This document shows positions 1-64,000 of a stretch of DNA of 64,000 nt, piece by piece. The notes under the pieces were generated by a model, which saw only the letters and a list, made by a program, of their open reading frames with translations, was not told where the DNA came from and made no database searches. Source of the DNA: Clostridiales bacterium (lineage in GTDB: Bacteria; Bacillota; Dehalobacteriia; UBA7702). The position numbers were made by a program, and so were the translations under genes. Numbering within the stretch: position 1 is the stretch's first letter; each line of letters opens with the position of its first letter. The stretch is from positions 45,346 to 109,345 of the forward strand of contig JAXGQI010000001.1 of assembly GCA_040766525.1 (NCBI GenBank), in the 5' to 3' direction.

Positions 1-197
1 AGTGCTCTCAACGGTGATCCAAGGATATTGTTCTTCAAAGAGAGGAATCAACTCTTCGCTAAAAGAATACTCAAGACTCGCAGCCGCCGCTAAAAGTATT
101 GTTACCGGCTCTTGATCCGCTGTGGTATCTTCCTTCCGTTCCTTCCTGTCCGCTGCAACCGCTTGGGAGCAACATGGCCATCAAAAGTGCAACGATA

Positions 198-1207
198 CTA
201 ACAAAACCTAACTGCTTCATTCCTCCTAAAAAATATTATATATTTGGCTATTTTGCCAAGGACTCGGATGGATTTTGGCCACATTCCGAAGCGCTGCCCT
301 TTAGAACTTCCAATCCATGTTCCAAAGGAGCAATGATAGCGGAAAAGGCTCTCCCGCACCGCTTTTGGGCTGCCGGGGAGATTGACGATCAAGGTTTGAT
401 TGCGGATCACCGATACCAGCACGGCTCAGCATCGCCCGATTGGTGTACTGCGAAGAATAGGCACGGATCGCCTCGGCAATGCCGGGAGCATTGCGGGTCG
501 CAACAGCGAGCGTCGCCTCCGGCGTACAATCCCGCGGGGAAAATCCGGTGCCACCTGTTGTCATGATCAAAATTCACTTGGCGTCCGTCAGCCAAGCGCA
601 TCAGCTCTATTTGAATGCGCTTTTGCACATCGGGCAAAAGCAGCATTTCTACGACTTCATAACCGTTTGCCTCTAAAATCTCTTTGACGGCGGGGCCGCT
701 TTCATCGACTCTTTCCCCTTCGGAGCCCTTATCGCTCAGGGTAACAATTGCTGCACGCAACGGAGCATTGGGATCACGGGGAATGGCGATCATCTCATCC
801 CCAACGGAAATACGCCCGCCTTGGATCACTTGGGCGAAAACCCCTTCCCTTGGCATAATGCAATCGCCCATCTTATGATAGATCTGACAATGGGAATGGC
901 ATTCCTTACCGATCTGGGTCATCTCCAGCAATACCTCGCCGCAGCGAAACATGGTTCCCACCGGCAAATTGCGAAAATCAAACCCTTCGACCACCAGGTT
1001 TTCCCCAAAGGCGCCGAAGTCCACCTCTGCGCCGCGTTTTCTAAATTCTTCAATTTTATCAAAGGAAAGCAAACTGACTTGACGATGCCACTTCCCCCGG
1101 TGCGCATCATTGGCGATGCCATTATCTACTTCAAATAAGGCCGTCCCGACATCTTGTTTCTGGACCCCTTTGGTTTCACTCACACAAACAGCTTTAACAA
1201 TACCCAC
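198..1207 (-). pseudogene. MOSC domain / MogA (MoaB) molybdopterin adenylyltransferase fusion, broken by two frameshifts in the MogA half (near 560 and 410)
   Basis: ORF 407..1207 has a MOSC domain and then a MogA start (AAIVTLSDKGSEG). MogA continues in ORF 301..570 (TTGGTGFSPRDCTPEATLAVA, AEAIR) and then ORF 198..422 (TLIVNLPGSPKAVRESL). Each MogA motif sits in a different frame. Confidence 0.7.
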
Positions 1208-1209
1208 GC

Positions 1210-2178
1210 TTATCCCCCTATCTGCGACATTGCCCGCGGTTCCTCCGCCACAATGCCGGTACGAAATTCATGCCTGAGCGGTTTTTTCAAAATCGCATCC
1301 CGCATCACCGCAACGACCGTATCATCAGCAGCACCGCTCCGCAAAAGATCACGCAGGCTCACGCCGTTATCGTGATAGAGACAGAGCTTAAAAAAGCCTT
1401 CACTGGTCAAGCGCACACGGTTACAGGTTGCACAAAAGTTATGGCTCATCGCATCGATAAAACCGATGCTCCCTATAAACGCATCACTCGTATAATAGCG
1501 GGCTGGGCCAAATCCTCTTTGTTGCCCGTCTTCTTCAAGATCCGGATATCCAGCCTTGATCATCTGATATACATCTTCGCCTTTGATGGGCGCAAAAAAC
1601 TGGCCGTACCCGATGGGCATCATTTCAATAAAGCGGACGTCCATGGGATAGGTTTTCGCCAATTCGGCAAGGGCCAGAAGCTGACCGCCGTTATGCCCTT
1701 CCAAAGGCACACAATTCAGTTTCACTTTAAATCCCAGCCGCAAAGATTCCAGTAATCCCTTCCAGGCTTGATCAAATTCGTCCCGTCCGGTGATCCCTTC
1801 ATAGATCTCCGGATCAAGGGCGTCCAAGCTGATATTAATCCCGTCAAGCCCGATTTCTTTTAAGCGCTCCAAATGCTGCTCTAACAATACGCCATTGGTC
1901 GTAAGGGTAACATGCTCAATCCCCGGTATCTTTTTTAAGGAGGCAATCAGATCAACACAACCCCGGCGCACCAAGGGCTCTCCGCCGGTCACTTTGAGAT
2001 GGCGAATGCCAAGCTTTGCCGCGGCTTCCGCAATCCGGACGATCTCTTCATAGCGCAAAATAGCTTCATGCGGGATGTAGGGCGGATCAGATGGCATGCA
2101 ATATTTACAGCGCAAATTGCATCTGTCGGTAACGGAAATGCGCATATATTCGATTTTCCGCTGATAAGAATCTATCAT
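1210..2178 (-). CDS. moaA: GTP 3',8-cyclase MoaA (radical SAM)
   Basis: CNLRCKYCMP radical SAM motif, GGEPL motif, MoaA C-terminal domain; 322 aa intact ORF. Confidence 0.9.
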   Translation of the reverse strand: MIDSYQRKIEYMRISVTDRCNLRCKYCMPSDPPYIPHEAILRYEEIVRIAEAAAKLGIRHLKVTGGEPLVRRGCVDLIASLKKIPGIEHVTLTTNGVLLEQHLERLKEIGLDGINISLDALDPEIYEGITGRDEFDQAWKGLLESLRLGFKVKLNCVPLEGHNGGQLLALAELAKTYPMDVRFIEMMPIGYGQFFAPIKGEDVYQMIKAGYPDLEEDGQQRGFGPARYYTSDAFIGSIGFIDAMSHNFCATCNRVRLTSEGFFKLCLYHDNGVSLRDLLRSGAADDTVVAVMRDAILKKPLRHEFRTGIVAEEPRAMSQIGG

Positions 2179-2191
2179 CGCTATCCCTTCC

Positions 2192-2680
2192 CTATCTTTC
2201 CCCAGGCGCTGCGTTCTCGATCAAGCCGCTTCTTCCCCCGGATTTTCTGCACAAATAGACAGACTCCATCACCATGGTTTTATCAATCGCTTTGCACATA
2301 TCATAAATCGTCAATAAAGCTACGGAAACGCCGGTTAATGCTTCCATCTCGACGCCGGTTTTTCCGATACACCGAACAGTACAGGTCGCTTCCACCGTAA
2401 GCGCTTCCTCAAATAATTCAAATGTGACCTCCGCCTTGGTAAGATTGAGCAAATGGCAAAGGGGAATCAATTCCGCCGTCTTTTTCGTCCCCATAATGCC
2501 TGCAAGCTGGGCTACTGCGAGCACATTGCCTTTTTTTACTCTTCCATCCCGAATCGCCTCAAAACATTCTTTGCTCACGCGAATGCGGCCCTTAGCGATA
2601 GCTTCACGCTCAGTATCCGCCTTGCTTCCCACATCCACCATGATCGCATTGCCGTCTTCATCAAAATGGGTTAATTCCAT
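2192..2680 (-). CDS. moaC: cyclic pyranopterin monophosphate synthase MoaC
   Basis: MoaC family similarity (LTHFDEDGNAIMVDV, IPLCH). The start is placed at MELTHF, which has a GGGGA RBS, not at the longer ORF start. Confidence 0.85.
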   Translation of the reverse strand: MELTHFDEDGNAIMVDVGSKADTEREAIAKGRIRVSKECFEAIRDGRVKKGNVLAVAQLAGIMGTKKTAELIPLCHLLNLTKAEVTFELFEEALTVEATCTVRCIGKTGVEMEALTGVSVALLTIYDMCKAIDKTMVMESVYLCRKSGGRSGLIENAAPGER

Positions 2681-2694
2681 CTTTATATCCCCAT

Positions 2695-3720
2695 TTACCA
2701 ACCCTTGTCGAATCCACATTGCGGGAAGGTACAGGTTGGGCAGGAAAGGCACAATCCCCCATGGCCCATGGCAGCAAGATCCTGCAAAGTAATGGGTTCA
2801 TTGGCCATTACCAAAGGCAAAACCAAATCGAAAACTGTGCGCTTCGCATACATCACACAACCGGGCAACCCTATGATCGGAACTCCCGTTTCCGTATAGG
2901 CCACCATCAGCATCGCCCCCGGGAGCACCGGCGCGCCATAGGAAATGACCTTCGCTCCCGTGTTCTTAATAGCGAGGGGCGTTTTATCATCCGGGTCGAC
3001 GCTCATACCACCGGTACATAAGATAAGCTCCGCCCCTTTATCCAATAATTCATTGATCGCAGCCGTGATCTTTTCATGATTATCATCCATAACGATATGA
3101 CCAATCAATTCCGTATCGTATTCCGCTATTTTTTCCTTGATCACCGGCGTGAAAGTATCTTTAATACGTCCATGATAAACTTCATTACCCGTCGTCACCA
3201 ATCCGACTTTCTTACTGACAAAAGGCTTCAAAGCGAGCAAAGATTCTTCCCCCGCAATGACTTTGGCCAACTGCAATTTTTCTTCCCGAATGGTGAGTGG
3301 AATCACCCGTGTGCCTGCCAGTTTGTCCCCTTTTTGAACAGGGAAATGACTGTGGCGGGTAGCAACCATAATTTCCCCCAGCGCATTGACGGCCTGCAAA
3401 CGATGGACGTCAACCAAAAAAAGGCCGTCGCATTCCGCGATCAGCTCAATCTTTCCTTCTTTCACCGGCGTAGGCCGCATATTCTCCCCGGCGCACATGC
3501 TGTACAAAATCTCCGCCGCTTCATTTTCGTGGAGCATGCCGGGTTCTTTTTCCCAAATATAAAGATGATCTTTCCCTAAGGAAAGTAAAACCGGGATGTC
3601 CTCTTCCGTTACGATATGGCCTTTACGGAAAGCTGCATCCTTCGTGACCCCTTTAACAATCTGCGTAATGTCATGACACAATACATGCCCTACCGCATCT
3701 TCCGTGCGTATCTGCTTCAT
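2695..3720 (-). CDS. MoeA-like molybdopterin-binding protein (MoCF_biosynth domain, Cys-rich C-terminus)
   Basis: CTGGMSVDPDDKTPLA MoCF-binding motif; MoeA N-domain-like region; terminal CLSCPTCTFPQC motif; 341 aa. Confidence 0.7.
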   Translation of the reverse strand: MKQIRTEDAVGHVLCHDITQIVKGVTKDAAFRKGHIVTEEDIPVLLSLGKDHLYIWEKEPGMLHENEAAEILYSMCAGENMRPTPVKEGKIELIAECDGLFLVDVHRLQAVNALGEIMVATRHSHFPVQKGDKLAGTRVIPLTIREEKLQLAKVIAGEESLLALKPFVSKKVGLVTTGNEVYHGRIKDTFTPVIKEKIAEYDTELIGHIVMDDNHEKITAAINELLDKGAELILCTGGMSVDPDDKTPLAIKNTGAKVISYGAPVLPGAMLMVAYTETGVPIIGLPGCVMYAKRTVFDLVLPLVMANEPITLQDLAAMGHGGLCLSCPTCTFPQCGFDKGW

Positions 3721-3810
3721 GAAGTCCCCTCCAATTACTGTGATCTACTGTATTTGCGCCAATCTCCGATAATCGAGATTTTTCCCATTTTTTCTTTTTA
3801 TTCTCGATTA

Positions 3811-3839
3811 AGTATAATTGATAGCTTCGGAAATGTCAA
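3811..3839 (-). promoter_or_regulatory. sigma-70 type promoter of the moeA-like/moaC/moaA/MOSC-mogA operon
   Basis: On the minus strand: TTGACA, 17 nt spacer, TATACT. A leader of about 90 nt follows before the ATG at 3720. Confidence 0.5.
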
Positions 3840-3885
3840 TAATTGTGGTCTCAAAAATATGAATTTGCACTCAATAAATTGGCAA

Positions 3886-3982
3886 AAAAACGGCAATTTC
3901 GCCATCTTTTCCAAAAGCGATCAATGCCAATTTCGGAAAGACAGATATAAAAAAAGCATTATCCATACGGATGATGCTTTAG
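3886..3982 (-). terminator. two tandem intrinsic terminators downstream of the AKR gene
   Basis: Minus-strand hairpins AAAGCATCATCCGTATGGATAATGCTTT plus a T7 run, and GGCGAAATTGCC plus a T7 run. Confidence 0.55.
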
Positions 3983-4031
3983 AATTATGTATCTTAATTA
4001 TTTCCCCTAAACCTTAACTATTTTATGGGTT

Positions 4032-5147
4032 TTAGCGTTCCAATGCCGCAGCGACAGTTTTCAAATGCTCTGTGATGGGAAGGTGCTGCGGACAATGCTC
4101 TTCACACTGGCGGCATTCGGTGCATTGAGAGGCTTTACCGAAGCGCTTTGCCAAATTCTCATAATAAGTGGCCGCAACCAACTTCTGCGTCTTTTCAAAG
4201 CGTTTTAAGTTATTGTAAATAGCGAAATACTCCGGGATCGCGATATTCTCCGGGCAACCATCCACACAATAGCGGCAGCCGGTGCAAGCAATCGCAATGC
4301 TCGAATTGATGATCTCGACAGCTTGTTTGATGATGTTCTCTTCTGTGGGATCGAGGGGCTTGAGATCCTGCATATTGCCCATATTATCCTCAAGTTGGGC
4401 TTGGTTGCTCATCCCGCTGAGGACAACCAGCACATTTTCCTTTGCGGCGGCGAAACGAAGCGCCCAAGAAGCAACGGATAAATCGGGATGATAGGCTTTG
4501 AAGAGCTTTTCGGCTTCAGCAGGGATATCGACGAGAGACCCCCCTTTCAGCGGCTCCATTACGATCACGGGCTTCCCATGTTTCGTTGCGATTTCATAGC
4601 ATTTTTCCGCTTCGATAATCGGATCGTCCCAGTCAATGTAGTTGATCTGCAACTGCACAAACTCCATCTGGGGATGCTTCGTCAAAATCTCGTCCAAAAG
4701 CTCTGCATTATCATGATAGGAAAGGCCGATGTTTTTGATCTTCCCTTCTCTTTTCTTTTGGACGACAAAATCGAAAGCCCCCAGTTCCTCCGATAAGAGA
4801 TAGGTCGGTTTCCCCAATCCGTGCAGCATGTAATAATCGAAAACTTCTACCCCCGTACGCTGGAGCTGTTCTTCAAAGATCTGGGGGATCTGTTCTTTCT
4901 CCCGAATCTGGAACATGGGGAGCTTGTCCGCAACGATATAAGCATCTCGCGGATAGCGTTTAACAACCCCTTCTCTGAAAGCAATTTCACTTGCCCCATA
5001 TGGTAGGGATAGGCGGTATCAAAATAGGTAAAGCCCTTTTCGATAAAATGCGTCCGCCATTTTATTGAATGCTTTTTGATCCACGCTGCCGAAATCCTTC
5101 GCATCCGTCAACGGCAAGCGCATCAAGCCAAAGCCTAACTTTTTCAT
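4032..5147 (-). pseudogene. aldo/keto reductase with a C-terminal Cys-rich ferredoxin-like domain; at least two frameshifts in the N-terminal third
   Basis: The AKR N-terminus MKKLGFGLMRLP is in ORF 5019..5234 and the FTYFDTAYPYH motif is in ORF 4847..5104. The rest is in 4032..4916 (DYYMLH, then two Cys clusters: CTGCRYCVDGCP and CTECRQCEEHCP). Confidence 0.7.
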
Positions 5148-5772
5148 AGTTCCTCCAATAGACATGATATCGGTATCCCCATCATACCCGATAATCTCCA
5201 TGGTGTAAAGCTGGCATAGCATATGTAAAATCAAGAACCGCTATTAGCAAATTATGACCTCGCCATCCCCCTGAACTACACACCAAATTCTTGAATATTT
5301 CACCACCTCAGGCCCCGGATTTGCGGCCTGGAAATAACAGCCTCTCAAATAGGTATAACAGAATCGGAACAAAATAACATCAGACTATTGATCTAGGCAA
5401 GATCCATCTAGATCATTATAATGGTAGCAGTTAAGTTTTCGGACATCGTTTGCACATAAAGCATTTGCTCGTCAAAAAACCACCTTACCATTGGCACGGT
5501 GGTCATTTGAATAAATGGCTCAAGTCTATATCCGACTCAATGTATACTGCCCCGACATAGTAATCGTCGCAAACATCAATTTCTTTTCCGTTGAGAAAAA
5601 ATATCCTAGTCACAGAGCCATCAACATCAACGAGCGCTTCCTTTTCTTCGATGGATGGAAACGCCTTTTAATTTTGGCAACCGCCATCAAAAAGGCGTCC
5701 AGGTTGTTGCCTGGATAAATATTATAATCAAATAATAACCTCATCACCTCATAGCCTAAAACCTTTATTATT

Positions 5773-6543
5773 TCTAATCATTGTTTTCACCAATATGCAG
5801 CAGCCGCATGATTTCCTTTTGCGCTTCCAAAACTCGGGCGGTAATGAAATCCTTGAAAGGACGGGGATCGCCTTTCTGTTGGTAATGCCGGATAGAATCA
5901 AGATATTCGGAACGGCACACCGGTGGATGATCGCCAGCTGATGGCCATCTTGAAGCAAAGCAAGATTCATAATAAGCCGGGCCGCCCGGCCATTACCATC
6001 AATAAATGGATGGATCGTCACCAGCTTTAGATGAAGCAGGGCGGCAAAGTCCACCGGGTGGGTTTGTCCTCGTTCGATCTTTGCCCATGCCTCCAACCGC
6101 TCCATTTCCTCTTCAATCTTCCCGGGAGCCGGAAAGACATACTCTGTTCCAGAAACAATCACATCCCGCTGTCTCCAAACACCGGCATTGGTTTCGTCAA
6201 TACCCTTATAAAAGAGCCAATGGAGTTTTTTCATCGTATCAATGGAAATACTCTTTTCACCAATCAGGGAAAACATATAGTCATAGGCTTCCCCATGGCC
6301 AACCGTTTCCATGAAATCCCGGAGCGGTTTCCCGCCGATAGTCAGCCCATCCTCCAAGACCACCTTGGTCTCGCTAATCGTTAAAGTATTCCCCTCAATG
6401 GCATTACTGGACCAAGTAAGACCAATTTTATAGTATTGCTTTATTTGACTCAATAATTCCCCTTCGAAGGGACGCTTTTGATCAATTAAAGCTTTTTTAT
6501 CACAATAGTTTGGTATATGTTCATGAGCGATTCTCCTCTCCAA
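5773..6543 (-). pseudogene. Fic family protein (putative AMPylator), with one frameshift near 5925
   Basis: HPFIDGNGRAARL Fic motif and an N-terminal SNAIEGN inhibitory-helix motif. After LAIIH the reading shifts; an alternative frame gives PPVCRSEYLDSIRHYQQKGDPRPFKDFITARVLEAQKEIMRLLHIGENND and then a stop. Confidence 0.75.
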
Positions 6544-6774
6544 TTAGCTCATACTGTTGGCTGCCAATCGTAACCGTACATTTATATACAGGGTTCTTTT
6601 TCTGTTCCTCTGTCATATCTTCTTCTTTATCACGGAGAGAAACGTTTATCTTAACTTCTTTGCCAGAAGATACAATTTGCAGGGTTTTTATAACGAAAAT
6701 AAAAAGCTATAGTTTTGCCGTTCTATGAGTTTGTCAAAATAAAAGCGACGTACTTGTTTAAGTATGGGATTACT

Positions 6775-7221
6775 TCATTCTCTTGTGAATATTGACTCTC
6801 TCTTTACCTCCAATTCAATTAGGTTCCCATTCCCCGTTTTATAATGAATAAAAAGTGCTTGAGGAGGCAAGTTAGTAGAGGTCTGAGACCAGATACCATT
6901 CTCAAGCGTAAAATCCAGGGGATCATCTCCCAAGCTACCCAAAATTATCCAATCAGAATCTGTAAAAAAAATAGCATCGATCTCAAGATATGGCCTATTA
7001 ACGTTTAATCGCGCATCTATTCTTAGTTTTTCATTTTGCTCCCTAAGTATCCAATTTTGATAAACAGTTACAGCTGCAAGGGTCATAGTCCCGATAAAAG
7101 TGAGTTCATTAGCAAACTCACACCCGGTGCATCGTAACAGTACTATCATTAGCAATATCGCTATTATTGATGCAACAAGTTTTATTTTATGTTCCATGAA
7201 GACCTCTTTCAAACTCAGCAC
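6775..7221 (-). CDS. hypothetical secreted/membrane-anchored protein
   Basis: ORF with an N-terminal hydrophobic segment (KLVASIIAILLMIVLL); no recognisable domain. The start may be the internal MEHKIK at 7197. Confidence 0.4.
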   Translation of the reverse strand: MLSLKEVFMEHKIKLVASIIAILLMIVLLRCTGCEFANELTFIGTMTLAAVTVYQNWILREQNEKLRIDARLNVNRPYLEIDAIFFTDSDWIILGSLGDDPLDFTLENGIWSQTSTNLPPQALFIHYKTGNGNLIELEVKRESIFTRE

Positions 7222-7575
7222 CCGGCATCAATAATACCAGGGAAAATAATGCAATGAGAAGGCGCTAATCATAACAATGGAGTGGACAGCTTTATTATGC
7301 GGTATCCGCTCGATAAAATCAAGAGAGGGAAGCAAGTTCCGCTCCTTTTCTTCACTCCAAAAATCAACCTCTCCGCCGATGAAGCAGCTGCCGAAGTATT
7401 GGAAAATATTCTCCATCCTGTTAAACAATAATCTGCATATATTTTAACCGTGCATTACCAGCAAAATATGAAAAAAATTAAAACTATTCCCAAACTACTC
7501 CCAAAAACCCTTAAATATACAACAAAACCAGAAAAACAAAACCCTGCCATAGTGTTCTATAGCAGGGATTTTTTA

Positions 7576-7650
7576 TGGAGCTACTGGCCGGATTCGAACC
7601 GGCGACCTGCGCATTACGGTGCGCTGCTCTGCCAGCTGAGCCACAGTAGC
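7576..7650 (-). tRNA. tRNA, probably Thr (CGU), with an unusual 6-nt anticodon loop (75 nt including CCA)
   Basis: The reverse complement folds as a cloverleaf: acceptor GCTACTG/CAGTAGC, D-arm GCTC-AGCTGGCA-GAGC, T-arm GCCGG-TTCGAAT-CCGGC, encoded CCA. The anticodon stem GCGCA/TGCGC encloses only CCGTAA; restoring one T gives CTCGTAA, anticodon CGT. Confidence 0.6.
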
Positions 7651-7712
7651 ATAGGGAAGGCGATTCTCCGACAAACGGAGAAAATACTGCCTTTTTGCAC
7701 GGCCTTTTACGG

Positions 7713-7892
7713 TTATTCCGTTTTGACGCGCCCCTTAATTTTATACTTTATCCTTCTTGCCGTCAAGCGTTTTTTCTTCTTTTCTCTTAATTTCTCTATA
7801 GCGGCTATTCTCCGGAAAATCCTCCGTACTTCATCGATTTCCGCTTTCGTTAGATACGCTTTCGGGATACTGAAGCTCTTCTTTCCCGACAT
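7713..7892 (-). CDS. small basic hypothetical protein
   Basis: 60-aa Lys/Arg-rich ORF (MSGKKSFSIPKAYLTKAEIDEVRRIF); no family assigned. Confidence 0.3.
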   Translation of the reverse strand: MSGKKSFSIPKAYLTKAEIDEVRRIFRRIAAIEKLREKKKKRLTARRIKYKIKGRVKTE

Positions 7893-8596
7893 GTCCAAAA
7901 GCAAAACATTCTCATCTTCAAAGGAAAGCGCACGAAGGTCATTTCTGATCGGGACAACGCCTTTTCCGGGTACGAGAATACGACCGTCCTTATAACTTCA
8001 CCTGGAAGCGGCTCTTCATCCGTTCAACATCCGCTGCCGTTTTTTGCGGCGCCGAGCGGGAAGAATGGTAATCATCGGAATAAAAGCACGCATAGGCCCA
8101 TCATCCAAAGATAGTTCACATTAAAGGAAACAATAAATGCATAGACGCAAAAAGCCGCTAAAAATACAATGATTGCGATATTGAAAAAACGAAAACGCTT
8201 CATCCGCTCATCCAAAAGCATGAGAGATGAGTAAGCCTGGTCATAATCCATCATATAATCCAGATCAATCACCAGTTCACCATGTTCATCCTTCCCCGTT
8301 CTTTTCCGAGGAGTTTCTAAAGAGACCGGCGGGTTCCTCCTCGACTTCCTCCTTCACGCTTGCCTTCACCGGGGTCGAAACCATCTCGGAATCGCCGGAT
8401 TGCACTTGCCAAGGTTTATCAGGGAGAGTTGCCGTTTCATTCATCCTATTCTCATCGTCCATGGTACACCTCCTCACTATGTTACCACTATTATAACATA
8501 AATCCATTTTTCGGCAAAACCATATTTTCGAAATAATTCGCCCAGTATAAGGTGATAATGACGAAATTGCACGATTTGGGGCACATAAAAAAACAT

Positions 8597-8625
8597 TTGA
8601 CATTTAGCAAAAAAGCTGCTAATAT
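8597..8625 (+). promoter_or_regulatory. sigma-70 promoter (TTGACA-17-TAATAT) driving the riboswitch leader and the dapB-like gene
   Basis: Perfect -35 hexamer at 8597..8602, a 17 nt spacer, then TAATAT at 8620..8625. Confidence 0.6.
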
Positions 8626-8644
8626 ATCAACATAACATCGTGCT

Positions 8645-8775
8645 GAATATCTATTTTTATAGATAACGGGAGAACCAATCTTTTGGGGTGTATCCGATTT
8701 TATCGGAGGGAATCTTCAATCCCTAACCCGTCAGCTAATCTCGTAAGCATTTGAAGGGGAGTTATTCTCTGATTT
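8645..8775 (+). ncRNA. c-di-AMP riboswitch (ydaO/kimA class) in the leader of the dapB-like gene
   Basis: The 5' element ACGGGAGAACC...TTGGGGTG and the 3' element CCCTAACCCGTCAGCTAATCTCGTAAGCA...GAAGGGGAG match the remembered ydaO consensus (ACGGGGAGCC ... AACCCGxCAGCUAACCUCGUAAGC). Internal hairpins CCGATTTTATCGG and GGGAATCTTCAATCCC are present. Confidence 0.65.
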
Positions 8776-8779
8776 TTGA

Positions 8780-8812
8780 TGCGCGCACATGTTATGTGGG
8801 CGCATTTTTGTC
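8780..8812 (+). terminator. intrinsic terminator (riboswitch expression platform) just upstream of the dapB-like RBS
   Basis: GCGCGCACAT-GTT-ATGTGGGCGC hairpin followed by TTTTTG. Confidence 0.6.
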
Positions 8813-8847
8813 GTTGATTTTAATTTTCGAAGAAAGGAGTCTTTTCT

Positions 8848-9711
8848 ATGAAAATTGCTTTATGCGGTTTGGGAAAGGCCGGTAAAGAAGTGGCGCTGGC
8901 ATTACAAAAAAGAATGGATTTAGAATTGGTCTGTGGTCTTTGTCGCGACAACAGCACTGCCAGCAAAAAAACGATGGGTGAAATTTTCAATCTGCCTGAT
9001 CTTGAGCTGCCCGTCTACGAAATAAAGGATGCAAAACTGGCATTTGCCCTCCATCGCCCCGATGTAGTCATTGATTTCTCATCGAAGGAAGCGACTTTGA
9101 GGTTATTGCCTCTTTTAGTGGATCAGCAGGTATCCATCGTGATATGCACTACCGGTTTTACGCCGGAAGAACTTATGAACCTGCAAAACTATGGTAAAAA
9201 TAAAGGGATCGCCGTGGCGTACACCCCCAATGTTACCATCGGTATCAATGTAATGATGAATCTTGCCGCCATTGTTGCGCAATGTCTGCCCCATTTTGAT
9301 TATCAAATTACTGAAATGCATCATAGCAAAAAGGCAGACCCGGTTTCCGGCACCGCCTATAAAATCGAAGAGGCCTTGCTGAAAAATCTCCCGGAAGACA
9401 AAGAATCGATTCCCATCAATGCCGTTCGCGCCGGGGGTTATATCGGTTACCATGAGGTTTTGTCTGTAGGGCAAAACGAACGAATTACGATCGTGCACGA
9501 ATCCTTTTCTCGACAAGCTTTTGCTGACGGAGCCATTTTAGCCGCCGAGTTCATCCAAGAAAGAGCCGGTTATTTTGAAATGGCTGAAATCGTGCAAAAT
9601 TATCTGAATGACAAACCCTATCATGAGGTGGAAACAGAAGATGCGTCGAAGGTCAAACACATCGAAGAGATCAAGCATCATACCGTCAAAAAAGATTCGG
9701 CAATCAGCTAA
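8848..9711 (+). CDS. dapB: 4-hydroxy-tetrahydrodipicolinate reductase-like protein (DapB family) with a C-terminal extension
   Basis: GLGKAGKEV NAD(P)-binding start and EMHHSKKADPVSGTA catalytic motif; 287 aa; RBS AGGAG. Confidence 0.7.
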   Translation: MKIALCGLGKAGKEVALALQKRMDLELVCGLCRDNSTASKKTMGEIFNLPDLELPVYEIKDAKLAFALHRPDVVIDFSSKEATLRLLPLLVDQQVSIVICTTGFTPEELMNLQNYGKNKGIAVAYTPNVTIGINVMMNLAAIVAQCLPHFDYQITEMHHSKKADPVSGTAYKIEEALLKNLPEDKESIPINAVRAGGYIGYHEVLSVGQNERITIVHESFSRQAFADGAILAAEFIQERAGYFEMAEIVQNYLNDKPYHEVETEDASKVKHIEEIKHHTVKKDSAIS

Positions 9712-9741
9712 AATTCCGAAATCAACTGCAGCCGCAGTACA

Positions 9742-9778
9742 AAAGATGCCTGTGTATTCACACAGGCATCTTTATTTT
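9742..9778 (+). terminator. intrinsic terminator after the dapB-like gene
   Basis: AAAAGATGCCTGTGTATTCACACAGGCATCTTT followed by a T run. Confidence 0.6.
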
Positions 9779-9801
9779 TCACTTATACGCTTTTTTCTCT
9801 T

Positions 9802-11160
9802 TTACTCTTTTTTATCCGATGCTTCCCCAACATTTTCTTGGCACTGATTCTTCATCACATACATCCGATCATCGGCAATCCGCATAACCGTATTAAAATC
9901 ATGCCCCTCTTTCGGGAAAACGGCTTGGCCGATGCTAACAACGATGGGGATCTTATGCTCTTGATATCTGAATTCCTGCGCAAGATCTTTCTCCATCTGT
10001 TTACTAATCCTATCTATTTCCTCAGCGGTGTCCAAATGGCTAAAGACAACAAGGAACTCGTCTCCGCCCAATCTAAAGATCGCACCCTGCTTCCAGTACA
10101 TCCTCGTCAATTCATTCGCGATATGCTTTAAGACCTCATCGCCAACATGATGGCCATAATGATCGTTGATCGATTTGAACCGATCCACATCTAAAACAAT
10201 GATCCCAATGAACTTATCTTTGTTATAGATATTGAAAATATTTTCCTCATAATAGTCCAAATAGCGCCGATTGAAAAGATTGGTCAAACCGTCAATATTA
10301 GCTTGTTTTTTCACTTGGATGTTTTTCTGATGACTGTAAGCGAATAAGACACCGAAAATCAGGGAAAACAAAATCGAAATGACATAAAACGCCGGCATAA
10401 TCTGGTCAATCAGATCATCATGTTTCGCGGAAATCGCCAAGATATATGAAGAATCGAAAAACTGATCGTTTCGGTGATATGGTCATCATCGACGATGGCG
10501 GGATCACTAAAAAATCAAACTTCGGGCTTCATCATTTTTGTACATCGCGACATTTAAATCCCTGAAGCTCTGGCGTATTGCAGGAAAACACTGTTCACCT
10601 CGTCCGCTTTTAAGACGATACTGATTTGCCCCCAATACTCACCTTCCGAGATAAACGGCGCGCGGGCGATATACCCCTTCCCACCCTGTACCAAATCAAT
10701 AGGACCGATAAAACCGGCTCCAGAGTTTCCTTCACTTTCAAGATACTATCTCTGTTCGATTCCACTTTGGCCAAATCCACATTGATGACGGTCAGCTTCT
10801 TCCTCTGGATAAACGAACAGCATCGTGGTATCTTTGATAATGCCGATATTTAAAATCAACTCATCTTCTTCCAGAAGAGTATCCAAATACACTACGGTCA
10901 ATTCATCCGATAAGGTTTTGGATACTTTCTCCAAGGAGATGATATAGGCTTGATAACCTTTCAAAAGATTTAGTTTGGATTTTATCGTCTCTTCAAAAAA
11001 ATTTGCAACATCATTGACATTTTGCATCGCATTAATATTGTCTTTTTGTTTTTGAACTTGATCGTCGTGTATGTAATCGCATAAAATAGATGAACATACG
11101 ATAAAAATAATAATCCCGTAGATAACCGATTTGTAGAGCGACTTTTTCATTACATCTTTC
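9802..11160 (-). pseudogene. TM / dCache-like sensor / TM / GGDEF diguanylate cyclase, broken by at least 3 frameshifts between 10440 and 10600
   Basis: ORF 10746..11300 gives TM1 and a periplasmic domain. The continuation GPIDLVQGGKGYIARAPFISEGEYWGQISIVL and NVAMYKNDEARSLIF lie in other frames. Then comes TM2 (MPAFYVISILFSLIFG) and the GGDEF domain (RLGGDEF) in ORF 9802..10440. Shifts fall at A6 and T6 runs. Confidence 0.7.
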
Positions 11161-11510
11161 ATCTGTAACTGTATGACTTCTGCACTCCGATGAGCTGCAT
11201 TGTCATATCCTCCTCCTGTTTTGGCGAAATAGCCCGGGGATGCAAATACACGCGAACAAAAAATGCCGGCGTCAAATCCTTTTATCACTTGCATCCGCAT
11301 GAGGCGGAGCCCAATTCACCTCATTCATCACAAACACGACCAAACGGTCATGCGTTTCATCATCGGATTCTTCTTCTAGGCTATTACGATTATTCAAAAA
11401 AGCTCTTCTGTATCTGATCTCGCCTTCCTTCTTACTTCAGTCCACCTTCTTGTTTTGCCTCGGGCACTAAGGTCTCCAAACCTGTACCCTAGGATCCTCT
11501 TCTCCCCTGT

Positions 11511-14100
11511 TTATTCCTTGATTTCCGCCACATTTTCACTTTCTTCTTCCAAAATTCGAACAAAAACCCCCACGACGCGGGGATCAAATTGGGAACCGGA
11601 ACAACGCCATAATTCTTTGATGGCGTCTTCGTCATTCAATGCCTCTCTATAAGGCCGATCCGCGGTAATCGCATCATAGGTGTCCGCCACCGCCAAGATT
11701 CTTGACTGGATAGGGATTTCTTCACCCTTTTGGCCGTTCATATATCCTTTTCCATCCCATCTTTCATGATGATGCAACACAACCTCGGCAATCCCCCTAA
11801 ACTCCTGGCTGCTGCCAAGAATGCGCCAACCGATTTCGGCATGGGTTTTGATAATATCATATTCTTCAGTCAGAAGTCTCCCCGGCTTATTCAAAATTCT
11901 TTCCGGAATACCGATCTTGCCGATATCGTGGAGCAGTCCCGCTAATTTGATCTCATCAATCACATTCCGCTCCAGCCCCAAAGCAATCGCTACTTTCTCC
12001 GCGATAATACTTACGCGGCGGGAATGTTCCATTTCCCGCTTACTCTTTGCAAACAAAGCATTCATAACAAGCAGCACCGATTGATTCCGAATGCTGTGAA
12101 CTTGCATCATTTTACGGCGGAACATGTAATCCTCCGCCTCGGTCAAAACTTCTTCCAATTTTTTATCCGGGTCAGACTTGGTTTGGAATCCCAGTGAAAC
12201 AGACACTTGATATTGATCCGATAAATGCTTTTGCTCTGCGATTTTGACCCGTTCGATCATCTCGAGGGCTTCTTTATCACCGCAATTTGGCAGGATAACG
12301 CCGAATTCATCTCCCCCGATTCGGGCGACGGTATAGGAATGCCGGGTGGATTTCTTCAAAATTTTAGCTACGCTCTTCAAAATCTTGTCTCCCACCTGAT
12401 AACCGAAAATATCATTGGCGGTTTTCAACCCGTTCACATCGCCGACAATCACCGCATACGGCAATTTCTTCGTTTTTTCCAACCGCGCCAATTCACTTTC
12501 AAAATACCGGCGATTATATAAACCGGTCAAATAATCATGATCGCTGATATAGCGTATCTCCTCATAGGCCTTTTCTCTTTCCGTAACATCGAAAATAATA
12601 GAATAGAGCAGCGTTTCGCCATCGAAATTGATCGGGCAGGAATACACGTCCACCGTTCGAAGCTCACCGGTTTTCAGACGATGCGGAAAGGTAAAATATT
12701 TCTGTCCTTTTTTTAGGGCTTTCATCCGCAGCCGCGCAATCTCAGCTTCATCCAAAGTATTGATATCTTGAATCGTCATATGGAGCAGTTCATCCTTAGA
12801 ATAGCCGTAATAGGCAGACGCCGCCGGATTGCAGTCCCGGATCTTGCCCGTTAACGGCTCGAGCAACAACATAACGGCCTCATGGCCGTTAAACATCGCT
12901 TCCATTTGATGGGCCAGCGCTTCCGCCTTCAACTGGCTGTTTTTATTCTCCACGGCCAACCAAACGCCGTTCATCAGCATGATCATCTCATAAACATCGG
13001 CGTCGTCATAATCGAAATCCTTGTTCCCGAACCCCACCACGGCAACGATCTTATTATCGACAAACATGGGGATCGACATATATCGTTTTAAAGGGATATG
13101 CCCCACGGGGAATCCTCTTTTGGCCGGATTGGGTTGTTCAAAATCATTGATGATGAGGGGTTTCCGATAGCGAACAACATCCCCCCAAATACCGGTATTT
13201 TCTAATTTATATTCCGTTTTCTGATCTTTAACAGCACAGGCATCAAGCACTCGTTTGTCCAAGCGTGGTTAGTAAATTCCTTTTGTTTTCATCATAAAAG
13301 AAGATATAACCGTATTTCGGACTTTTGTCAATTCCAAAAGCTTCTGTAGGCATACCCAAGCTGATCTTGGGTATTTTCAAAGTCTCTCAGCAAGCATCCG
13401 GTAATGATGCGATTCCGCTCCGCAAACTTCGGATCTGCTCTTCCCGCTGCTTCTCCTGGGTGATATCGCGAATATAGGAGCCGACCCCAATTTTATCGTT
13501 GCCAATGGGAACAGGGAATTTTACTGCTTCATATCTACTCTCTCCTATCGCCTCATAAAAGACAAGGGTCTCATTTTTCCGCAATACTTCCTGATCACTT
13601 CTGCGGCACTCCGCAGCGGCCGCTTGGGGCAATAATTCGAAATCGGTTTTACCGATCAAACTCTCCATATCCTGTTGAAAAAACTCCGCGACTTTTTGAT
13701 TGGAAAGAACAACGCGAAACCGATCATCTTTCAGAAGGATCATGGATTGGCTGGCATTGATATATTTTTCATACTTTTTTCTTTTTTGGATCAGCTCATT
13801 TTCAAATGCCTTTTTCTTCTGTGATATCTTGGCAGAATCCCAGATAACGATCTTCCTCAATTTTTCTGGTATTGACCACAACCCAACGCACTTCTCCTGC
13901 CTTTGTACAATAACGGGTTTCATGTGCAGTACCGCCACCAGTATCAATGATCGTATTGGCGTACCGGTGATTTTTGCATATCCTCAGCAACAAAAGATCC
14001 AGGATATTCATTTGCCTTAATTCCGCCTCTGTATATCCTGTAAGTCGGCACACTGCAGTATTGATATCCAAGCACTGTCCACTACCATTAACTAAAAAAC
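11511..14100 (-). pseudogene. large PAS-PAS-GAF-PAS-GGDEF-HD-GYP c-di-GMP signalling protein, interrupted by several frameshifts
   Basis: ORF 11511..13262 holds the GAF C-terminus, a PAS domain, GGDEF (RIGGDEFGV) and HD-GYP (HHERWDGKGY). ORFs 13387..13947 and 13802..14071 are PAS domains in other frames. The GAF N-terminus lies between 13262 and 13387. Confidence 0.65.
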
Positions 14101-15049
14101 TCCATAAGGAGTAATATCAAAATAGCGTTCACACCAATATCCGCTTTGGGCTCCCTCTTTTGGCCGGCACGGGCTCCCCCCCATTGATCATAACAATGCG
14201 GTGCCCTTTTTCCCTCGGAAAGGAACGCAAAACAAAACCACAGATCCCCCCATACGAGCGTCTTGGTAAATTCGTTTTCCTCAGCAGATAGGATCGCATT
14301 CCCAACGAACGCAAATAAATCATGGTCCGGGACGATGCCGAAAACCAAATCCGTCATCCGCTTCCCGATAAAAACCGTCTCTTCCAAACCAAACAGTTCA
14401 ACTAAAGCCATTGACCTCAACCACTTCATAATCACATGGAAATTCGGAACAATCCTCAAGAATCCTTAAAAGAGCATATCCTGTTGGCCTTAATTCCCCA
14501 CCCAACCCTACATTCATCTTGATCTACCTCTAAATATGTTTTTGCTTAAAGCTGTTTCCAAAGCATGTCATCTGCAAAAGCATAAAAGACGATGACATCC
14601 ATCGCAGACCGAAAACCACCTGGGTCTATACTGTTTGTCATGAATCCTAGCGCGAAAATGCCCGCTCTATGATCCGCATCGCCGATATCTTTGGCTGCAT
14701 TATTCTTCCTGATGCGATCAAGGGGCCGCATGCTTAGTCGATTATTGTAAGCATATCAACTATTTTGTTTATTATAGCATAGATTTCCTCATCTGCTCAA
14801 CAGAAAATTATAGTTATTCAAAAAATTGTGATGATTATTATTGCAATAAACACATTGAACCGAAAAGGAACCCCAACCGCCGCCGATCCAAACCCTTGGG
14901 CAAGTGTAGAAACCCGAATTTCCCTCGATAATTATGCTAATTGATCGAAAATAACGACTTGGTTTCTGCCTCTCCTGCCACTTGCGAGGAACCCTTCCGA
15001 TAACAGGCTCCTTTCGCCAAAATGGGCGAAGCCCTCGCAAAACAACAAT

Positions 15050-15078
15050 AAAAGAGCTTCGGTTATAAACTGAAGCTC
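15050..15078 (-). terminator. hairpin GAGCTTCGGTTATAAACTGAAGCTC with a T run on the minus strand
   Basis: Near-identical copy of the hairpin at 15228..15262; see the finding on this pair. Confidence 0.4.
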
Positions 15079-15227
15079 CAGATTGTCGACAAAGTCGACA
15101 AGATGAGAGACATAAGACAAAGGCCAAGAGCTAGGAAAAGCAAAGTCCCTGGACGCGTAGCGTATATGGACATACGAAAGCGGTCAGGGGCTTTGATTTG
15201 ACAACGCTATCGGCTTTTGCCTAGTAT

Positions 15228-15262
15228 AAAAGAGCTTCGGTTTATAACCGAAGCTCTTTTTA
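15228..15262 (-). terminator. bidirectional intrinsic terminator downstream of mttB (AAAAGAGCTTCGGTTTATAACCGAAGCTCTTTTT)
   Basis: Perfect 10-bp stem flanked by an A run and a T run, about 80 nt after the mttB stop. Confidence 0.65.
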
Positions 15263-15340
15263 TCGGGCTTTACGCCCAACATATGGGGAAGGTCCGTTAT
15301 AATGTAAAGACGATGCTGCTCTGTCCCTTCCCCAAACCAA

Positions 15341-16808
15341 TTACTTTAAACCGTATTCTTCCTTTGCTTCTTCAATGATGTCTTGGAAACCGGCTTCTAC
15401 TCCGGGAGCCAAAGCGGGAACTTTGTGGCTCGCCAAAATTCTGGCAGCTTCCGCATAGGCTCTTTCCGCCAGATCGGTTTTCCCTTCCAATTCCCAAGTT
15501 TCTCTCATTGTACGGCAGAACAATTTGCTCGTGCTCTGTTCTTTGCGGAACCGTTCAAAGGTATGGGGATGGCTGACCATTTCCCCACCGGGACCCACTT
15601 CTTTGATCAAATCAACAGCCAGATTATCATCGGTGATCTTGATCCCTGCGATAACCCGTTTAATCATCGTATAAATCTCATTATCGATGACCAATTGGGC
15701 AAAGTCGAAGGTAATCCCCAGATCCAACATCCCCGCGCCGTAAATCAAGTTAGCGCCACCCTGGGCAGCTAAAAGAGCGGTCAATGTTTTTTCATGGGCT
15801 GCTTGGCCATCAGGAACTTTGCTGTCTGCCTAACCACCCGCTACGAAACTGGGCAGTTTATAGAATTGGGCCAAACGAGCAACGGAAGCGCTGATCATCC
15901 CCAATTCCGGAGCGCCTACCGGCGCCGTGGTATAACGCATATCCATAATCGTGGTGGAACTTGCATAGATGCAGGCCGCACCCTTCTTCGTCAATTGTGA
16001 AAGCACAATAACGCTAAGAACTTCGGCATTATGGGTAGCCAAGGTCCCCGCCAAGGTGACGGGAGAAGTAGCACCCGCCATCGCCATGGAAATAATATTG
16101 ATTGGAATACCCGCTTCCGCCGCCAACATCACGACGTCGGTGCATTCGGGAATCAGCTTTAATAAACTGGTGGGGCAAACATTAAAGGTAATCAGGGGGC
16201 GGCGCTTTAATTCTTCTTCGCCACCGGCAACCAAAGCAGCCATACGGATGATTTTCGCAGCATTCACGGCTCCATCAGGCCCGATAAAAAAGTGCTTGGT
16301 CGTATTAGGAAAATCGCTTCCGCATTGTGCAGAGCTTGAATCGGTCCGGGAATATCCTGGGAAGCGACAGCACGATAAGTGATATCCAAATTATCCAAAT
16401 AATCGCTTAATATGGCGGCATTTTTAAATCCTGTTTGGTGCTGGGACGATACTCTTCGTTTCCATATCGCGAACGACAACACCTTCACCGAAATTCACAA
16501 AACCGACCCGGTTCTTTTCAACGATATAATCTTTTTCAGGATCTCTTTGCGGCCAATAACTGATGGCGGCGCAGTCTTCACCGCGTCTTCCACAATATAG
16601 GAAGGGATGCGAACAATATGGGTTTTCGGGTCAACGACGCAGCCACCCGCCGCAAATCTTCCCGTGCTTCAACGCTGTCAACCCGAACGCCTACATTATA
16701 CAGAATATCAAGAGACGCCAAATGGATCGTTTCTAACTCATCTTGAGAGTAGCCAACGATACCGAAACTTCCTAAACCGTTAAAAACAGCCTGTGTGTTT
16801 CTACTCAT
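15341..16808 (-). CDS. mttB: trimethylamine:corrinoid methyltransferase MttB with an in-frame amber (UAG) codon at the conserved pyrrolysine position; the N-terminal half has about 4 apparent frameshifts
   Basis: C-terminal 290 aa are one frame. Plus-strand 15830..15832 is CTA, giving TAG on the minus strand, in the context [32 protein letters not shown]. The MttB motifs [32 protein letters not shown] and [19 protein letters not shown] are present. The N-terminus ([23 protein letters not shown]) and the middle pieces (ORFs 16578..16838 and 16264..16488) are in other frames. Confidence 0.75.
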
Positions 16809-16861
16809 ATTCTCCTCCTTTGTACATTTTCTTTGCAATTTTTACTACACGCATACTAATT

Positions 16862-16877
16862 GCAAATCATATGCCAT
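16862..16877 (-). promoter_or_regulatory. sigma-54 (-24/-12) promoter for mttB: TGGCAT-ATGAT-TTGCA
   Basis: The reverse complement of 16862..16877 matches TGGCAC-N5-TTGCW except the last base of the -24 element. It sits about 55 nt upstream of the mttB ATG. The palindrome TGCAATATTGCA and a direct repeat ATATTGCATTAAA x2 at about 16955..17000 are candidate activator sites. Confidence 0.55.
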
Positions 16878-17073
16878 GAAAGGAGGCGAAACAAAATATT
16901 TTCTCCCCTCTTGGAACAGGGCGTTTTCATTTACACAAAATGAAACGCCCCAATGCTACTGCAATATTGCATTAAACATGCGCTCATATTGCATTAAAAC
17001 ATTGTGGCGACCCTCATTTATATCAAGTTTTTTGGCTCAAATTGACTTTATGCTGGCGCTTTACCTAATGCGT

Positions 17074-18867
17074 TTACGCATTAGAATCATCCGCATCTCC
17101 GCTTGTTGCTTTCAATTTGTTCAAGATACGCACTACGGTGCTTTGATTGACCCCCAATGCTTGCGCCGCTTTATAGGTCGTCCCGAATTTTTCATAGGCG
17201 CCTTTAATCAAGAGATTTTCCAATTCGATCCGCGCTTCCTGCAAGGGAACGATCCCGGTACAGATGATATTCCCGGAAGAACGGGCATCGGTATTCAAAA
17301 CATCCATCAATGTGTCCACGGTGATGACGTCCGCTTCCGTCGTGAGGATCAAGCGCTCAATGATATGCATCAGCTCCCGCACATTACCGGGCCAAGCATA
17401 TTTATAGAGTTCATCCATGACCTCGGGATCAAACCGCTTCTTCTGATTGTACTGCAAATTGTATCGTTTCAAAAACATATTTGCCAAGGGCAAAATGTCT
17501 TCTTTGCGCTCACATAAAGGCATCAATTTCAAAGGGATCACATTTAAGCGGTAATAAAGATCGCCTCTGAATTCTCCCTTTTGCACCATTTCCTGAAGGT
17601 TTCTGTTTGTGGCGGCAATGATCCGCACATCCAAGGGGATTCTCTTCGTATCCCCGACCCTCGTAATGGTACGGTCCTGCAAAAACTCTAAGAGTTTTAC
17701 CTGCAAAGGCAAGGGCATATCGCCGATTTCATCCAAGAAAACGGTACCCATATTGGCCATCTCAATCTTGCCGATCCGGCCGTCTTTATCCGCTCCGGTA
17801 AATGCCCCGGATTTATAACCGAAAAGCTCTGTCTCCATTAAATCCTTGGGGATCAGGCCGCAGTTGATTTTCACAAAAGGCTGCTTATGGCGGTTGCTGC
17901 ATTGATAGATCAAATCGGCGACAACTTCTTTCCCGGTCCCCGATTCCCCTTCGATCAGCACCGTAACATCGGTAGGAGCGATTTTGGTAACAATCTTCTG
18001 GATGCGCTGCATTGCGGCGCTTTCAAACACATATTCTTTTTGATCGGCAACTCTTTGCCGCAGAATTTCCAATTCCCGTTTTTGCAGGTCGATCTCCTGG
18101 ATCATCCCGGCGATCTTTTCCAAAAGCTCATTGATCTCTTTGACGTCTTTGGAGGTGCTGAGGACGGATTTGATCTTGCCGTTCTCATCATAGATCGGCA
18201 TGCCGATGGCCATGATCAGTCGGCCGGAAGAAAGACGAACCGCGCATTCCGCACGCTTCCCGGTACGCAATACTTCCATCGTGATGCTTTGCGAAATGAC
18301 CTTATCCTTCTCCATATCCGCAACATGCCGCCCGATATAATCATTCAACTTGATTTGGCAGATCTGCTCACAACGAGGATTCATATATTGGATGAAGCCG
18401 TATTCGTCGGTAATAAAAATATCATCTTCCATGACGTCGAAAATCTGCTGAAAGAATTCGATCTTCAAATCTTTTTGCCAAAGCTTCCGCCTTGCATTCA
18501 TAACCAATTGGCGAAATTGCCGAAAACGATCAATAATCCCCAGGATGTCGCCCTCTTTATTGGTAATGACCGCAATATCGCTATTATAATCTTCTAATGA
18601 CGGCATACCCGTTTCATGGGATATGGAAATCGTTACAAAATCCACATCACAATTCAAAAGGGCCAGTTTCGTTGATTCCTGCTTCGTTCTAAAAAGGTAT
18701 TCCAACAGGTCAACGCGTCGGAAAACTTTTTTAGCCGGATTCGCTAAAATGATGAACTCCCATTTCGATGAGAGGAGTTCATCAAAAATGATCGCTTTAT
18801 TGCCGGAAAAGATTTTGAAATTTTTAATCAGAACTTCTTCCAGTTCAAAATAATCGCTATTCGTCAT
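17074..18867 (-). CDS. sigma-54-dependent transcriptional activator (PrpR_N-like sensor, PAS, AAA+ sigma-54 interaction domain, Fis-type HTH)
   Basis: GESGTGKEVVA Walker A, ELFGYKSGAFTGA GAFTGA motif, C-terminal HTH (AAQALGVNQSTVVRILNK); 597 aa intact. Confidence 0.85.
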   Translation of the reverse strand: MTNSDYFELEEVLIKNFKIFSGNKAIIFDELLSSKWEFIILANPAKKVFRRVDLLEYLFRTKQESTKLALLNCDVDFVTISISHETGMPSLEDYNSDIAVITNKEGDILGIIDRFRQFRQLVMNARRKLWQKDLKIEFFQQIFDVMEDDIFITDEYGFIQYMNPRCEQICQIKLNDYIGRHVADMEKDKVISQSITMEVLRTGKRAECAVRLSSGRLIMAIGMPIYDENGKIKSVLSTSKDVKEINELLEKIAGMIQEIDLQKRELEILRQRVADQKEYVFESAAMQRIQKIVTKIAPTDVTVLIEGESGTGKEVVADLIYQCSNRHKQPFVKINCGLIPKDLMETELFGYKSGAFTGADKDGRIGKIEMANMGTVFLDEIGDMPLPLQVKLLEFLQDRTITRVGDTKRIPLDVRIIAATNRNLQEMVQKGEFRGDLYYRLNVIPLKLMPLCERKEDILPLANMFLKRYNLQYNQKKRFDPEVMDELYKYAWPGNVRELMHIIERLILTTEADVITVDTLMDVLNTDARSSGNIICTGIVPLQEARIELENLLIKGAYEKFGTTYKAAQALGVNQSTVVRILNKLKATSGDADDSNA

Positions 18868-18971
18868 CGTCCGCCTCCGCTATTATTATAGTTGTTTTTG
18901 GGAGGAAGGTCAAACTTAAAAAAAATGGAGGATGTGTTAACATCCTCCAGGAAGATTGTCGGCAGATGATT

Positions 18972-20382
18972 TTATTCTCTATTGAGGGCTTTCTTGTAAG
19001 CTGCATCTACCGCTTTGGCATATTCTTCAGGAAGAGGATCGGTAACATGATTATGATACAAATCCAAAGCTTTTTCCATCGCTCTGTCATGGTAGGATTT
19101 TGGATCCGCATTCCAACCTTCATAGCTATTTCTTTCACAGAGGGTAGGTTTCCAAAGTTCGCTACGCAGGTAACGGATGGTATGCTCATTGCCTAAGAAA
19201 TTGCGTTCTCCGTTGACAACTTCGCGGATTGCTTCCACTGCCATGGTGTCCTTATTGACTTTTTCGCCTCTGACAGCGCGTTTAATAATGGAGGAAATTT
19301 CATCATCCATTACGATGGTACGATAATCAGAAATCAAAGCATTATCAAAAGCACCGGCGGTTCCTAAAATGCTGGCGCCGGTCAAGGCAGGAACGAGGGC
19401 GTTGAACATGCGTTCAAAACCGCTTTGTTCATCGGAAACCTTCGAGGAGCCGGAGAAACCGGTGGGTTCACTGGGAATCCCATAATAGAGCGCCATTTGA
19501 TGGGAACATGCGCCCGCCAAACCCATTTCAGGAGCAGCCCAAAGGCCAACAGCGGTTCTCATATCGATGAAAGTTACCCGAGGAGACATACACAGGGTGA
19601 CCGGGTTTCATCAACTGAGCGACAACAACGCCGGCCAGCATTTCCGCATTGTGCATCACAACGGAACCGATCAAAGTCATGGGGCTGGTAGCACCCATCA
19701 TGCAGCAGGGAATGATCCCCAAAGGCAATCCGGCTTCAACCGTATCAATCAAACCATTGGCGGGGCCTTCAGCATAGTCCAAGGGGCTAATGGGCGATAC
19801 TTGGAGATATGCGGTGGGTTTTGCCAACAAATTATCCATACCGCCAACTGCGGCAGCCAAGACTTCAGGAATATAGCGCATTTCATGATCGGATTCGATG
19901 CAAATGTGCAAAGGTTTGGAAGTATTTTTGACCTGAGCAACAACTTCCGAGGTGACAGCGGCATGTTCAGGAGCGTCTTTGGGGAAGATCGCGGAAACGA
20001 TGTCGATATTTTCCAAACCGTCGCAAACACGGACATGATCTTCCAAGTCTTTATATACGACAGGACGTCTTTCGCCTGTTTCAATATCAAGAATGAAGGG
20101 GCAGCCGATACAAGTTTGCGCATAGACTTCGCCGGAACCTAAATGAACGTCATTTTTGCCGTTTCTGCTGTAAAGGGTGAACTGGGAAGGAGCCGATTTA
20201 ATGGCTTTTTCCACCAATTCTCTGGTGAAATAGACGGTACCGTCTTTGACTTCCAGCCCAACTCTGGCGCAGGTTTCCAAAAATCTCTTGGAAGTCGCCC
20301 GCACACCTATTGTTTCCAAAATTTCCAATGTGGACTCATGGATCGCTTCAACATCTTCTTTGCTTAGATAATTGAACAACAT
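18972..20382 (-). pseudogene. MttB-superfamily methyltransferase without a pyrrolysine codon (MtgB/MtcB/MtpB-like quaternary-amine:corrinoid methyltransferase); one frameshift near 19560
   Basis: MttB-family similarity throughout (LSKEDVEAIHESTLEILETIGV, MGATSPMTLIGSVVMHNAEMLAG). The shift falls between VYVSSG and FIDMRTAVGLW. The Pyl-equivalent region reads YGIPSEPTGFSGSS with no stop. The start is placed at MLFNY, which has an AAGGAG RBS. Confidence 0.7.
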
Positions 20383-20581
20383 AATAATTCTCCTTTTCTT
20401 TTTGAAATAGCTATATTTTGGTCTCCGTTGGCACGAAGCACCGAAGCCGAATAAAATGGCATATACCGGTTGCCTTTTACCAAATGCGAACGCCTTCCTT
20501 ACATGCAGCCTGAGTTTTTTGTGGAACTTCCCACCGACCATTGGCTAGATCATGGAATCGCGCACACATCGATCTATTAAT

Positions 20582-20597
20582 TGCAAGATTTGTGCCA
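20582..20597 (-). promoter_or_regulatory. sigma-54 promoter TGGCAC-AAATC-TTGCA for the second MttB-family gene
   Basis: Perfect consensus on the minus strand, about 200 nt upstream of the ATG. The palindrome AATGCAA-CT-TTGCATT at about 20686..20703 is a candidate activator site. Confidence 0.65.
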
Positions 20598-20931
20598 TTA
20601 TTTCAAAATAATCAACTTTTTCTTACTCCCCCGCTAACGAAGGTTTTCAACTTCAAATTATTGTCATCATACGACAAAAGCAAATGCAACTTTGCATTCG
20701 CTTTCAACAAAAATCCCTATTTTGCACAAGATTTCACGGAAAAGAAAGATATTTTATCACCAATATCCCGCCATTATAGCAGATGATGTATCACCGCATT
20801 CCCAAATATGCGTATGTGCATTAGATTTATTTGCGCCGATCTCTCCGGCACGGAATCCCGTTGCCCTGCCCTCGTTTTTCAATGAGCGCCAAAGCAAACA
20901 CACCTACCCCAACAGTAACAATGGGGCAGGA

Positions 20932-22347
20932 TTACCTCTGCCCCTCTTCACCCCTAGTTAATACAGTTATTGAGCAAATCCTGAGTATGTTCATCCATAC
21001 GCGCCGCGCAAGCTGATCGTTTCCTTTAACATGGAGACCGCTTCGCAAAACTCTCAGGATCCCGTTCATTTCCTCCTTGTCACTGGAGAGCATACCTGAT
21101 GGAAGGTGCAGCCCAGGACGGTGTGAAATGCAGATCATCGTACCGCCCGCTAAAGTGATATTATCATCAATCATTTGATTTAAGGACGCATCGCTCAAAA
21201 TGCCCTGCCGCAATTCATGATACCGCTCCACCACGGCTTCGGTAAATGCCCGATCCTGCAATAGCCGTTTGAACCAATTATTCTCCGCCACACAGAAGTC
21301 ATCGGGAGAGAAACTGATCCATTGATAATTATTGAAGCCATTATTAAAATCCCATACGGTCATCGTCAGTTTCCCGCCCAGGTTTTTATAGGTAAAAGTT
21401 GAAATATAGCCGGCATCGCTGATTTGCGCAAATTCATTGATGATGTAGTAATCCACAAAGGAATCAACGTCGATATAGGCGGCATAACCGATCGCGGGGT
21501 CGGCAAAATAATCGCTGTATAAGGCCTCTTCAAATTCTTCCAGATCTTTGGTGATCCAGTCCCTTTGCTCTTCCGTGATTTTTGTTCTCCCGGGATAAGC
21601 AATAGCAACCTCGTGCTGGGTATATCCCATGGTATTGCCGTAGGTCGTAATCGGGTCCGGCTCAACCCCGGATTTTTCCCGGTGTACAATATATGAAGTT
21701 TGACCGGAAAGTAAGCCAAATTCCGTCAAATTCAATCGATCGGGCCCATTGGTGACCGGCTCTACCGCTAAATAAAGTCCCTGATATTCCCCATCAATAA
21801 ACAGTTCAACATATTTACATTCCGGCGCCCAGGGGAGAACCTCCCTGCTGACATCATACAAAAGCTTGTTACGCACCAAAGAGCGGTCAAGATACGGCCC
21901 GTATAGAACCCATTCGCTTTCCGCCCCCATCCCCAATAAATCATAATCCTCTTCTTTATCGGAGCCTTCTTTTTCATAAAACTCCATGCGATAGGATTTT
22001 TTATTGAAGACAAGATACGAGGAGCTGCCTCTGTACTTCAATGTAATCGCGCCGGTGTATTGGGGGGTATCATCGGGATGGTTCGTCCGGTCGTCCCCAT
22101 CGATGATGCCAACCTCCGCCCAAATCGTTTCTTCTTTTTGGATCGTTTGTCCGTCCGTATTGATGACGATCAAAGGAATCTGAGAACAAAACGCATCATC
22201 GTCATGATTGCATTCTCCCTGTTTAGCCCCCTGATCATTTTCACTATTTGCCAACTTTTCATCAGAAAGGACCTTCAATTCATATAAGCCAATCACGGCG
22301 GCCAACATCAATATTAAGATCAAAAAACCAACCAAGGCTTTTTTCAT
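20932..22347 (-). CDS. cotH: CotH family protein (spore-coat protein H-like atypical kinase), N-terminal signal/TM; the C-terminal tail may be frameshifted
   Basis: CotH domain similarity across most of the ORF (WVLYGPYLDRSLVRNKLLYD, YVELFIDGEYQGLYLAVE); 471 aa. Confidence 0.7.
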   Translation of the reverse strand: MKKALVGFLILILMLAAVIGLYELKVLSDEKLANSENDQGAKQGECNHDDDAFCSQIPLIVINTDGQTIQKEETIWAEVGIIDGDDRTNHPDDTPQYTGAITLKYRGSSSYLVFNKKSYRMEFYEKEGSDKEEDYDLLGMGAESEWVLYGPYLDRSLVRNKLLYDVSREVLPWAPECKYVELFIDGEYQGLYLAVEPVTNGPDRLNLTEFGLLSGQTSYIVHREKSGVEPDPITTYGNTMGYTQHEVAIAYPGRTKITEEQRDWITKDLEEFEEALYSDYFADPAIGYAAYIDVDSFVDYYIINEFAQISDAGYISTFTYKNLGGKLTMTVWDFNNGFNNYQWISFSPDDFCVAENNWFKRLLQDRAFTEAVVERYHELRQGILSDASLNQMIDDNITLAGGTMICISHRPGLHLPSGMLSSDKEEMNGILRVLRSGLHVKGNDQLARRVWMNILRICSITVLTRGEEGQR

Positions 22348-22391
22348 GGCGATCCCTTTCTACGCAGAAGAAAATGTGAAAACAGCGTGGG

Positions 22392-23072
22392 TTACCGACC
22401 GATATCGTCAGTCTGTTCCACAAGATTCACGGTTACAACACCTTCGATTTTCAGCAGTTTTTCAACAATATCGCTGCCGACCTTTGCTTTTGCTTTATGG
22501 ATCCTAGCAAGGCGCAAGGTGTAGATGATCTCGCAAAACTCTTGGGAGGCATTCTTCATCGTCTGCTGGATATCTTGATCGAAATAGGTATTCACCGCGG
22601 CTTCCACCTTATTCTGCGCGCTTAAAGAACTCCTGACGATCAAGAGATATTTCGCATCGGGAGAGAACTGGCGCAAAGCGAATAAAAAGATAAAAACGGT
22701 AACGCAGCCAATGGCAGCCAAAACATATTGCGAAACCCCGCAACAGATCCCGACGGCGATCCCCCAAAAAATAAAGGTCGCATCACGGACATCCTTAACC
22801 GCCGTACGAAAACGGATAATCGAAAGCGCCCCAACCATCCCCAAGGAAAGCGCGATATTATTACTGATCACACTCATGACCGTGGCCGTAACGATCACCA
22901 GCATCCCCAGGGATACATTAAATTTTTTGCTATAGGCTGTCCCAGAATAGGTCAGCCAATAGGTGAACATAATGAAGCCGGATATCAGTAGCGCAACAAC
23001 ATTATTAAGGATAATCGTACTGATATTTAAAGCAGCTACATCCGTAAGGCTGGATAAGAGGAAATCTTTCAT
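22392..23072 (-). CDS. DUF4956 domain membrane protein
   Basis: Multi-TM N-terminus plus a C-terminal soluble domain typical of DUF4956, which is commonly found beside CotH/VTC genes. Confidence 0.55.
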   Translation of the reverse strand: MKDFLLSSLTDVAALNISTIILNNVVALLISGFIMFTYWLTYSGTAYSKKFNVSLGMLVIVTATVMSVISNNIALSLGMVGALSIIRFRTAVKDVRDATFIFWGIAVGICCGVSQYVLAAIGCVTVFIFLFALRQFSPDAKYLLIVRSSLSAQNKVEAAVNTYFDQDIQQTMKNASQEFCEIIYTLRLARIHKAKAKVGSDIVEKLLKIEGVVTVNLVEQTDDIGR

Positions 23073-23098
23073 CTCAAGTTCTCCATTTCTATATAATA

Positions 23099-23777
23099 TT
23101 AATAGTACAGACGAGATTGCGCATATTTGCTATTGGCATTGGGGGAAGAATCGATCAAACTAAGGACATGCTTAATCGTGCCGACCAGGAAATGATCATA
23201 CTTCACCTCCAAAACCCCTTGATCACCGGGGATCAAAGGGATAAAGCTCGGCTCCGGATCAAAAAAGTTTTGGGGGAAATAGGAAGCTGAAGTCCCGCTG
23301 TCAAAGGTGACACGGGTATCGCTGACCGGGTATTTATAGGCGATCCGGCGGTATTCGACGATGGTTTTCGGCAAATAGCCGCCGGTCAATAAACGCGTGT
23401 GTAAAGTTCTGGCCAAAGGATCTCATACTGCAACAAAAATCATAATCACAGTTGATCATCATTTGCGCTTCCGCCCTGGTGATCTTCAGTTTTCGCTTGA
23501 TGCTGTCGGAACCGGATTTACATTTATATTCCAAATTCGCAGTAGGGGCATCATAAGAATAGATGCGTAAACGCACCTTCCTCTTCTCCATGGTACCGTC
23601 GAGTTTATCATACAAATCACGGTCATCAATGGAATCAAAATATAAAGAACGGACCTTATAACCGTTGATCCCGCTGAAAGTATCGTATTCCATATAGTTT
23701 TCCAAAGTCTTGCGCAAGCGGAGAAAATCCACCTGCGACAAGGCATATTTGATTTCCTTGCGATAAAACCCTTCCAT
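23099..23777 (-). pseudogene. VTC (polyphosphate polymerase-like) domain protein, one frameshift
   Basis: ORF 23334..23777 (EIKY, RLRIY motifs) continues in ORF 23099..23416 (VTFDSGTS...LEVKYDHFL). Confidence 0.6.
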
Positions 23778-23809
23778 CGTGACTTATCCTTTCCATAAGA
23801 AAGTGTCGT

Positions 23810-24490
23810 TTACATTTTCACTTCTGTTCTAGTCGCCGCTTGCTCCGGCATCGCATCCTCATCCTGACGGAAAGAAATAAGCTTCCGCGGAATGAGTTTC
23901 TGCTTGCGATTGGTTAAATATTGCGTCAAGCAACCCAGAACACTTAAAACCAAAGTGGCAATCCATTGGACCGTCAAGAGATCGATCCCGGCGAAGAAGC
24001 TTTGGGCCACAAACTCCGTGCCGAAAAACCCCAAAATGACGCCGCCAACCAAGGAAGAAGATAAGACGATGACGTCAAAAGTTCGAAACAGCGCGACAGC
24101 GCCGAAGACAATCGCTACAATGGTAGCCAGCCACGGATCCGAGATAAAAAGTTGGCCTAAAACAAAACCCCATAAAGCGGAAATCCCCACGGCTCCGATT
24201 TTCCGCCAGAAGAAGGAAGCAAAACTCAATATCCCGCCCAAAATCGTGAAAGTGGCCACCACCGCGCCCCAGCCCATCCAATTTTGACAAAGCAAGCAAA
24301 TCAAAATGGCAAGGCCCATAAAGGAAAAAACGGAGAAAATGATCCGATACATTTTAAACCCGAAAAAGCAACAGAAAATGCCCAAAAACAAAGTAGGCCA
24401 CAAGAAGTCCGCAACCGATAAGAACAAACTATCGGTTGCCCGCAATGTTTCTATAAAATACAAATAAAAATGATAAAAGAAATTTTCCAT
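23810..24490 (-). CDS. hypothetical integral membrane protein
   Basis: 226 aa, 6-7 predicted TM helices; no recognised motif. Confidence 0.4.
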   Translation of the reverse strand: MENFFYHFYLYFIETLRATDSLFLSVADFLWPTLFLGIFCCFFGFKMYRIIFSVFSFMGLAILICLLCQNWMGWGAVVATFTILGGILSFASFFWRKIGAVGISALWGFVLGQLFISDPWLATIVAIVFGAVALFRTFDVIVLSSSLVGGVILGFFGTEFVAQSFFAGIDLLTVQWIATLVLSVLGCLTQYLTNRKQKLIPRKLISFRQDEDAMPEQAATRTEVKM

Positions 24491-24626
24491 GATCGTTTGC
24501 CTTTCCTAACCCACCGAATCCTATCGGAAAAATACGCTCAAAGCAAGCTGCATCATGCCGCAAACCAAAGTGAATTATTGCGCCAACCTCTTCATACGGG
24601 AATAGAAGAATCCGGCGTTAAGCTCT

Positions 24627-25637
24627 TTACCGATGGAACAGGATGAAATCCGTCACATGATAGTCCTCAATCAAAGCGTGAAAATCATCATAAGAGCCAT
24701 TGTACCAACTGGAACTCAGATAGATCACATTTTCATAATAAGGCGTTAACCACGTACATAAGATTTTCCCGGGATCATCGGCGTAAACGATGATGCTTTT
24801 CCCATTCATGATATCCCCTTTGATAATCGAATGAGAAACGTTACCTCCGATAAAGACGTTTAACACCGGACGGGATATATCAATCATCGGCGCTTCATAG
24901 ATATCATAAACCCCTTTGCTTTCCCGGTTCGTGATCAACTGGGAATTGGCCCCGTCCGCCAATAAATAAAAGGTCATACAATCTCTCAAATCCACATACT
25001 TCGTATATTGTCCGGTAAAGTTTTTTTTGTTTTCCTGATATTTAGAAAGCGCATAGGGTGTATAATTGGCCTCCTCCAAAAAGGTTTGGCAGGCATAATA
25101 AGCGCCCAGCTGCGTCCAGCTATCATCGGTGCGAAAATAAATATATTCATCGCGATGTGCCTGTAAATTACCTAATACATCCAGACAATGGATCTCTTCC
25201 GGCATCATCTCATAAATCTCATCGATCGCTTCGCCCTGATCATCCGTATAATCGCTGCAGCTCTCTTCCAAAGCAATACGAGTCGGGACGAGCATCACAT
25301 AAGGCTCCACCCCTTCCGGAAGGGATTGCAATAAACCGAGCTGTGCTTCGCCGCTCTCCTCTACCGCTTCCGGGTAATAATGAAAAACGCTGACCACACG
25401 ATCATCAAAGTAAATATAATTTTCCGTAATGCGATTGGGTTCCAAATCCAGCTCTGTACCGTAGGGTAACCCCTGTTCCCCGTAAACCGGGGCAACGACG
25501 GGATTCTCCGCAATGGATTGAATTTTATTATATAAAAATCCTGCGCCCATAGAAACAACCAAAATCCCCAGGATCATCCCAATGCTCAAGAGCAGCTTTT
25601 TCTTATTATCCGTCGAGTCCATATCCCATTTCTCCAT
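24627..25637 (-). CDS. DHHW family protein (membrane-anchored, exopolysaccharide/acylation-associated)
   Basis: N-terminal TM; DHHW-family similarity including a DHHW-like motif near the C-terminus (HVTDFILFH). Confidence 0.5.
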   Translation of the reverse strand: MEKWDMDSTDNKKKLLLSIGMILGILVVSMGAGFLYNKIQSIAENPVVAPVYGEQGLPYGTELDLEPNRITENYIYFDDRVVSVFHYYPEAVEESGEAQLGLLQSLPEGVEPYVMLVPTRIALEESCSDYTDDQGEAIDEIYEMMPEEIHCLDVLGNLQAHRDEYIYFRTDDSWTQLGAYYACQTFLEEANYTPYALSKYQENKKNFTGQYTKYVDLRDCMTFYLLADGANSQLITNRESKGVYDIYEAPMIDISRPVLNVFIGGNVSHSIIKGDIMNGKSIIVYADDPGKILCTWLTPYYENVIYLSSSWYNGSYDDFHALIEDYHVTDFILFHR

Positions 25638-27402
25638 GACCTTCTTTGTTTTCCGGTTGCATTAAAACCACATCGATCGATAGTGGAAAGCCTTTTGTTT
25701 CCCGCAAAGGCAAGGGATGAACGATCTGAACCGTTTGGCATGTCTCGCAATGATAAAAAGCATAATTGCCGACAGTTTCCACCTTTTCCGGTATCGTCAT
25801 TTGCCGCAAAGAAGAACAACCGTAAAATGCGCTGGTTTGGATCTCCGTTAACGATTTTGGCAAGGTTAGCGCCGTTAAACTGCTGCAATCCTTAAAACAA
25901 TGACTCATCAATACCGTTATCGCCATATTCCCGGAAAAATCCACCGTTTCAAGATTCTTGCAACCACAGAAAGCGGCGCTTCCCAAAGTCATTAAATCCT
26001 GGGGCAAGTAAACAACCTTTAACGCAGTGCAGTTTTCAAAAGCAGATTCTCCGATGCGGAGCAAATTCACACAATGCCGAAGATCCAATACTTCCAAACT
26101 TTCACAACCATAAAAAGCAAAATCCCCTATTTCCCGTAAAGTGCGGGGCAAAACCAGGGATTTGATCCCGGTGCATTGGAAAAAGAAGCTGCGCGGAATT
26201 TCGGTAGCGCCTTCGGGAATCTTAGCGGTTTCAATAGCAGCGTCATTACGAAAACCCACTTCATCCGTATTACGGTACTCCTCCAAAGAGGAAAAGCTAA
26301 GATCTGTTCGAACCGCAGGTCTTGGGGCAAAAGCCAATGTGCGCCCTTCTTTTCTAGTTCCGATGCCTTCGACGGTATCGGGGCAGATAAAACCACCGGC
26401 CTCCGCATTGACAAACCCATAGACCCTGGTCTTGTAGGAAAAAACGATACTCCCCCGTGCAATAACCGAGACAGTTTTCCCTTCTCTGCCAATCACAACC
26501 CCTTCTTCGGCAATAATATCGCCCTGGGTAAAAATCGCCCCCATCACCCAGGTGTTTTGGCCTAAAATTACATTACCTTCCGCAAAGATATTACCGCATA
26601 CCACCGCATTGTCGCAAAGCCGAACATTACGGTGGGAACGAATATCCCCCTGCACGACCATATCTTCGATAACTACCAGGTTCTTCCAAGTAACGACCGT
26701 TTTTTTGACGACTCCGTCCTCATCCATATGCGTATTGTCTACATAGGCAATACTGCGAAGAACTTTTGTGCTCACATGGGGATCGATTTTCTTTGTCATG
26801 ACCGGCGGCGTCGTTTCCTCTTCGGGATACTGCCCGATATTGATGATTGGCGCATAAAGACGCCTGAACTCACAGTTCGCACCGATCACAAGTTTTGTGG
26901 CGCTGCTCGCGCTGACGCCCAAATGACAATCGTCATAAATCGCCAAGGTACCGTAAGCATCGACCCAACGATCCACATAGATGCCTTCTCCCAAGATCGC
27001 GTCTTTTTTACCGCACAAGGCCCGAACATGCTTACAACCGGACAATACGACATTCTCTCTGGCGAAAATCTCTTTTTCAAAGGTTTCCACACCCAAAGGC
27101 GCAAATTCCTTTGCTTCCACATAAACCAGGTTCTCGCAAACCTCCGGAAGATATTCCGCTTTATCAGCTTCAATCATCGCCTCTTCTTTTGAAAGCTGAA
27201 TCTTTCCGCTGCCGTCATAACCCTGCAAATGCTTTTCCATCAAAGCCGAAAAAGATTTGCTAAAATAGCGTGGATCTTTGGTCTTCTTCGCGTCGATACG
27301 CAGTAATTTCACATGATCCCGTTTATAGGAAAACAAGCTACCGACCAAAGGGAGCAAAATCAAAATCAGAAATGCAATTACCGCTACGATCATGATTGCC
27401 AT
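25606..27402 (-). CDS. membrane-anchored bactofilin-like (polymer-forming) domain plus BspA-type leucine-rich-repeat protein
   Basis: N-terminal TM, a central left-handed beta-helix repeat region (NVRLCDNAVVCGNIFAEGNVILGQNTWVMGAIFTQGDII), and C-terminal LRR_5-type repeats (FxxCxxLxxVxLP). Confidence 0.5.
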   Translation of the reverse strand: MAIMIVAVIAFLILILLPLVGSLFSYKRDHVKLLRIDAKKTKDPRYFSKSFSALMEKHLQGYDGSGKIQLSKEEAMIEADKAEYLPEVCENLVYVEAKEFAPLGVETFEKEIFARENVVLSGCKHVRALCGKKDAILGEGIYVDRWVDAYGTLAIYDDCHLGVSASSATKLVIGANCEFRRLYAPIINIGQYPEEETTPPVMTKKIDPHVSTKVLRSIAYVDNTHMDEDGVVKKTVVTWKNLVVIEDMVVQGDIRSHRNVRLCDNAVVCGNIFAEGNVILGQNTWVMGAIFTQGDIIAEEGVVIGREGKTVSVIARGSIVFSYKTRVYGFVNAEAGGFICPDTVEGIGTRKEGRTLAFAPRPAVRTDLSFSSLEEYRNTDEVGFRNDAAIETAKIPEGATEIPRSFFFQCTGIKSLVLPRTLREIGDFAFYGCESLEVLDLRHCVNLLRIGESAFENCTALKVVYLPQDLMTLGSAAFCGCKNLETVDFSGNMAITVLMSHCFKDCSSLTALTLPKSLTEIQTSAFYGCSSLRQMTIPEKVETVGNYAFYHCETCQTVQIVHPLPLRETKGFPLSIDVVLMQPENKEGHGEMGYGLDG

Positions 27403-28850
27403 AGATTTTCCGCCCCTTCCCCCTCTTCGCTCGTAAAACGCTCCGTTTTATCCCATTTTACTTCACGGAAAGAAATCAAGTCAGCTACGGCATCAAAAAA
27501 TCCAGCTGATATTCCACATATAGAAATAGAAACTAAAGGTCAAAATCGGCAACAGTTTCACATCCCGATCGTCCCATCCATCATCATCGCCGCCGCGATC
27601 TCATAAAACGGCGCAAAATTACCAAGGAGTTATAGGCCCCGATAAACATCAGCACCCACCAACCTGCCAGCATATTCATCTCACCGATAAAGAAGAGATA
27701 CACGGAATCGATCCAAACCCAACGCCAAAGGAAGGCACCCATAGACCAAAAGGAGCAAGATTCCATCGAGCCGCTCCCGAACATTCATATGCTTATTAAA
27801 GAATAAACGGAAAAAATAGCGGAACATAACATTTGTGGCCGCGGGACCACCGGCCTGCCGACCGACCCGCCAATCTTCCGGCGCCTCCTCATAACATTCC
27901 GCGGAATTGGCATAGATCATCTTCCAACCGCGGGTATAAAGGCGGTAGGTCAGTTCCGTATCTTCCGCTAATACCGAAGGATTGAAACCGCGGTCTCTTC
28001 CACCAGCTTTTGCGAAATGCGCCGACACCTCCATACTGCGGCATCAACCGTAAATTATAACGGGCCTGCTGGTCTGCTTGATAACCGCCGGATCTTTCAA
28101 ATTCCAAAGCCGCGTCAACAGATTTATTGGGATTATAGGCACGACGCGGCCCATCACCGCCCCCGGCTCCGATCCTTTTGGAAAGCCAAGGCCAATTGAA
28201 TCAGCATATCTTTACTCGGCGATAATCCGCATCAAAACAATAATGATATCCCCGGTACATTTCCATACCATCGTTTAAACCCGCCGGTTTCCCCGATGCT
28301 TGGAATCCCTGTGCAAAGGGCGAATGCGGGATATTTAGCATGGTATTCTCTAAGAGTTCCGCTGTAGCGTCGGAAGAATTATCATTGATCGGGATGATCT
28401 CCAACGAGTCTCGATCATACCGGCATTCCAACAAGGAATCCAAAACCATAATGGAGCACAGCTTCTTCATTATGCATCGGCACCAAAACAGAAATACGCG
28501 GCATTTTACTGGTAATAATATCGGTATAATATAAGCGTTGTCTGCCGAACATGCGATTATAAGCGAAGACAAAATGCCGCGCCGAATAAAACAAGCATCA
28601 CAATGATAACCACAATAAAAATATGTTTTCAGAATGCCGACGATTACGTCCATAACCAATAATATCACTCTCATTCCTATTTTCAAAAACCGGTGATCAT
28701 TTTTATCAACAAAGATGCTATAGATAAAGACTAAATAAAGGAAATCAAAGAAAGGACCGAAGGAGAAGAACATTGCCCCCATATATAAAGAAGAGAATTG
28801 TGTAATCACAAACAAAAAAGACCAAATAACGGAGAAAGCCAAAAACAAAA
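27403..28850 (-). pseudogene. family-2 glycosyltransferase (PgaC/IcaA/cellulose-synthase-like), heavily frameshifted
   Basis: GT2 N-terminal LEIIPINDNSSDATAELLE (28201..28848), central AGGTDLPPLYPRLEDDL-type piece, C-terminal AEDTELTYRLYTRGWKMIYANSAECYEEAPEDW (27681..28034) and a TM tail. The pieces are in different frames. Confidence 0.6.
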
Positions 28851-28859
28851 GAATACAAG

Positions 28860-29430
28860 AGAATCACAGCGAAAGTAATCACCTTTCTATAGAGCCGACC
28901 GTTACTGATCAATCCGGTAATCACACCGGCAATGACGGTAAAGGAGAGCCAGATCCTTGCTGTTCCATATACAGCTCGGAATAAATGGAATTAGAATACG
29001 GAAATATTCCGGAGCAAATAGGAAGAAGATACAGGAAAAGAAATGGATGATCATCGCCATGACAAAGAAAATAGAGATCGGCATCCCCTTATTATTTCCG
29101 GTCGTAAAAACCAACAAGACGGCCAAACGAGGAGAAGGTTCAAAAAGGATAAAAAGCGTCGAGGGGCAGGCGTCGCCACTCTGGACAAAATATACCGGTC
29201 CAAAAAGCGGCGAAACTCCGACACTGCCCAATAGCAGGCAGGCTTTCTAATCCCAAGATGATTGCAATAATCCGGCAATCAGCTCTGAGATTAAACGCGT
29301 AAGATCGAATAGAAAATCAAGAGCCAAAATAAATGGCCCAAAAGCAGCACAATATAGAGGCTTGTGTGCCCTATCCGGCCGCAAACGGCGATATGTCCGC
29401 GCGAAAAAGATTTTGTTTTTTGATTTTATC
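28860..29430 (-). pseudogene. polytopic membrane protein remnants (EPS-associated?), multiple frames
   Basis: Hydrophobic ORF fragments 28902..29231 and 29247..29432, plus alternative-frame TM segments. Confidence 0.3.
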
Positions 29431-29767
29431 ACTCTTTGCCGGTACTGTTTTTCGCATAAATGCCTCTTTATCCCCCAAGTTTATTATGGGCACCTCTAAA
29501 AACGTCAAATTTCCTTTAGCATATCATACCCCCCGAAAAATCAAGGATTTTGCAAAAAAATGTATGAATTTATCGTAGAATCATCAAAATATCTGTCTTA
29601 AACAGCCATGCACACCACGATTTACCGCCCATTTTCTATAAATGGGCAGACTTATCCCTATATGGATACCGCAGCTTTTTTTACACCAACCAAATAAGCC
29701 CATCTGCTAAGATTGTAGGCAGATTTTTAAGGGTAATCACGCAGGTTGTGCGGTCCTATCAATGACT

Positions 29768-30700
29768 CTAGTGGTCATGCCACCCATCGAATTTGTCATA
29801 TGTCCAAAAAACATGTTCTACCCTTGCTCTAACCTTTGATTTTTCCTTATTTGAAGCCTTTTTTGTTCCTCGCTTAACGGTTTGTTGCGGTATCCCTTTT
29901 CGTGGATATTTAAAATTATATCGGGATTTTTCTCTGATTTTATCGTGCAGTTCCTTGCCAGTGTAGGCACTGTCAGCATTTAACACATTGTCCTTATCGT
30001 CAATCAAATCAACTATCGCTTGGCTATCGTGAACGGCGGCATCTGTAACCGAAAAATCCACAATCATCTTACTGTCGCTATCAACTTTAACATGGTCTTT
30101 ATATCCAAAATGCTTCTCGCCGTTTTTCTCTGTCCAGCGTGCATCAATGTCCTTTTTGACAGCGTTTGTTTTCATTGTCCTGCCAAAGTTCCTCGCCATC
30201 GCCCTCTTTGATTTTCTTGTTTTCATCACGGTTGTTGCGTTGTTTCGGCACATCCAACAAAACTTGCGTCAACGATGCTACCCTCGCGTGTAATCACCCC
30301 GACTTGTTCCATTAATGCGGCAAACATATCAAACAATTCCTTTGATTTTCCGCTGTTTTTTAAGCATTTCACGATAAAGCCATATCGTCTTGGCGTCAGG
30401 AACTTTATCGCCCGACAACCCCAAAATCGCTGAAAACTCAGACGGTCGTTTATCAAAATATTCGGTCATATCATCAGCAATATGATACCACTCTTGCTCA
30501 ATAGCATTATCTTGAACATCAGCATATTATCCATTGGTGGACGACCTCCCTTATCGCCCTTTCTCTGGAATTGCTGTTGTGTCAAGCGTGGGGCGGAATA
30601 TTTCAAAATCCACCCACCTGCCACTTTTTCAAGTGGGTCACCCATTTTACTGAGCCTGTCAAGGCGATTATCTTCTGCAAAAAATTTATCTGTTTCATAG
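29768..30700 (-). mobile_element. IS5-family insertion sequence; transposase ORF split by at least 3 frameshifts
   Basis: N-terminus MKQINFFAEDNRLDRLSKMGDPLEKV...GGRPPMD...LMFKIMLL, middle DRLSFQRF...GSIVDASF, and C-terminal DDE region (NADSAYTGKELHDKI ... RARVEHVFW). Shifts occur at T6 and A-run homopolymers. Confidence 0.7.
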
Positions 30701-31032
30701 GTATATTATATCATATTTGGGCGAATATTGCATGAGGTTTTAAGTTTATTATGATAATATGCTAACATACCCCCAAACATGTGTCAATTATAACTTGGCA
30801 CCATCAATCTGCCAAACACAACATTTATCAGGGAGAATAGCCCCAAGGATTGTTCGCAAAATATCATCATTAACATCATAAAATTGCTTACATCGAAAAG
30901 CATGTATTCAAATACGAAATACACAAAGTATAAAGGAAATAGAAAGCAGCCAACTCTTTAACTTTGACTGCTTTCAAATCGTTTTATCCTAAAAAGTTCA
31001 CTTTGGCACCGGCCCGGGGCAACATCCTTTCT

Positions 31033-32748
31033 TTAAAGCATCGAAGCCCCTTCGGCAGTAGCGCCGGCGGCACGGGAAAATAATCCCAAGACGCCGCCTT
31101 GCTCTGTTTTCTTATTCACCCAATTTGAAGCCCGTTCCTGTAAAATGCGGTCGATCTCGCCGGGATCTTTTCTTTCCCCTTTGCAACCCACGATTGCCAA
31201 AACCCGCTCGGGGATATCGATTGTGATCAGATCTCCCTCCTCAACGAAGGCAATGGGACCGCCGAGAGCCGCCTCAGGCGCAACATGGCCGATGGCAGGG
31301 CCTCTGGTCGCACCGGAAAAACGGCCGTCGGTCACTAAAGCCGTCGTCGCACGCAGTTCCGGCCGATTAAATAAGGCTTCCGTCGTCTTTAACATTTCCG
31401 GCATGCCCGAACCTTGGGGGCCTTCATAACGAATGATAATAATATCTCCGGGTTTGATTTGATTGGCCAAGATTGCTTCGATCGCATCTTCCTCCGAATC
31501 AAAGGGTTTTGCAGGCCCGGTATGCTGGTGCATCTTCGGATCTGCCGCCGCATGCTTCACCACAGCTCCCGCAGGAGCTAAATTCCCTGTCAGGACCGCC
31601 ATGCCGCCACCAGCATAATACGGCGCCGAAAGAGGTTTAATCACATCTTCCGGCTTCAATCCGAAATTCCGTAAATACGCATAATTATTTTGGAAGAAAC
31701 CGGATTTCTCCAACTCATCCAAATTCTCACCCAAAGTTTCCCCGGTGACGGTCATCTGATCCAAATGCAGGTATTCTTTAATCGCCATCATGATCCCCGG
31801 CACGCCGCCGGCAAACCACAGGATCTGTGTGGGCCAAGCGCCCGATGTTTGCAGAGACACCAAAACCGGGATTTTCCGATGGATACGGTCAAAATCCAGA
31901 GCCGAGATTTTCACTCCGGCTTGCCGTGCAATCGCAGGCAAGTGGAGGGTCGCATTGGTGGAACCGGAGATAGCGGCATGGACCATAATCGCATTTTCAA
32001 AGGCTTTCGGCGTCAAAATATCTTTGGGAACGATTGACTTTTTCAATAATTCCAATACTTGTTTCCCGGCCCGGTCGGCATAATGCTTAATGAAATTGGA
32101 CCAGGCAGGCATCAATGCATTCCCCGGTAAAGATAACCCTAACGACTCGGACATGACCTGCATCGTGCTGGCAGTACCCATATATTGGCAAGCCCCGGCG
32201 CTGGGGCAGGAATTGACCTGATACACAAGCTGTTCTGCCTCGGTCATCTTCCCTTCCCTCACCTTGTCCCCGGTTTCGTAACAGATCACGGCATTAATGA
32301 AATCGGGGCCGGGCATCATGGAACCACCGCAAAAATGGATCGCAGGCAGATCCAACCGGGCTAAAGCCATCAAATGGCCGGGGGTCGCCTTATCGCAGGA
32401 AGAAAAGGTAATCATCGCATCGAAAGCAGCCGACCTGGCATGGATTTCCACCATGGCGGAAATAATATCCCGGGAAACCAAAGAATAATTCATCCCGTTA
32501 TGTCCACAGGCCACACCATCACAAATATCGGTCGTCGTATAGACAGCCGGCTTTCCCCCGGATTTATAAACCCCCAATTTGGCATTTTCCACAAGCTGAT
32601 TCAAGTGGGCACTGCCGGGATGGCTATCCCCATAAGTACTCTCTAAAAGCACCTGGGGTCGCTTAAGATCATCCGGGGTCCAACCGGTACCCAGTAACAG
32701 GGGATCATATTCCGGGTTTAAAGCGCGGGATTTTTGACTACACAACAT
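31033..32748 (-). CDS. ilvD: IlvD/EDD family dehydratase (dihydroxy-acid or sugar-acid dehydratase)
   Basis: 571 aa intact; CDKATPG Fe-S ligand motif, SGGPxxG and the C-terminal domain are conserved. Confidence 0.8.
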   Translation of the reverse strand: MLCSQKSRALNPEYDPLLLGTGWTPDDLKRPQVLLESTYGDSHPGSAHLNQLVENAKLGVYKSGGKPAVYTTTDICDGVACGHNGMNYSLVSRDIISAMVEIHARSAAFDAMITFSSCDKATPGHLMALARLDLPAIHFCGGSMMPGPDFINAVICYETGDKVREGKMTEAEQLVYQVNSCPSAGACQYMGTASTMQVMSESLGLSLPGNALMPAWSNFIKHYADRAGKQVLELLKKSIVPKDILTPKAFENAIMVHAAISGSTNATLHLPAIARQAGVKISALDFDRIHRKIPVLVSLQTSGAWPTQILWFAGGVPGIMMAIKEYLHLDQMTVTGETLGENLDELEKSGFFQNNYAYLRNFGLKPEDVIKPLSAPYYAGGGMAVLTGNLAPAGAVVKHAAADPKMHQHTGPAKPFDSEEDAIEAILANQIKPGDIIIIRYEGPQGSGMPEMLKTTEALFNRPELRATTALVTDGRFSGATRGPAIGHVAPEAALGGPIAFVEEGDLITIDIPERVLAIVGCKGERKDPGEIDRILQERASNWVNKKTEQGGVLGLFSRAAGATAEGASML

Positions 32749-32836
32749 ATCGTTCCCTCCAATTTTATGATTTTCATACTCCTATTCCGGTAAAGCGCTG
32801 CTTACCGGCAAAATATCGGGTGGCGACAAGGTCGAT

Positions 32837-34141
32837 TCATAAACCAGTTCGATATCGAAGCAAATTATCCTCTTCATCAAAGGACAATTCCAGGGGCTCG
32901 CTCATAATTTCCAGCATTGTATGGGCGCGCACTTCATCCAACAACGCTTCGGAAACAACCATCTCGTCCAAACGGGAAGTATTTTGGATAAATACGATCC
33001 TCGCTTCCTCATCGGATTCGGGGCAACTGGTGCGCAAAGCCGCCTGGATCACCTCGCGGTCATTCTCCAATACACAAGGAATCGCCGCATATTCCGGCGC
33101 CATGGAAGTAACGCAATTCATAACCGTATCATGGATATTGATCGCATCGAATACACGGCTGGGAACAAAATCGGCCAATCCAATCCCGCAGGCATTTCCA
33201 TGGGTTCCCGGGGTGAGACTCAAAACAACAATGCGCTTAATGCGCGGCTCCAGGGGTTCCTTTTGGCCAAGCAAGTGAATCCTGCCGACGATTTTGCTGT
33301 CCATCCCACCGCCGCAGACATTCTTACCGATTTCTCCAATCATCAAGATATCAAGATCGGAAAACGGGATCTTGCTACTTTTCTCTTTATCTCTGATGAG
33401 CATTTCCCGTTCTTTTACCGAGATCTCTTCCGGGAGCATTCCGCAAAGTTCCGCCGTTTTCCCCTTCCAATTCTCCCGAATACCAAGCGCGAAAATAATG
33501 GGGAGCTTTTCAAACCCAACCTCGGCGATACGAACGATCGCCTCCTCATAACCGTATTTCATCGCGGCTTCATGGGCCATATAGGCTCCCTTCGGCCCGC
33601 CTAAACCGATAGTGATCATCTTATGGAGACCGCTCTCGATCTCGCCCGTAAAATCTGTGTGCTGTTTTACTCTATTGATTAAAACGAGACGGTCGACTTT
33701 GAGAGCCTCTTGATTGATATAGACCGGGATGCCTTGGGCCGTTTCTCCAATTAAGGAAGATTCACCGGTCGCCCGCAGCGGCACGCCCATGGTCTCTTCG
33801 GAAATGCCCAAATCTTTGAGGATCCCCCGCTGCCCTGGGGCGGTTCCGCCCCCATGGCTCCCCATGGCGGGGATAATTACGGGCTTACCCCCGGCTTTGA
33901 TCACGGTCTCAATAACGGCCTTCATGATGTCCACAATGCCCGATATCCCTCTGCTGCCCGCGGTAATGCCCACCGTAAGCCCTTTGAGATCCATATTTTG
34001 AACCTCAACCTTCGCCAATTCCTCAAGGGTTGCCTGATAGACGTCGGCAATCTCCGGAGCAGGGATCTCTTGTTTGATCTTCACAAATCCGTGGTAACAA
34101 TTCAACCTGCCTCCTCTCATCAAAAACCAAAAAATGCACAC
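32837..34141 (-). CDS. LarA-like (nickel-pincer-dependent lactate racemase family, DUF2088) 2-hydroxyacid racemase/epimerase
   Basis: LarA-family similarity over the full length (GSHGGG, HxxxG loops). The true start is probably internal (around KIKQEIPAP). Confidence 0.65.
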   Translation of the reverse strand: MCIFWFLMRGGRLNCYHGFVKIKQEIPAPEIADVYQATLEELAKVEVQNMDLKGLTVGITAGSRGISGIVDIMKAVIETVIKAGGKPVIIPAMGSHGGGTAPGQRGILKDLGISEETMGVPLRATGESSLIGETAQGIPVYINQEALKVDRLVLINRVKQHTDFTGEIESGLHKMITIGLGGPKGAYMAHEAAMKYGYEEAIVRIAEVGFEKLPIIFALGIRENWKGKTAELCGMLPEEISVKEREMLIRDKEKSSKIPFSDLDILMIGEIGKNVCGGGMDSKIVGRIHLLGQKEPLEPRIKRIVVLSLTPGTHGNACGIGLADFVPSRVFDAINIHDTVMNCVTSMAPEYAAIPCVLENDREVIQAALRTSCPESDEEARIVFIQNTSRLDEMVVSEALLDEVRAHTMLEIMSEPLELSFDEEDNLLRYRTGL

Positions 34142-34199
34142 TATTTACCTAAAAAAATAGTATTCTCCCTATTTTTCTTCGCTTAAAAAAAACAAGGTG

Positions 34200-35408
34200 A
34201 TGGCCAAAGAACGTTTCACTATGCAAAATCCAAATTGATCCTATCCTTTCAAATCGTTTCCTAAACACCCTTATCTTTTCTCAGAATATGGCAGTGCAAA
34301 ATATATTCCTCGGCATCCTCCATAATCTGGTCGATGTCCTGCCACTGTTTTATATTTCTTGAATTTATCTTCGATAGTTCCGATTGCTTCCGCCAATAAG
34401 CTAACATAATTTAAAATAGTAAAATCGTATTTTTCTCTTCCCGTAACGAAGACTTCATGGCAGAAATGACAGACATCAATCAGAATCTCCGCATTCGTAT
34501 CTTGCGCTTCTAAAAGCCTTTCCTCATCACATTAAAAACTCGCCGGAAATAGGAAGTGCCCCGCTGCCGCAACAGACGTTTCCTTTCCATGACGAGGGCA
34601 TTTCTTTTAATCTAAGCCCGGTATCCTTTGGATGATCTCGTACTCGGAGTGAATCAACCCCCATATATGCTGTTTTACAGGGTTCGTAAGTAGCCGCATC
34701 CTGATCTATTCTATCCTTCATAGGAGTTTTCGATATGCTCCGCCACAAATTGGGGGAAAAATACAATATTAAACGGCAATTCTGCCAAATATGAATCCAG
34801 CTCTTGAAAACGGCAGCGACAGGTTGGACACCATAAGACCAGCGTTTCCGGCTGATACGACACTGTTTCAATCAAAATTGCCCATCGCCTTTGCCCGCTC
34901 TTCAATAGCGCCGTAAAACAAATGCGCACATCACCGCAACAATGATCGAGACCGGATACAAAGGCATAGTCGATATTAATATGATCCATAATGTCCAGAG
35001 CGTCAGCAATACCGGTTGAAAGTATACATTGCAACCGGGGAAAAAGACATACTTTGCTTTTATGAGGAGAACTTGTGGTTATTTTTTGATATTCCTCTCT
35101 TTTGAGACCTGTATACTTCAATGATTCTTTGCAACGCATCTTTACTTTACGGATGATTATAATCTTCGTTTGTATCGTTTTTCTGTCAAACGCTCCCATT
35201 TGATTGTTTCATTGATCCGCATAGGTTTTAATCCCTTGGGACAGACGCCTTCCATGCATTTAAAACATTCCATGCACGCATATGCCTTTGTAAAGACATC
35301 GTCATTAGGAGCCCCATCCTGCAAAAATGCAATACACTTTTCCTGAATTTCTTTTGGAGAAACCTCCTTCAAATTCGTTTGGAAATAATCGGGCATGTTC
35401 TCACACAC
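34200..35408 (-). pseudogene. LutA/GlcF/HdrD-like (Fe-S)-binding oxidoreductase with a 4Fe-4S motif and two CCG domains; at least 2 frameshifts
   Basis: CMECFKCMEGVCP motif (35157..35408), DHCCGDV and WCPTCRC motifs (34711..35199), NVCCGSGA motif (34527..34871), in three frames. Confidence 0.55.
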
Positions 35409-35901
35409 AAACCACAGAATATGCAGTTCTCTATGACCTTCCTCTTTTCTTTCTCATAGAGCTTTAGCAGCTTATTTTCCAACCCACCTCCAATATGCGA
35501 TCCTGTCCGTTCTCGGATTCCATTCGCTCTCTTCCTGTCCTTTAACAGAGGAACAACAAAATCAAGGAAGACGCTATCATCTCTACTTTACAAAAATGAC
35601 AAAATATATAGCATTTTATAAAATTTTCAACCAACATAAAAATTCACCTTGAAAAAAGGAAATCAAATATCTCGAACAATGATCGTTTCAGGGATATCTA
35701 CTTTCGTAATTGTATCTAGAATAAGCGTGTGCTATCATAATAATATAAAGAAGTCGTTAAACCAGCGATATTATCGAAACGGAAGATTGGTATATTTGAG
35801 GATTTCTATGATTATTTTTGAATAGTTTATATAATAGATTTATCGTAAGCTGCCCATGGAAGGCTTTAACTGTGCCTACACATTTTAGGAGGTGTTTTAG
35901 G

Positions 35902-36855
35902 ATGAAATCACAGCGCAAAACCTGGGTTCTTGTATTCATATTTACCGTTTCATTGATACTATCCGGTTGCGGCAAGCCCAATGTCCAAGCACTAAAGTCT
36001 GAAAACGATATTACGGGCCTTATAAACGCACTGGGATATGACAAAGGTGATGCAGAAAGTTATGATAACGACATCCGAAGCGATGCTTATGACGCTCTAT
36101 TAGAAATCGGAAAACCGGCAGTCGATGCACTGATCAACGCCATCAATAATAATAATGAGACCATTCGCGATTCAGCCATCCGTTTATTAGGGGAAATAAA
36201 AGACGAACGGGCGATCGAGCCATTAGCTACTGCTCTGGGAAATGAAGAGTTGAAGTCTAACGCTTTATATTCAATATGCAGAATCGGAAGCGTAGAGGCA
36301 ATCGACATCTTAAGCAACTATATGAATGAAGATATTGTCCTTAAAGGCGGTCTCGTGGAAATCAATGTCAATTATGTTGAGTCCGTTTGTTCCGGCCAAG
36401 GAATCGAGGCAACACCATATCAGTCCCAAGAACCGGGCATTCACCCTGTCATAATTGTCGATGAACGCCCTTTTGAATCCTTTAGAGCATATGGATATGA
36501 AGACGATCCTTTGAATTGGAATGAATACTTACCCCTTGATTGGCAGGCCTTGGGCAGTCCGCAAGAAATAGAGCTTGTGCTCTGTTGGGGAGATGCCGAA
36601 GAAATCGTCATTGAATCGGCAACCTACGGAACAAATGACCCTGTATACGGCACGCGTGCACAGGAGAAAAAGACGGTTATATTGAGAGAAGCAGTAACTG
36701 GCAATGTTATTGCACAGGCTGATTTGCTGGGGGAAGAACCGGATGCACTTCCCGGCGGTGTTTATGTCACAGAAGATTTTAAATATGTGGGAGGGGTCAC
36801 TCCTGATATTCTCATTGAGTGGCTTAGGCCATATGTTGAAATTACGCAGAATTAA
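35902..36855 (+). CDS. HEAT-repeat lipoprotein
   Basis: Signal peptide with lipobox LILSGC, PBS-lyase/HEAT-type repeats (AIRLLGEIKDERAIEPLATALGNEE); RBS GGAGGTG. Confidence 0.65.
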   Translation: MKSQRKTWVLVFIFTVSLILSGCGKPNVQALKSENDITGLINALGYDKGDAESYDNDIRSDAYDALLEIGKPAVDALINAINNNNETIRDSAIRLLGEIKDERAIEPLATALGNEELKSNALYSICRIGSVEAIDILSNYMNEDIVLKGGLVEINVNYVESVCSGQGIEATPYQSQEPGIHPVIIVDERPFESFRAYGYEDDPLNWNEYLPLDWQALGSPQEIELVLCWGDAEEIVIESATYGTNDPVYGTRAQEKKTVILREAVTGNVIAQADLLGEEPDALPGGVYVTEDFKYVGGVTPDILIEWLRPYVEITQN

Positions 36856-36910
36856 AATGATCTTTATTGAGAAAGACCTCATGCGTAACATCACTATTTA
36901 AACACATCAA

Positions 36911-36945
36911 AGCCACCCGTTAACGGGTGGTTTTCTGTTTTGCCC
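36911..36945 (+). terminator. intrinsic terminator after the lipoprotein gene
   Basis: CCACCCGTTAACGGGTGG hairpin followed by TTTTCTGTTTT. Confidence 0.7.
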
Positions 36946-37108
36946 CCCCCGGTTGCCCTGGGACGAAAGTTAACAAACAATAATCCCCACTGGAGTTTAT
37001 ATTGTGCTTCCTTTTAAACCAGGAGAAGATCAGAATGCCAAAACAAAAGAGCGCTTTTCTGCCGGCATCAGCCCCAGACAGAGCTTTGGAAAAATCCAGG
37101 AAAACACA

Positions 37109-38135
37109 TCAAGAAACGACCCGGTTTTTCCCACTCTTTTTGGCGTCATACAATTTCATATCGGCAGCATGGATCAGGGCCGTTATTTCCTCTCCCGCAT
37201 ATTGCTTTACGCCGCCACTGATGGTGATCTTTAATCCGGGCTCAAAGCAATGATTTTCGATAGACTGTCGGATCCTTTCCCCAATCATGGACGCCATCTC
37301 AAGATCCGTATTTGAGAAAACTACGAGAAATTCTTCGCCACCGTACCTGCCGACAAGATCACTCTTCCTGATTTTGCTCTGAATGATCCCTGCAATTTCA
37401 ACAAGGACCCGATCTCCGAAGATGTGCCCTTTTGAATCATTCACTTTTTTAAAATCGTCAATATCAAACAGCGCCACTGCCAAAGGCTCCTTTGAATGAT
37501 TTGATGCTGCGATTTCAGATTTTAAATGCTCAACGATCGTGCTGTGATTGCTGATTTTCGTGAGACCGTCAAGAGCGGATTGTTCCGCCAACAGCTTGTT
37601 TTTATTCTCAAGCTCCTGTTGGATCACTTTTTTTTCGGTAATATCAAAGACAATACCGGCCAAGAAAACAGGTTTACCCGTTTGATCGTATTTCGTGATC
37701 TTCCCTCTGTCATAATACCATTTATATTTTCCGCCCTTTGTGCGGATCCGATATTCTACTTCATAAACCCCTATTTTACATGTTAAGTGATCCCGCATGG
37801 CGTTCATCGTTTTTTCATAATCGTCGGGGTGGAGCTTATCCGTAAAATACTGATGGGTGACTTTTGCGGGTATCTCGGAAACTTCACTAACCCAAAGTGG
37901 TAACTTTAAGCGGATTAAATGTCACATTATTGGTCTTGATATTCCAGTACCAATGCCCCAAATTCCCGGTCCAGGCATATTCTAATCTCGCTTCCTGTTC
38001 CTTTTCTTGTAGGAGTTGCTGATTCATCACTTCCAATTCATCCACGAGAAGAAGAAACAGCTCGTCTCTGGAAAGATCATCATACTTCACCGTTAATACC
38101 TCCTCAATCTGCCATCCACGGTTATTGATCCGCAT
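37109..38135 (-). pseudogene. PAS-GGDEF diguanylate cyclase (GGEEF), one frameshift near 37860
   Basis: PAS N-terminus in ORF 37887..38135, the remainder in ORF 37109..37807 (RYGGEEFLVVF). Confidence 0.65.
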
Positions 38136-40611
38136 TGTTCAATCCTGCTTTTTCAAGAACGCTATCGCTTCTTCCACATGCAACGGTTTGCTATAAGATA
38201 TCCCTGCATCATATCACAATGATGTTCAATTAAATACTGTTTTTGCTGCTCATACTCAACCCCTCGGCTACGACACAATGACCGAGTTTATGGGCCATCG
38301 AAATAATGTCGCCGGAAATCGCATTTTCCGGGCTGATTTCAAGTAATTTATCAACAAAGTACTTGTCTATTTTCAGGCAGTTTATGTTCAATTCCCTTTC
38401 CCGGGCGAGAGAAGAATAGCCGGTACCGAAATCATCAATCGCAACTTTGAATCCCAATCCATTCAATTGATCAAGTTTATTGTTGATCGTGGTAAAGTTC
38501 CCGGTAAAGACAGATTCCGTAATCTCTAAACCGATATTATAGGGGCTAACCCGATGCTGTTCCAAAATAGCGACAAGATCGTCCACAAACTCCTCCCGAA
38601 GTATTTGGATTGCAGATACATTGACGGACACCCTGATATCCCCATAATTCAATGCTTCCAGTTTTTTCATAAAGCCGCATGCCATGTGGATGATCTGCTT
38701 ACCGATCGGCACAATCAATTGTGTTTCCTCCGCTAGGGGGATAAATTCAGAGGGAGACACCTTACCGAGATCAGTGGAGTCGATGCGTGCCAAGGCCTCG
38801 AAACTTGTGATCTTGCCGGTCTTTAGATCCAGAATCGGTTGATACTGTAAATAAAGGGAGTTGTTCTCCCAATCATTGGCTATGTGCATGAGTTCTTCTT
38901 TAACATCTGCTTCACGCTTTAATGCGGCATCCATTTCTGCGTCAAAAAAATGGTAGCCAAACATATGGGTATCGCCAACCAACTCCGCGGCGCTGGCGGC
39001 ATTGCGAATAATGATATCGGCGTCGCAGCATCGCTCCATTAACTCGAAAACGCCGATACCGCAACCCTCAAGATGAAAAATCTGGACATTACTTACAATC
39101 TCAATGATGCTATCACAAAAATCTGCGAGCTCTTCTTTGGTATGATATCCTTGATAATAGAAGGCGAAACGCTCAAATGAGATCCGGAACAATTTACATT
39201 TGTCATGACTGAGAACCGCCAAACTTGCCGCCAGTTCTTTTACCAAATTTTCGCTGAAATTATAACCGTAGGTTAAACTGATCGAATTGATTCTCCGCAA
39301 TGCTAATAATACAATCGCTCTTTTATTTCCGGACGTTTCCAATACATCCTGTCCCAGGATATTTTCGAGATAGCGGCGGTTGTATAAGCCGGTGACAATA
39401 TCAATTTCACTCACATGCTTCAGCTTTAATTCATAATCTTTTCTATCCGTGATATCGACAATGATCCCCTCAATGGCCTCCACACTCCCCTGTTCATTAT
39501 AGATGCCTTGCCCCATTTCCAAGACCCATTTCCTTTGCCCGGTTGCCGTCACGATCTCATATTCATTTTTCAGCGGAACTCCCTGCACAAAGGCATTCTC
39601 CCAAGCAGAGCGAATTTGATCACGATTTTCCGGCACGATCAAATCAAGAAACGACACCTTGTTATACCCGATTAAGCGTTCGGGAAGATACCCGGTCAAA
39701 TCCCAACAGCCTTGCGAAACAAACTCCATGGTAAACGCATGCCTGTAAATACGGCGATATGCCATTCCGGGGAGATTGGAAAGCAACACCGCTTTGCTGC
39801 GTTCACTTTCAAAGATCGCTCTCTCCATCTCTTTTCGTTCCGTAATATCTTGGATCAAACAGATATGACTTAACTTAGATTCGTTTTTCAACTTGAGCGG
39901 AGCAACGATCATATTGACCCAAACGATCGAACCGTCGGGCTTAATGTACCGTTTTTCCACAGAAAAGCTGGAAATTTCCCCCGCTTGAATTTGCTGATAT
40001 TTCCCTAAATCCTCCTTGCGGTCATCCGGATGCGTAATTTTGACCCAACCCAGTCCTGCCAGCTCCTCTTTGGTTCTACCGGTAATCTGCTCAAACATCG
40101 GATTGATGAGAGGCTCGTGATCCTCAGAAGGATCAAAAGGAAGCTCACAATAGGATATTGCGATCCCGATCGGAGCCTGATCGAAGATCACATCAAGTGT
40201 CAAGCTGCTCTCATTGAGCTTTTCTTCATATAACTGCTGTATTCTCAAAAGCTCAAGATGCATCTCTATCCGAACCCGTAAGGAGTCAATATTGATGGGC
40301 TTTCTGATATAATCAACCGCTCCCAACTGCAATCCTTTGATCTCATTATCAATCTCATCATAATTCGTCAGAATAATGGTACGCAATTTTTGATATTGAT
40401 CGCTTGATTTCAATTTTTCCAACACCTGGAATCCGTCCATATTGGGCATTTTCAAATCAAGAATGATCAAATCAATATCTGCGTTCGTATCGATACAGCG
40501 CATCGCTTCCAGTCCGTCGCTTGCAGTTGAAATATCATAATCACGCAACATATTTTTTATGATGATACGATCCGTTGCCGAATCATCAACTACCAAGATT
40601 TTTGCTGTCAT
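38130..40611 (-). CDS. response-regulator receiver / PAS x2 / degenerate GGDEF / EAL phosphodiesterase; C-terminal 30 aa frameshifted
   Basis: REC domain (phospho-acceptor Asp in LIILDLKMP), PAS domains, a GGDEF fold lacking the GGDEF motif, and EAL motifs (EALAR, DDFGTGYSS). The true C-terminus (AEGVEYEQQKQYLIEHHCDMMQGY...) lies in other frames below 38240. Confidence 0.75.
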
Positions 40612-40732
40612 TTCTTCTCCTCCTTCTCAGAAACTTTCATCCGGTCACAACGACCTTGGGCCCGCACGACTTACCCTTCATTCACAATCTCCGAAATCTT
40701 CCGCAACAGTTTCCCTAAACCCTGAATAAACT

Positions 40733-43548
40733 CTAGCTGCAAAGCCCCGATTTCCCCTCATTTTCCTCTTCCAGGGCTTTTTGCATATGAACCTCCAAAT
40801 CATACAATGATTTTGCCCCGATGCTGCCGGAACTGCTTTTGATTTTATGGATCATTTGCGCAGCATCGGAGAATCGTTTTTCTCTAATGGCAAGAGACAG
40901 TTGTTCCGAAATATCCGCGTTCTCTTCAGCGTACACCCGCAATATTTGCTGGTATAAAGCGAGATCGCCGCCCAGGTTTCTTTGCCCGACAATGAGATCC
41001 AAGATTTCAGCCTCTTCATCCTACTTTGCTTTTCTTCCAGAATTGCCCGGACTGTTTCAATCAAATGGTCGGGATCAAAGGGCTTGCTGATATAATGATG
41101 GATTCCACATTGCTCGCATTTTTCCTTAACCCCTAAGATCACATCCGCCGTCATCGCAATGATGGGAACCCGATCCGAGATTTTCCTGATTTCCGCAGCT
41201 GCTTCATACCCATTCATCACCGGCATATGCAAATCCATTAAAATCAGGTCGATCTTATCCTTGTTTTCTTGATAGAGTTGAACTGCGGTTTTCCCTTCCG
41301 ACGCAAGCATGACCTCAAGACCGATCTGGTGCAAAAGCGCCTCCACAAGCATCTGATTCGTTTTATTGTCCTCCACGACCAAAACGCAATGGGGCAGTTT
41401 GGGCTTGACGCTATGACCCTCCGCAGCTGCGGCTATTTGTGTTGCAGCAACGGCCTCCTGCTTGAAAATATCCAGGATACCGTTAAATAGAATCGATGGA
41501 ATGATCGGTTTACCGATGCCGATTTCAACGCCGTTTTCATCCAATCTGTCAAACAAATCTTCCCGCATCATGGGAAGGAGCATCACAATCTTCGGTTTTT
41601 TAATGATGTTTTTATTATTCCGAATGGATTTTACAAATGCATAACCACCTTCAACAGGTGTTTCATAATCGACAATCATTAAATCGAAAGGTTTTGCAAA
41701 TTTACCGTCGGCAGCTTCCAACATGCTGACGGCACTTACCGGTGATGTTGTCAGTTCACAATCCATACCGAAGGCGCCGAGATAGCTTTCGATCATATTC
41801 ATATTGGAGCCGGTTTTCTCTAAAACAAGCGTCCGCACATTTTTAAAATGATCCCGGGACACATGCTTCTTCTCGTTTTCTTCTTTTACACGGTCTACCG
41901 GGAGAGAAAGCTGAATGACAAAAGTCGAGCCTTCCCCTTTCGTGCTGTAAACCTGGATTTCCCCGCCCATCATCTCCAATAGATTTTTCACGATGGACAA
42001 CCCCAAGCCGGTGCCGCCAAAACGCCGATTGATACTGATATCCCCTTGCGTAAAGGGTTCGAAAAGATTTTTGACCTGTTCTTCGGACATGCCAATACCG
42101 GTATCTTTGACCGTGAACGCCAAATGATATTGATCCGATTCTTTGGCAACCAGCTGAACATTAAGGGTTACTTCTCCGGCCGTCGTAAATTTCACGGCAT
42201 TACTCAAGATATTGAGCAGGATCTGTTCAATCCGTTTCGCGTCCCCGAAAAACCAATTGGGAATCAGCGGATCTTTTGTGAGCTTGAAACCGATTTCCTG
42301 TTCTTCAATTTTATAGGAAATAATATTGACAACATCCTGAATGCTCTGATCCAAACTGAAGGATGTGACCTCCAGCTCAACCTTCCCGGCTTCTATTTTA
42401 GAGAAGTCCAAGAGATCATTGATGATACTGAGCATATTGGTAGACGCCTGGGTGATGCGATCAATATACATTTTTTGCGTCAGGGTAATATCGGTCTTCT
42501 TTAATAAATAAGACAAACCCGTAATGGCATTGAGCGGCGTCCTGATCTCATGGGACATGCGGGCCATGAAGTTTGATTTAAAGTTATTCGCATCTTCCGC
42601 CTCTCGTTTCGCATTTTCCAAATCAGCCTGAATCCGCTTGCGCTTGCCAACTTCCTTCTTCAAACGGGCGATCCAGTAGAAGGATACCGCAAGCACAAGA
42701 ATAACCAAAGACCCGACGATAACAAGTACTTGAATAATGGCACTGTAATCCGGCTCTGTATCCAGATCAATCCATCTATTATTGATCTGGATAATTTCTT
42801 CTTCGGTAACAGTGTCCAGCGATTTATTCAAAATACTGATTAACTCGGGCCAATCTTTACGAACAGCAAAATACAAGGCCTGCTGTATCTCCGCCTCAAA
42901 GGCAACAAATTTCAAATTGGTTAAACCGTTTGATTTGATCAAATAATTGGTTGTGGCAAGATTGCCGACAAAGGCTTTTTCCGTACCGTTGGCGACGGCG
43001 GTGAGAGCAGCTTCTACGGAATCATATAAGCTGAGATTGATATCGGGAAAAGAAAGGAGATAGCTGTGATGGGAACTGTTTCGTTGCACCGCAACCGCCA
43101 AGCCCTCCAGATCTTCGATGCCTTTGATCTCCGTTTCCGTATCTCGCGTAACAATGACTCTTTTAAAATAGTAATACGGCTCCGAAAAAAGGAAAACCTG
43201 TTCTCTCTCTTCCGTTTTGGAAACAGCCGGCAAAACATCAATATTCCCTGCCAGCGCCTGATCATAAGCCTCCGGCCATGTCAACCCCTCGACGACCTCA
43301 AATTGCAGGCCGGTTTTATCACTGATCAAGGCAAGATAATCCGTAACGATACCTTTATAATCGCCATCTTTATCAATAAACTCAAAGGGCACAAAATTCG
43401 GATCAACACCAAGAAGAATGACCGGATGTTGCTCCATAAAAGCAAGCTCCTCTTTTGTCCAGTCGATACGACTGTCAATCGCATAGCCGGCAAAGGGGGT
43501 GGTCAACAAAATAATCATGCTTAAAAACAGTGTTAGAATCTTACCCAT
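40733..43548 (-). CDS. hybrid sensor histidine kinase: periplasmic SBP_bac_3 solute-binding sensor, TM, HisKA, HATPase, REC, REC, Hpt (Hpt in a shifted frame)
   Basis: H-box RMSHEIRTPLNAITG, G-box GTGLGLSIVK, two receiver domains, and an Hpt domain (HKIKSSSGSIGA) in ORF 40733..41002 after a frameshift near 40990. The start is placed at MGKILTLF. Confidence 0.75.
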
Positions 43549-43693
43549 ACTATCGCCTCCCAGAAAACATAACCCAATGGATGGCATGATCGGACAGCGA
43601 TGGCGCTTCAACCGCCGGATTTATTTATGTGTGCACATGGCTTTAAGGCACATCTTTCCGCAAATGGGACCCACTTCCGGGATTGCCATTGCG

Positions 43694-43730
43694 GTGTCAA
43701 TTTACGATCTAACTCCTTTGCGATCTAACT
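43694..43730. repeat. two tandem copies of the 16-bp unit CGATCTAACTCCTTTG
   Basis: Direct tandem duplication in the intergenic region upstream of the histidine kinase. Confidence 0.6.
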
Positions 43731-44104
43731 CCTTTGCGATCACGCTATTGCAAGAAAGAAGCATACGGCAATCGGTTTTCTTTTCATCCAACCGCTATTT
43801 TTCTTGCATTGCTACCTCTATTATACGAATACTGCCACGATATGACAATATCTATTACATTATTTATTCTGCGTAACCGATATAAATTTTACATTCCTAC
43901 CCCATTTTGCCATGAAACCATGGCTTGCCGCCAAAGATACGCAATATTTCCAGGCAACAAAAAAAGGCGAAATATGACAACCGAGAACCGTCGCCTCCAA
44001 ACTGCACCGTTCCCCGAAGAGCCATCACTTGGCTTGTAAGAAAAGCTCTCGTATTCTCACAAACCAAGAGGCTGCCAAGAAAGGGATTAGAGCAAGGCGC
44101 AAAA

Positions 44105-44160
44105 AAACCGCAGGACGCGATGTGTACATAGACGTACATGAGCGGTCTGCGGTTTTACCG
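44105..44160. terminator. bidirectional intrinsic terminator AAAAACCGCAGG...CTGCGGTTTT closing the long minus-strand operon
   Basis: 10-bp inverted repeat flanked by an A run and a T run, 135 nt after the radical SAM gene stop. Confidence 0.55.
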
Positions 44161-44294
44161 GAACAATGCACTAAGCCCTTTATTGACAGTCTCAGATGCG
44201 CTGCTTTACCTAGCGCGCATCTCTTATGAAGATGAGAAAGGAAATCCCCTACTTTAGGCTAAATTCTTCCGCAAATAAGGAGCATCCCATAAAC

Positions 44295-45343
44295 TCAAAG
44301 GGAAAAAGAACTGCCACTGGAAACAATTTCAAATGCCGTCTTTTTCAAAACACAATCCAAACTGTTTTCCAGCGTTTCCGTTTTATTGGTTATGATTCTT
44401 GAGGGACAACCTCCGGGACAATAGGCATAATACGGACATTGCACGCAGGATTCGCGTTCTTCACGACCGGTCAAGGCGATCTGGCGGATCGGGCCTTCAT
44501 GGATATTGCCCATCGCATATTCCTCCCGGTCAATCAAAGAGCCGCAGGGATAGACCGAACCCTCCGGCAATACCACATAGGATCGCCCACAGGAAGCATA
44601 ACAATAGTTTTTGCTGCAAGAGGGGCAAGAAAGTCTTCTTTTGGCCTCCTCAATCTCACGAATGGAGATCTTGACCCCGGTACTTTCACGCATGAAGCCT
44701 CGCTTCTCTGATGGAGCCGAAATAAGGCGGTTCGTAACGCTTCGGCTCCCGGCGCATGGAGCGAACAAAGACTCCCGGCCCGCTCTCCGGCAAAGCGAAT
44801 CAAATCCAAACCGATCCCTTTCACATTGCCGAGATAGACACTAAAATCCACCAGTTCGGGAAGACGTTCAACATTCTCCGCGGTAACGACGCTGTTAATA
44901 TTGATATTGATCCCGGCCTGGGCTAATTTCCGGATCCCGTTCACAGCCGATTTCGTTCCGCCTCTGAGCATTTCATTCACTTCGGGCGGTCCGTCCAAAC
45001 TCACGCCGACAGCGATCTGCATTCTCTTGATCTTGGCCGCAATCTCTTGGTCGATCAGGGTTCCGTTCGTCTGTAATTGGAACTGAACATCATAACCATG
45101 CCTCCGGATATATTCATCAATGCGGCAAATCAGGGCATAGTTTAGCAGCGGCTCGCCCCCGGCAAATTGGATCTTTAGCGGCGTATCCCCAAAATACTCC
45201 AAGACTTTGACGGCTGTGGGAAAGTCCATATCATGCTGCTGTTTCCTTGTGTCGGCATAACAATATTTACACTTGAGATTGCAGCGACCACTTGTCCATA
45301 AAACGATCAGTATTCTTTCTTTGCTCATAGATTGATTACGCAA
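44295..45343 (-). pseudogene. radical SAM / SPASM-domain enzyme (anSME / AhbD-NirJ / peptide-maturase-like); one frameshift near 44760
   Basis: CNLKCKYC radical SAM motif and GGEPLL motif (ORF 44534..45343); SPASM Cys clusters CPSCSKNYCYASCG, YPCGSL and CVQCPYYAYCPGGCP (ORF 44295..44768). Confidence 0.7.
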
Positions 45344-46373
45344 TAATTTCCTTCACTTTGTCTTCGATGAGGTCCATACTCAACAACGAATCTTCAAAGG
45401 GTCTCCTTCTCATACGGTGGGGCAATACATACGTTGCCGCTTCCTTTAAATCTTCCTTGCTGACGAAATCCTTCATATTATAGGCGGCAATCGTGAGAGC
45501 AGTTTTGATCATCACGATATCCGCCCGGTGCCCATCCACGCCGAAAGACATCGATATTTTGGCAGCGGTTTCCAATAGCTTATCATCAAATACAACTTGG
45601 GGCAAAAGCTCGGTCGCTTCCATGATTATTTTTGCCAGTTTTTCCTGCTCAAGACTGTAAGACTCTTTGAACTCATCGGCATTTTTTTCAAAGGCAAGGC
45701 GCCTTCTGATAACTTCGGCCCGCTGGGAAGTTTCATTTTCCCCAAGGACATCGACGACCAAACCAAAGCGGTCGATCAACTGCGGCCGCAAGTCTCCCTC
45801 TTCGGGGTTCATCGTGCCCACTAAGGTAAATTTGGCGGGATGGGTAAAGGAGATGCCTTCCCTTTCAATAAAGTTGACCCCCATCGCTGCGGAGTCCAAA
45901 AGGATATCCACCACATGATCGTCCAACAAATTGATTTCATCCACATATAGAATATTGCGGTTGGCCTGGGCCAAAATACCGGCCTCAAATTTCTTTTCGC
46001 CTTTTTTGATTGCCTGCTCAATATCGAGGGTACCCACTACCCGATCTTCCGTTGCGCTGATCGGCAAATCCACCACTTTCATCTTCGTTTGCAGGATTTG
46101 GTGGGGCAACCCTCCGGTAATGATCTTATAACAATCGTCACAAGCCTGCTCCGGATCATGGGGATTGCAGGAGAATTTGCAGCCTTCGATCTGATCCCGT
46201 TCCGGCAAGAGATCGGCCAAGGAGCGCACGGCAGTCGAGTTCGCCGTCCCTTTTTCTCCTCGGATCAAAACGCCGCCTAAAGACGGATTGATGATATTCA
46301 GTATCAAAGCAAGCTTCATCCGCTCCTGCCCAACAATCGCAGTGAAGGGATAAATTTTCTTTTTCAAATTCAT
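45336..46373 (-). CDS. chlI: ChlI/BchI-like AAA+ chelatase ATPase subunit with a Walker A Lys to Asn substitution (GEKGTANST)
   Basis: [31 protein letters not shown], sensor/arginine-finger regions conserved; 345 aa. Confidence 0.8.
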
Positions 46374-46401
46374 AATAGGGATCCTTTCTTAAAGTTATAT
46401 T

Positions 46402-47133
46402 TTATTCGGCTTTTTTGCAGAGTTTCACTCCGATATAGAGTAAAATCAAAAAATATCCGATCATAATTAACGGGTGGACCCACATGTTGATGAACAAATC
46501 GCTGTCCCGACGGATCGCAATACTGCTTTGCGTCAAAGGTAATATCCAGATCAGTTCTTTTAAGATCATCGGCATTCTGTCAAGGGGGAAAAAGGTGCCG
46601 CACAAAAAAGACATCGGCGTAATAATAAAATTCTGGAATTTGCTCATATCGGCATGGGATTCAATAATAATCCCGATCATAAAACCCAATGCCGAAAATA
46701 CCAGGCAATTCAAAACGACCATCAAAGACGCATATAAATCAAACTGAATATCCGCTCTGAAAATTAAACAAATCACGATGATTAATGCCGCCGCATACAT
46801 CCCTCTTAGGGCCCCGGCGGTAATTTTACCGATCGCGAAGGAACCCATATTGATCGGCGCCGTCATAAACTCTTCAAAGGTCTTATCATAGGTGCGGGAG
46901 ATATTGATATTATTTGCGATCGTCCCAAAACTTGTGGTCATGGAGCTCATGGCGATAATACCGGGGATCACGAAACTAAGATAACTGGACCCGTTAACGA
47001 CGGTGCTCCCGCCAATCCCCCAGCCAAAAGCAATCAAATAGAGCATCGGCGCGACCAAGAGACCCAAAGTAATCCCCCAAAACCGATTGCTGAATATAAT
47101 CCATTCATACCATAATATCGACAAAACTTTCAT
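46402..47133 (-). CDS. ABC-2 type transporter permease
   Basis: 6-TM ABC-2 family fold; translationally coupled to the ATPase at 47135 (a 1 nt gap between the two genes). Confidence 0.7.
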   Translation of the reverse strand: MKVLSILWYEWIIFSNRFWGITLGLLVAPMLYLIAFGWGIGGSTVVNGSSYLSFVIPGIIAMSSMTTSFGTIANNINISRTYDKTFEEFMTAPINMGSFAIGKITAGALRGMYAAALIIVICLIFRADIQFDLYASLMVVLNCLVFSALGFMIGIIIESHADMSKFQNFIITPMSFLCGTFFPLDRMPMILKELIWILPLTQSSIAIRRDSDLFINMWVHPLIMIGYFLILLYIGVKLCKKAE

Positions 47134-47134
47134 T

Positions 47135-47974
47135 TCAATCTCCTACTCTCTTATTGGTCAGCATAATGAATGTATCTTCCAAGTTACTTGGCCGGATATT
47201 GACGGTGGCATTGATCGTTGCCTCTTTTTCCAAAGCAGATTCTCTATCTTTAAAGAACAAGATCTTCGTTTCACCATCCTCGAAGCTTTCCAAGACAAAA
47301 GACCCGAATTTCTCGACCAAATTTTTCGGCGTATCCAGTTCAACAATTTTCCCCTGATCCATAAAGCCGACGCGGTTACACAATACTTCCGCTTCTTCGA
47401 TATAATGGGTCGTCAGGATTACCGTCATTCCATCCTTATTGAGGCCCTTCATCAGATCCCACAATTTTCTTCTTACGGAAGCATCCAAACCTACGGTCGG
47501 CTCATCCATCAATAATACTTCTGGACGATGCAACAATGCCCGGGCGATCATCAGTTTCCGCTTCATGCCCCCGGAAAAGGTTTTTACCTTGTCATTTCTT
47601 CTTTCGTATAAATCAATATAATGGAGAAGCTCGTCAATCCTCTCGTTCGCCGCCTCCTTTTTCATCCCGAAGAGTTTGGCATGAAGGGCAAGGTTTTGCC
47701 TTGCGGTCATATCCCACTCGAGATTGATATGTTGGGGCACGATACCGATCTTGGATTTGACCTGGGTTTCATTGCGGTCCAAGGGCACGCCCCCAATCAC
47801 GATCGTTCCCGAAGTCGGCTTTGTGAGCGTGCTCAACATCCGCACCATGGTGGTTTTCCCGGCGCCGTTGGGACCCAACAAACCAAAAAACTCGCCTTTC
47901 TCGATCCGCAAGCTCAGATGATTGACTGCAACCGTGGTTTCATATTCTTTTAATAAATCCGTGATTTCAATCAT
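47135..47974 (-). CDS. ABC transporter ATP-binding protein (ABC-2 exporter partner)
   Basis: Walker A GPNGAGKTT, signature FSGGMKRKL, Walker B LLMDEP. Confidence 0.8.
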   Translation of the reverse strand: MIEITDLLKEYETTVAVNHLSLRIEKGEFFGLLGPNGAGKTTMVRMLSTLTKPTSGTIVIGGVPLDRNETQVKSKIGIVPQHINLEWDMTARQNLALHAKLFGMKKEAANERIDELLHYIDLYERRNDKVKTFSGGMKRKLMIARALLHRPEVLLMDEPTVGLDASVRRKLWDLMKGLNKDGMTVILTTHYIEEAEVLCNRVGFMDQGKIVELDTPKNLVEKFGSFVLESFEDGETKILFFKDRESALEKEATINATVNIRPSNLEDTFIMLTNKRVGD

Positions 47975-48000
47975 TTTTCATTCCGCCTCATTCTATTTCC

Positions 48001-49917
48001 TTATAAAGACAATGCTACTGCCGCCACAACGCTCTCCGCACGGAGCTCTTCGATCTGGAAACGGTCCGCATTCATTGCCTTTGCCAGGTCTTCCGCCATT
48101 TTTAATTTGATAAAATTTTGATCCGTATCAATAACGATGGACTTGATTTGTTCCGCTGCGATCTTTTCGGCCGCACCCAATGCGTCGTCAAAAGCATCGA
48201 TCCCTTTTTGGCTATAGGTGGCTCTGCCATCGGTAACCACCACCACAACAGGAAGCATGTCCTTATCTTTGATCATTCCCGCTTTCACAACTTCATACGC
48301 CATATCGAGGCCTGCCGCAAGCGGCGTTCTGCCCCCGGTCGGCAAAATGCTCAGTTTTTTCTCCGCCAGTTCTACGCTCCGTGTAATCCCCAACAAAAGC
48401 TCGGCGCAATCATTGCGGAAAGCAATTAAGCCGACTTTATCCCTTTTTTGATAAGCGTCGTTCAAGAGGGATAAAATAGCGCCCTTTACGGCAATCATCC
48501 GTTTGTTCGCTCCCATAGAGCCGCTGGCGTCAACAACAAAAATAATGGTATTACCGGTCCGTTTCTCTCTCACTTTTACCCGAATATCCGAGCGGTGAAT
48601 CGCCACCGCCATGCCGTTTTTATCCCGGAACATGTGCTTAGGGGCCGCGGCCCGCAAAGTAGCGTCAATCGCGATATCCCGGATCTGATCATTGGCAGGG
48701 TACGCATAGCGAACATACCTTCCCTGCATACTGGAGGTATTCACCAAGCTGCGTTTTCCGCTGCCATGCTGGATCGTCTCGTTTCTTTTTTCCGCTAACC
48801 AACGGGAAACGATAAAGGGTTCTCCCGGATCGTCAACGGTTTCCTCCGCTTCTCCCGCTTGCATTTGCTCGTCAAAATCCTGGTCTTGCGGCGTCGTATC
48901 GGGTTCCTCGCAAAGCATTTCCTCTTCATCCGTCAAAGGATCTTCCGGGACCTCCGGTTCTTCAGGCGGCGTCTGCTCCCGGTTGTCATCGTTTTGATCC
49001 GCCGGCAAATCGGGATCATCATTTTGCGTGGGATCATCCTGCTGGTTGTGCTCCTCTTCCTGCTGCTCTCTCGACCGATGCGGCAAAGCGTATTTTGCGG
49101 CCTCTTTAATGTCGGTAATATTCAATACCGTTCTTTTATCAAGGGCGGCGATGGCTTTCGCCGCCTCGATGATGACGAGCTCCGCCCGATGCCCCGCACA
49201 ATTTGCTTCTTTCGCAATAGAGGAGGCCAACTGCATCGCATTAGGCGTAACGATAATTTCCGCCAGTCCTTCTTGGGCGGCGGTAATTTTTTCCCGCAGT
49301 GCTTTCGTTTCCTCCTGCCACTTTTTAATAAAAAGCAAAGGATCCCGTTCAAAGGCAATCCGCCTTCGGATGATCTCGACGCGTTTCCTGATATCGGTCT
49401 CCCCTTCTACCTGGACATAGAGACCGAAGCGGTCTAAAAATTGCGGGCGCAAACCGCCTTCTTCCGGATTCATGCTCCCGGCCAGAATAAATTTAGCGGG
49501 ATGACTATAGGAAATACCTTCCCTTTCAACGATGTTGACCCCGGATGCTGCCGACTCTAAAAGCGATTTTACAATATGGTCGCTCAAGAGATTCACCTCG
49601 TCCACATAAAGCAGGTTCCCATGAGCTTGATACAGCAATCCCGGCTCAAAGCGTTTTTCGCCGTATTTAACGGCATATTCAAAATCGATATTCCCAATCA
49701 GCCGGTCTTCCGTAATATTTAACGGCAGATCGACCAATGTGATAGCGGGAGCAATAGAACATATCCCTCGAACAAGCGTAGATTTTGCCGTTCCTTTTTC
49801 ACCGCTGATCAAAACACCGCCGATTTTGGGGTTGACGATATTCCAAATCAAAGCATTTTTTATTTCATCTTGCCCCAAAACCGCAGTAAAGGGGAAGACG
49901 GTATTTGGCTTTTGCAT
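48001..49917 (-). CDS. chlD: ChlD/BchD-like chelatase subunit: AAA+ module, acidic/Pro-rich linker, C-terminal von Willebrand A domain
   Basis: GEKGTAKST Walker A; long D/E/P-rich linker; vWA MIDAS (VVDASGSM). Confidence 0.8.
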   Translation of the reverse strand: MQKPNTVFPFTAVLGQDEIKNALIWNIVNPKIGGVLISGEKGTAKSTLVRGICSIAPAITLVDLPLNITEDRLIGNIDFEYAVKYGEKRFEPGLLYQAHGNLLYVDEVNLLSDHIVKSLLESAASGVNIVEREGISYSHPAKFILAGSMNPEEGGLRPQFLDRFGLYVQVEGETDIRKRVEIIRRRIAFERDPLLFIKKWQEETKALREKITAAQEGLAEIIVTPNAMQLASSIAKEANCAGHRAELVIIEAAKAIAALDKRTVLNITDIKEAAKYALPHRSREQQEEEHNQQDDPTQNDDPDLPADQNDDNREQTPPEEPEVPEDPLTDEEEMLCEEPDTTPQDQDFDEQMQAGEAEETVDDPGEPFIVSRWLAEKRNETIQHGSGKRSLVNTSSMQGRYVRYAYPANDQIRDIAIDATLRAAAPKHMFRDKNGMAVAIHRSDIRVKVREKRTGNTIIFVVDASGSMGANKRMIAVKGAILSLLNDAYQKRDKVGLIAFRNDCAELLLGITRSVELAEKKLSILPTGGRTPLAAGLDMAYEVVKAGMIKDKDMLPVVVVVTDGRATYSQKGIDAFDDALGAAEKIAAEQIKSIVIDTDQNFIKLKMAEDLAKAMNADRFQIEELRAESVVAAVALSL

Positions 49918-49925
49918 ATTTCTAC

Positions 49926-52900
49926 TTATCCCAAATCCTCGAGATCTCCTTCCATTTCCATATAAATTTTCTTGAGTTTTTCAACTTTATCTTCTGATGC
50001 ATTCCACATGCCGCGCTGATTCGCTTCAAGCAATCTCTCGGCTACATTGTGCAAGGCCCAGGGATTGACTTCCCGCATCCAATCCGTGTTCTCCTTATCG
50101 AAAGCGTATCTTTCGGCAATAGAGTCATACATCCAATCGTCGATCACATTGGTCGTCGCATCCCAGCCGAAGGCGAAATCTACCATGGCGGAAATCTGTT
50201 TGGCGCCGCGATAGCCGTGCTTCTTTAGGCCCTCGATCCACTTGGGATTATTGACTCTGGCCCGCATAACCCGGGAAGCTTCCTCATGCAGCGTCAAAGT
50301 TTCCACATGATCCGTGTCCGAGGTGCTGGGAACATAGGCCGGTTTTTGTGAGCCGCTGTGGGTCGTAATCGCCGCTACCATACCACCGAAATAATTATAA
50401 AAATCATCGCTGTCCAGCATATCAAATTCTCTGGTTGATTCATTTTTAACGGCGACGCTGACTTTTTTCATCCGCAGCGCAAAGGTTTCCGGAACCTTAT
50501 CTCCATGCACATGCTTCCCATAAACATGGCAACCCCAGGTCGTGTAGACCTTCCCCAAATCGGTTACATCATTCCATTTTTTGCTTTCCACAACATTATT
50601 GACTCCGGCGCCATAAGCTCCCGGCGCGTCGCCAAAGACCCGATACAAGGATTGGGTCGTTGCGGTTTCAAGATCAATACCTTGTTTGACCAGTTCTTCA
50701 ACTTCTTCCGTTACATGCTTCTTAATATAGTTCACATCATCCGTTTCATCCAGAGACGCCACCAAATTCACCGCATCTTCTACTCTCTCGATCAGATTGG
50801 GGAAAGCATCCCGAAATAATCCGGTGATTCTCAGCGTCACATCGATTCTCGGGCGGCCCAATTCCTCCATGGGGATGGCTTCAATTCCGATCACTCGATC
50901 CGTATTCCCTAACCAAACGGGACGAACCCCCAATAAATAAAAGGTCTCCGCGATGTCGTCGCCATAGTTCCGCATTGCTTCCGTAGCATAGACCAGGATG
51001 GATACGCTTTGAGGATAAACGCCGTCATCATGCAAAGACCGTTCAATCAATTGATCCGCCAAAATTTTCCCAATCTCCCAAGAAGAACGGGAGGGCATCG
51101 CGCCGGGATCAACGGAATAAAAATTCCTCCCCGTAGGCAAAATTCCCGCATTGCCTCTTGTGGGCGCGCCGGAAGGCCCCGGCGGAACAAATTTGCCGGA
51201 AACACCGCCGACCAGCCGATCCATTTCGTCCGTCATCCGCTGGATACGCGGTTTGATGAAGGTACAAACGAAGGTTAAACATTCTTTTAAGCGCTTCGTA
51301 CTGTTTTCCCGGTTGATTTGAAAGTCTTGGATGATACCGTCGACGGAATCCGCCGCAAAACCCTTTCCTTCCAGCGCGAGAAAAATATTTTCCGCAACTT
51401 CATCGGCTTCCCTAAGCAAAATCCCATAGGACTTGCCGTCTTGTGTCGCTGTTTCCGGATTGGCCAGCAAAGCTTCAAAATCCAGTCCCAATAAATCGCA
51501 AACGCCTTCTCTTAAAGAAGGAACTTCTCCGTTACGATTTCTGACCAGCATTTTCAGCATATTGCGATAGCGGTCGCCTTCCGGCACCATGCCGAGGATA
51601 TGGAAGCCATCGGCAATATCGCAGGCCTGCACTCTTGTGACCCAAGTATGCATCTTTTCGATACATTCATCGGGATCATTTGCCATCTCCTCATCGGTAA
51701 GACCGATGTCATCGTGCAAATTGATCTTTTTCCCAAGTTCCAATATCTCCTGCTGAACTAGGGGCAGCTTTTTCGGATCCGCAGCCTTGACATGATAATA
51801 CTGCTTCATCAATTCATCCATCTTCGCCAACTCATCGTACACGCCGCTTTCGACCATGGAGGGAATCATATGATCGACCAAAGTCGCATAGGTGCGTCTT
51901 TTCGCCTGGGTACCTTCTCCCGGCGCATTGATGATATAGACATAGAGATGCGGAATCGTTCCGATACAAATATCGCTGAAACAATCCTTGGACAACCCCA
52001 CTTCCTTGCCGGGGAGCCACTCGATTGTTCCATGGGTGCCGACATGAATGATCACATCCGCCTGGAAGACGTCTTCCACCCAACGATACACGCCGATATA
52101 TTGATGGGGACAGGGAATATCCGTGCTATGATACATTTCTTCCGCTTTTTCTTCAAAAGCCCGGGGCGGCTGCAAACCGATAAAAATATTCCCGTTCAAG
52201 ATCCCGGGGACTAAAAGCTGCTGATCCACCGCCATAAAATCCCCCACGGGCTCGTCCCAATATTTCACCAGGTTTTCTTTAATGCGAGGAATAAAAGGAT
52301 CATACCATTGGCGATACTTTGCTTCCGTTACCGTATCGATACTCTTGGCCAGCATATTCTCGGGAGACATCCAGCGCCCGTCATTCGTGAGCCCTTTCGT
52401 GATGGTATCGATAATCTCTTTACCGTCGGCAAAATGATATTGGGTATGAATCCCGGCTGCTTCCATCCTGGTAATCAATTTACAAACCGAAACCGGCGTA
52501 TCAAGACCCGCCGCACCGCCGATATTATCGTTGCGGGGCGGATTGTTATGCAGAATAATGGCAACCTTCTTCTCGCTGTTGTCTTTATGGCGCAATATGG
52601 CCCATTTGATCCCGATCGACACGATGTTTTTAATGCGATCCGCAATGGGAGCGGCATATCTTCTGGTACCCAATTCCGTTTCTTCCAATTCCGTTGTGGC
52701 AAAGGGATACGTAATAACTTGGCCGTCAAATTCCGGTTGGAATACGCTCCAACTCAAGGACAAGCTGTCGATCCCTTTCACCGATATTTCCCATTCTTCA
52801 TACGATTGCATGGTGGTCATCAACTGGAACACCGGTACGCCAAACTGTTCAAAAATACTGTTTTCCTGGGGTTTGGAACCATCTCCGGGGGCGGAAATGA

Positions 52901-53648
52901 TGCTCAAACTGTGCCCGGTCGTATTGATGATGGCGTCCACGATCGGCCGGTCTTCAGACAACATATACTGTTGCAAAGTCGCCTTGATCCCCAGACAACC
53001 GAGATCCGCATTGGGCAGCAACTCGGCATAGATACATAGGGGCATGGCATTTTGCTTCTTCATTTCCCGGATCAAGGCATCAATATGTAAGCGATTCTTT
53101 TTTTGCATGAGCATCACATTCATAATGATGCCAATCACCGGTTGATTACTGTTTTTTATCTTCGCTATATAGGCCGCTTCATCCACCGTCTCCTCGTCGG
53201 GATCATAAATCCCACTCCATTTAGGGCAAACCGGCAGATCCAGGGGAACATCCAATCCTGCGAACTGATTGCCGATCCACTTGATGAGATTCAGCATATT
53301 ATTGAGCCCGTCGGATTTAAAATAGCGAAACATGGTTTTGAAATCATCGTGCATGATCTGACATTGCGGAAATAATTCAGCGACTTCTTCTTCGATTGTC
53401 GTATTGATAAAGAATTTCTTTTTGCCCTTGAAGCGCTCATAATATTTCAAAAAGCTTTTGAAAAATGACAGGGAGCCGAAAATATTGATAAAAACAAAAT
53501 CAGCTTTTTCCGTCGCCTTCCGCACATGCGGCATAGATCTCTTCATCGTCATCGAGCTCCGTGGTATTGAATAGATCAAGATGATACATGCCCGGATATT
53601 CTTCCTCCAGCTTACTCTGAGCCTCCTTAAAGGTAAGGAAGGGCTCAT
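49926..53648 (-). CDS. cobN: CobN/ChlH-family large chelatase subunit (class I ATP-dependent cobaltochelatase-like)
   Basis: 1240 aa intact ORF with CobN/Mg-chelatase H similarity (HVGTHGTIEWLPGKEVGLS). Confidence 0.85.
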   Translation of the reverse strand: MSPSLPLRRLRVSWRKNIRACIILIYSIPRSSMTMKRSMPHVRKATEKADFVFINIFGSLSFFKSFLKYYERFKGKKKFFINTTIEEEVAELFPQCQIMHDDFKTMFRYFKSDGLNNMLNLIKWIGNQFAGLDVPLDLPVCPKWSGIYDPDEETVDEAAYIAKIKNSNQPVIGIIMNVMLMQKKNRLHIDALIREMKKQNAMPLCIYAELLPNADLGCLGIKATLQQYMLSEDRPIVDAIINTTGHSLSIISAPGDGSKPQENSIFEQFGVPVFQLMTTMQSYEEWEISVKGIDSLSLSWSVFQPEFDGQVITYPFATTELEETELGTRRYAAPIADRIKNIVSIGIKWAILRHKDNSEKKVAIILHNNPPRNDNIGGAAGLDTPVSVCKLITRMEAAGIHTQYHFADGKEIIDTITKGLTNDGRWMSPENMLAKSIDTVTEAKYRQWYDPFIPRIKENLVKYWDEPVGDFMAVDQQLLVPGILNGNIFIGLQPPRAFEEKAEEMYHSTDIPCPHQYIGVYRWVEDVFQADVIIHVGTHGTIEWLPGKEVGLSKDCFSDICIGTIPHLYVYIINAPGEGTQAKRRTYATLVDHMIPSMVESGVYDELAKMDELMKQYYHVKAADPKKLPLVQQEILELGKKINLHDDIGLTDEEMANDPDECIEKMHTWVTRVQACDIADGFHILGMVPEGDRYRNMLKMLVRNRNGEVPSLREGVCDLLGLDFEALLANPETATQDGKSYGILLREADEVAENIFLALEGKGFAADSVDGIIQDFQINRENSTKRLKECLTFVCTFIKPRIQRMTDEMDRLVGGVSGKFVPPGPSGAPTRGNAGILPTGRNFYSVDPGAMPSRSSWEIGKILADQLIERSLHDDGVYPQSVSILVYATEAMRNYGDDIAETFYLLGVRPVWLGNTDRVIGIEAIPMEELGRPRIDVTLRITGLFRDAFPNLIERVEDAVNLVASLDETDDVNYIKKHVTEEVEELVKQGIDLETATTQSLYRVFGDAPGAYGAGVNNVVESKKWNDVTDLGKVYTTWGCHVYGKHVHGDKVPETFALRMKKVSVAVKNESTREFDMLDSDDFYNYFGGMVAAITTHSGSQKPAYVPSTSDTDHVETLTLHEEASRVMRARVNNPKWIEGLKKHGYRGAKQISAMVDFAFGWDATTNVIDDWMYDSIAERYAFDKENTDWMREVNPWALHNVAERLLEANQRGMWNASEDKVEKLKKIYMEMEGDLEDLG

Positions 53649-53691
53649 TCGCTGTCATGATCACTACGAGATTCAACATGTTTTCCTCCTA

Positions 53692-54921
53692 TTATTCAGC
53701 CGTAAAGGGCATAATCAAGAAATGTTCAAAGCTGTCAACGGTAATAGTATCAAAGGAATCCGGATAGAAGAACTCCGCCATTTCCACATATTTCCCATCG
53801 ATATTATGATAAGAATTCCAATAATCGTCCGTAATCTGGAGAACATTGCCTTCAGCCATACAGGAAAGATCTGCCAACACCGGAAGCTGATCAATGATGG
53901 ACTGAATATCCGCCCCATATTTCGGCATCCCTCTGTTAATGAAGATATCCGCATCACTCATGCGAGCATAGAACTCTTCCGCCGTAATGGTTGTAACCCC
54001 ATCAACACCAACGCCGATATCATCAAACACATATTCCCCACCGCAATCCCGGACCATTTGCGCGCTGCTCGATCCGGCATTCTCAACATAAATCGTGCCA
54101 TTGACAACAATGCCCCAACCGACTTTTACTTTGGATTCTGCATCAATCCCGGCAGTCGCTTCCATGATTCCGTCAATATTGGCCATGGCAGCATCGAAAT
54201 ACTCTTCCGCTTCAATTTCTAAGTTATAGAAGGCGGCAAAAAACTTCACCCATTCCATGATTCCCCGGTAATCACTTTCGGAACTGGAACCGTCAAATAC
54301 ATAAGGAATACCGGCTTCATCCAGCATTGCCATCAATTCAACCTGTTCTGTGCCCATCCCCGCATTGGTGAAAACCACATTGGGAAGCAAAGCCTGTACG
54401 ATCTCATAATCATAACTGGTCGACATGGTCGTATTGCTGCCGACGTCTACGATCTGGCCGCTTTGCATCCGGGTACGCATCGCATCAAAATCCCAATCCT
54501 CTTCGGTTGCCCGCACGCCGACGATGCTATCATATAAATCTTCATCAGAGAAGGCTCTCAAATAGCCGACTTGGGTCGTGCTGGAAGAGATCACATTGCT
54601 GATCGGAATGGTAAGCGCCGTCAGATCGGCATATTCTTCAGGAGCGGTTTGCCCTTCTTGCAAAAGCAGTACCTGGCTCCCCTGGCCATCCGTAACCAAT
54701 TTCATACCGTCTTCAAGATATTCAATACTAAAATTCGTTGCATAAGATAATTCCATCGTACTGCCTGCCGGATACTTGGCAATAACATCTTCCACACTGC
54801 CGCCATATACGGAATCCCCACTTACGTTCACGGCGTCTTCCGCACAACCGGTGAATAAGACGGCAGTCAAACCCACCATGCATAAGATGGCCCCAAGGCA
54901 TTTAAATAACCTTTTTTTCAT
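53692..54921 (-). CDS. btuF: BtuF/FecB-like periplasmic substrate-binding lipoprotein (corrinoid/siderophore type ABC)
   Basis: Lipobox LFTGCAED, class III SBP fold similarity; 409 aa. Confidence 0.7.
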   Translation of the reverse strand: MKKRLFKCLGAILCMVGLTAVLFTGCAEDAVNVSGDSVYGGSVEDVIAKYPAGSTMELSYATNFSIEYLEDGMKLVTDGQGSQVLLLQEGQTAPEEYADLTALTIPISNVISSSTTQVGYLRAFSDEDLYDSIVGVRATEEDWDFDAMRTRMQSGQIVDVGSNTTMSTSYDYEIVQALLPNVVFTNAGMGTEQVELMAMLDEAGIPYVFDGSSSESDYRGIMEWVKFFAAFYNLEIEAEEYFDAAMANIDGIMEATAGIDAESKVKVGWGIVVNGTIYVENAGSSSAQMVRDCGGEYVFDDIGVGVDGVTTITAEEFYARMSDADIFINRGMPKYGADIQSIIDQLPVLADLSCMAEGNVLQITDDYWNSYHNIDGKYVEMAEFFYPDSFDTITVDSFEHFLIMPFTAE

Positions 54922-54953
54922 CGTTTACATTCCTCCCTGTTTTCCCTAAATAT

Positions 54954-56080
54954 TTAATTTTTATTTAATGCAATTGCAACCATCGTAACGATAGTTACAA
55001 AACGATCCAGCATAAAATCGATGCAAGCCTCTGGTTCCGTCCAAGACCCTTCTTGCGCTTGCCATTCGATGGAATAGGTTGCCGCGATCTGCCCCAGAAT
55101 CATCTCTCCTCCGATCACCGTTTCGTTAAGCGAGAGTAAGCCCCATTGTAATTGATCCAGCAAATGTACGAATAATGAAGTATAGATAACCATTTCTTTA
55201 TTGCCGTCGAGCAAATGGAGCTGATGGACAAAGTCAGCCTTGGCCATGTTCACATCCGGGAACTGATCCAATTTATCGCAAAACGCTTTCTCGGCAACTT
55301 GGTATCTTTTCAAGCGTGCCCCAATACTGTGCTGGCTTTTTGCCGATAAACCCATATGGAGATGCAGAGATTCCTTGACCGCCGCCATCACCGTCTTGCC
55401 GATCAATTCTCCCAATTTCCCATGTTTCCCCGCATATGTCAGAACATTGTCGGATTCCCCGTTTGCAATAATCATGACATTATCGGTTCCGGATCCGGTG
55501 GCAATGCCGGAAGAATACAAACTGCCTGCGATCAACTCTGAAGAGCCGCCGTTTTTGCTTCCGTTGCCGTAACGATGGCCCGGGCCATACAACCGGGGGT
55601 CATATCGGCATTCGCAAAAACCATCATATTGATCGTTCCCGGCCGTAAGCTGACGCTGCTGCCATGCTTTTCATAACTTGTCGCCGCTTCACCCACACGA
55701 CCTCCGTTCACTTCAAGGCTGGCGGTCACGATTGCGGTAACCGTCAACACATCGTATGTCATGCTCTTGATCACGGCGCTTTCCATCGATACGATCGTCG
55801 CCATATAGGCCACAGATTCATAATCAAGCCCCAAATCTTCTTGAACAAATCTCTTGATTTTCTCTTCAGCGCCGGGCTGGCAATATTCGCAAGGCATCCC
55901 GGGGCCGGGATTCACATCGCGGTTAAATACCGCCGTCAGATCTTCACGATAGCCGCCATTATGCATGGAAGTGCTCATCACCTTGCGTTTTCCCTCAAAA
56001 GGAACGACGATACAGCGCCTAAAACGATGAATCGGATCCCCCGTGGCTAATACATCAATCATCATGTGCAATCCCTCCAT
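54954..56080 (-). pseudogene. cbiZ: CbiZ-like adenosylcobinamide amidohydrolase with an extra C-terminal domain; one frameshift near 55560
   Basis: The N-terminal half (ORF 55532..56080: MSTSMHNGGYREDL...) and the C-terminal half (ORF 54954..55592: DNVMIIANGESDNVLTYAGKHGKLGELIG...) are in different frames. Confidence 0.55.
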
Positions 56081-57286
56081 TTATTGTTGTTTGTCATTTA
56101 AGATCATCCCGATCAATGTATGCAGATTTGAACAACATACAACTTTGGCCGCTGCCGCGCCGAAGCGTCTGCTCATTTCCTCCGCAGGACAAAGGGAGAA
56201 TACTTTTTTGCCGCAAGCAACCGCATTGTTTAATAAATCCAAGTTGCCCTGATTATTATTCCCCAAGGGGAAACCCGTATCGATCACATGATCGACCGAA
56301 GCGATTTTATCCGCCGCGATTGCCAAACTTTCCGCACTGATATTATGAAACGCATGCTCCTCGATCATTTCGCAATTCAGTGCCTTGCCAATGTGGAGAT
56401 CAATATCATTGCTGTGCAAAACACCGCAGTACATCCCCAATCCGGCGCGGGCCAACGCCCGATAAACGCTGACGCCGGTTCCGTTCCCGCCGGTGACAAA
56501 AACTTCCGGTTTTTGGGGACTGTTAAATTCCAAACTACCCATCAATTCATTGTAATGAGCGCCTTCAATCGCATAAAGTTTTTGGATAGTTCCGGCTTGA
56601 ATGATTTCCTCCGGGGTTCCCTGAGCCACAATCTTCCCGTTTTGAACCAATAAAATCGTCTGGCAGCCCTTGATCGCCAAATCGATATCGTGTAAGGATA
56701 AGACCACGGTGATCCCCTTTTTCACACACAATTCCTGGAGGATCCGGATCACTTCCACTTTGTGCTTGACATCGAGATGGCTTGTGGGTTCATCCAAAAC
56801 AATTAGTTCCGGCTCTTGCACAAGGGCACGGGCGATCATGATCTTCTGCTTTTCCCCATCGCTTAGCTCAGAATAATACCGATCTTTCAGCCATAGGGCA
56901 TCCGTCGCCGCCAAGGCCTCCTCGACAATTTGAATATCGTGCTCCGTCAGCTTACCGAGATAATTGGTGTGGGGATAGCGGCCCATTGCGGCGATCTCAA
57001 AGACGGTGAGAAAGCCCAAGGATAACTGTTCCGTCAAGACGATGGCCAGTTTCTTCGCCAAATCCCCTTTATTAACCTGAAGCAAATCGGTCTCGTTCAC
57101 ATAGACCGTTCCGTTTACCGGCGCAAGCAAGCCTGTCAATGTTCTGAGAATCGTCGATTTCCCTGCGCCGTTCGGGCCCAAAAGACAAATCAGCTGGCCC
57201 CGGATCCCATTGATGTTGACATTCTCCACAACAACTTTCTTCTCATAACCAACGTCCAGGTTTTTTGCGACAATGACTTGATTCAT
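56081..57286 (-). CDS. btuD: BtuD/FecE-like ABC ATP-binding protein with a ~150-aa C-terminal extension of unknown function
   Basis: Walker A GPNGAGKST, LSDGEKQK signature, ILDEPTSHLD; 401 aa. Confidence 0.8.
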   Translation of the reverse strand: MNQVIVAKNLDVGYEKKVVVENVNINGIRGQLICLLGPNGAGKSTILRTLTGLLAPVNGTVYVNETDLLQVNKGDLAKKLAIVLTEQLSLGFLTVFEIAAMGRYPHTNYLGKLTEHDIQIVEEALAATDALWLKDRYYSELSDGEKQKIMIARALVQEPELIVLDEPTSHLDVKHKVEVIRILQELCVKKGITVVLSLHDIDLAIKGCQTILLVQNGKIVAQGTPEEIIQAGTIQKLYAIEGAHYNELMGSLEFNSPQKPEVFVTGGNGTGVSVYRALARAGLGMYCGVLHSNDIDLHIGKALNCEMIEEHAFHNISAESLAIAADKIASVDHVIDTGFPLGNNNQGNLDLLNNAVACGKKVFSLCPAEEMSRRFGAAAAKVVCCSNLHTLIGMILNDKQQ

Positions 57287-58341
57287 AATTCATTCTTCTT
57301 TCTTAATAACAGATAAACGACGATCGGGGCCCCGATCAATGATGTAATCGCGCTAAGCGGCAATTCGATCGGGGATAACAGCATTCTAGCGCCAAAGTCA
57401 CATAAAGCTGTCATAAAGGCCCCGGCAACGATAACGCCCGGTATCAAAATGCGGTTGTCGGATGTTTTGAATATGATCCTCACCATGTGCGGCACGGCAA
57501 GCCCCACGAAGGAGATCGGTCCGGCAAAAGCCGTGATGCCGGCAGTGAGAATACTGGAGATGATGATAATCACGACCCGAAACCGCTTAATATTCACCCC
57601 CATAGAAATCGCATAATTCTCTCCGAACAACAACGCATTCAAAGGTTTACTGAGGAAAAATGATAGGAGCACAAAAGGCCCCGCCAAAAAATAGAGATAT
57701 TTAACTTGTTCCCATGAGATACCGGAAAAGCTCCCCAATGTCCACATAACATAACCTGCGATCTGTTCCTTATCGGCAAAGGAAGTCAAAATACTCGTCA
57801 TCGCGCTGCAAATAAAGCCTGCCATAATCCCGATAATCAATAAGGTCGTCACATTCTTGACTTTTTTTGCGGCTAAAACCACAACGGCCATGATCAACAT
57901 CGCCCCCATGAAAGCGCCGAGGAACAGCACCATGGGGCTTGCATTGTTAAAACCAAAAGTGTAACCGCCCAAAATAACCAATCCGACAAATAAGCTGGCC
58001 CCGGAAGAAATCCCCAGTACATAAGGTTCCACAATCGGATTTCGAAAGAAAATCTGCAATAACAGCCCGGAAACAGATAAACACGCGCCGCCGATAATCG
58101 TCGCCAAAACCCGCGGCAACCGGATATCCATCACGATCGACGTAAATACCGGGTTCCCGACATCCATACCCAAAAGTATTTTCACGACCTTGGCGAAACT
58201 AATATTTACAGAGCCGATCGATATCCCCAAAATGCAGATAAAGACCGTCATTGCCGTTATGATCGTGATCATCAGCGCATAACCGCATTTTCTTTTTGCC
58301 ATCTCTTTCATGCTTTCTCTCTTTCCAGCAAACAAATCCAT
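57283..58341 (-). CDS. btuC: BtuC/FecCD-family ABC permease
   Basis: FecCD permease fold with about 9-10 TM helices; overlaps btuD by 4 nt. Confidence 0.8.
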   Translation of the reverse strand: MDLFAGKRESMKEMAKRKCGYALMITIITAMTVFICILGISIGSVNISFAKVVKILLGMDVGNPVFTSIVMDIRLPRVLATIIGGACLSVSGLLLQIFFRNPIVEPYVLGISSGASLFVGLVILGGYTFGFNNASPMVLFLGAFMGAMLIMAVVVLAAKKVKNVTTLLIIGIMAGFICSAMTSILTSFADKEQIAGYVMWTLGSFSGISWEQVKYLYFLAGPFVLLSFFLSKPLNALLFGENYAISMGVNIKRFRVVIIIISSILTAGITAFAGPISFVGLAVPHMVRIIFKTSDNRILIPGVIVAGAFMTALCDFGARMLLSPIELPLSAITSLIGAPIVVYLLLRKKNEL

Positions 58342-58360
58342 TGCTAAGGTTTTTTAAACA

Positions 58361-58399
58361 TAAAAAAAAGAAACACTCTGTTCTTCTGAGTGTTTCTTA
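58361..58399 (-). terminator. riboswitch-controlled intrinsic terminator immediately upstream of btuC
   Basis: Minus strand: AAGAAACACTC-AGAAGAACAG-AGTGTTTCTT followed by a T8 run. Confidence 0.7.
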
Positions 58400-58487
58400 A
58401 ATATTTATTTTGCTTTTGAATTCATATTACGGTATTGCCAAAAAATGCAAAAATAGCCACTACCCTACCCAGGAGAACTATCAAATC

Positions 58488-58620
58488 CGGCAGGTCTACC
58501 GACTGAACTTCATCCTACTCGGAAACCTTCCCATGCCCAAAGAGCACAGTGGTCATTATCCTTTCGTCCGTATCACGGTTGCTGGGACAGTACGGGATTT
58601 CCCGTTTCCCTATTAAGCAA
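58488..58620 (-). ncRNA. cobalamin (B12) riboswitch
   Basis: The minus strand reads AATAGGGAAACGGGAAATCCCGTACTGTCCCAGCAACCGTGA ... GACCACTGTGC (B12 box) ... GGGAAGG ... GATGAAGT ... AGTCGGTAGACCTGCCGG. This matches the remembered cobalamin riboswitch consensus. Confidence 0.8.
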
Positions 58621-58815
58621 ATGCACCGAATCACTATTTTTTTACAATTATAAACAAGTGTCCAAAAAAAATCAAGTCTTATTTGCTCTTTTTTTCAATA
58701 AGGCGGCGAAAAATGCAAATAATCAAACGCAGGTAAAATTTCACCACCCGCTAATGAGCCCCAGGAGATACGCTTCAATACGCAGGGGAAATCGTCTGCT
58801 GTTAATTCCAAATCC

Positions 58816-59950
58816 TTACTGTCGCCGACTGGTTTTATCTTTGTACATAATCTGGTCAGTAATTCGAACCAGCTCTTCCATTTTATATTTTACAGAGTGA
58901 TCGACATACAAAAGCCCATAACTCAGCGTAGTTAAATAGGGTTTATGAGAAGAGTATTCCATCAGTACCTGATCAACTCTTTTTATATAAGAATGCCCGA
59001 TATCATTTGTAGATTCAAGAATAACAAAGAATTCATCTCCTCCAAATCGGCAAACATAATCCTCAAAATTTGCGCTGGAGAGAAGAATTCTGGCAACATC
59101 CTTCAATACTTGGTCTCCGACAGTATGACCATAAATATCGTTAATATTCTTAAAATCGTTCACATCAATCATAATGGCAGTGAAGGGTTCCTGTGATTTT
59201 AATTTGTATTGAAGCCGGCTTTCCATTTGTATGCGGGAGTTCAACAGGGTCAGCGGATCTTTTAACAGTTCATTCCTTTCCACCAGCAGAAAACTGATGA
59301 ATATAGCAAGTGTATAAGCCGGAATACTTAAAGATAATCCGTAAAGAGCGTTTGCAGTAAAACTCCTATGACAGGAAGCAAAGTCAGGGCTAAAATAACT
59401 TGGGTAATTCGTCCTGTAATCATTTGTTTATTGCGGAAAAAACTTAGGACAATGATTGCGACAAACAGAAACGTAAACCCATTCCCAATATAAACTGCAA
59501 CCCCTCGATGATACACATTGACTAAGTCAATGCGAAAAAGAAAACCCATCGAAAAATAAGTTGTATATCACAAACCCGATATTGAGATATACCGGCGCCA
59601 GATAGAGGAAGAATTTCTTTTTGTTCTTCTCCTTGGATACAGATATGATATAGTCCAGATAGCAAAGACCGAGCGCTGCGGGTAAGGTGTTAAAGGAGAA
59701 GAAAGAGCATTACTCAAATAATGAAATGATCTTAAGGAGTCATTATTGGGAACGCCAATGATCCAAGCCACTGTTCAAACAAAGCCACTACGATTACAGA
59801 CAAAACAAACCATAGGAAAAGTCTTGTCGAATAACTTTGGCGAGATTTTTGTTTATATAGAAATACATACATAACTATGTTAATGATAATGCTAAATATC
59901 AACAGATCACTATATTCAATATTGTTTATATAAAACATATGAAATCCCCT
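58816..59950 (-). pseudogene. membrane-anchored GGDEF diguanylate cyclase, frameshifted
   Basis: GGDEF domain in ORF 58816..59283 (RFGGDEFFVILE); TM-rich N-terminal fragments in ORFs 59328..59549 and 59732..60010. Confidence 0.55.
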
Positions 59951-60198
59951 AACCGTCAGGCTTGCCCTGTCGCTGCAAACATAACTGTATAGTTTCAAAT
60001 ATTTTACCACATATGATGAAAAAAGGGTATAGCAATCTCAGCCGGATAAAATGCGTTATAATAGCTTCGGCGTCACCGGGTCGCTTCTTTCACATAGGCA
60101 TACACGTATAGATATTGAGATAACATTTTTCTCCCCACTGCGCATCTGTCCATGCTTTAAGCGGGCACAGACCAGCGTTTCCAATGTTCCAATCAGGT

Positions 60199-60227
60199 TT
60201 GATTAATTGCACATTCAATTGTATAAT
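60199..60227 (+). promoter_or_regulatory. sigma-70 promoter TTGATT-17-TATAAT for the EEP-family gene
   Basis: -35 at 60199..60204, 17 nt spacer, -10 at 60222..60227. Confidence 0.5.
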
Positions 60228-60331
60228 GTTATCAGTTGTATTTATTATCCTCTTGGGTTGGAGTTTGTGTGACAACTAAGCTTTACCAAACGACTCCGGA
60301 CGATGTCCATTTTTTGATAAGGAGACATATT

Positions 60332-61405
60332 ATGAAAAAATTTTTAAAAGTCATGGCTGCAATTATTTCCGTCATCATCATTGCCGCAATCGTTTATATC
60401 GCCTATGTTTTTATTGCCTATGACCGTATTGAAGACGAGCTGGCAATCGAGGTGGATCATACTTCTTCAGAAATCATACAAACAGATACGGAGTATACCC
60501 TGACGACATTTAACATCGGTTATGGCGCCTACAGTCCGGATTACAGTTTTTTTATGGATGGCGGCGAGTATGCCAGGGCATTAAGCGAGGATGATGTCAA
60601 TACAAATGTAGCCGGCGCCATTGAGATCATTTCTCAAATCGATCCGGATTTTGCGCTGTTCCAAGAGGTTGATATTGATGCCACAAGGAGTTACCACATT
60701 GATCAATATATGATGATGGAGGATGCCTTCCCAGATTTTTCTTCCGTTTTCGTAATGAACTATGATTCCCCCTATATATTTTATCCGCTATTAGAACCTA
60801 TCGGTAAATCAGTTTCCGGCATTGTGACCTTGTCAAAATATAAAATAAGCGCAGCGCTCCGCCGCAGCCTGCCGTTGGAATCGGGCTTTCGTAAGCTGCT
60901 CGACCTGGATCGTTGTTACAGTATTACCAGATTCCCGATAGCGAACGATCAGGAACTTGTTTTGATCAATGTTCATCTTTCCGCATTTACGGCTGACGTA
61001 ACAATCGGAGAAGCACAGCTTAAAATGCTTTTTGAGGACGCCCAACAGGAGGTTGACGCCGGTAATTATGTCATTATCGGCGGTGATTTTAACAAAGATT
61101 TATTTGGTAATTCACCTGAAATTTTCGGTACGACCAGAGAATTGCCGAACTGGGCAAAACCAATCAACGAAGAGTTGATCCCTGATTCCTTCGCCATTGT
61201 GCATCCGGAAAACGATGAAAATCTGGTTCCGACCCTTCGCTCCACCGAAACGGCCTATGTGGAAGGAGAATCTTTTGTAACCGTACTGGATGGATTTATC
61301 GTATCTACGAATGTCGAAGTCATCCATGAAGAACATATTGATGCCGGTTTTACCTATTCGGATCACAATCCGGTATTACTACGGTTTAAATTAACTTCGG
61401 ATTAA
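60332..61405 (+). CDS. membrane-anchored endonuclease/exonuclease/phosphatase (EEP) family protein
   Basis: N-terminal TM (VMAAIISVIIIAAIVYIAYVFIAY), EEP catalytic motifs (LTTFNIGYGA, GGDFN, SDHNPV); RBS AGGAGA. Confidence 0.7.
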   Translation: MKKFLKVMAAIISVIIIAAIVYIAYVFIAYDRIEDELAIEVDHTSSEIIQTDTEYTLTTFNIGYGAYSPDYSFFMDGGEYARALSEDDVNTNVAGAIEIISQIDPDFALFQEVDIDATRSYHIDQYMMMEDAFPDFSSVFVMNYDSPYIFYPLLEPIGKSVSGIVTLSKYKISAALRRSLPLESGFRKLLDLDRCYSITRFPIANDQELVLINVHLSAFTADVTIGEAQLKMLFEDAQQEVDAGNYVIIGGDFNKDLFGNSPEIFGTTRELPNWAKPINEELIPDSFAIVHPENDENLVPTLRSTETAYVEGESFVTVLDGFIVSTNVEVIHEEHIDAGFTYSDHNPVLLRFKLTSD

Positions 61406-61510
61406 TCCCCGTTGACCGGCTCATCGAAATGGACTTGAGTCAATGTTTTTTATTCATGTAGACAGTTAATATAATAATTGCGAACATAGCACAGACACTG
61501 CAACCAATCA

Positions 61511-61849
61511 TCAATAGATTGATATAAGTATAAGTATTATCTCCACCACAGTCCATGATTCTTCCAATGATGGGATGCATGATAACATCGGGAGAAAAAC
61601 CAATGAAAGAATAAATCCCACAGCAGTACCAAAAAGACTTTCCGGAATTTTACATTCAGTAAGCAAGGCAGAACTAATGCAGTAACTGCCATTCATGCAA
61701 AAGGCATATATTATAATCAAAATAGCGACCATAATGGTGAAAGGGGCCGTTCGAGGAAGTAGCGTCATAATTGTCATCAGTAAAATCATAAGAATGCAAG
61801 AACAGATTAATACACGAGAAGCCCGGAATTTTCTACCCAAATAGCCCAT
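61511..61849 (-). pseudogene. MFS-type transporter C-terminal fragment
   Basis: 112-aa hydrophobic ORF with MFS-like TM helices and no N-terminal half. Confidence 0.35.
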
Positions 61850-61872
61850 AACTGGGTCAGAAACCGTATTGA

Positions 61873-62346
61873 TACCATGGTTATATCAACAATGCGGATG
61901 GAGCATTAACCATTCAAGAATCTGAGGCTGAAGTTGTTAAGCTGATTTTTAATTTATATTTAAACGGTTATAGCATTAATGCCATTCGAAAAGAACTTCA
62001 GAAACGGAATATTAAATCCCCAACTGGTAATAATACCTGGAGCAAAAGAACTGTTGATACGTTATTACAAAATGAAAAGTATACAGGGGATGTCCTCGTT
62101 ATGAAAACCTACAGCGAAGGCTATCCAAAAAACAAACGCGTGGTTAATCATGGTGAACTGGATCAATATATTTCTTTAAATGCGCATCCAGCAATCATCT
62201 CGAAAGAACTGTTTGACAAAGCATGTGCCATGAGAGAAGAACGGAGTAATACCATTAAAGATACAAACGGCAGCAACATCAGAAAAACTACACGATACAG
62301 TATGAAAAAATCCGGAGTCGAAATAGACAAGCCAGATGTTGATTAG
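61873..62346 (+). pseudogene. 5'-truncated large serine recombinase (recombinase domain only)
   Basis: The frame opens right after a stop at 61870. The recombinase-domain motif block reads GYINNADGALTIQESEAEVVKLIFNLYLNGYSINAIRKELQKRNIKSPTGNNTWSKRTVDTLLQNEKYTGD. No resolvase catalytic domain is found upstream. Confidence 0.65.
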
Positions 62347-62707
62347 GCTAAGAAGATAAGTTGTATAGGCTAAATATTTTCATTACGCTATTTTTTTGAA
62401 AAAATACAACCTAATAAAATGTTATGTTGCCTTAAGCAACTTTGGACTTATGTGCCTGATACCCTGCGTTTTCAAGCAAATGTTCAACGATTTATTTGAA
62501 AAATGCACACCTTTGTCAAAAGTCAAACGATTACTTTTTTGAGATAAGTCACAAAAATCAAATTGCTTTATTGTTGTACAAAATATATAGACTTTCTAGA
62601 GAATATCTACGGGAAATATGAGGATAAACAGCAGCTTAAACCCTTTTTAGAATAAAAGAAAACCACCTATCGATAAAATACTTTTTATCAATTGATGGTA
62701 TTACTTT

Positions 62708-62783
<76 letters not shown>

Positions 62784-62852
62784 AAATTTTATTGACATGC
62801 GTGTCAACAAAAGATATTATAAACAATTCTCCGGCACTTGTCAAATGGAAAT

Positions 62853-63607
62853 TTACGAATTCCCTTTCTTCAATACGAAAATATTTTGGAATCTCGTCTC
62901 CCGCGCTGCCTCGTTAAAATACTCCTCCGCTGCCACCTCGTCCAAAGTAAAACCACTGGCACGAATCGCTTGGATCATCGTTTCTTCTTCCCAGATCCGC
63001 AGGCGATGGCACTCTTCTATCCGCTTATAACTGCCGTTTTTTCTTTTGATAAAGGCGTTCAAGGTCAAAAGGCAATAAGCGCCGCCCTCCTCTTGCCCAT
63101 CCCAAAGCAAAAAGTCCTCTCCGTGCTGCTCATAAAAAGTCCCATTAGCGACCAATTCCTCAAAGTAGGCGGGACTTTGCCAATTAAACAACAGATAGCC
63201 GCCGGGCTCAATAACCCGATAGGCCGAAGCCAAAAAGGCTTCCAAATCACCGGGCTCCGTCAGATGATGCACCGTATCTCCCCAAGAATAGGCGGCCCGA
63301 TAGGTATCTTCGGGCAGATGAAGATTACGCATATCGCCTTGTTCCACCTGTGCTTCAAGATTGCCGATCGCCAATTTTTCTTTCATGACCCGTACCATGG
63401 GGGCGGAAAGGTCAATCGCCGTCATTTGATAACCGTTTTGCGCCATATAGATGAGATGCGCGCCGGAACCGGCGCCGAGATCAAGATCGGTCCTCTTCGG
63501 CATCCCTTCGCCGTAAGGAAATCTGCGATCACCGCCGCCTCTCCGGCAGAATCCACAAAGGCCATAAAACGGTCATAATAGGGAGCTAGCGCACTGTAAT
63601 CTTTCAC
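62853..63607 (-). pseudogene. class I SAM-dependent methyltransferase (YqeM-like), one frameshift near 63500
   Basis: The N-terminus MKDYSALAPYYDRFMAFVDSAGE is in ORF 63422..63607; motif I DLGAGSG and the rest are in ORF 62853..63503. The rsfS-yqeM gene order is conserved in Firmicutes. Confidence 0.6.
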
Positions 63608-63963
63608 TTCGGCTCTCCGTTATCATTAAAATAGGTAAATTCCCCGTCGCCCCAAAGTCTTTCGAGTTTGAAATATTCCTTTTCTTCCGGCTGGAAAATA
63701 TGAATAATAACCGCGCCGTAATCCAATAGAATCCAACCACCGTTTTCATATCCCTCTTTACGTAAAGGCATGATGCCCGCCGCTTCCAGTTGATCCATGA
63801 TCTCATCGGCAATGGCTTGGGCTTGCAGCCTGTTCCTGGCTGAACACAGTAAAAAATATTCCGCAATCTCCGTGATCTTGGCAACATCAATCAGTAGGAT
63901 CTCCGTAGCTTTCTTCTCAACCATTGCGTCCTTTGCTTTATAAACGCTTTCCAATGTAGTCAA
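63604..63963 (-). CDS. rsfS: ribosomal silencing factor RsfS (Iojap)
   Basis: GGWILLDYGAVIIHIFQPEEKEYFKLERLWGD RsfS signature; 119 aa. Confidence 0.85.
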   Translation of the reverse strand: MTTLESVYKAKDAMVEKKATEILLIDVAKITEIAEYFLLCSARNRLQAQAIADEIMDQLEAAGIMPLRKEGYENGGWILLDYGAVIIHIFQPEEKEYFKLERLWGDGEFTYFNDNGEPK

Positions 63964-64000
63964 TGATGTTTCTTCCTTTCCTTTATCGATTTTTCCAATG

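Follow-up and report, generated by a model that had tools for sequence, protein, structure and literature searches.

The locus analysed here raises the question of what a radical SAM/SPASM enzyme (rSAM below) does at the end of an operon of chelatase genes, and whether its substrate is a tetrapyrrole, as in the AhbD and NirJ families, or a peptide, as in RiPP maturases. The first-pass annotation of this 64-kb stretch of DNA (the window) had posed both readings and regarded the gene as the most likely source of new chemistry in the operon, an assessment with which we agree, as no other component of the operon has chemistry so hard to predict. The gene had been placed last in a chelatase operon, and it is the last gene, 7 nt after ChlI, although the operon is broader than that label and represents a corrinoid uptake and salvage operon under a cobalamin riboswitch. 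It comprises ten minus-strand genes with gaps of at most 43 nt, in the order BtuC, BtuD, CbiZ, BtuF, CobN, ChlD, ABC-2 ATPase, ABC-2 permease, ChlI and rSAM. In a DapB search made to place the host, identity to the closest named relatives (Christensenellaceae and other Clostridia) was about 50% at most.

The riboswitch (58472..58644, minus strand, as are all features of the operon) matches the full-length Rfam model RF00174 with 88.4 bits (gathering threshold 31.5), and the BtuC start follows it by about 130 nt. Uptake and remodelling functions come first, including a BtuC-like permease of the FecCD family (57283..58341; Pfam FecCD 277 bits; best NCBIfam match BtuC NF003001, 218 bits), a BtuD-like ABC ATPase that is extended at its C terminus (56081..57286; Pfam ABC_tran 98 bits; best NCBIfam match NF007082, corrinoid ABC transporter ATPase, 223 bits), the adenosylcobinamide amidohydrolase CbiZ (54954..56080, with a split Pfam CbiZ match and a frameshift at 55538) and a 409-aa BtuF-like substrate-binding protein (53692..54921; Pfam Peripla_BP_2 60 bits; 55-71% identity to its equivalents in the related loci L003, L007 and L009). 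These are followed by the large subunit of a CobN-type chelatase (49926..53648; Pfam CobN-Mg_chel 1230 bits), which passes the CobN equivalog TIGR02257 (945 bits against a cutoff of 822), and by a ChlD-like AAA+/VWA chelatase subunit (48001..49917; Pfam AAA_5, AAA_lid_2 and VWA_2; TIGR02442 'putative cobaltochelatase' 686 bits, under its cutoff of 779). An ABC-2 exporter, consisting of a DrrA/NodI-like ATPase (47135..47974; Pfam ABC_tran 125 bits; TIGR01188 drrA 292 bits) and a permease (46402..47133; Pfam ABC2_membrane 83 bits), precedes the ChlI-like AAA+ chelatase subunit (45336..46373; Pfam Mg_chelatase and AAA_lid_2; TIGR02030 BchI-ChlI 404 bits; TIGR02442 492 bits). About 175 nt past the rSAM stop, a consensus scan found a terminator-like hairpin with a T-run (44107..44121, minus strand), a weak candidate given that such sites are about as numerous in shuffled sequence.

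The rSAM gene itself had been annotated as one span, 44295..45343, which does not form a single open reading frame: its 1049 nt are indivisible by 3, and the gene is encoded in two frames in this sequence. The radical SAM half with the CNLKCKYC motif lies in frame A (44699..45328, minus strand; 210 codons, MSKER...HQRSE), which matches intact homologs in the alignment as far as 44699, while the bridging region and the SPASM half lie in frame B (44295..44696, minus strand; 133 codons and a stop, FMRESTG...SFSL). Between the two frames stand two extra bases, GC (44697..44698, minus strand; GAG-GC-TTC), which have no counterpart in any aligned homolog; the residues matching the window's Glu, the last of frame A, and the following Phe are directly adjacent in 19 of 19 aligned homologs. 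The lesion shifts the frame by +2 (equivalently -1) at 44697-44698. Read alone, frame A stays open until its stop at 44534 and encodes P0002, a truncated protein of 269 aa, which is the form on record. Translation likely starts at the ATG at 45328 (MSKERILIVLWTS...), which agrees with the N-termini of the homologs, rather than at the TTG at 45343. We reject programmed frameshifting, because no slippery heptamer (nor any long homopolymer) is present at GAG-GC-TTC (44698-44697), the homologs are all single-frame, and further genes of the window are also broken.

The lesion may nevertheless be either an error of the assembly or a real mutation. At least four genes of unrelated function are split within the window (rSAM, CbiZ, an MttB-family gene and a VTC gene), with shifts in both directions. 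In CbiZ, two tblastn segments join at nucleotide 55538, where CTTCAG/AGTTG is one G short of CAG-GAG, and the Pfam CbiZ profile is divided over two frames (positions 2-138 in one and 138-191 in the other), whereas relatives encode CbiZ as a single protein of 371-375 aa. The homologs of rSAM are likewise all intact proteins of about 336-350 aa, and the window copy has kept what is conserved in them: 65 of 65 family-invariant alignment columns, including 28 of 28 in the SPASM half. The ratio of C- to N-terminal identity is 0.976 for the window copy and 0.979 among pairs of intact homologs, and the out-of-frame SPASM half is free of stop codons, with no excess divergence and undiminished conservation. 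Since several other window genes are frameshifted and the out-of-frame half is still conserved, an indel-prone assembly is likelier than real decay, and the frameshift at 44697-44698 is probably an assembly indel. The less probable alternative is that rSAM, together with CbiZ, is a recently inactivated pseudogene and that the scavenging operon is decaying in this organism. Such decay would fit the breakage of two of the ten operon genes, neither of them within a long homopolymer, as well as the form of the rSAM lesion, which resembles a 2-nt insertion relative to all homologs and is less typical of a sequencing error; moreover, the truncated 269-aa form is the sole record of the protein in a collection of 15 billion sequences. 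It accounts poorly for the intact residues of the SPASM half and for the splits in the MttB-family (18972-20544) and VTC (23099-23783) genes, which are unrelated, are shifted in the opposite direction and suggest that indels are a general problem of this sequence. Indels of the assembly are the most likely cause of the broken gene model, and the window sequence needs polishing before its annotation is trusted.

Joined across the frameshift, the two halves encode the enzyme that had been recognised from its motifs. The CNLKCKYC cluster motif occupies residues 16-23 (C16-X3-C20-X2-C23) of a domain scoring 74.7 bits against Pfam PF04055 Radical_SAM (cutoff 29.5, E 1e-20), and the SPASM domain is full, with a complete seven-Cys signature (TIGR04085 50.3 bits against a cutoff of 27; Pfam SPASM 24.5 bits). 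The SPASM cysteines of the window copy (C243...G-X4-C262, C295-X2-C298-X5-C304-X3-C308 and C326) are invariant across 36 homologs, and the copy lacks none of the ten cysteines that are invariant in the family (CX3CX2C, CX9-15GX4C, CX2CX5CX3C plus the final C). This corresponds to an architecture of about 340 aa with one SAM cluster and the cysteines for two auxiliary [4Fe-4S] clusters. An N-terminal RRE domain for peptide recognition is absent, and there is no room for one, as the radical SAM core already starts near residue 10.

The AlphaFold model of a homolog (pLDDT 92.3) has the radical SAM core fold, and a sequence search of the PDB combined with Foldseek on this high-confidence model recovered anSME and CteB, generic SPASM neighbours, alone (TM 0.80-0.82). 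The best structural match is the anSME of Clostridium perfringens (anSMEcpe, PDB 4K36-4K39; TM 0.80-0.82, 24-25% identity), which rSAM also resembles in size, in the position where the core begins, in its full SPASM domain and in lacking an RRE; the core of CteB matches at TM 0.80. This structural ranking is biased, because the PDB holds no tetrapyrrole-acting SPASM enzyme (no AhbD or NirJ structure). A search for fusions among 1.84 billion representative proteins found none to a chelatase, CbiZ or a transporter; the long matches were tandem arrays of two to four rSAM/SPASM domains, one of them with a peptidase domain.

For classification, we scored both halves, the repaired protein and three intact homologs against Pfam and NCBIfam. 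Classification by profile HMMs of SPASM subfamilies had been suggested as a check, and no NCBIfam equivalog was reached (69-125 bits against cutoffs of 300-650). Neither do the scores separate tetrapyrrole-acting from peptide-acting families: PapB, DynA and anSME (100-125 bits) slightly outscore NirJ2 and AhbD (69-105 bits), so that the tetrapyrrole-modifying families are not favoured. The best match among RiPP maturase families (PapB, CteB/SCIFF, DynA) is PapB, with 105-125 bits against 340. For anSME (TIGR03942), the protein scores 106-114 bits against 349, and the operon and related modules contain no sulfatase, so that the anSME-with-sulfatase arrangement named beforehand as grounds for abandoning the proposal was not found; unlike the genes around anSME, the partners of rSAM are CobN/ChlID, CbiZ and Btu proteins under a B12 riboswitch.

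AhbC, AhbD and NirJ are SPASM enzymes that act on the acetate and propionate side chains of tetrapyrroles and not on peptides. They are similar to rSAM in length and in lacking an RRE, and their substrate is of the kind suggested by the rSAM gene context. An actual ortholog of one of them, working in alternative heme or heme d1 biosynthesis, would explain the weak full-length similarity (NirJ2 84-105, AhbD 69-99, AhbC 76-88 and NirJ 76-90 bits) and the adjacent tetrapyrrole chelatase genes. We consider this highly improbable: all of these scores are 5-8 times under the equivalog cutoffs (500 for AhbD, TIGR04545; 650 for AhbC, TIGR04546; and 500-650 for NirJ, NirJ1 and NirJ2, TIGR04051, TIGR04054 and TIGR04055, at 72-105 bits), no ahb genes and no nir context are found nearby, and the module instead combines corrinoid uptake and remodelling under a B12 riboswitch. 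Further, in Dehalobacter restrictus, which carries a module of the same kind, NirJ1 and NirJ2 are encoded separately at another place (Dehre_1893 and Dehre_1894). The tetrapyrrole reading of the first-pass annotation draws its support from the conserved gene context and not from membership in a family, the scores for NirJ2 and AhbD standing against a cutoff of 500.

The gene context is conserved widely. Genes 31-63% identical to rSAM lie within 10 kb of CobN and/or ChlI/ChlD in at least about 20 independent loci (L001, L003-L014, L016, L019-L023, L025 and L087, among the matches listed), which span Firmicutes, Fusobacterium, Treponema, an actinomycete MAG, Desulfobacterota, Selenomonas and Methanothrix. 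We define the chelatase-associated SPASM subfamily as proteins of about 330-350 aa that share about 31% identity or more with the window protein and are co-located with CobN/ChlI/ChlD. The window copy belongs to it: its closest homologs are 55-63% identical, and it follows ChlI after 7 nt. Among the fetched loci of the matches listed, nearly all relatives at or above about 31% identity adjoin CobN/ChlI/ChlD, usually with CbiZ and Btu genes, whereas the generic SPASM loci among the same matches, about 60 with identities of 29% or lower, all lack these chelatase neighbours. One locus at 34% identity (L018) has no partner genes in about 10 kb downstream and in an upstream flank of only 1.5 kb. 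Module membership is kept across loci while gene order is shuffled; of its partners, the chelatase genes recur most constantly beside rSAM among the loci examined, and rSAM often directly adjoins ChlI or ChlD. Other members are less constant, the ABC-2 pair being missing from the Fusobacterium and Treponema loci and CbiZ not being found in L005, L019, L021 and L087. Cobalamin riboswitches also head the module in L006, L011, L014 and L016, and such control is seen in at least four lineages besides that of the window. The enzyme thus represents an unnamed radical SAM/SPASM subfamily that is near-obligately co-located with chelatase genes.

Our literature search found no paper assigning a function to the rSAM gene, and neither biochemical nor genetic data on a family member. 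Regulation can be approached through Dehre_0290, a radical SAM protein with an extra 4Fe4S domain in operon-2 of D. restrictus, whose homology to rSAM we infer from annotation and from synteny with Dehalobacter sp. DCM (P0015). Its module has the gene order of L001 (CobN, ChlD, ChlI, radical SAM, ABC ATPase, ABC-2 permease) and is headed by a cobalamin riboswitch, and Dehre_0290 is intact at 347 aa, in contrast to the frameshifted window copy. At low corrinoid, the protein was about 17-fold and the operon-2 transcript 346-fold up, with Dehre_0290 appearing in the supplementary tables alone, without discussion or assignment of a function (PMC4285132).

The same set of loci bears on the RiPP maturase reading, in which the precursor would be a nearby small unannotated ORF. 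SPASM enzymes are often RiPP maturases and the operon includes an ABC exporter; rSAM also shares the SPASM fold with PapB-, CteB- and DynA-type maturases, which give its highest, yet sub-threshold, HMM scores. However, the 20 family loci searched have no intergenic small ORF within 3 kb in common, which agrees with the earlier remark that no convincing precursor ORF is nearby. A first small-ORF pass yielded just shadow ORFs inside conserved genes, and the best small-ORF 'cluster' covers three loci and is antisense noise. The 21-aa ORF near 43974 that had been pointed out as the best candidate does exist, but it lies on the opposite (plus) strand and has no match in related loci; it is not rich in Cys or Gly, and its best match (E 0.8) is in a locus outside the family. 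The gene following rSAM varies by lineage (ABC-2, CobN, CbiK, CbiM, BtuF or ChlI), and the ABC-2 pair is not present in every lineage. Without a precursor gene or an RRE, far under the maturase cutoffs (340-450) and in a non-RiPP context, the enzyme differs from these maturases to the extent that the RiPP alternative is unsupported and already close to refuted.

A protein or peptide maturase of the anSME or PapB type could also act on a protein of the module itself (CobN, ChlD, ChlI, BtuF or CbiZ), adding a post-translational modification that chelatase or uptake function requires. The top NCBIfam scores belong to peptide- and protein-modifying families (PapB 105-125, DynA 100-114 and anSME 106-114 bits), the nearest solved folds, anSME and CteB, act on peptides or proteins, a length of about 340 aa without an RRE is as in anSME, and the frequent position next to ChlI or ChlD would suit such a role. 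These scores are nevertheless far under the family cutoffs (300-450) and exceed those of NirJ2 and AhbD by just about 10-30 bits, and a loose scan of the operon proteins for anSME targets gave four [CS]x[PA]xR matches, none in a recognisable context. We regard this option as unlikely, although it deserves more weight than a RiPP maturase or an AhbD/AhbC/NirJ ortholog.

Based on the conserved context, our main reading, to which we assign a probability of roughly 50%, is that rSAM is a member of an unnamed SPASM subfamily that acts on corrinoids or tetrapyrroles as a partner of the chelatase and is a fixed member of corrinoid-scavenging modules that cobalamin riboswitches control in anaerobes from several phyla. 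Such modules combine uptake by BtuFCD (with a TonB receptor in diderms), remodelling by CbiZ (sometimes with a CbiR-like TIM barrel or a CN-hydrolase) and a class I chelatase, CobN-ChlI-ChlD, often with an ABC-2 exporter. The target of the 5'-deoxyadenosyl radical that rSAM derives from SAM may be an imported macrocycle, corrinoid or tetrapyrrole, that is the substrate or product of the chelatase. By analogy with AhbC, AhbD and NirJ, which belong to heme or heme d1 synthesis where the context here is corrinoid scavenging, and whose profiles rSAM matches at 69-105 bits against 500-650, this small molecule may be altered on a side chain or at the periphery of the ring. The auxiliary clusters would move electrons, and under B12 scarcity the scavenged compound could then feed into the cobamide pathway. 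Counting against this main reading, the conversion of cobinamide or pseudo-B12 to cobyric acid via CbiZ needs neither a chelatase nor radical chemistry.

A precedent for the window CobN, if not for rSAM, exists in HmuS, a heme de-chelatase of the CobN type, which shows that, in an anaerobe, the CobN-family protein of an uptake operon can act on a metallo-tetrapyrrole brought into the cell rather than serve de novo synthesis (PMC12583661). Unlike the hmu operon, which has no SPASM enzyme, the operon in the window accompanies CobN with ChlI, ChlD and a B12 riboswitch. More speculatively, and in our view improbable as a whole, the SPASM enzyme and CobN-ChlI-ChlD could form an undescribed anaerobic system that alters the metal state of scavenged corrinoids, with cobalt being inserted into metal-free or wrongly metallated corrinoids, or extracted by analogy with HmuS. 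In such a system rSAM might perform a new radical transformation on the corrin ring or the cobalt ligand, either a side-chain or ring reaction enabling metal exchange or a radical adenosylation of Co(II), and the ABC-2 pump might expel a by-product.

Many anaerobes use the early-cobalt route to B12, for which a CobN-type chelatase has no obvious use. CobN-type chelatases are nonetheless found in B12-repressed uptake operons of acetogens, organohalide respirers, sulfate reducers, fusobacteria, treponemes and some methanogens, and a 2025 analysis of the chelatase superfamily calls such CobN homologs functionally unclear (PMC12583661). The presence of a SPASM enzyme almost always beside the chelatase is the mark of a chemical step that has gone unrecognised in the scavenging or remodelling of corrinoids, processes that shape how cobamides are shared in gut, sediment and dechlorinating communities. 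Identification of the substrate would provide a function for hundreds of database proteins labelled just 'radical SAM protein' and would extend the SPASM family by a new type of reaction.

The radical SAM/SPASM gene at 44295-45343 (minus strand) is the last of ten minus-strand genes with intergenic gaps of at most 43 nt, encoding, in order, BtuC, a BtuD-like ATPase, CbiZ, a BtuF-like binding protein, CobN, a ChlD-like subunit, an ABC-2 ATPase, an ABC-2 permease, a ChlI-like subunit and the radical SAM/SPASM protein. A cobalamin riboswitch (RF00174, 88.4 bits, 58472-58644) lies upstream of the operon and a terminator-like hairpin (44121-44107) downstream of the radical SAM gene, and the hybrid histidine kinase gene that follows carries a promoter-like site of its own. 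The first-pass annotation had called this a chelatase operon; the chelatase genes are present, but with its riboswitch, Btu genes and CbiZ the unit is, in full, an operon for corrinoid uptake and salvage that is repressed by B12. From its pyrrolysine and radical SAM genes the organism seems to be a strict anaerobe, yet its CobN (49926-53648, minus strand) exceeds the cutoff of the CobN equivalog TIGR02257 (945 versus 822 bits), and a metal-free corrinoid substrate is therefore implied. The CobN substrate known so far is the metal-free corrinoid of the aerobic pathway, and to our knowledge early-cobalt anaerobes do not make this compound themselves. Directly downstream of the operon, three signalling genes occupy 37109-43611 (all minus strand): the hybrid histidine kinase (40852-43611), whose extracellular sensor domain is of the SBP_bac_3 type, and two GGDEF proteins with the architectures response-regulator-PAS-GGDEF-EAL (38230-40611) and PAS-GGDEF (37109-37807).

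The domains described at first pass were partly confirmed, in that the radical SAM core (Pfam PF04055, 74.7 bits; CNLKCKYC at residues 16-23) and the SPASM domain (TIGR04085, 50.3 bits) are both real, but the gene is not an intact open reading frame, since they lie on the minus strand in separate frames and the 1049 nt of the interval are not divisible by 3. The first frame starts at ATG 45328 (MSKERILIVLWTS...), in agreement with homolog N-termini, and tracks intact homologs up to ...ALFRLHQRSE, ending at 44699, and the second does so between FMRESTGVKISIREIEE... (44696) and the stop codon (44295). Two bases, GC (44698-44697), separate the frames, and none of 19 aligned homologs has a residue at this position. 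Read through, the first frame yields a 269-aa truncated product that lacks the SPASM domain (P0002), the sole form on record for the source assembly, and no slippery sequence is present at the frameshift site.

At least four genes of the 64-kb window are frameshifted. The CbiZ gene (54954-56080, minus strand) is split into two frames meeting at 55538, between CTTCAG and AGTTG, where one G of CAG-GAG is absent; CbiZ of relatives is a single protein (371-375 aa) whose C-terminal extension, some 180 aa long, has no Pfam match. An MttB-family (trimethylamine methyltransferase-like) gene (18972-20544, minus strand) is divided between overlapping ORFs at 18972-19607 and 19528-20544, which carry Pfam MTTB profile positions 293-490 and 21-294, respectively. 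A VTC-domain gene (23099-23783, minus strand), which adds to the evidence for indels across the window, is likewise divided between ORFs at 23099-23422 and 23334-23783 (VTC positions 129-230 and 2-110). These last two breaks, in unrelated genes, shift in the direction opposite to those of the radical SAM and CbiZ genes. The out-of-frame SPASM half shows no sign of decay: it has no internal stop, the family-invariant columns are all kept in both halves (28/28 in the SPASM half, 37/37 in the N-terminal half), and the ratio of its homolog identity to that of the N-terminal half is 0.976, versus 0.979 between intact homologs. We judge an indel-prone assembly to be the better explanation (about 70%), and a true inactivation, which would have to be very recent, to be the less probable one.

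Other genes of the window may also be affected. An mttB gene at 15341-16390 (minus strand) may be disrupted, because the first approximately 180 MTTB profile positions are absent upstream of 16390. Its in-frame UAG at 15830-15832 adjoins an Rfam PYLIS_3 element (92 bits, 15733-15832), and the organism therefore probably uses pyrrolysine. A molybdenum-cofactor cluster (407-3744, minus strand) comprises a MOSC-domain ORF, a MoaA-type radical SAM gene, MoaC and a MoCF_biosynth protein; the MOSC-domain ORF (407-1267) may represent another frameshift or truncation, because it holds only positions 1-56 of the 144 of the MoCF_biosynth domain. Elsewhere, a c-di-AMP (ydaO-type) riboswitch (94.8 bits, 8631-8764, plus strand) directly precedes a DapB-family (dihydrodipicolinate reductase-like) gene (8848-9711, plus strand), an atypical member for the c-di-AMP regulon.

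A sequence search with the repaired radical SAM protein returned 934 relatives, the closest being intact proteins of 336-350 aa with 55-63% identity from Dehalobacter, Acetobacterium, Dethiosulfatibacter, Phosphitispora and many MAGs, and when 1.84 billion representative proteins were searched with a profile, 892 representatives matched at E <= 1e-30. The architecture comprises one SAM cluster and two auxiliary-cluster sites; ten cysteines are invariant in the family (CX3CX2C plus a seven-Cys SPASM pattern), and 75% of members have an eighth in the SPASM region. Neither the repaired protein nor three intact homologs reached any NCBIfam equivalog cutoff, their scores ranging over 105-125 bits for PapB (cutoff 340), 100-114 for DynA (450), 106-114 for anSME (349), 84-105 for NirJ2 (500), 69-99 for AhbD (500) and 76-88 for AhbC (650). 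The high-confidence model of a homolog (P0003, pLDDT 92.3) is closest to anSME and the CteB core (TM 0.80-0.82, 22-25% identity), a ranking that cannot separate a peptide- or protein-acting from a tetrapyrrole-acting enzyme because the PDB has no AhbD or NirJ structure. With no equivalog reached and neither scores nor fold discriminating, the family is an unnamed SPASM subfamily, about equally distant from peptide-, protein- and tetrapyrrole-acting families. Some distant relatives (P0298, P0323, P0345, P0374 and others) are tandem fusions of 760-1320 aa with two to four complete radical SAM/SPASM domains, some with a Peptidase_MA_2 domain.

Among close homologs, the set of operon partners recurs in shuffled order. 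Dehalobacter sp. DCM has BtuC, BtuD, CbiZ, CobN, ChlD, ChlI, radical SAM, ABC and ABC-2; the two Acetobacterium modules end in ChlI, radical SAM, a second CobN, ABC and ABC-2; Dethiosulfatibacter has BtuD, ABC, ABC-2, ChlI, CobN, ChlD, radical SAM and CbiK; Phosphitispora runs from BtuF, BtuC, BtuD, radical SAM and CobN to ABC, ABC-2, ChlI, a CN-hydrolase and CbiZ; and two metagenome contigs share the window's order. A wider sample covered at least 80 loci, one genome per species, with radical SAM identity from 55% to 23%, and the operon proteins of the window served as tblastn queries to score all 80 listed loci. Among these, every locus with at least about 31% identity and enough flank carries CobN and/or ChlI/ChlD, with the sole exception, among the matches listed, of one locus of 34% identity (L018), and most also have CbiZ and Btu genes; these loci are from Fusobacterium, Treponema, Neomoorella, an actinomycete MAG and Desulfarculaceae, as well as Desulfobulbus, Desulfocarbo, Selenomonas, an Accumulibacter-labelled MAG and Methanothrix. 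None of approximately 60 listed SPASM loci at 29% identity or below had these partners by tblastn. The chelatase genes are the most constant partner among the matches listed, and linkage to a class I chelatase in corrinoid uptake/remodelling modules is near-obligate; Fusobacterium and Treponema lack the ABC-2 pair, and tblastn did not find CbiZ in four of the radical SAM-chelatase loci. The module is under B12-riboswitch control, a cobalamin riboswitch also heading it in Phosphitispora, Neomoorella, the actinomycete MAG and Fusobacterium.

Other recurrent neighbours are TonB-dependent receptors (in diderms), extra BtuF-like proteins, a CN-hydrolase and an AP_endonuc_2 (xylose-isomerase-like TIM barrel) protein. 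The latter, of about 330 aa, occurs in four related modules: directly downstream of the radical SAM gene (L010:4690-5697), after ChlD (L011:13855-14835 and L012:13946-14899) and between CbiZ and a BtuF-like gene (L020:3453-4442). The cobamide-remodelling phosphodiesterase CbiR belongs to the AP_endonuc_2 superfamily (PMC7733943), and the module proteins are likened to it at the superfamily level only. In a Treponema MAG, a formylglycine-generating enzyme-like protein with FGE-sulfatase and fn3 domains (L013:2994-4262) is encoded some 6 kb upstream of the radical SAM gene, probably by coincidence, because it is present in one locus only.

This context bears on what the enzyme may modify. A RiPP maturase should have a precursor peptide, and the first-pass impression of no convincing precursor ORF nearby held up: across 20 family loci, none of the small intergenic ORFs within 3 kb of the gene is conserved, and the 21-aa ORF singled out as the best candidate lies on the other strand and matches nothing significantly. 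As the downstream gene also differs by lineage and the family lacks an N-terminal RRE domain, the RiPP reading was rejected and is effectively excluded. The main rival would be an anSME-like maturase with a module protein as its substrate, a reading kept alive by HMM scores and a fold that are slightly nearer to SPASM enzymes that modify proteins and peptides; we consider it unlikely, and the anSME match itself is far below cutoff. The AhbD/NirJ-like membership raised as an option at first pass was likewise not borne out by the profile scores. Overall, the first-pass interpretation is partly supported, with the tetrapyrrole link coming from context and the enzyme being neither an anSME nor a RiPP maturase.

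In Dehalobacter restrictus PER-K23 the counterpart of the chelatase-radical SAM module is 'operon-2', which has a cobalamin riboswitch upstream and responds to corrinoid starvation with 346-fold transcript induction and a 46-fold average protein increase (PMC4285132). Its radical SAM protein, a homolog induced by starvation, was approximately 17-fold more abundant at low corrinoid, and the gene is absent from the main text of that paper (PMC4285132). HmuS, a CobN homolog in an uptake operon, acts as a heme de-chelatase according to a 2025 study, which also states that for the majority of CobN-like proteins from anaerobes and archaea no function can yet be assigned (PMC12583661). Our literature search found no functional assignment for the chelatase-linked radical SAM gene, and the subfamily is uncharacterised. 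We propose that the enzyme would use SAM-dependent radical chemistry to alter the imported macrocycle that the chelatase handles; this would resemble AhbC, AhbD and NirJ in the kind of substrate, although the family falls outside those families.

By the known route, conversion of cobinamide or pseudo-B12 to cobyric acid through CbiZ requires no chelatase or radical chemistry. The module itself was already described in 2015, and the window copy contributes nothing further than a probable assembly error, but the strong association with the chelatase indicates an as yet unrecognised step in the way anaerobes scavenge corrinoids.
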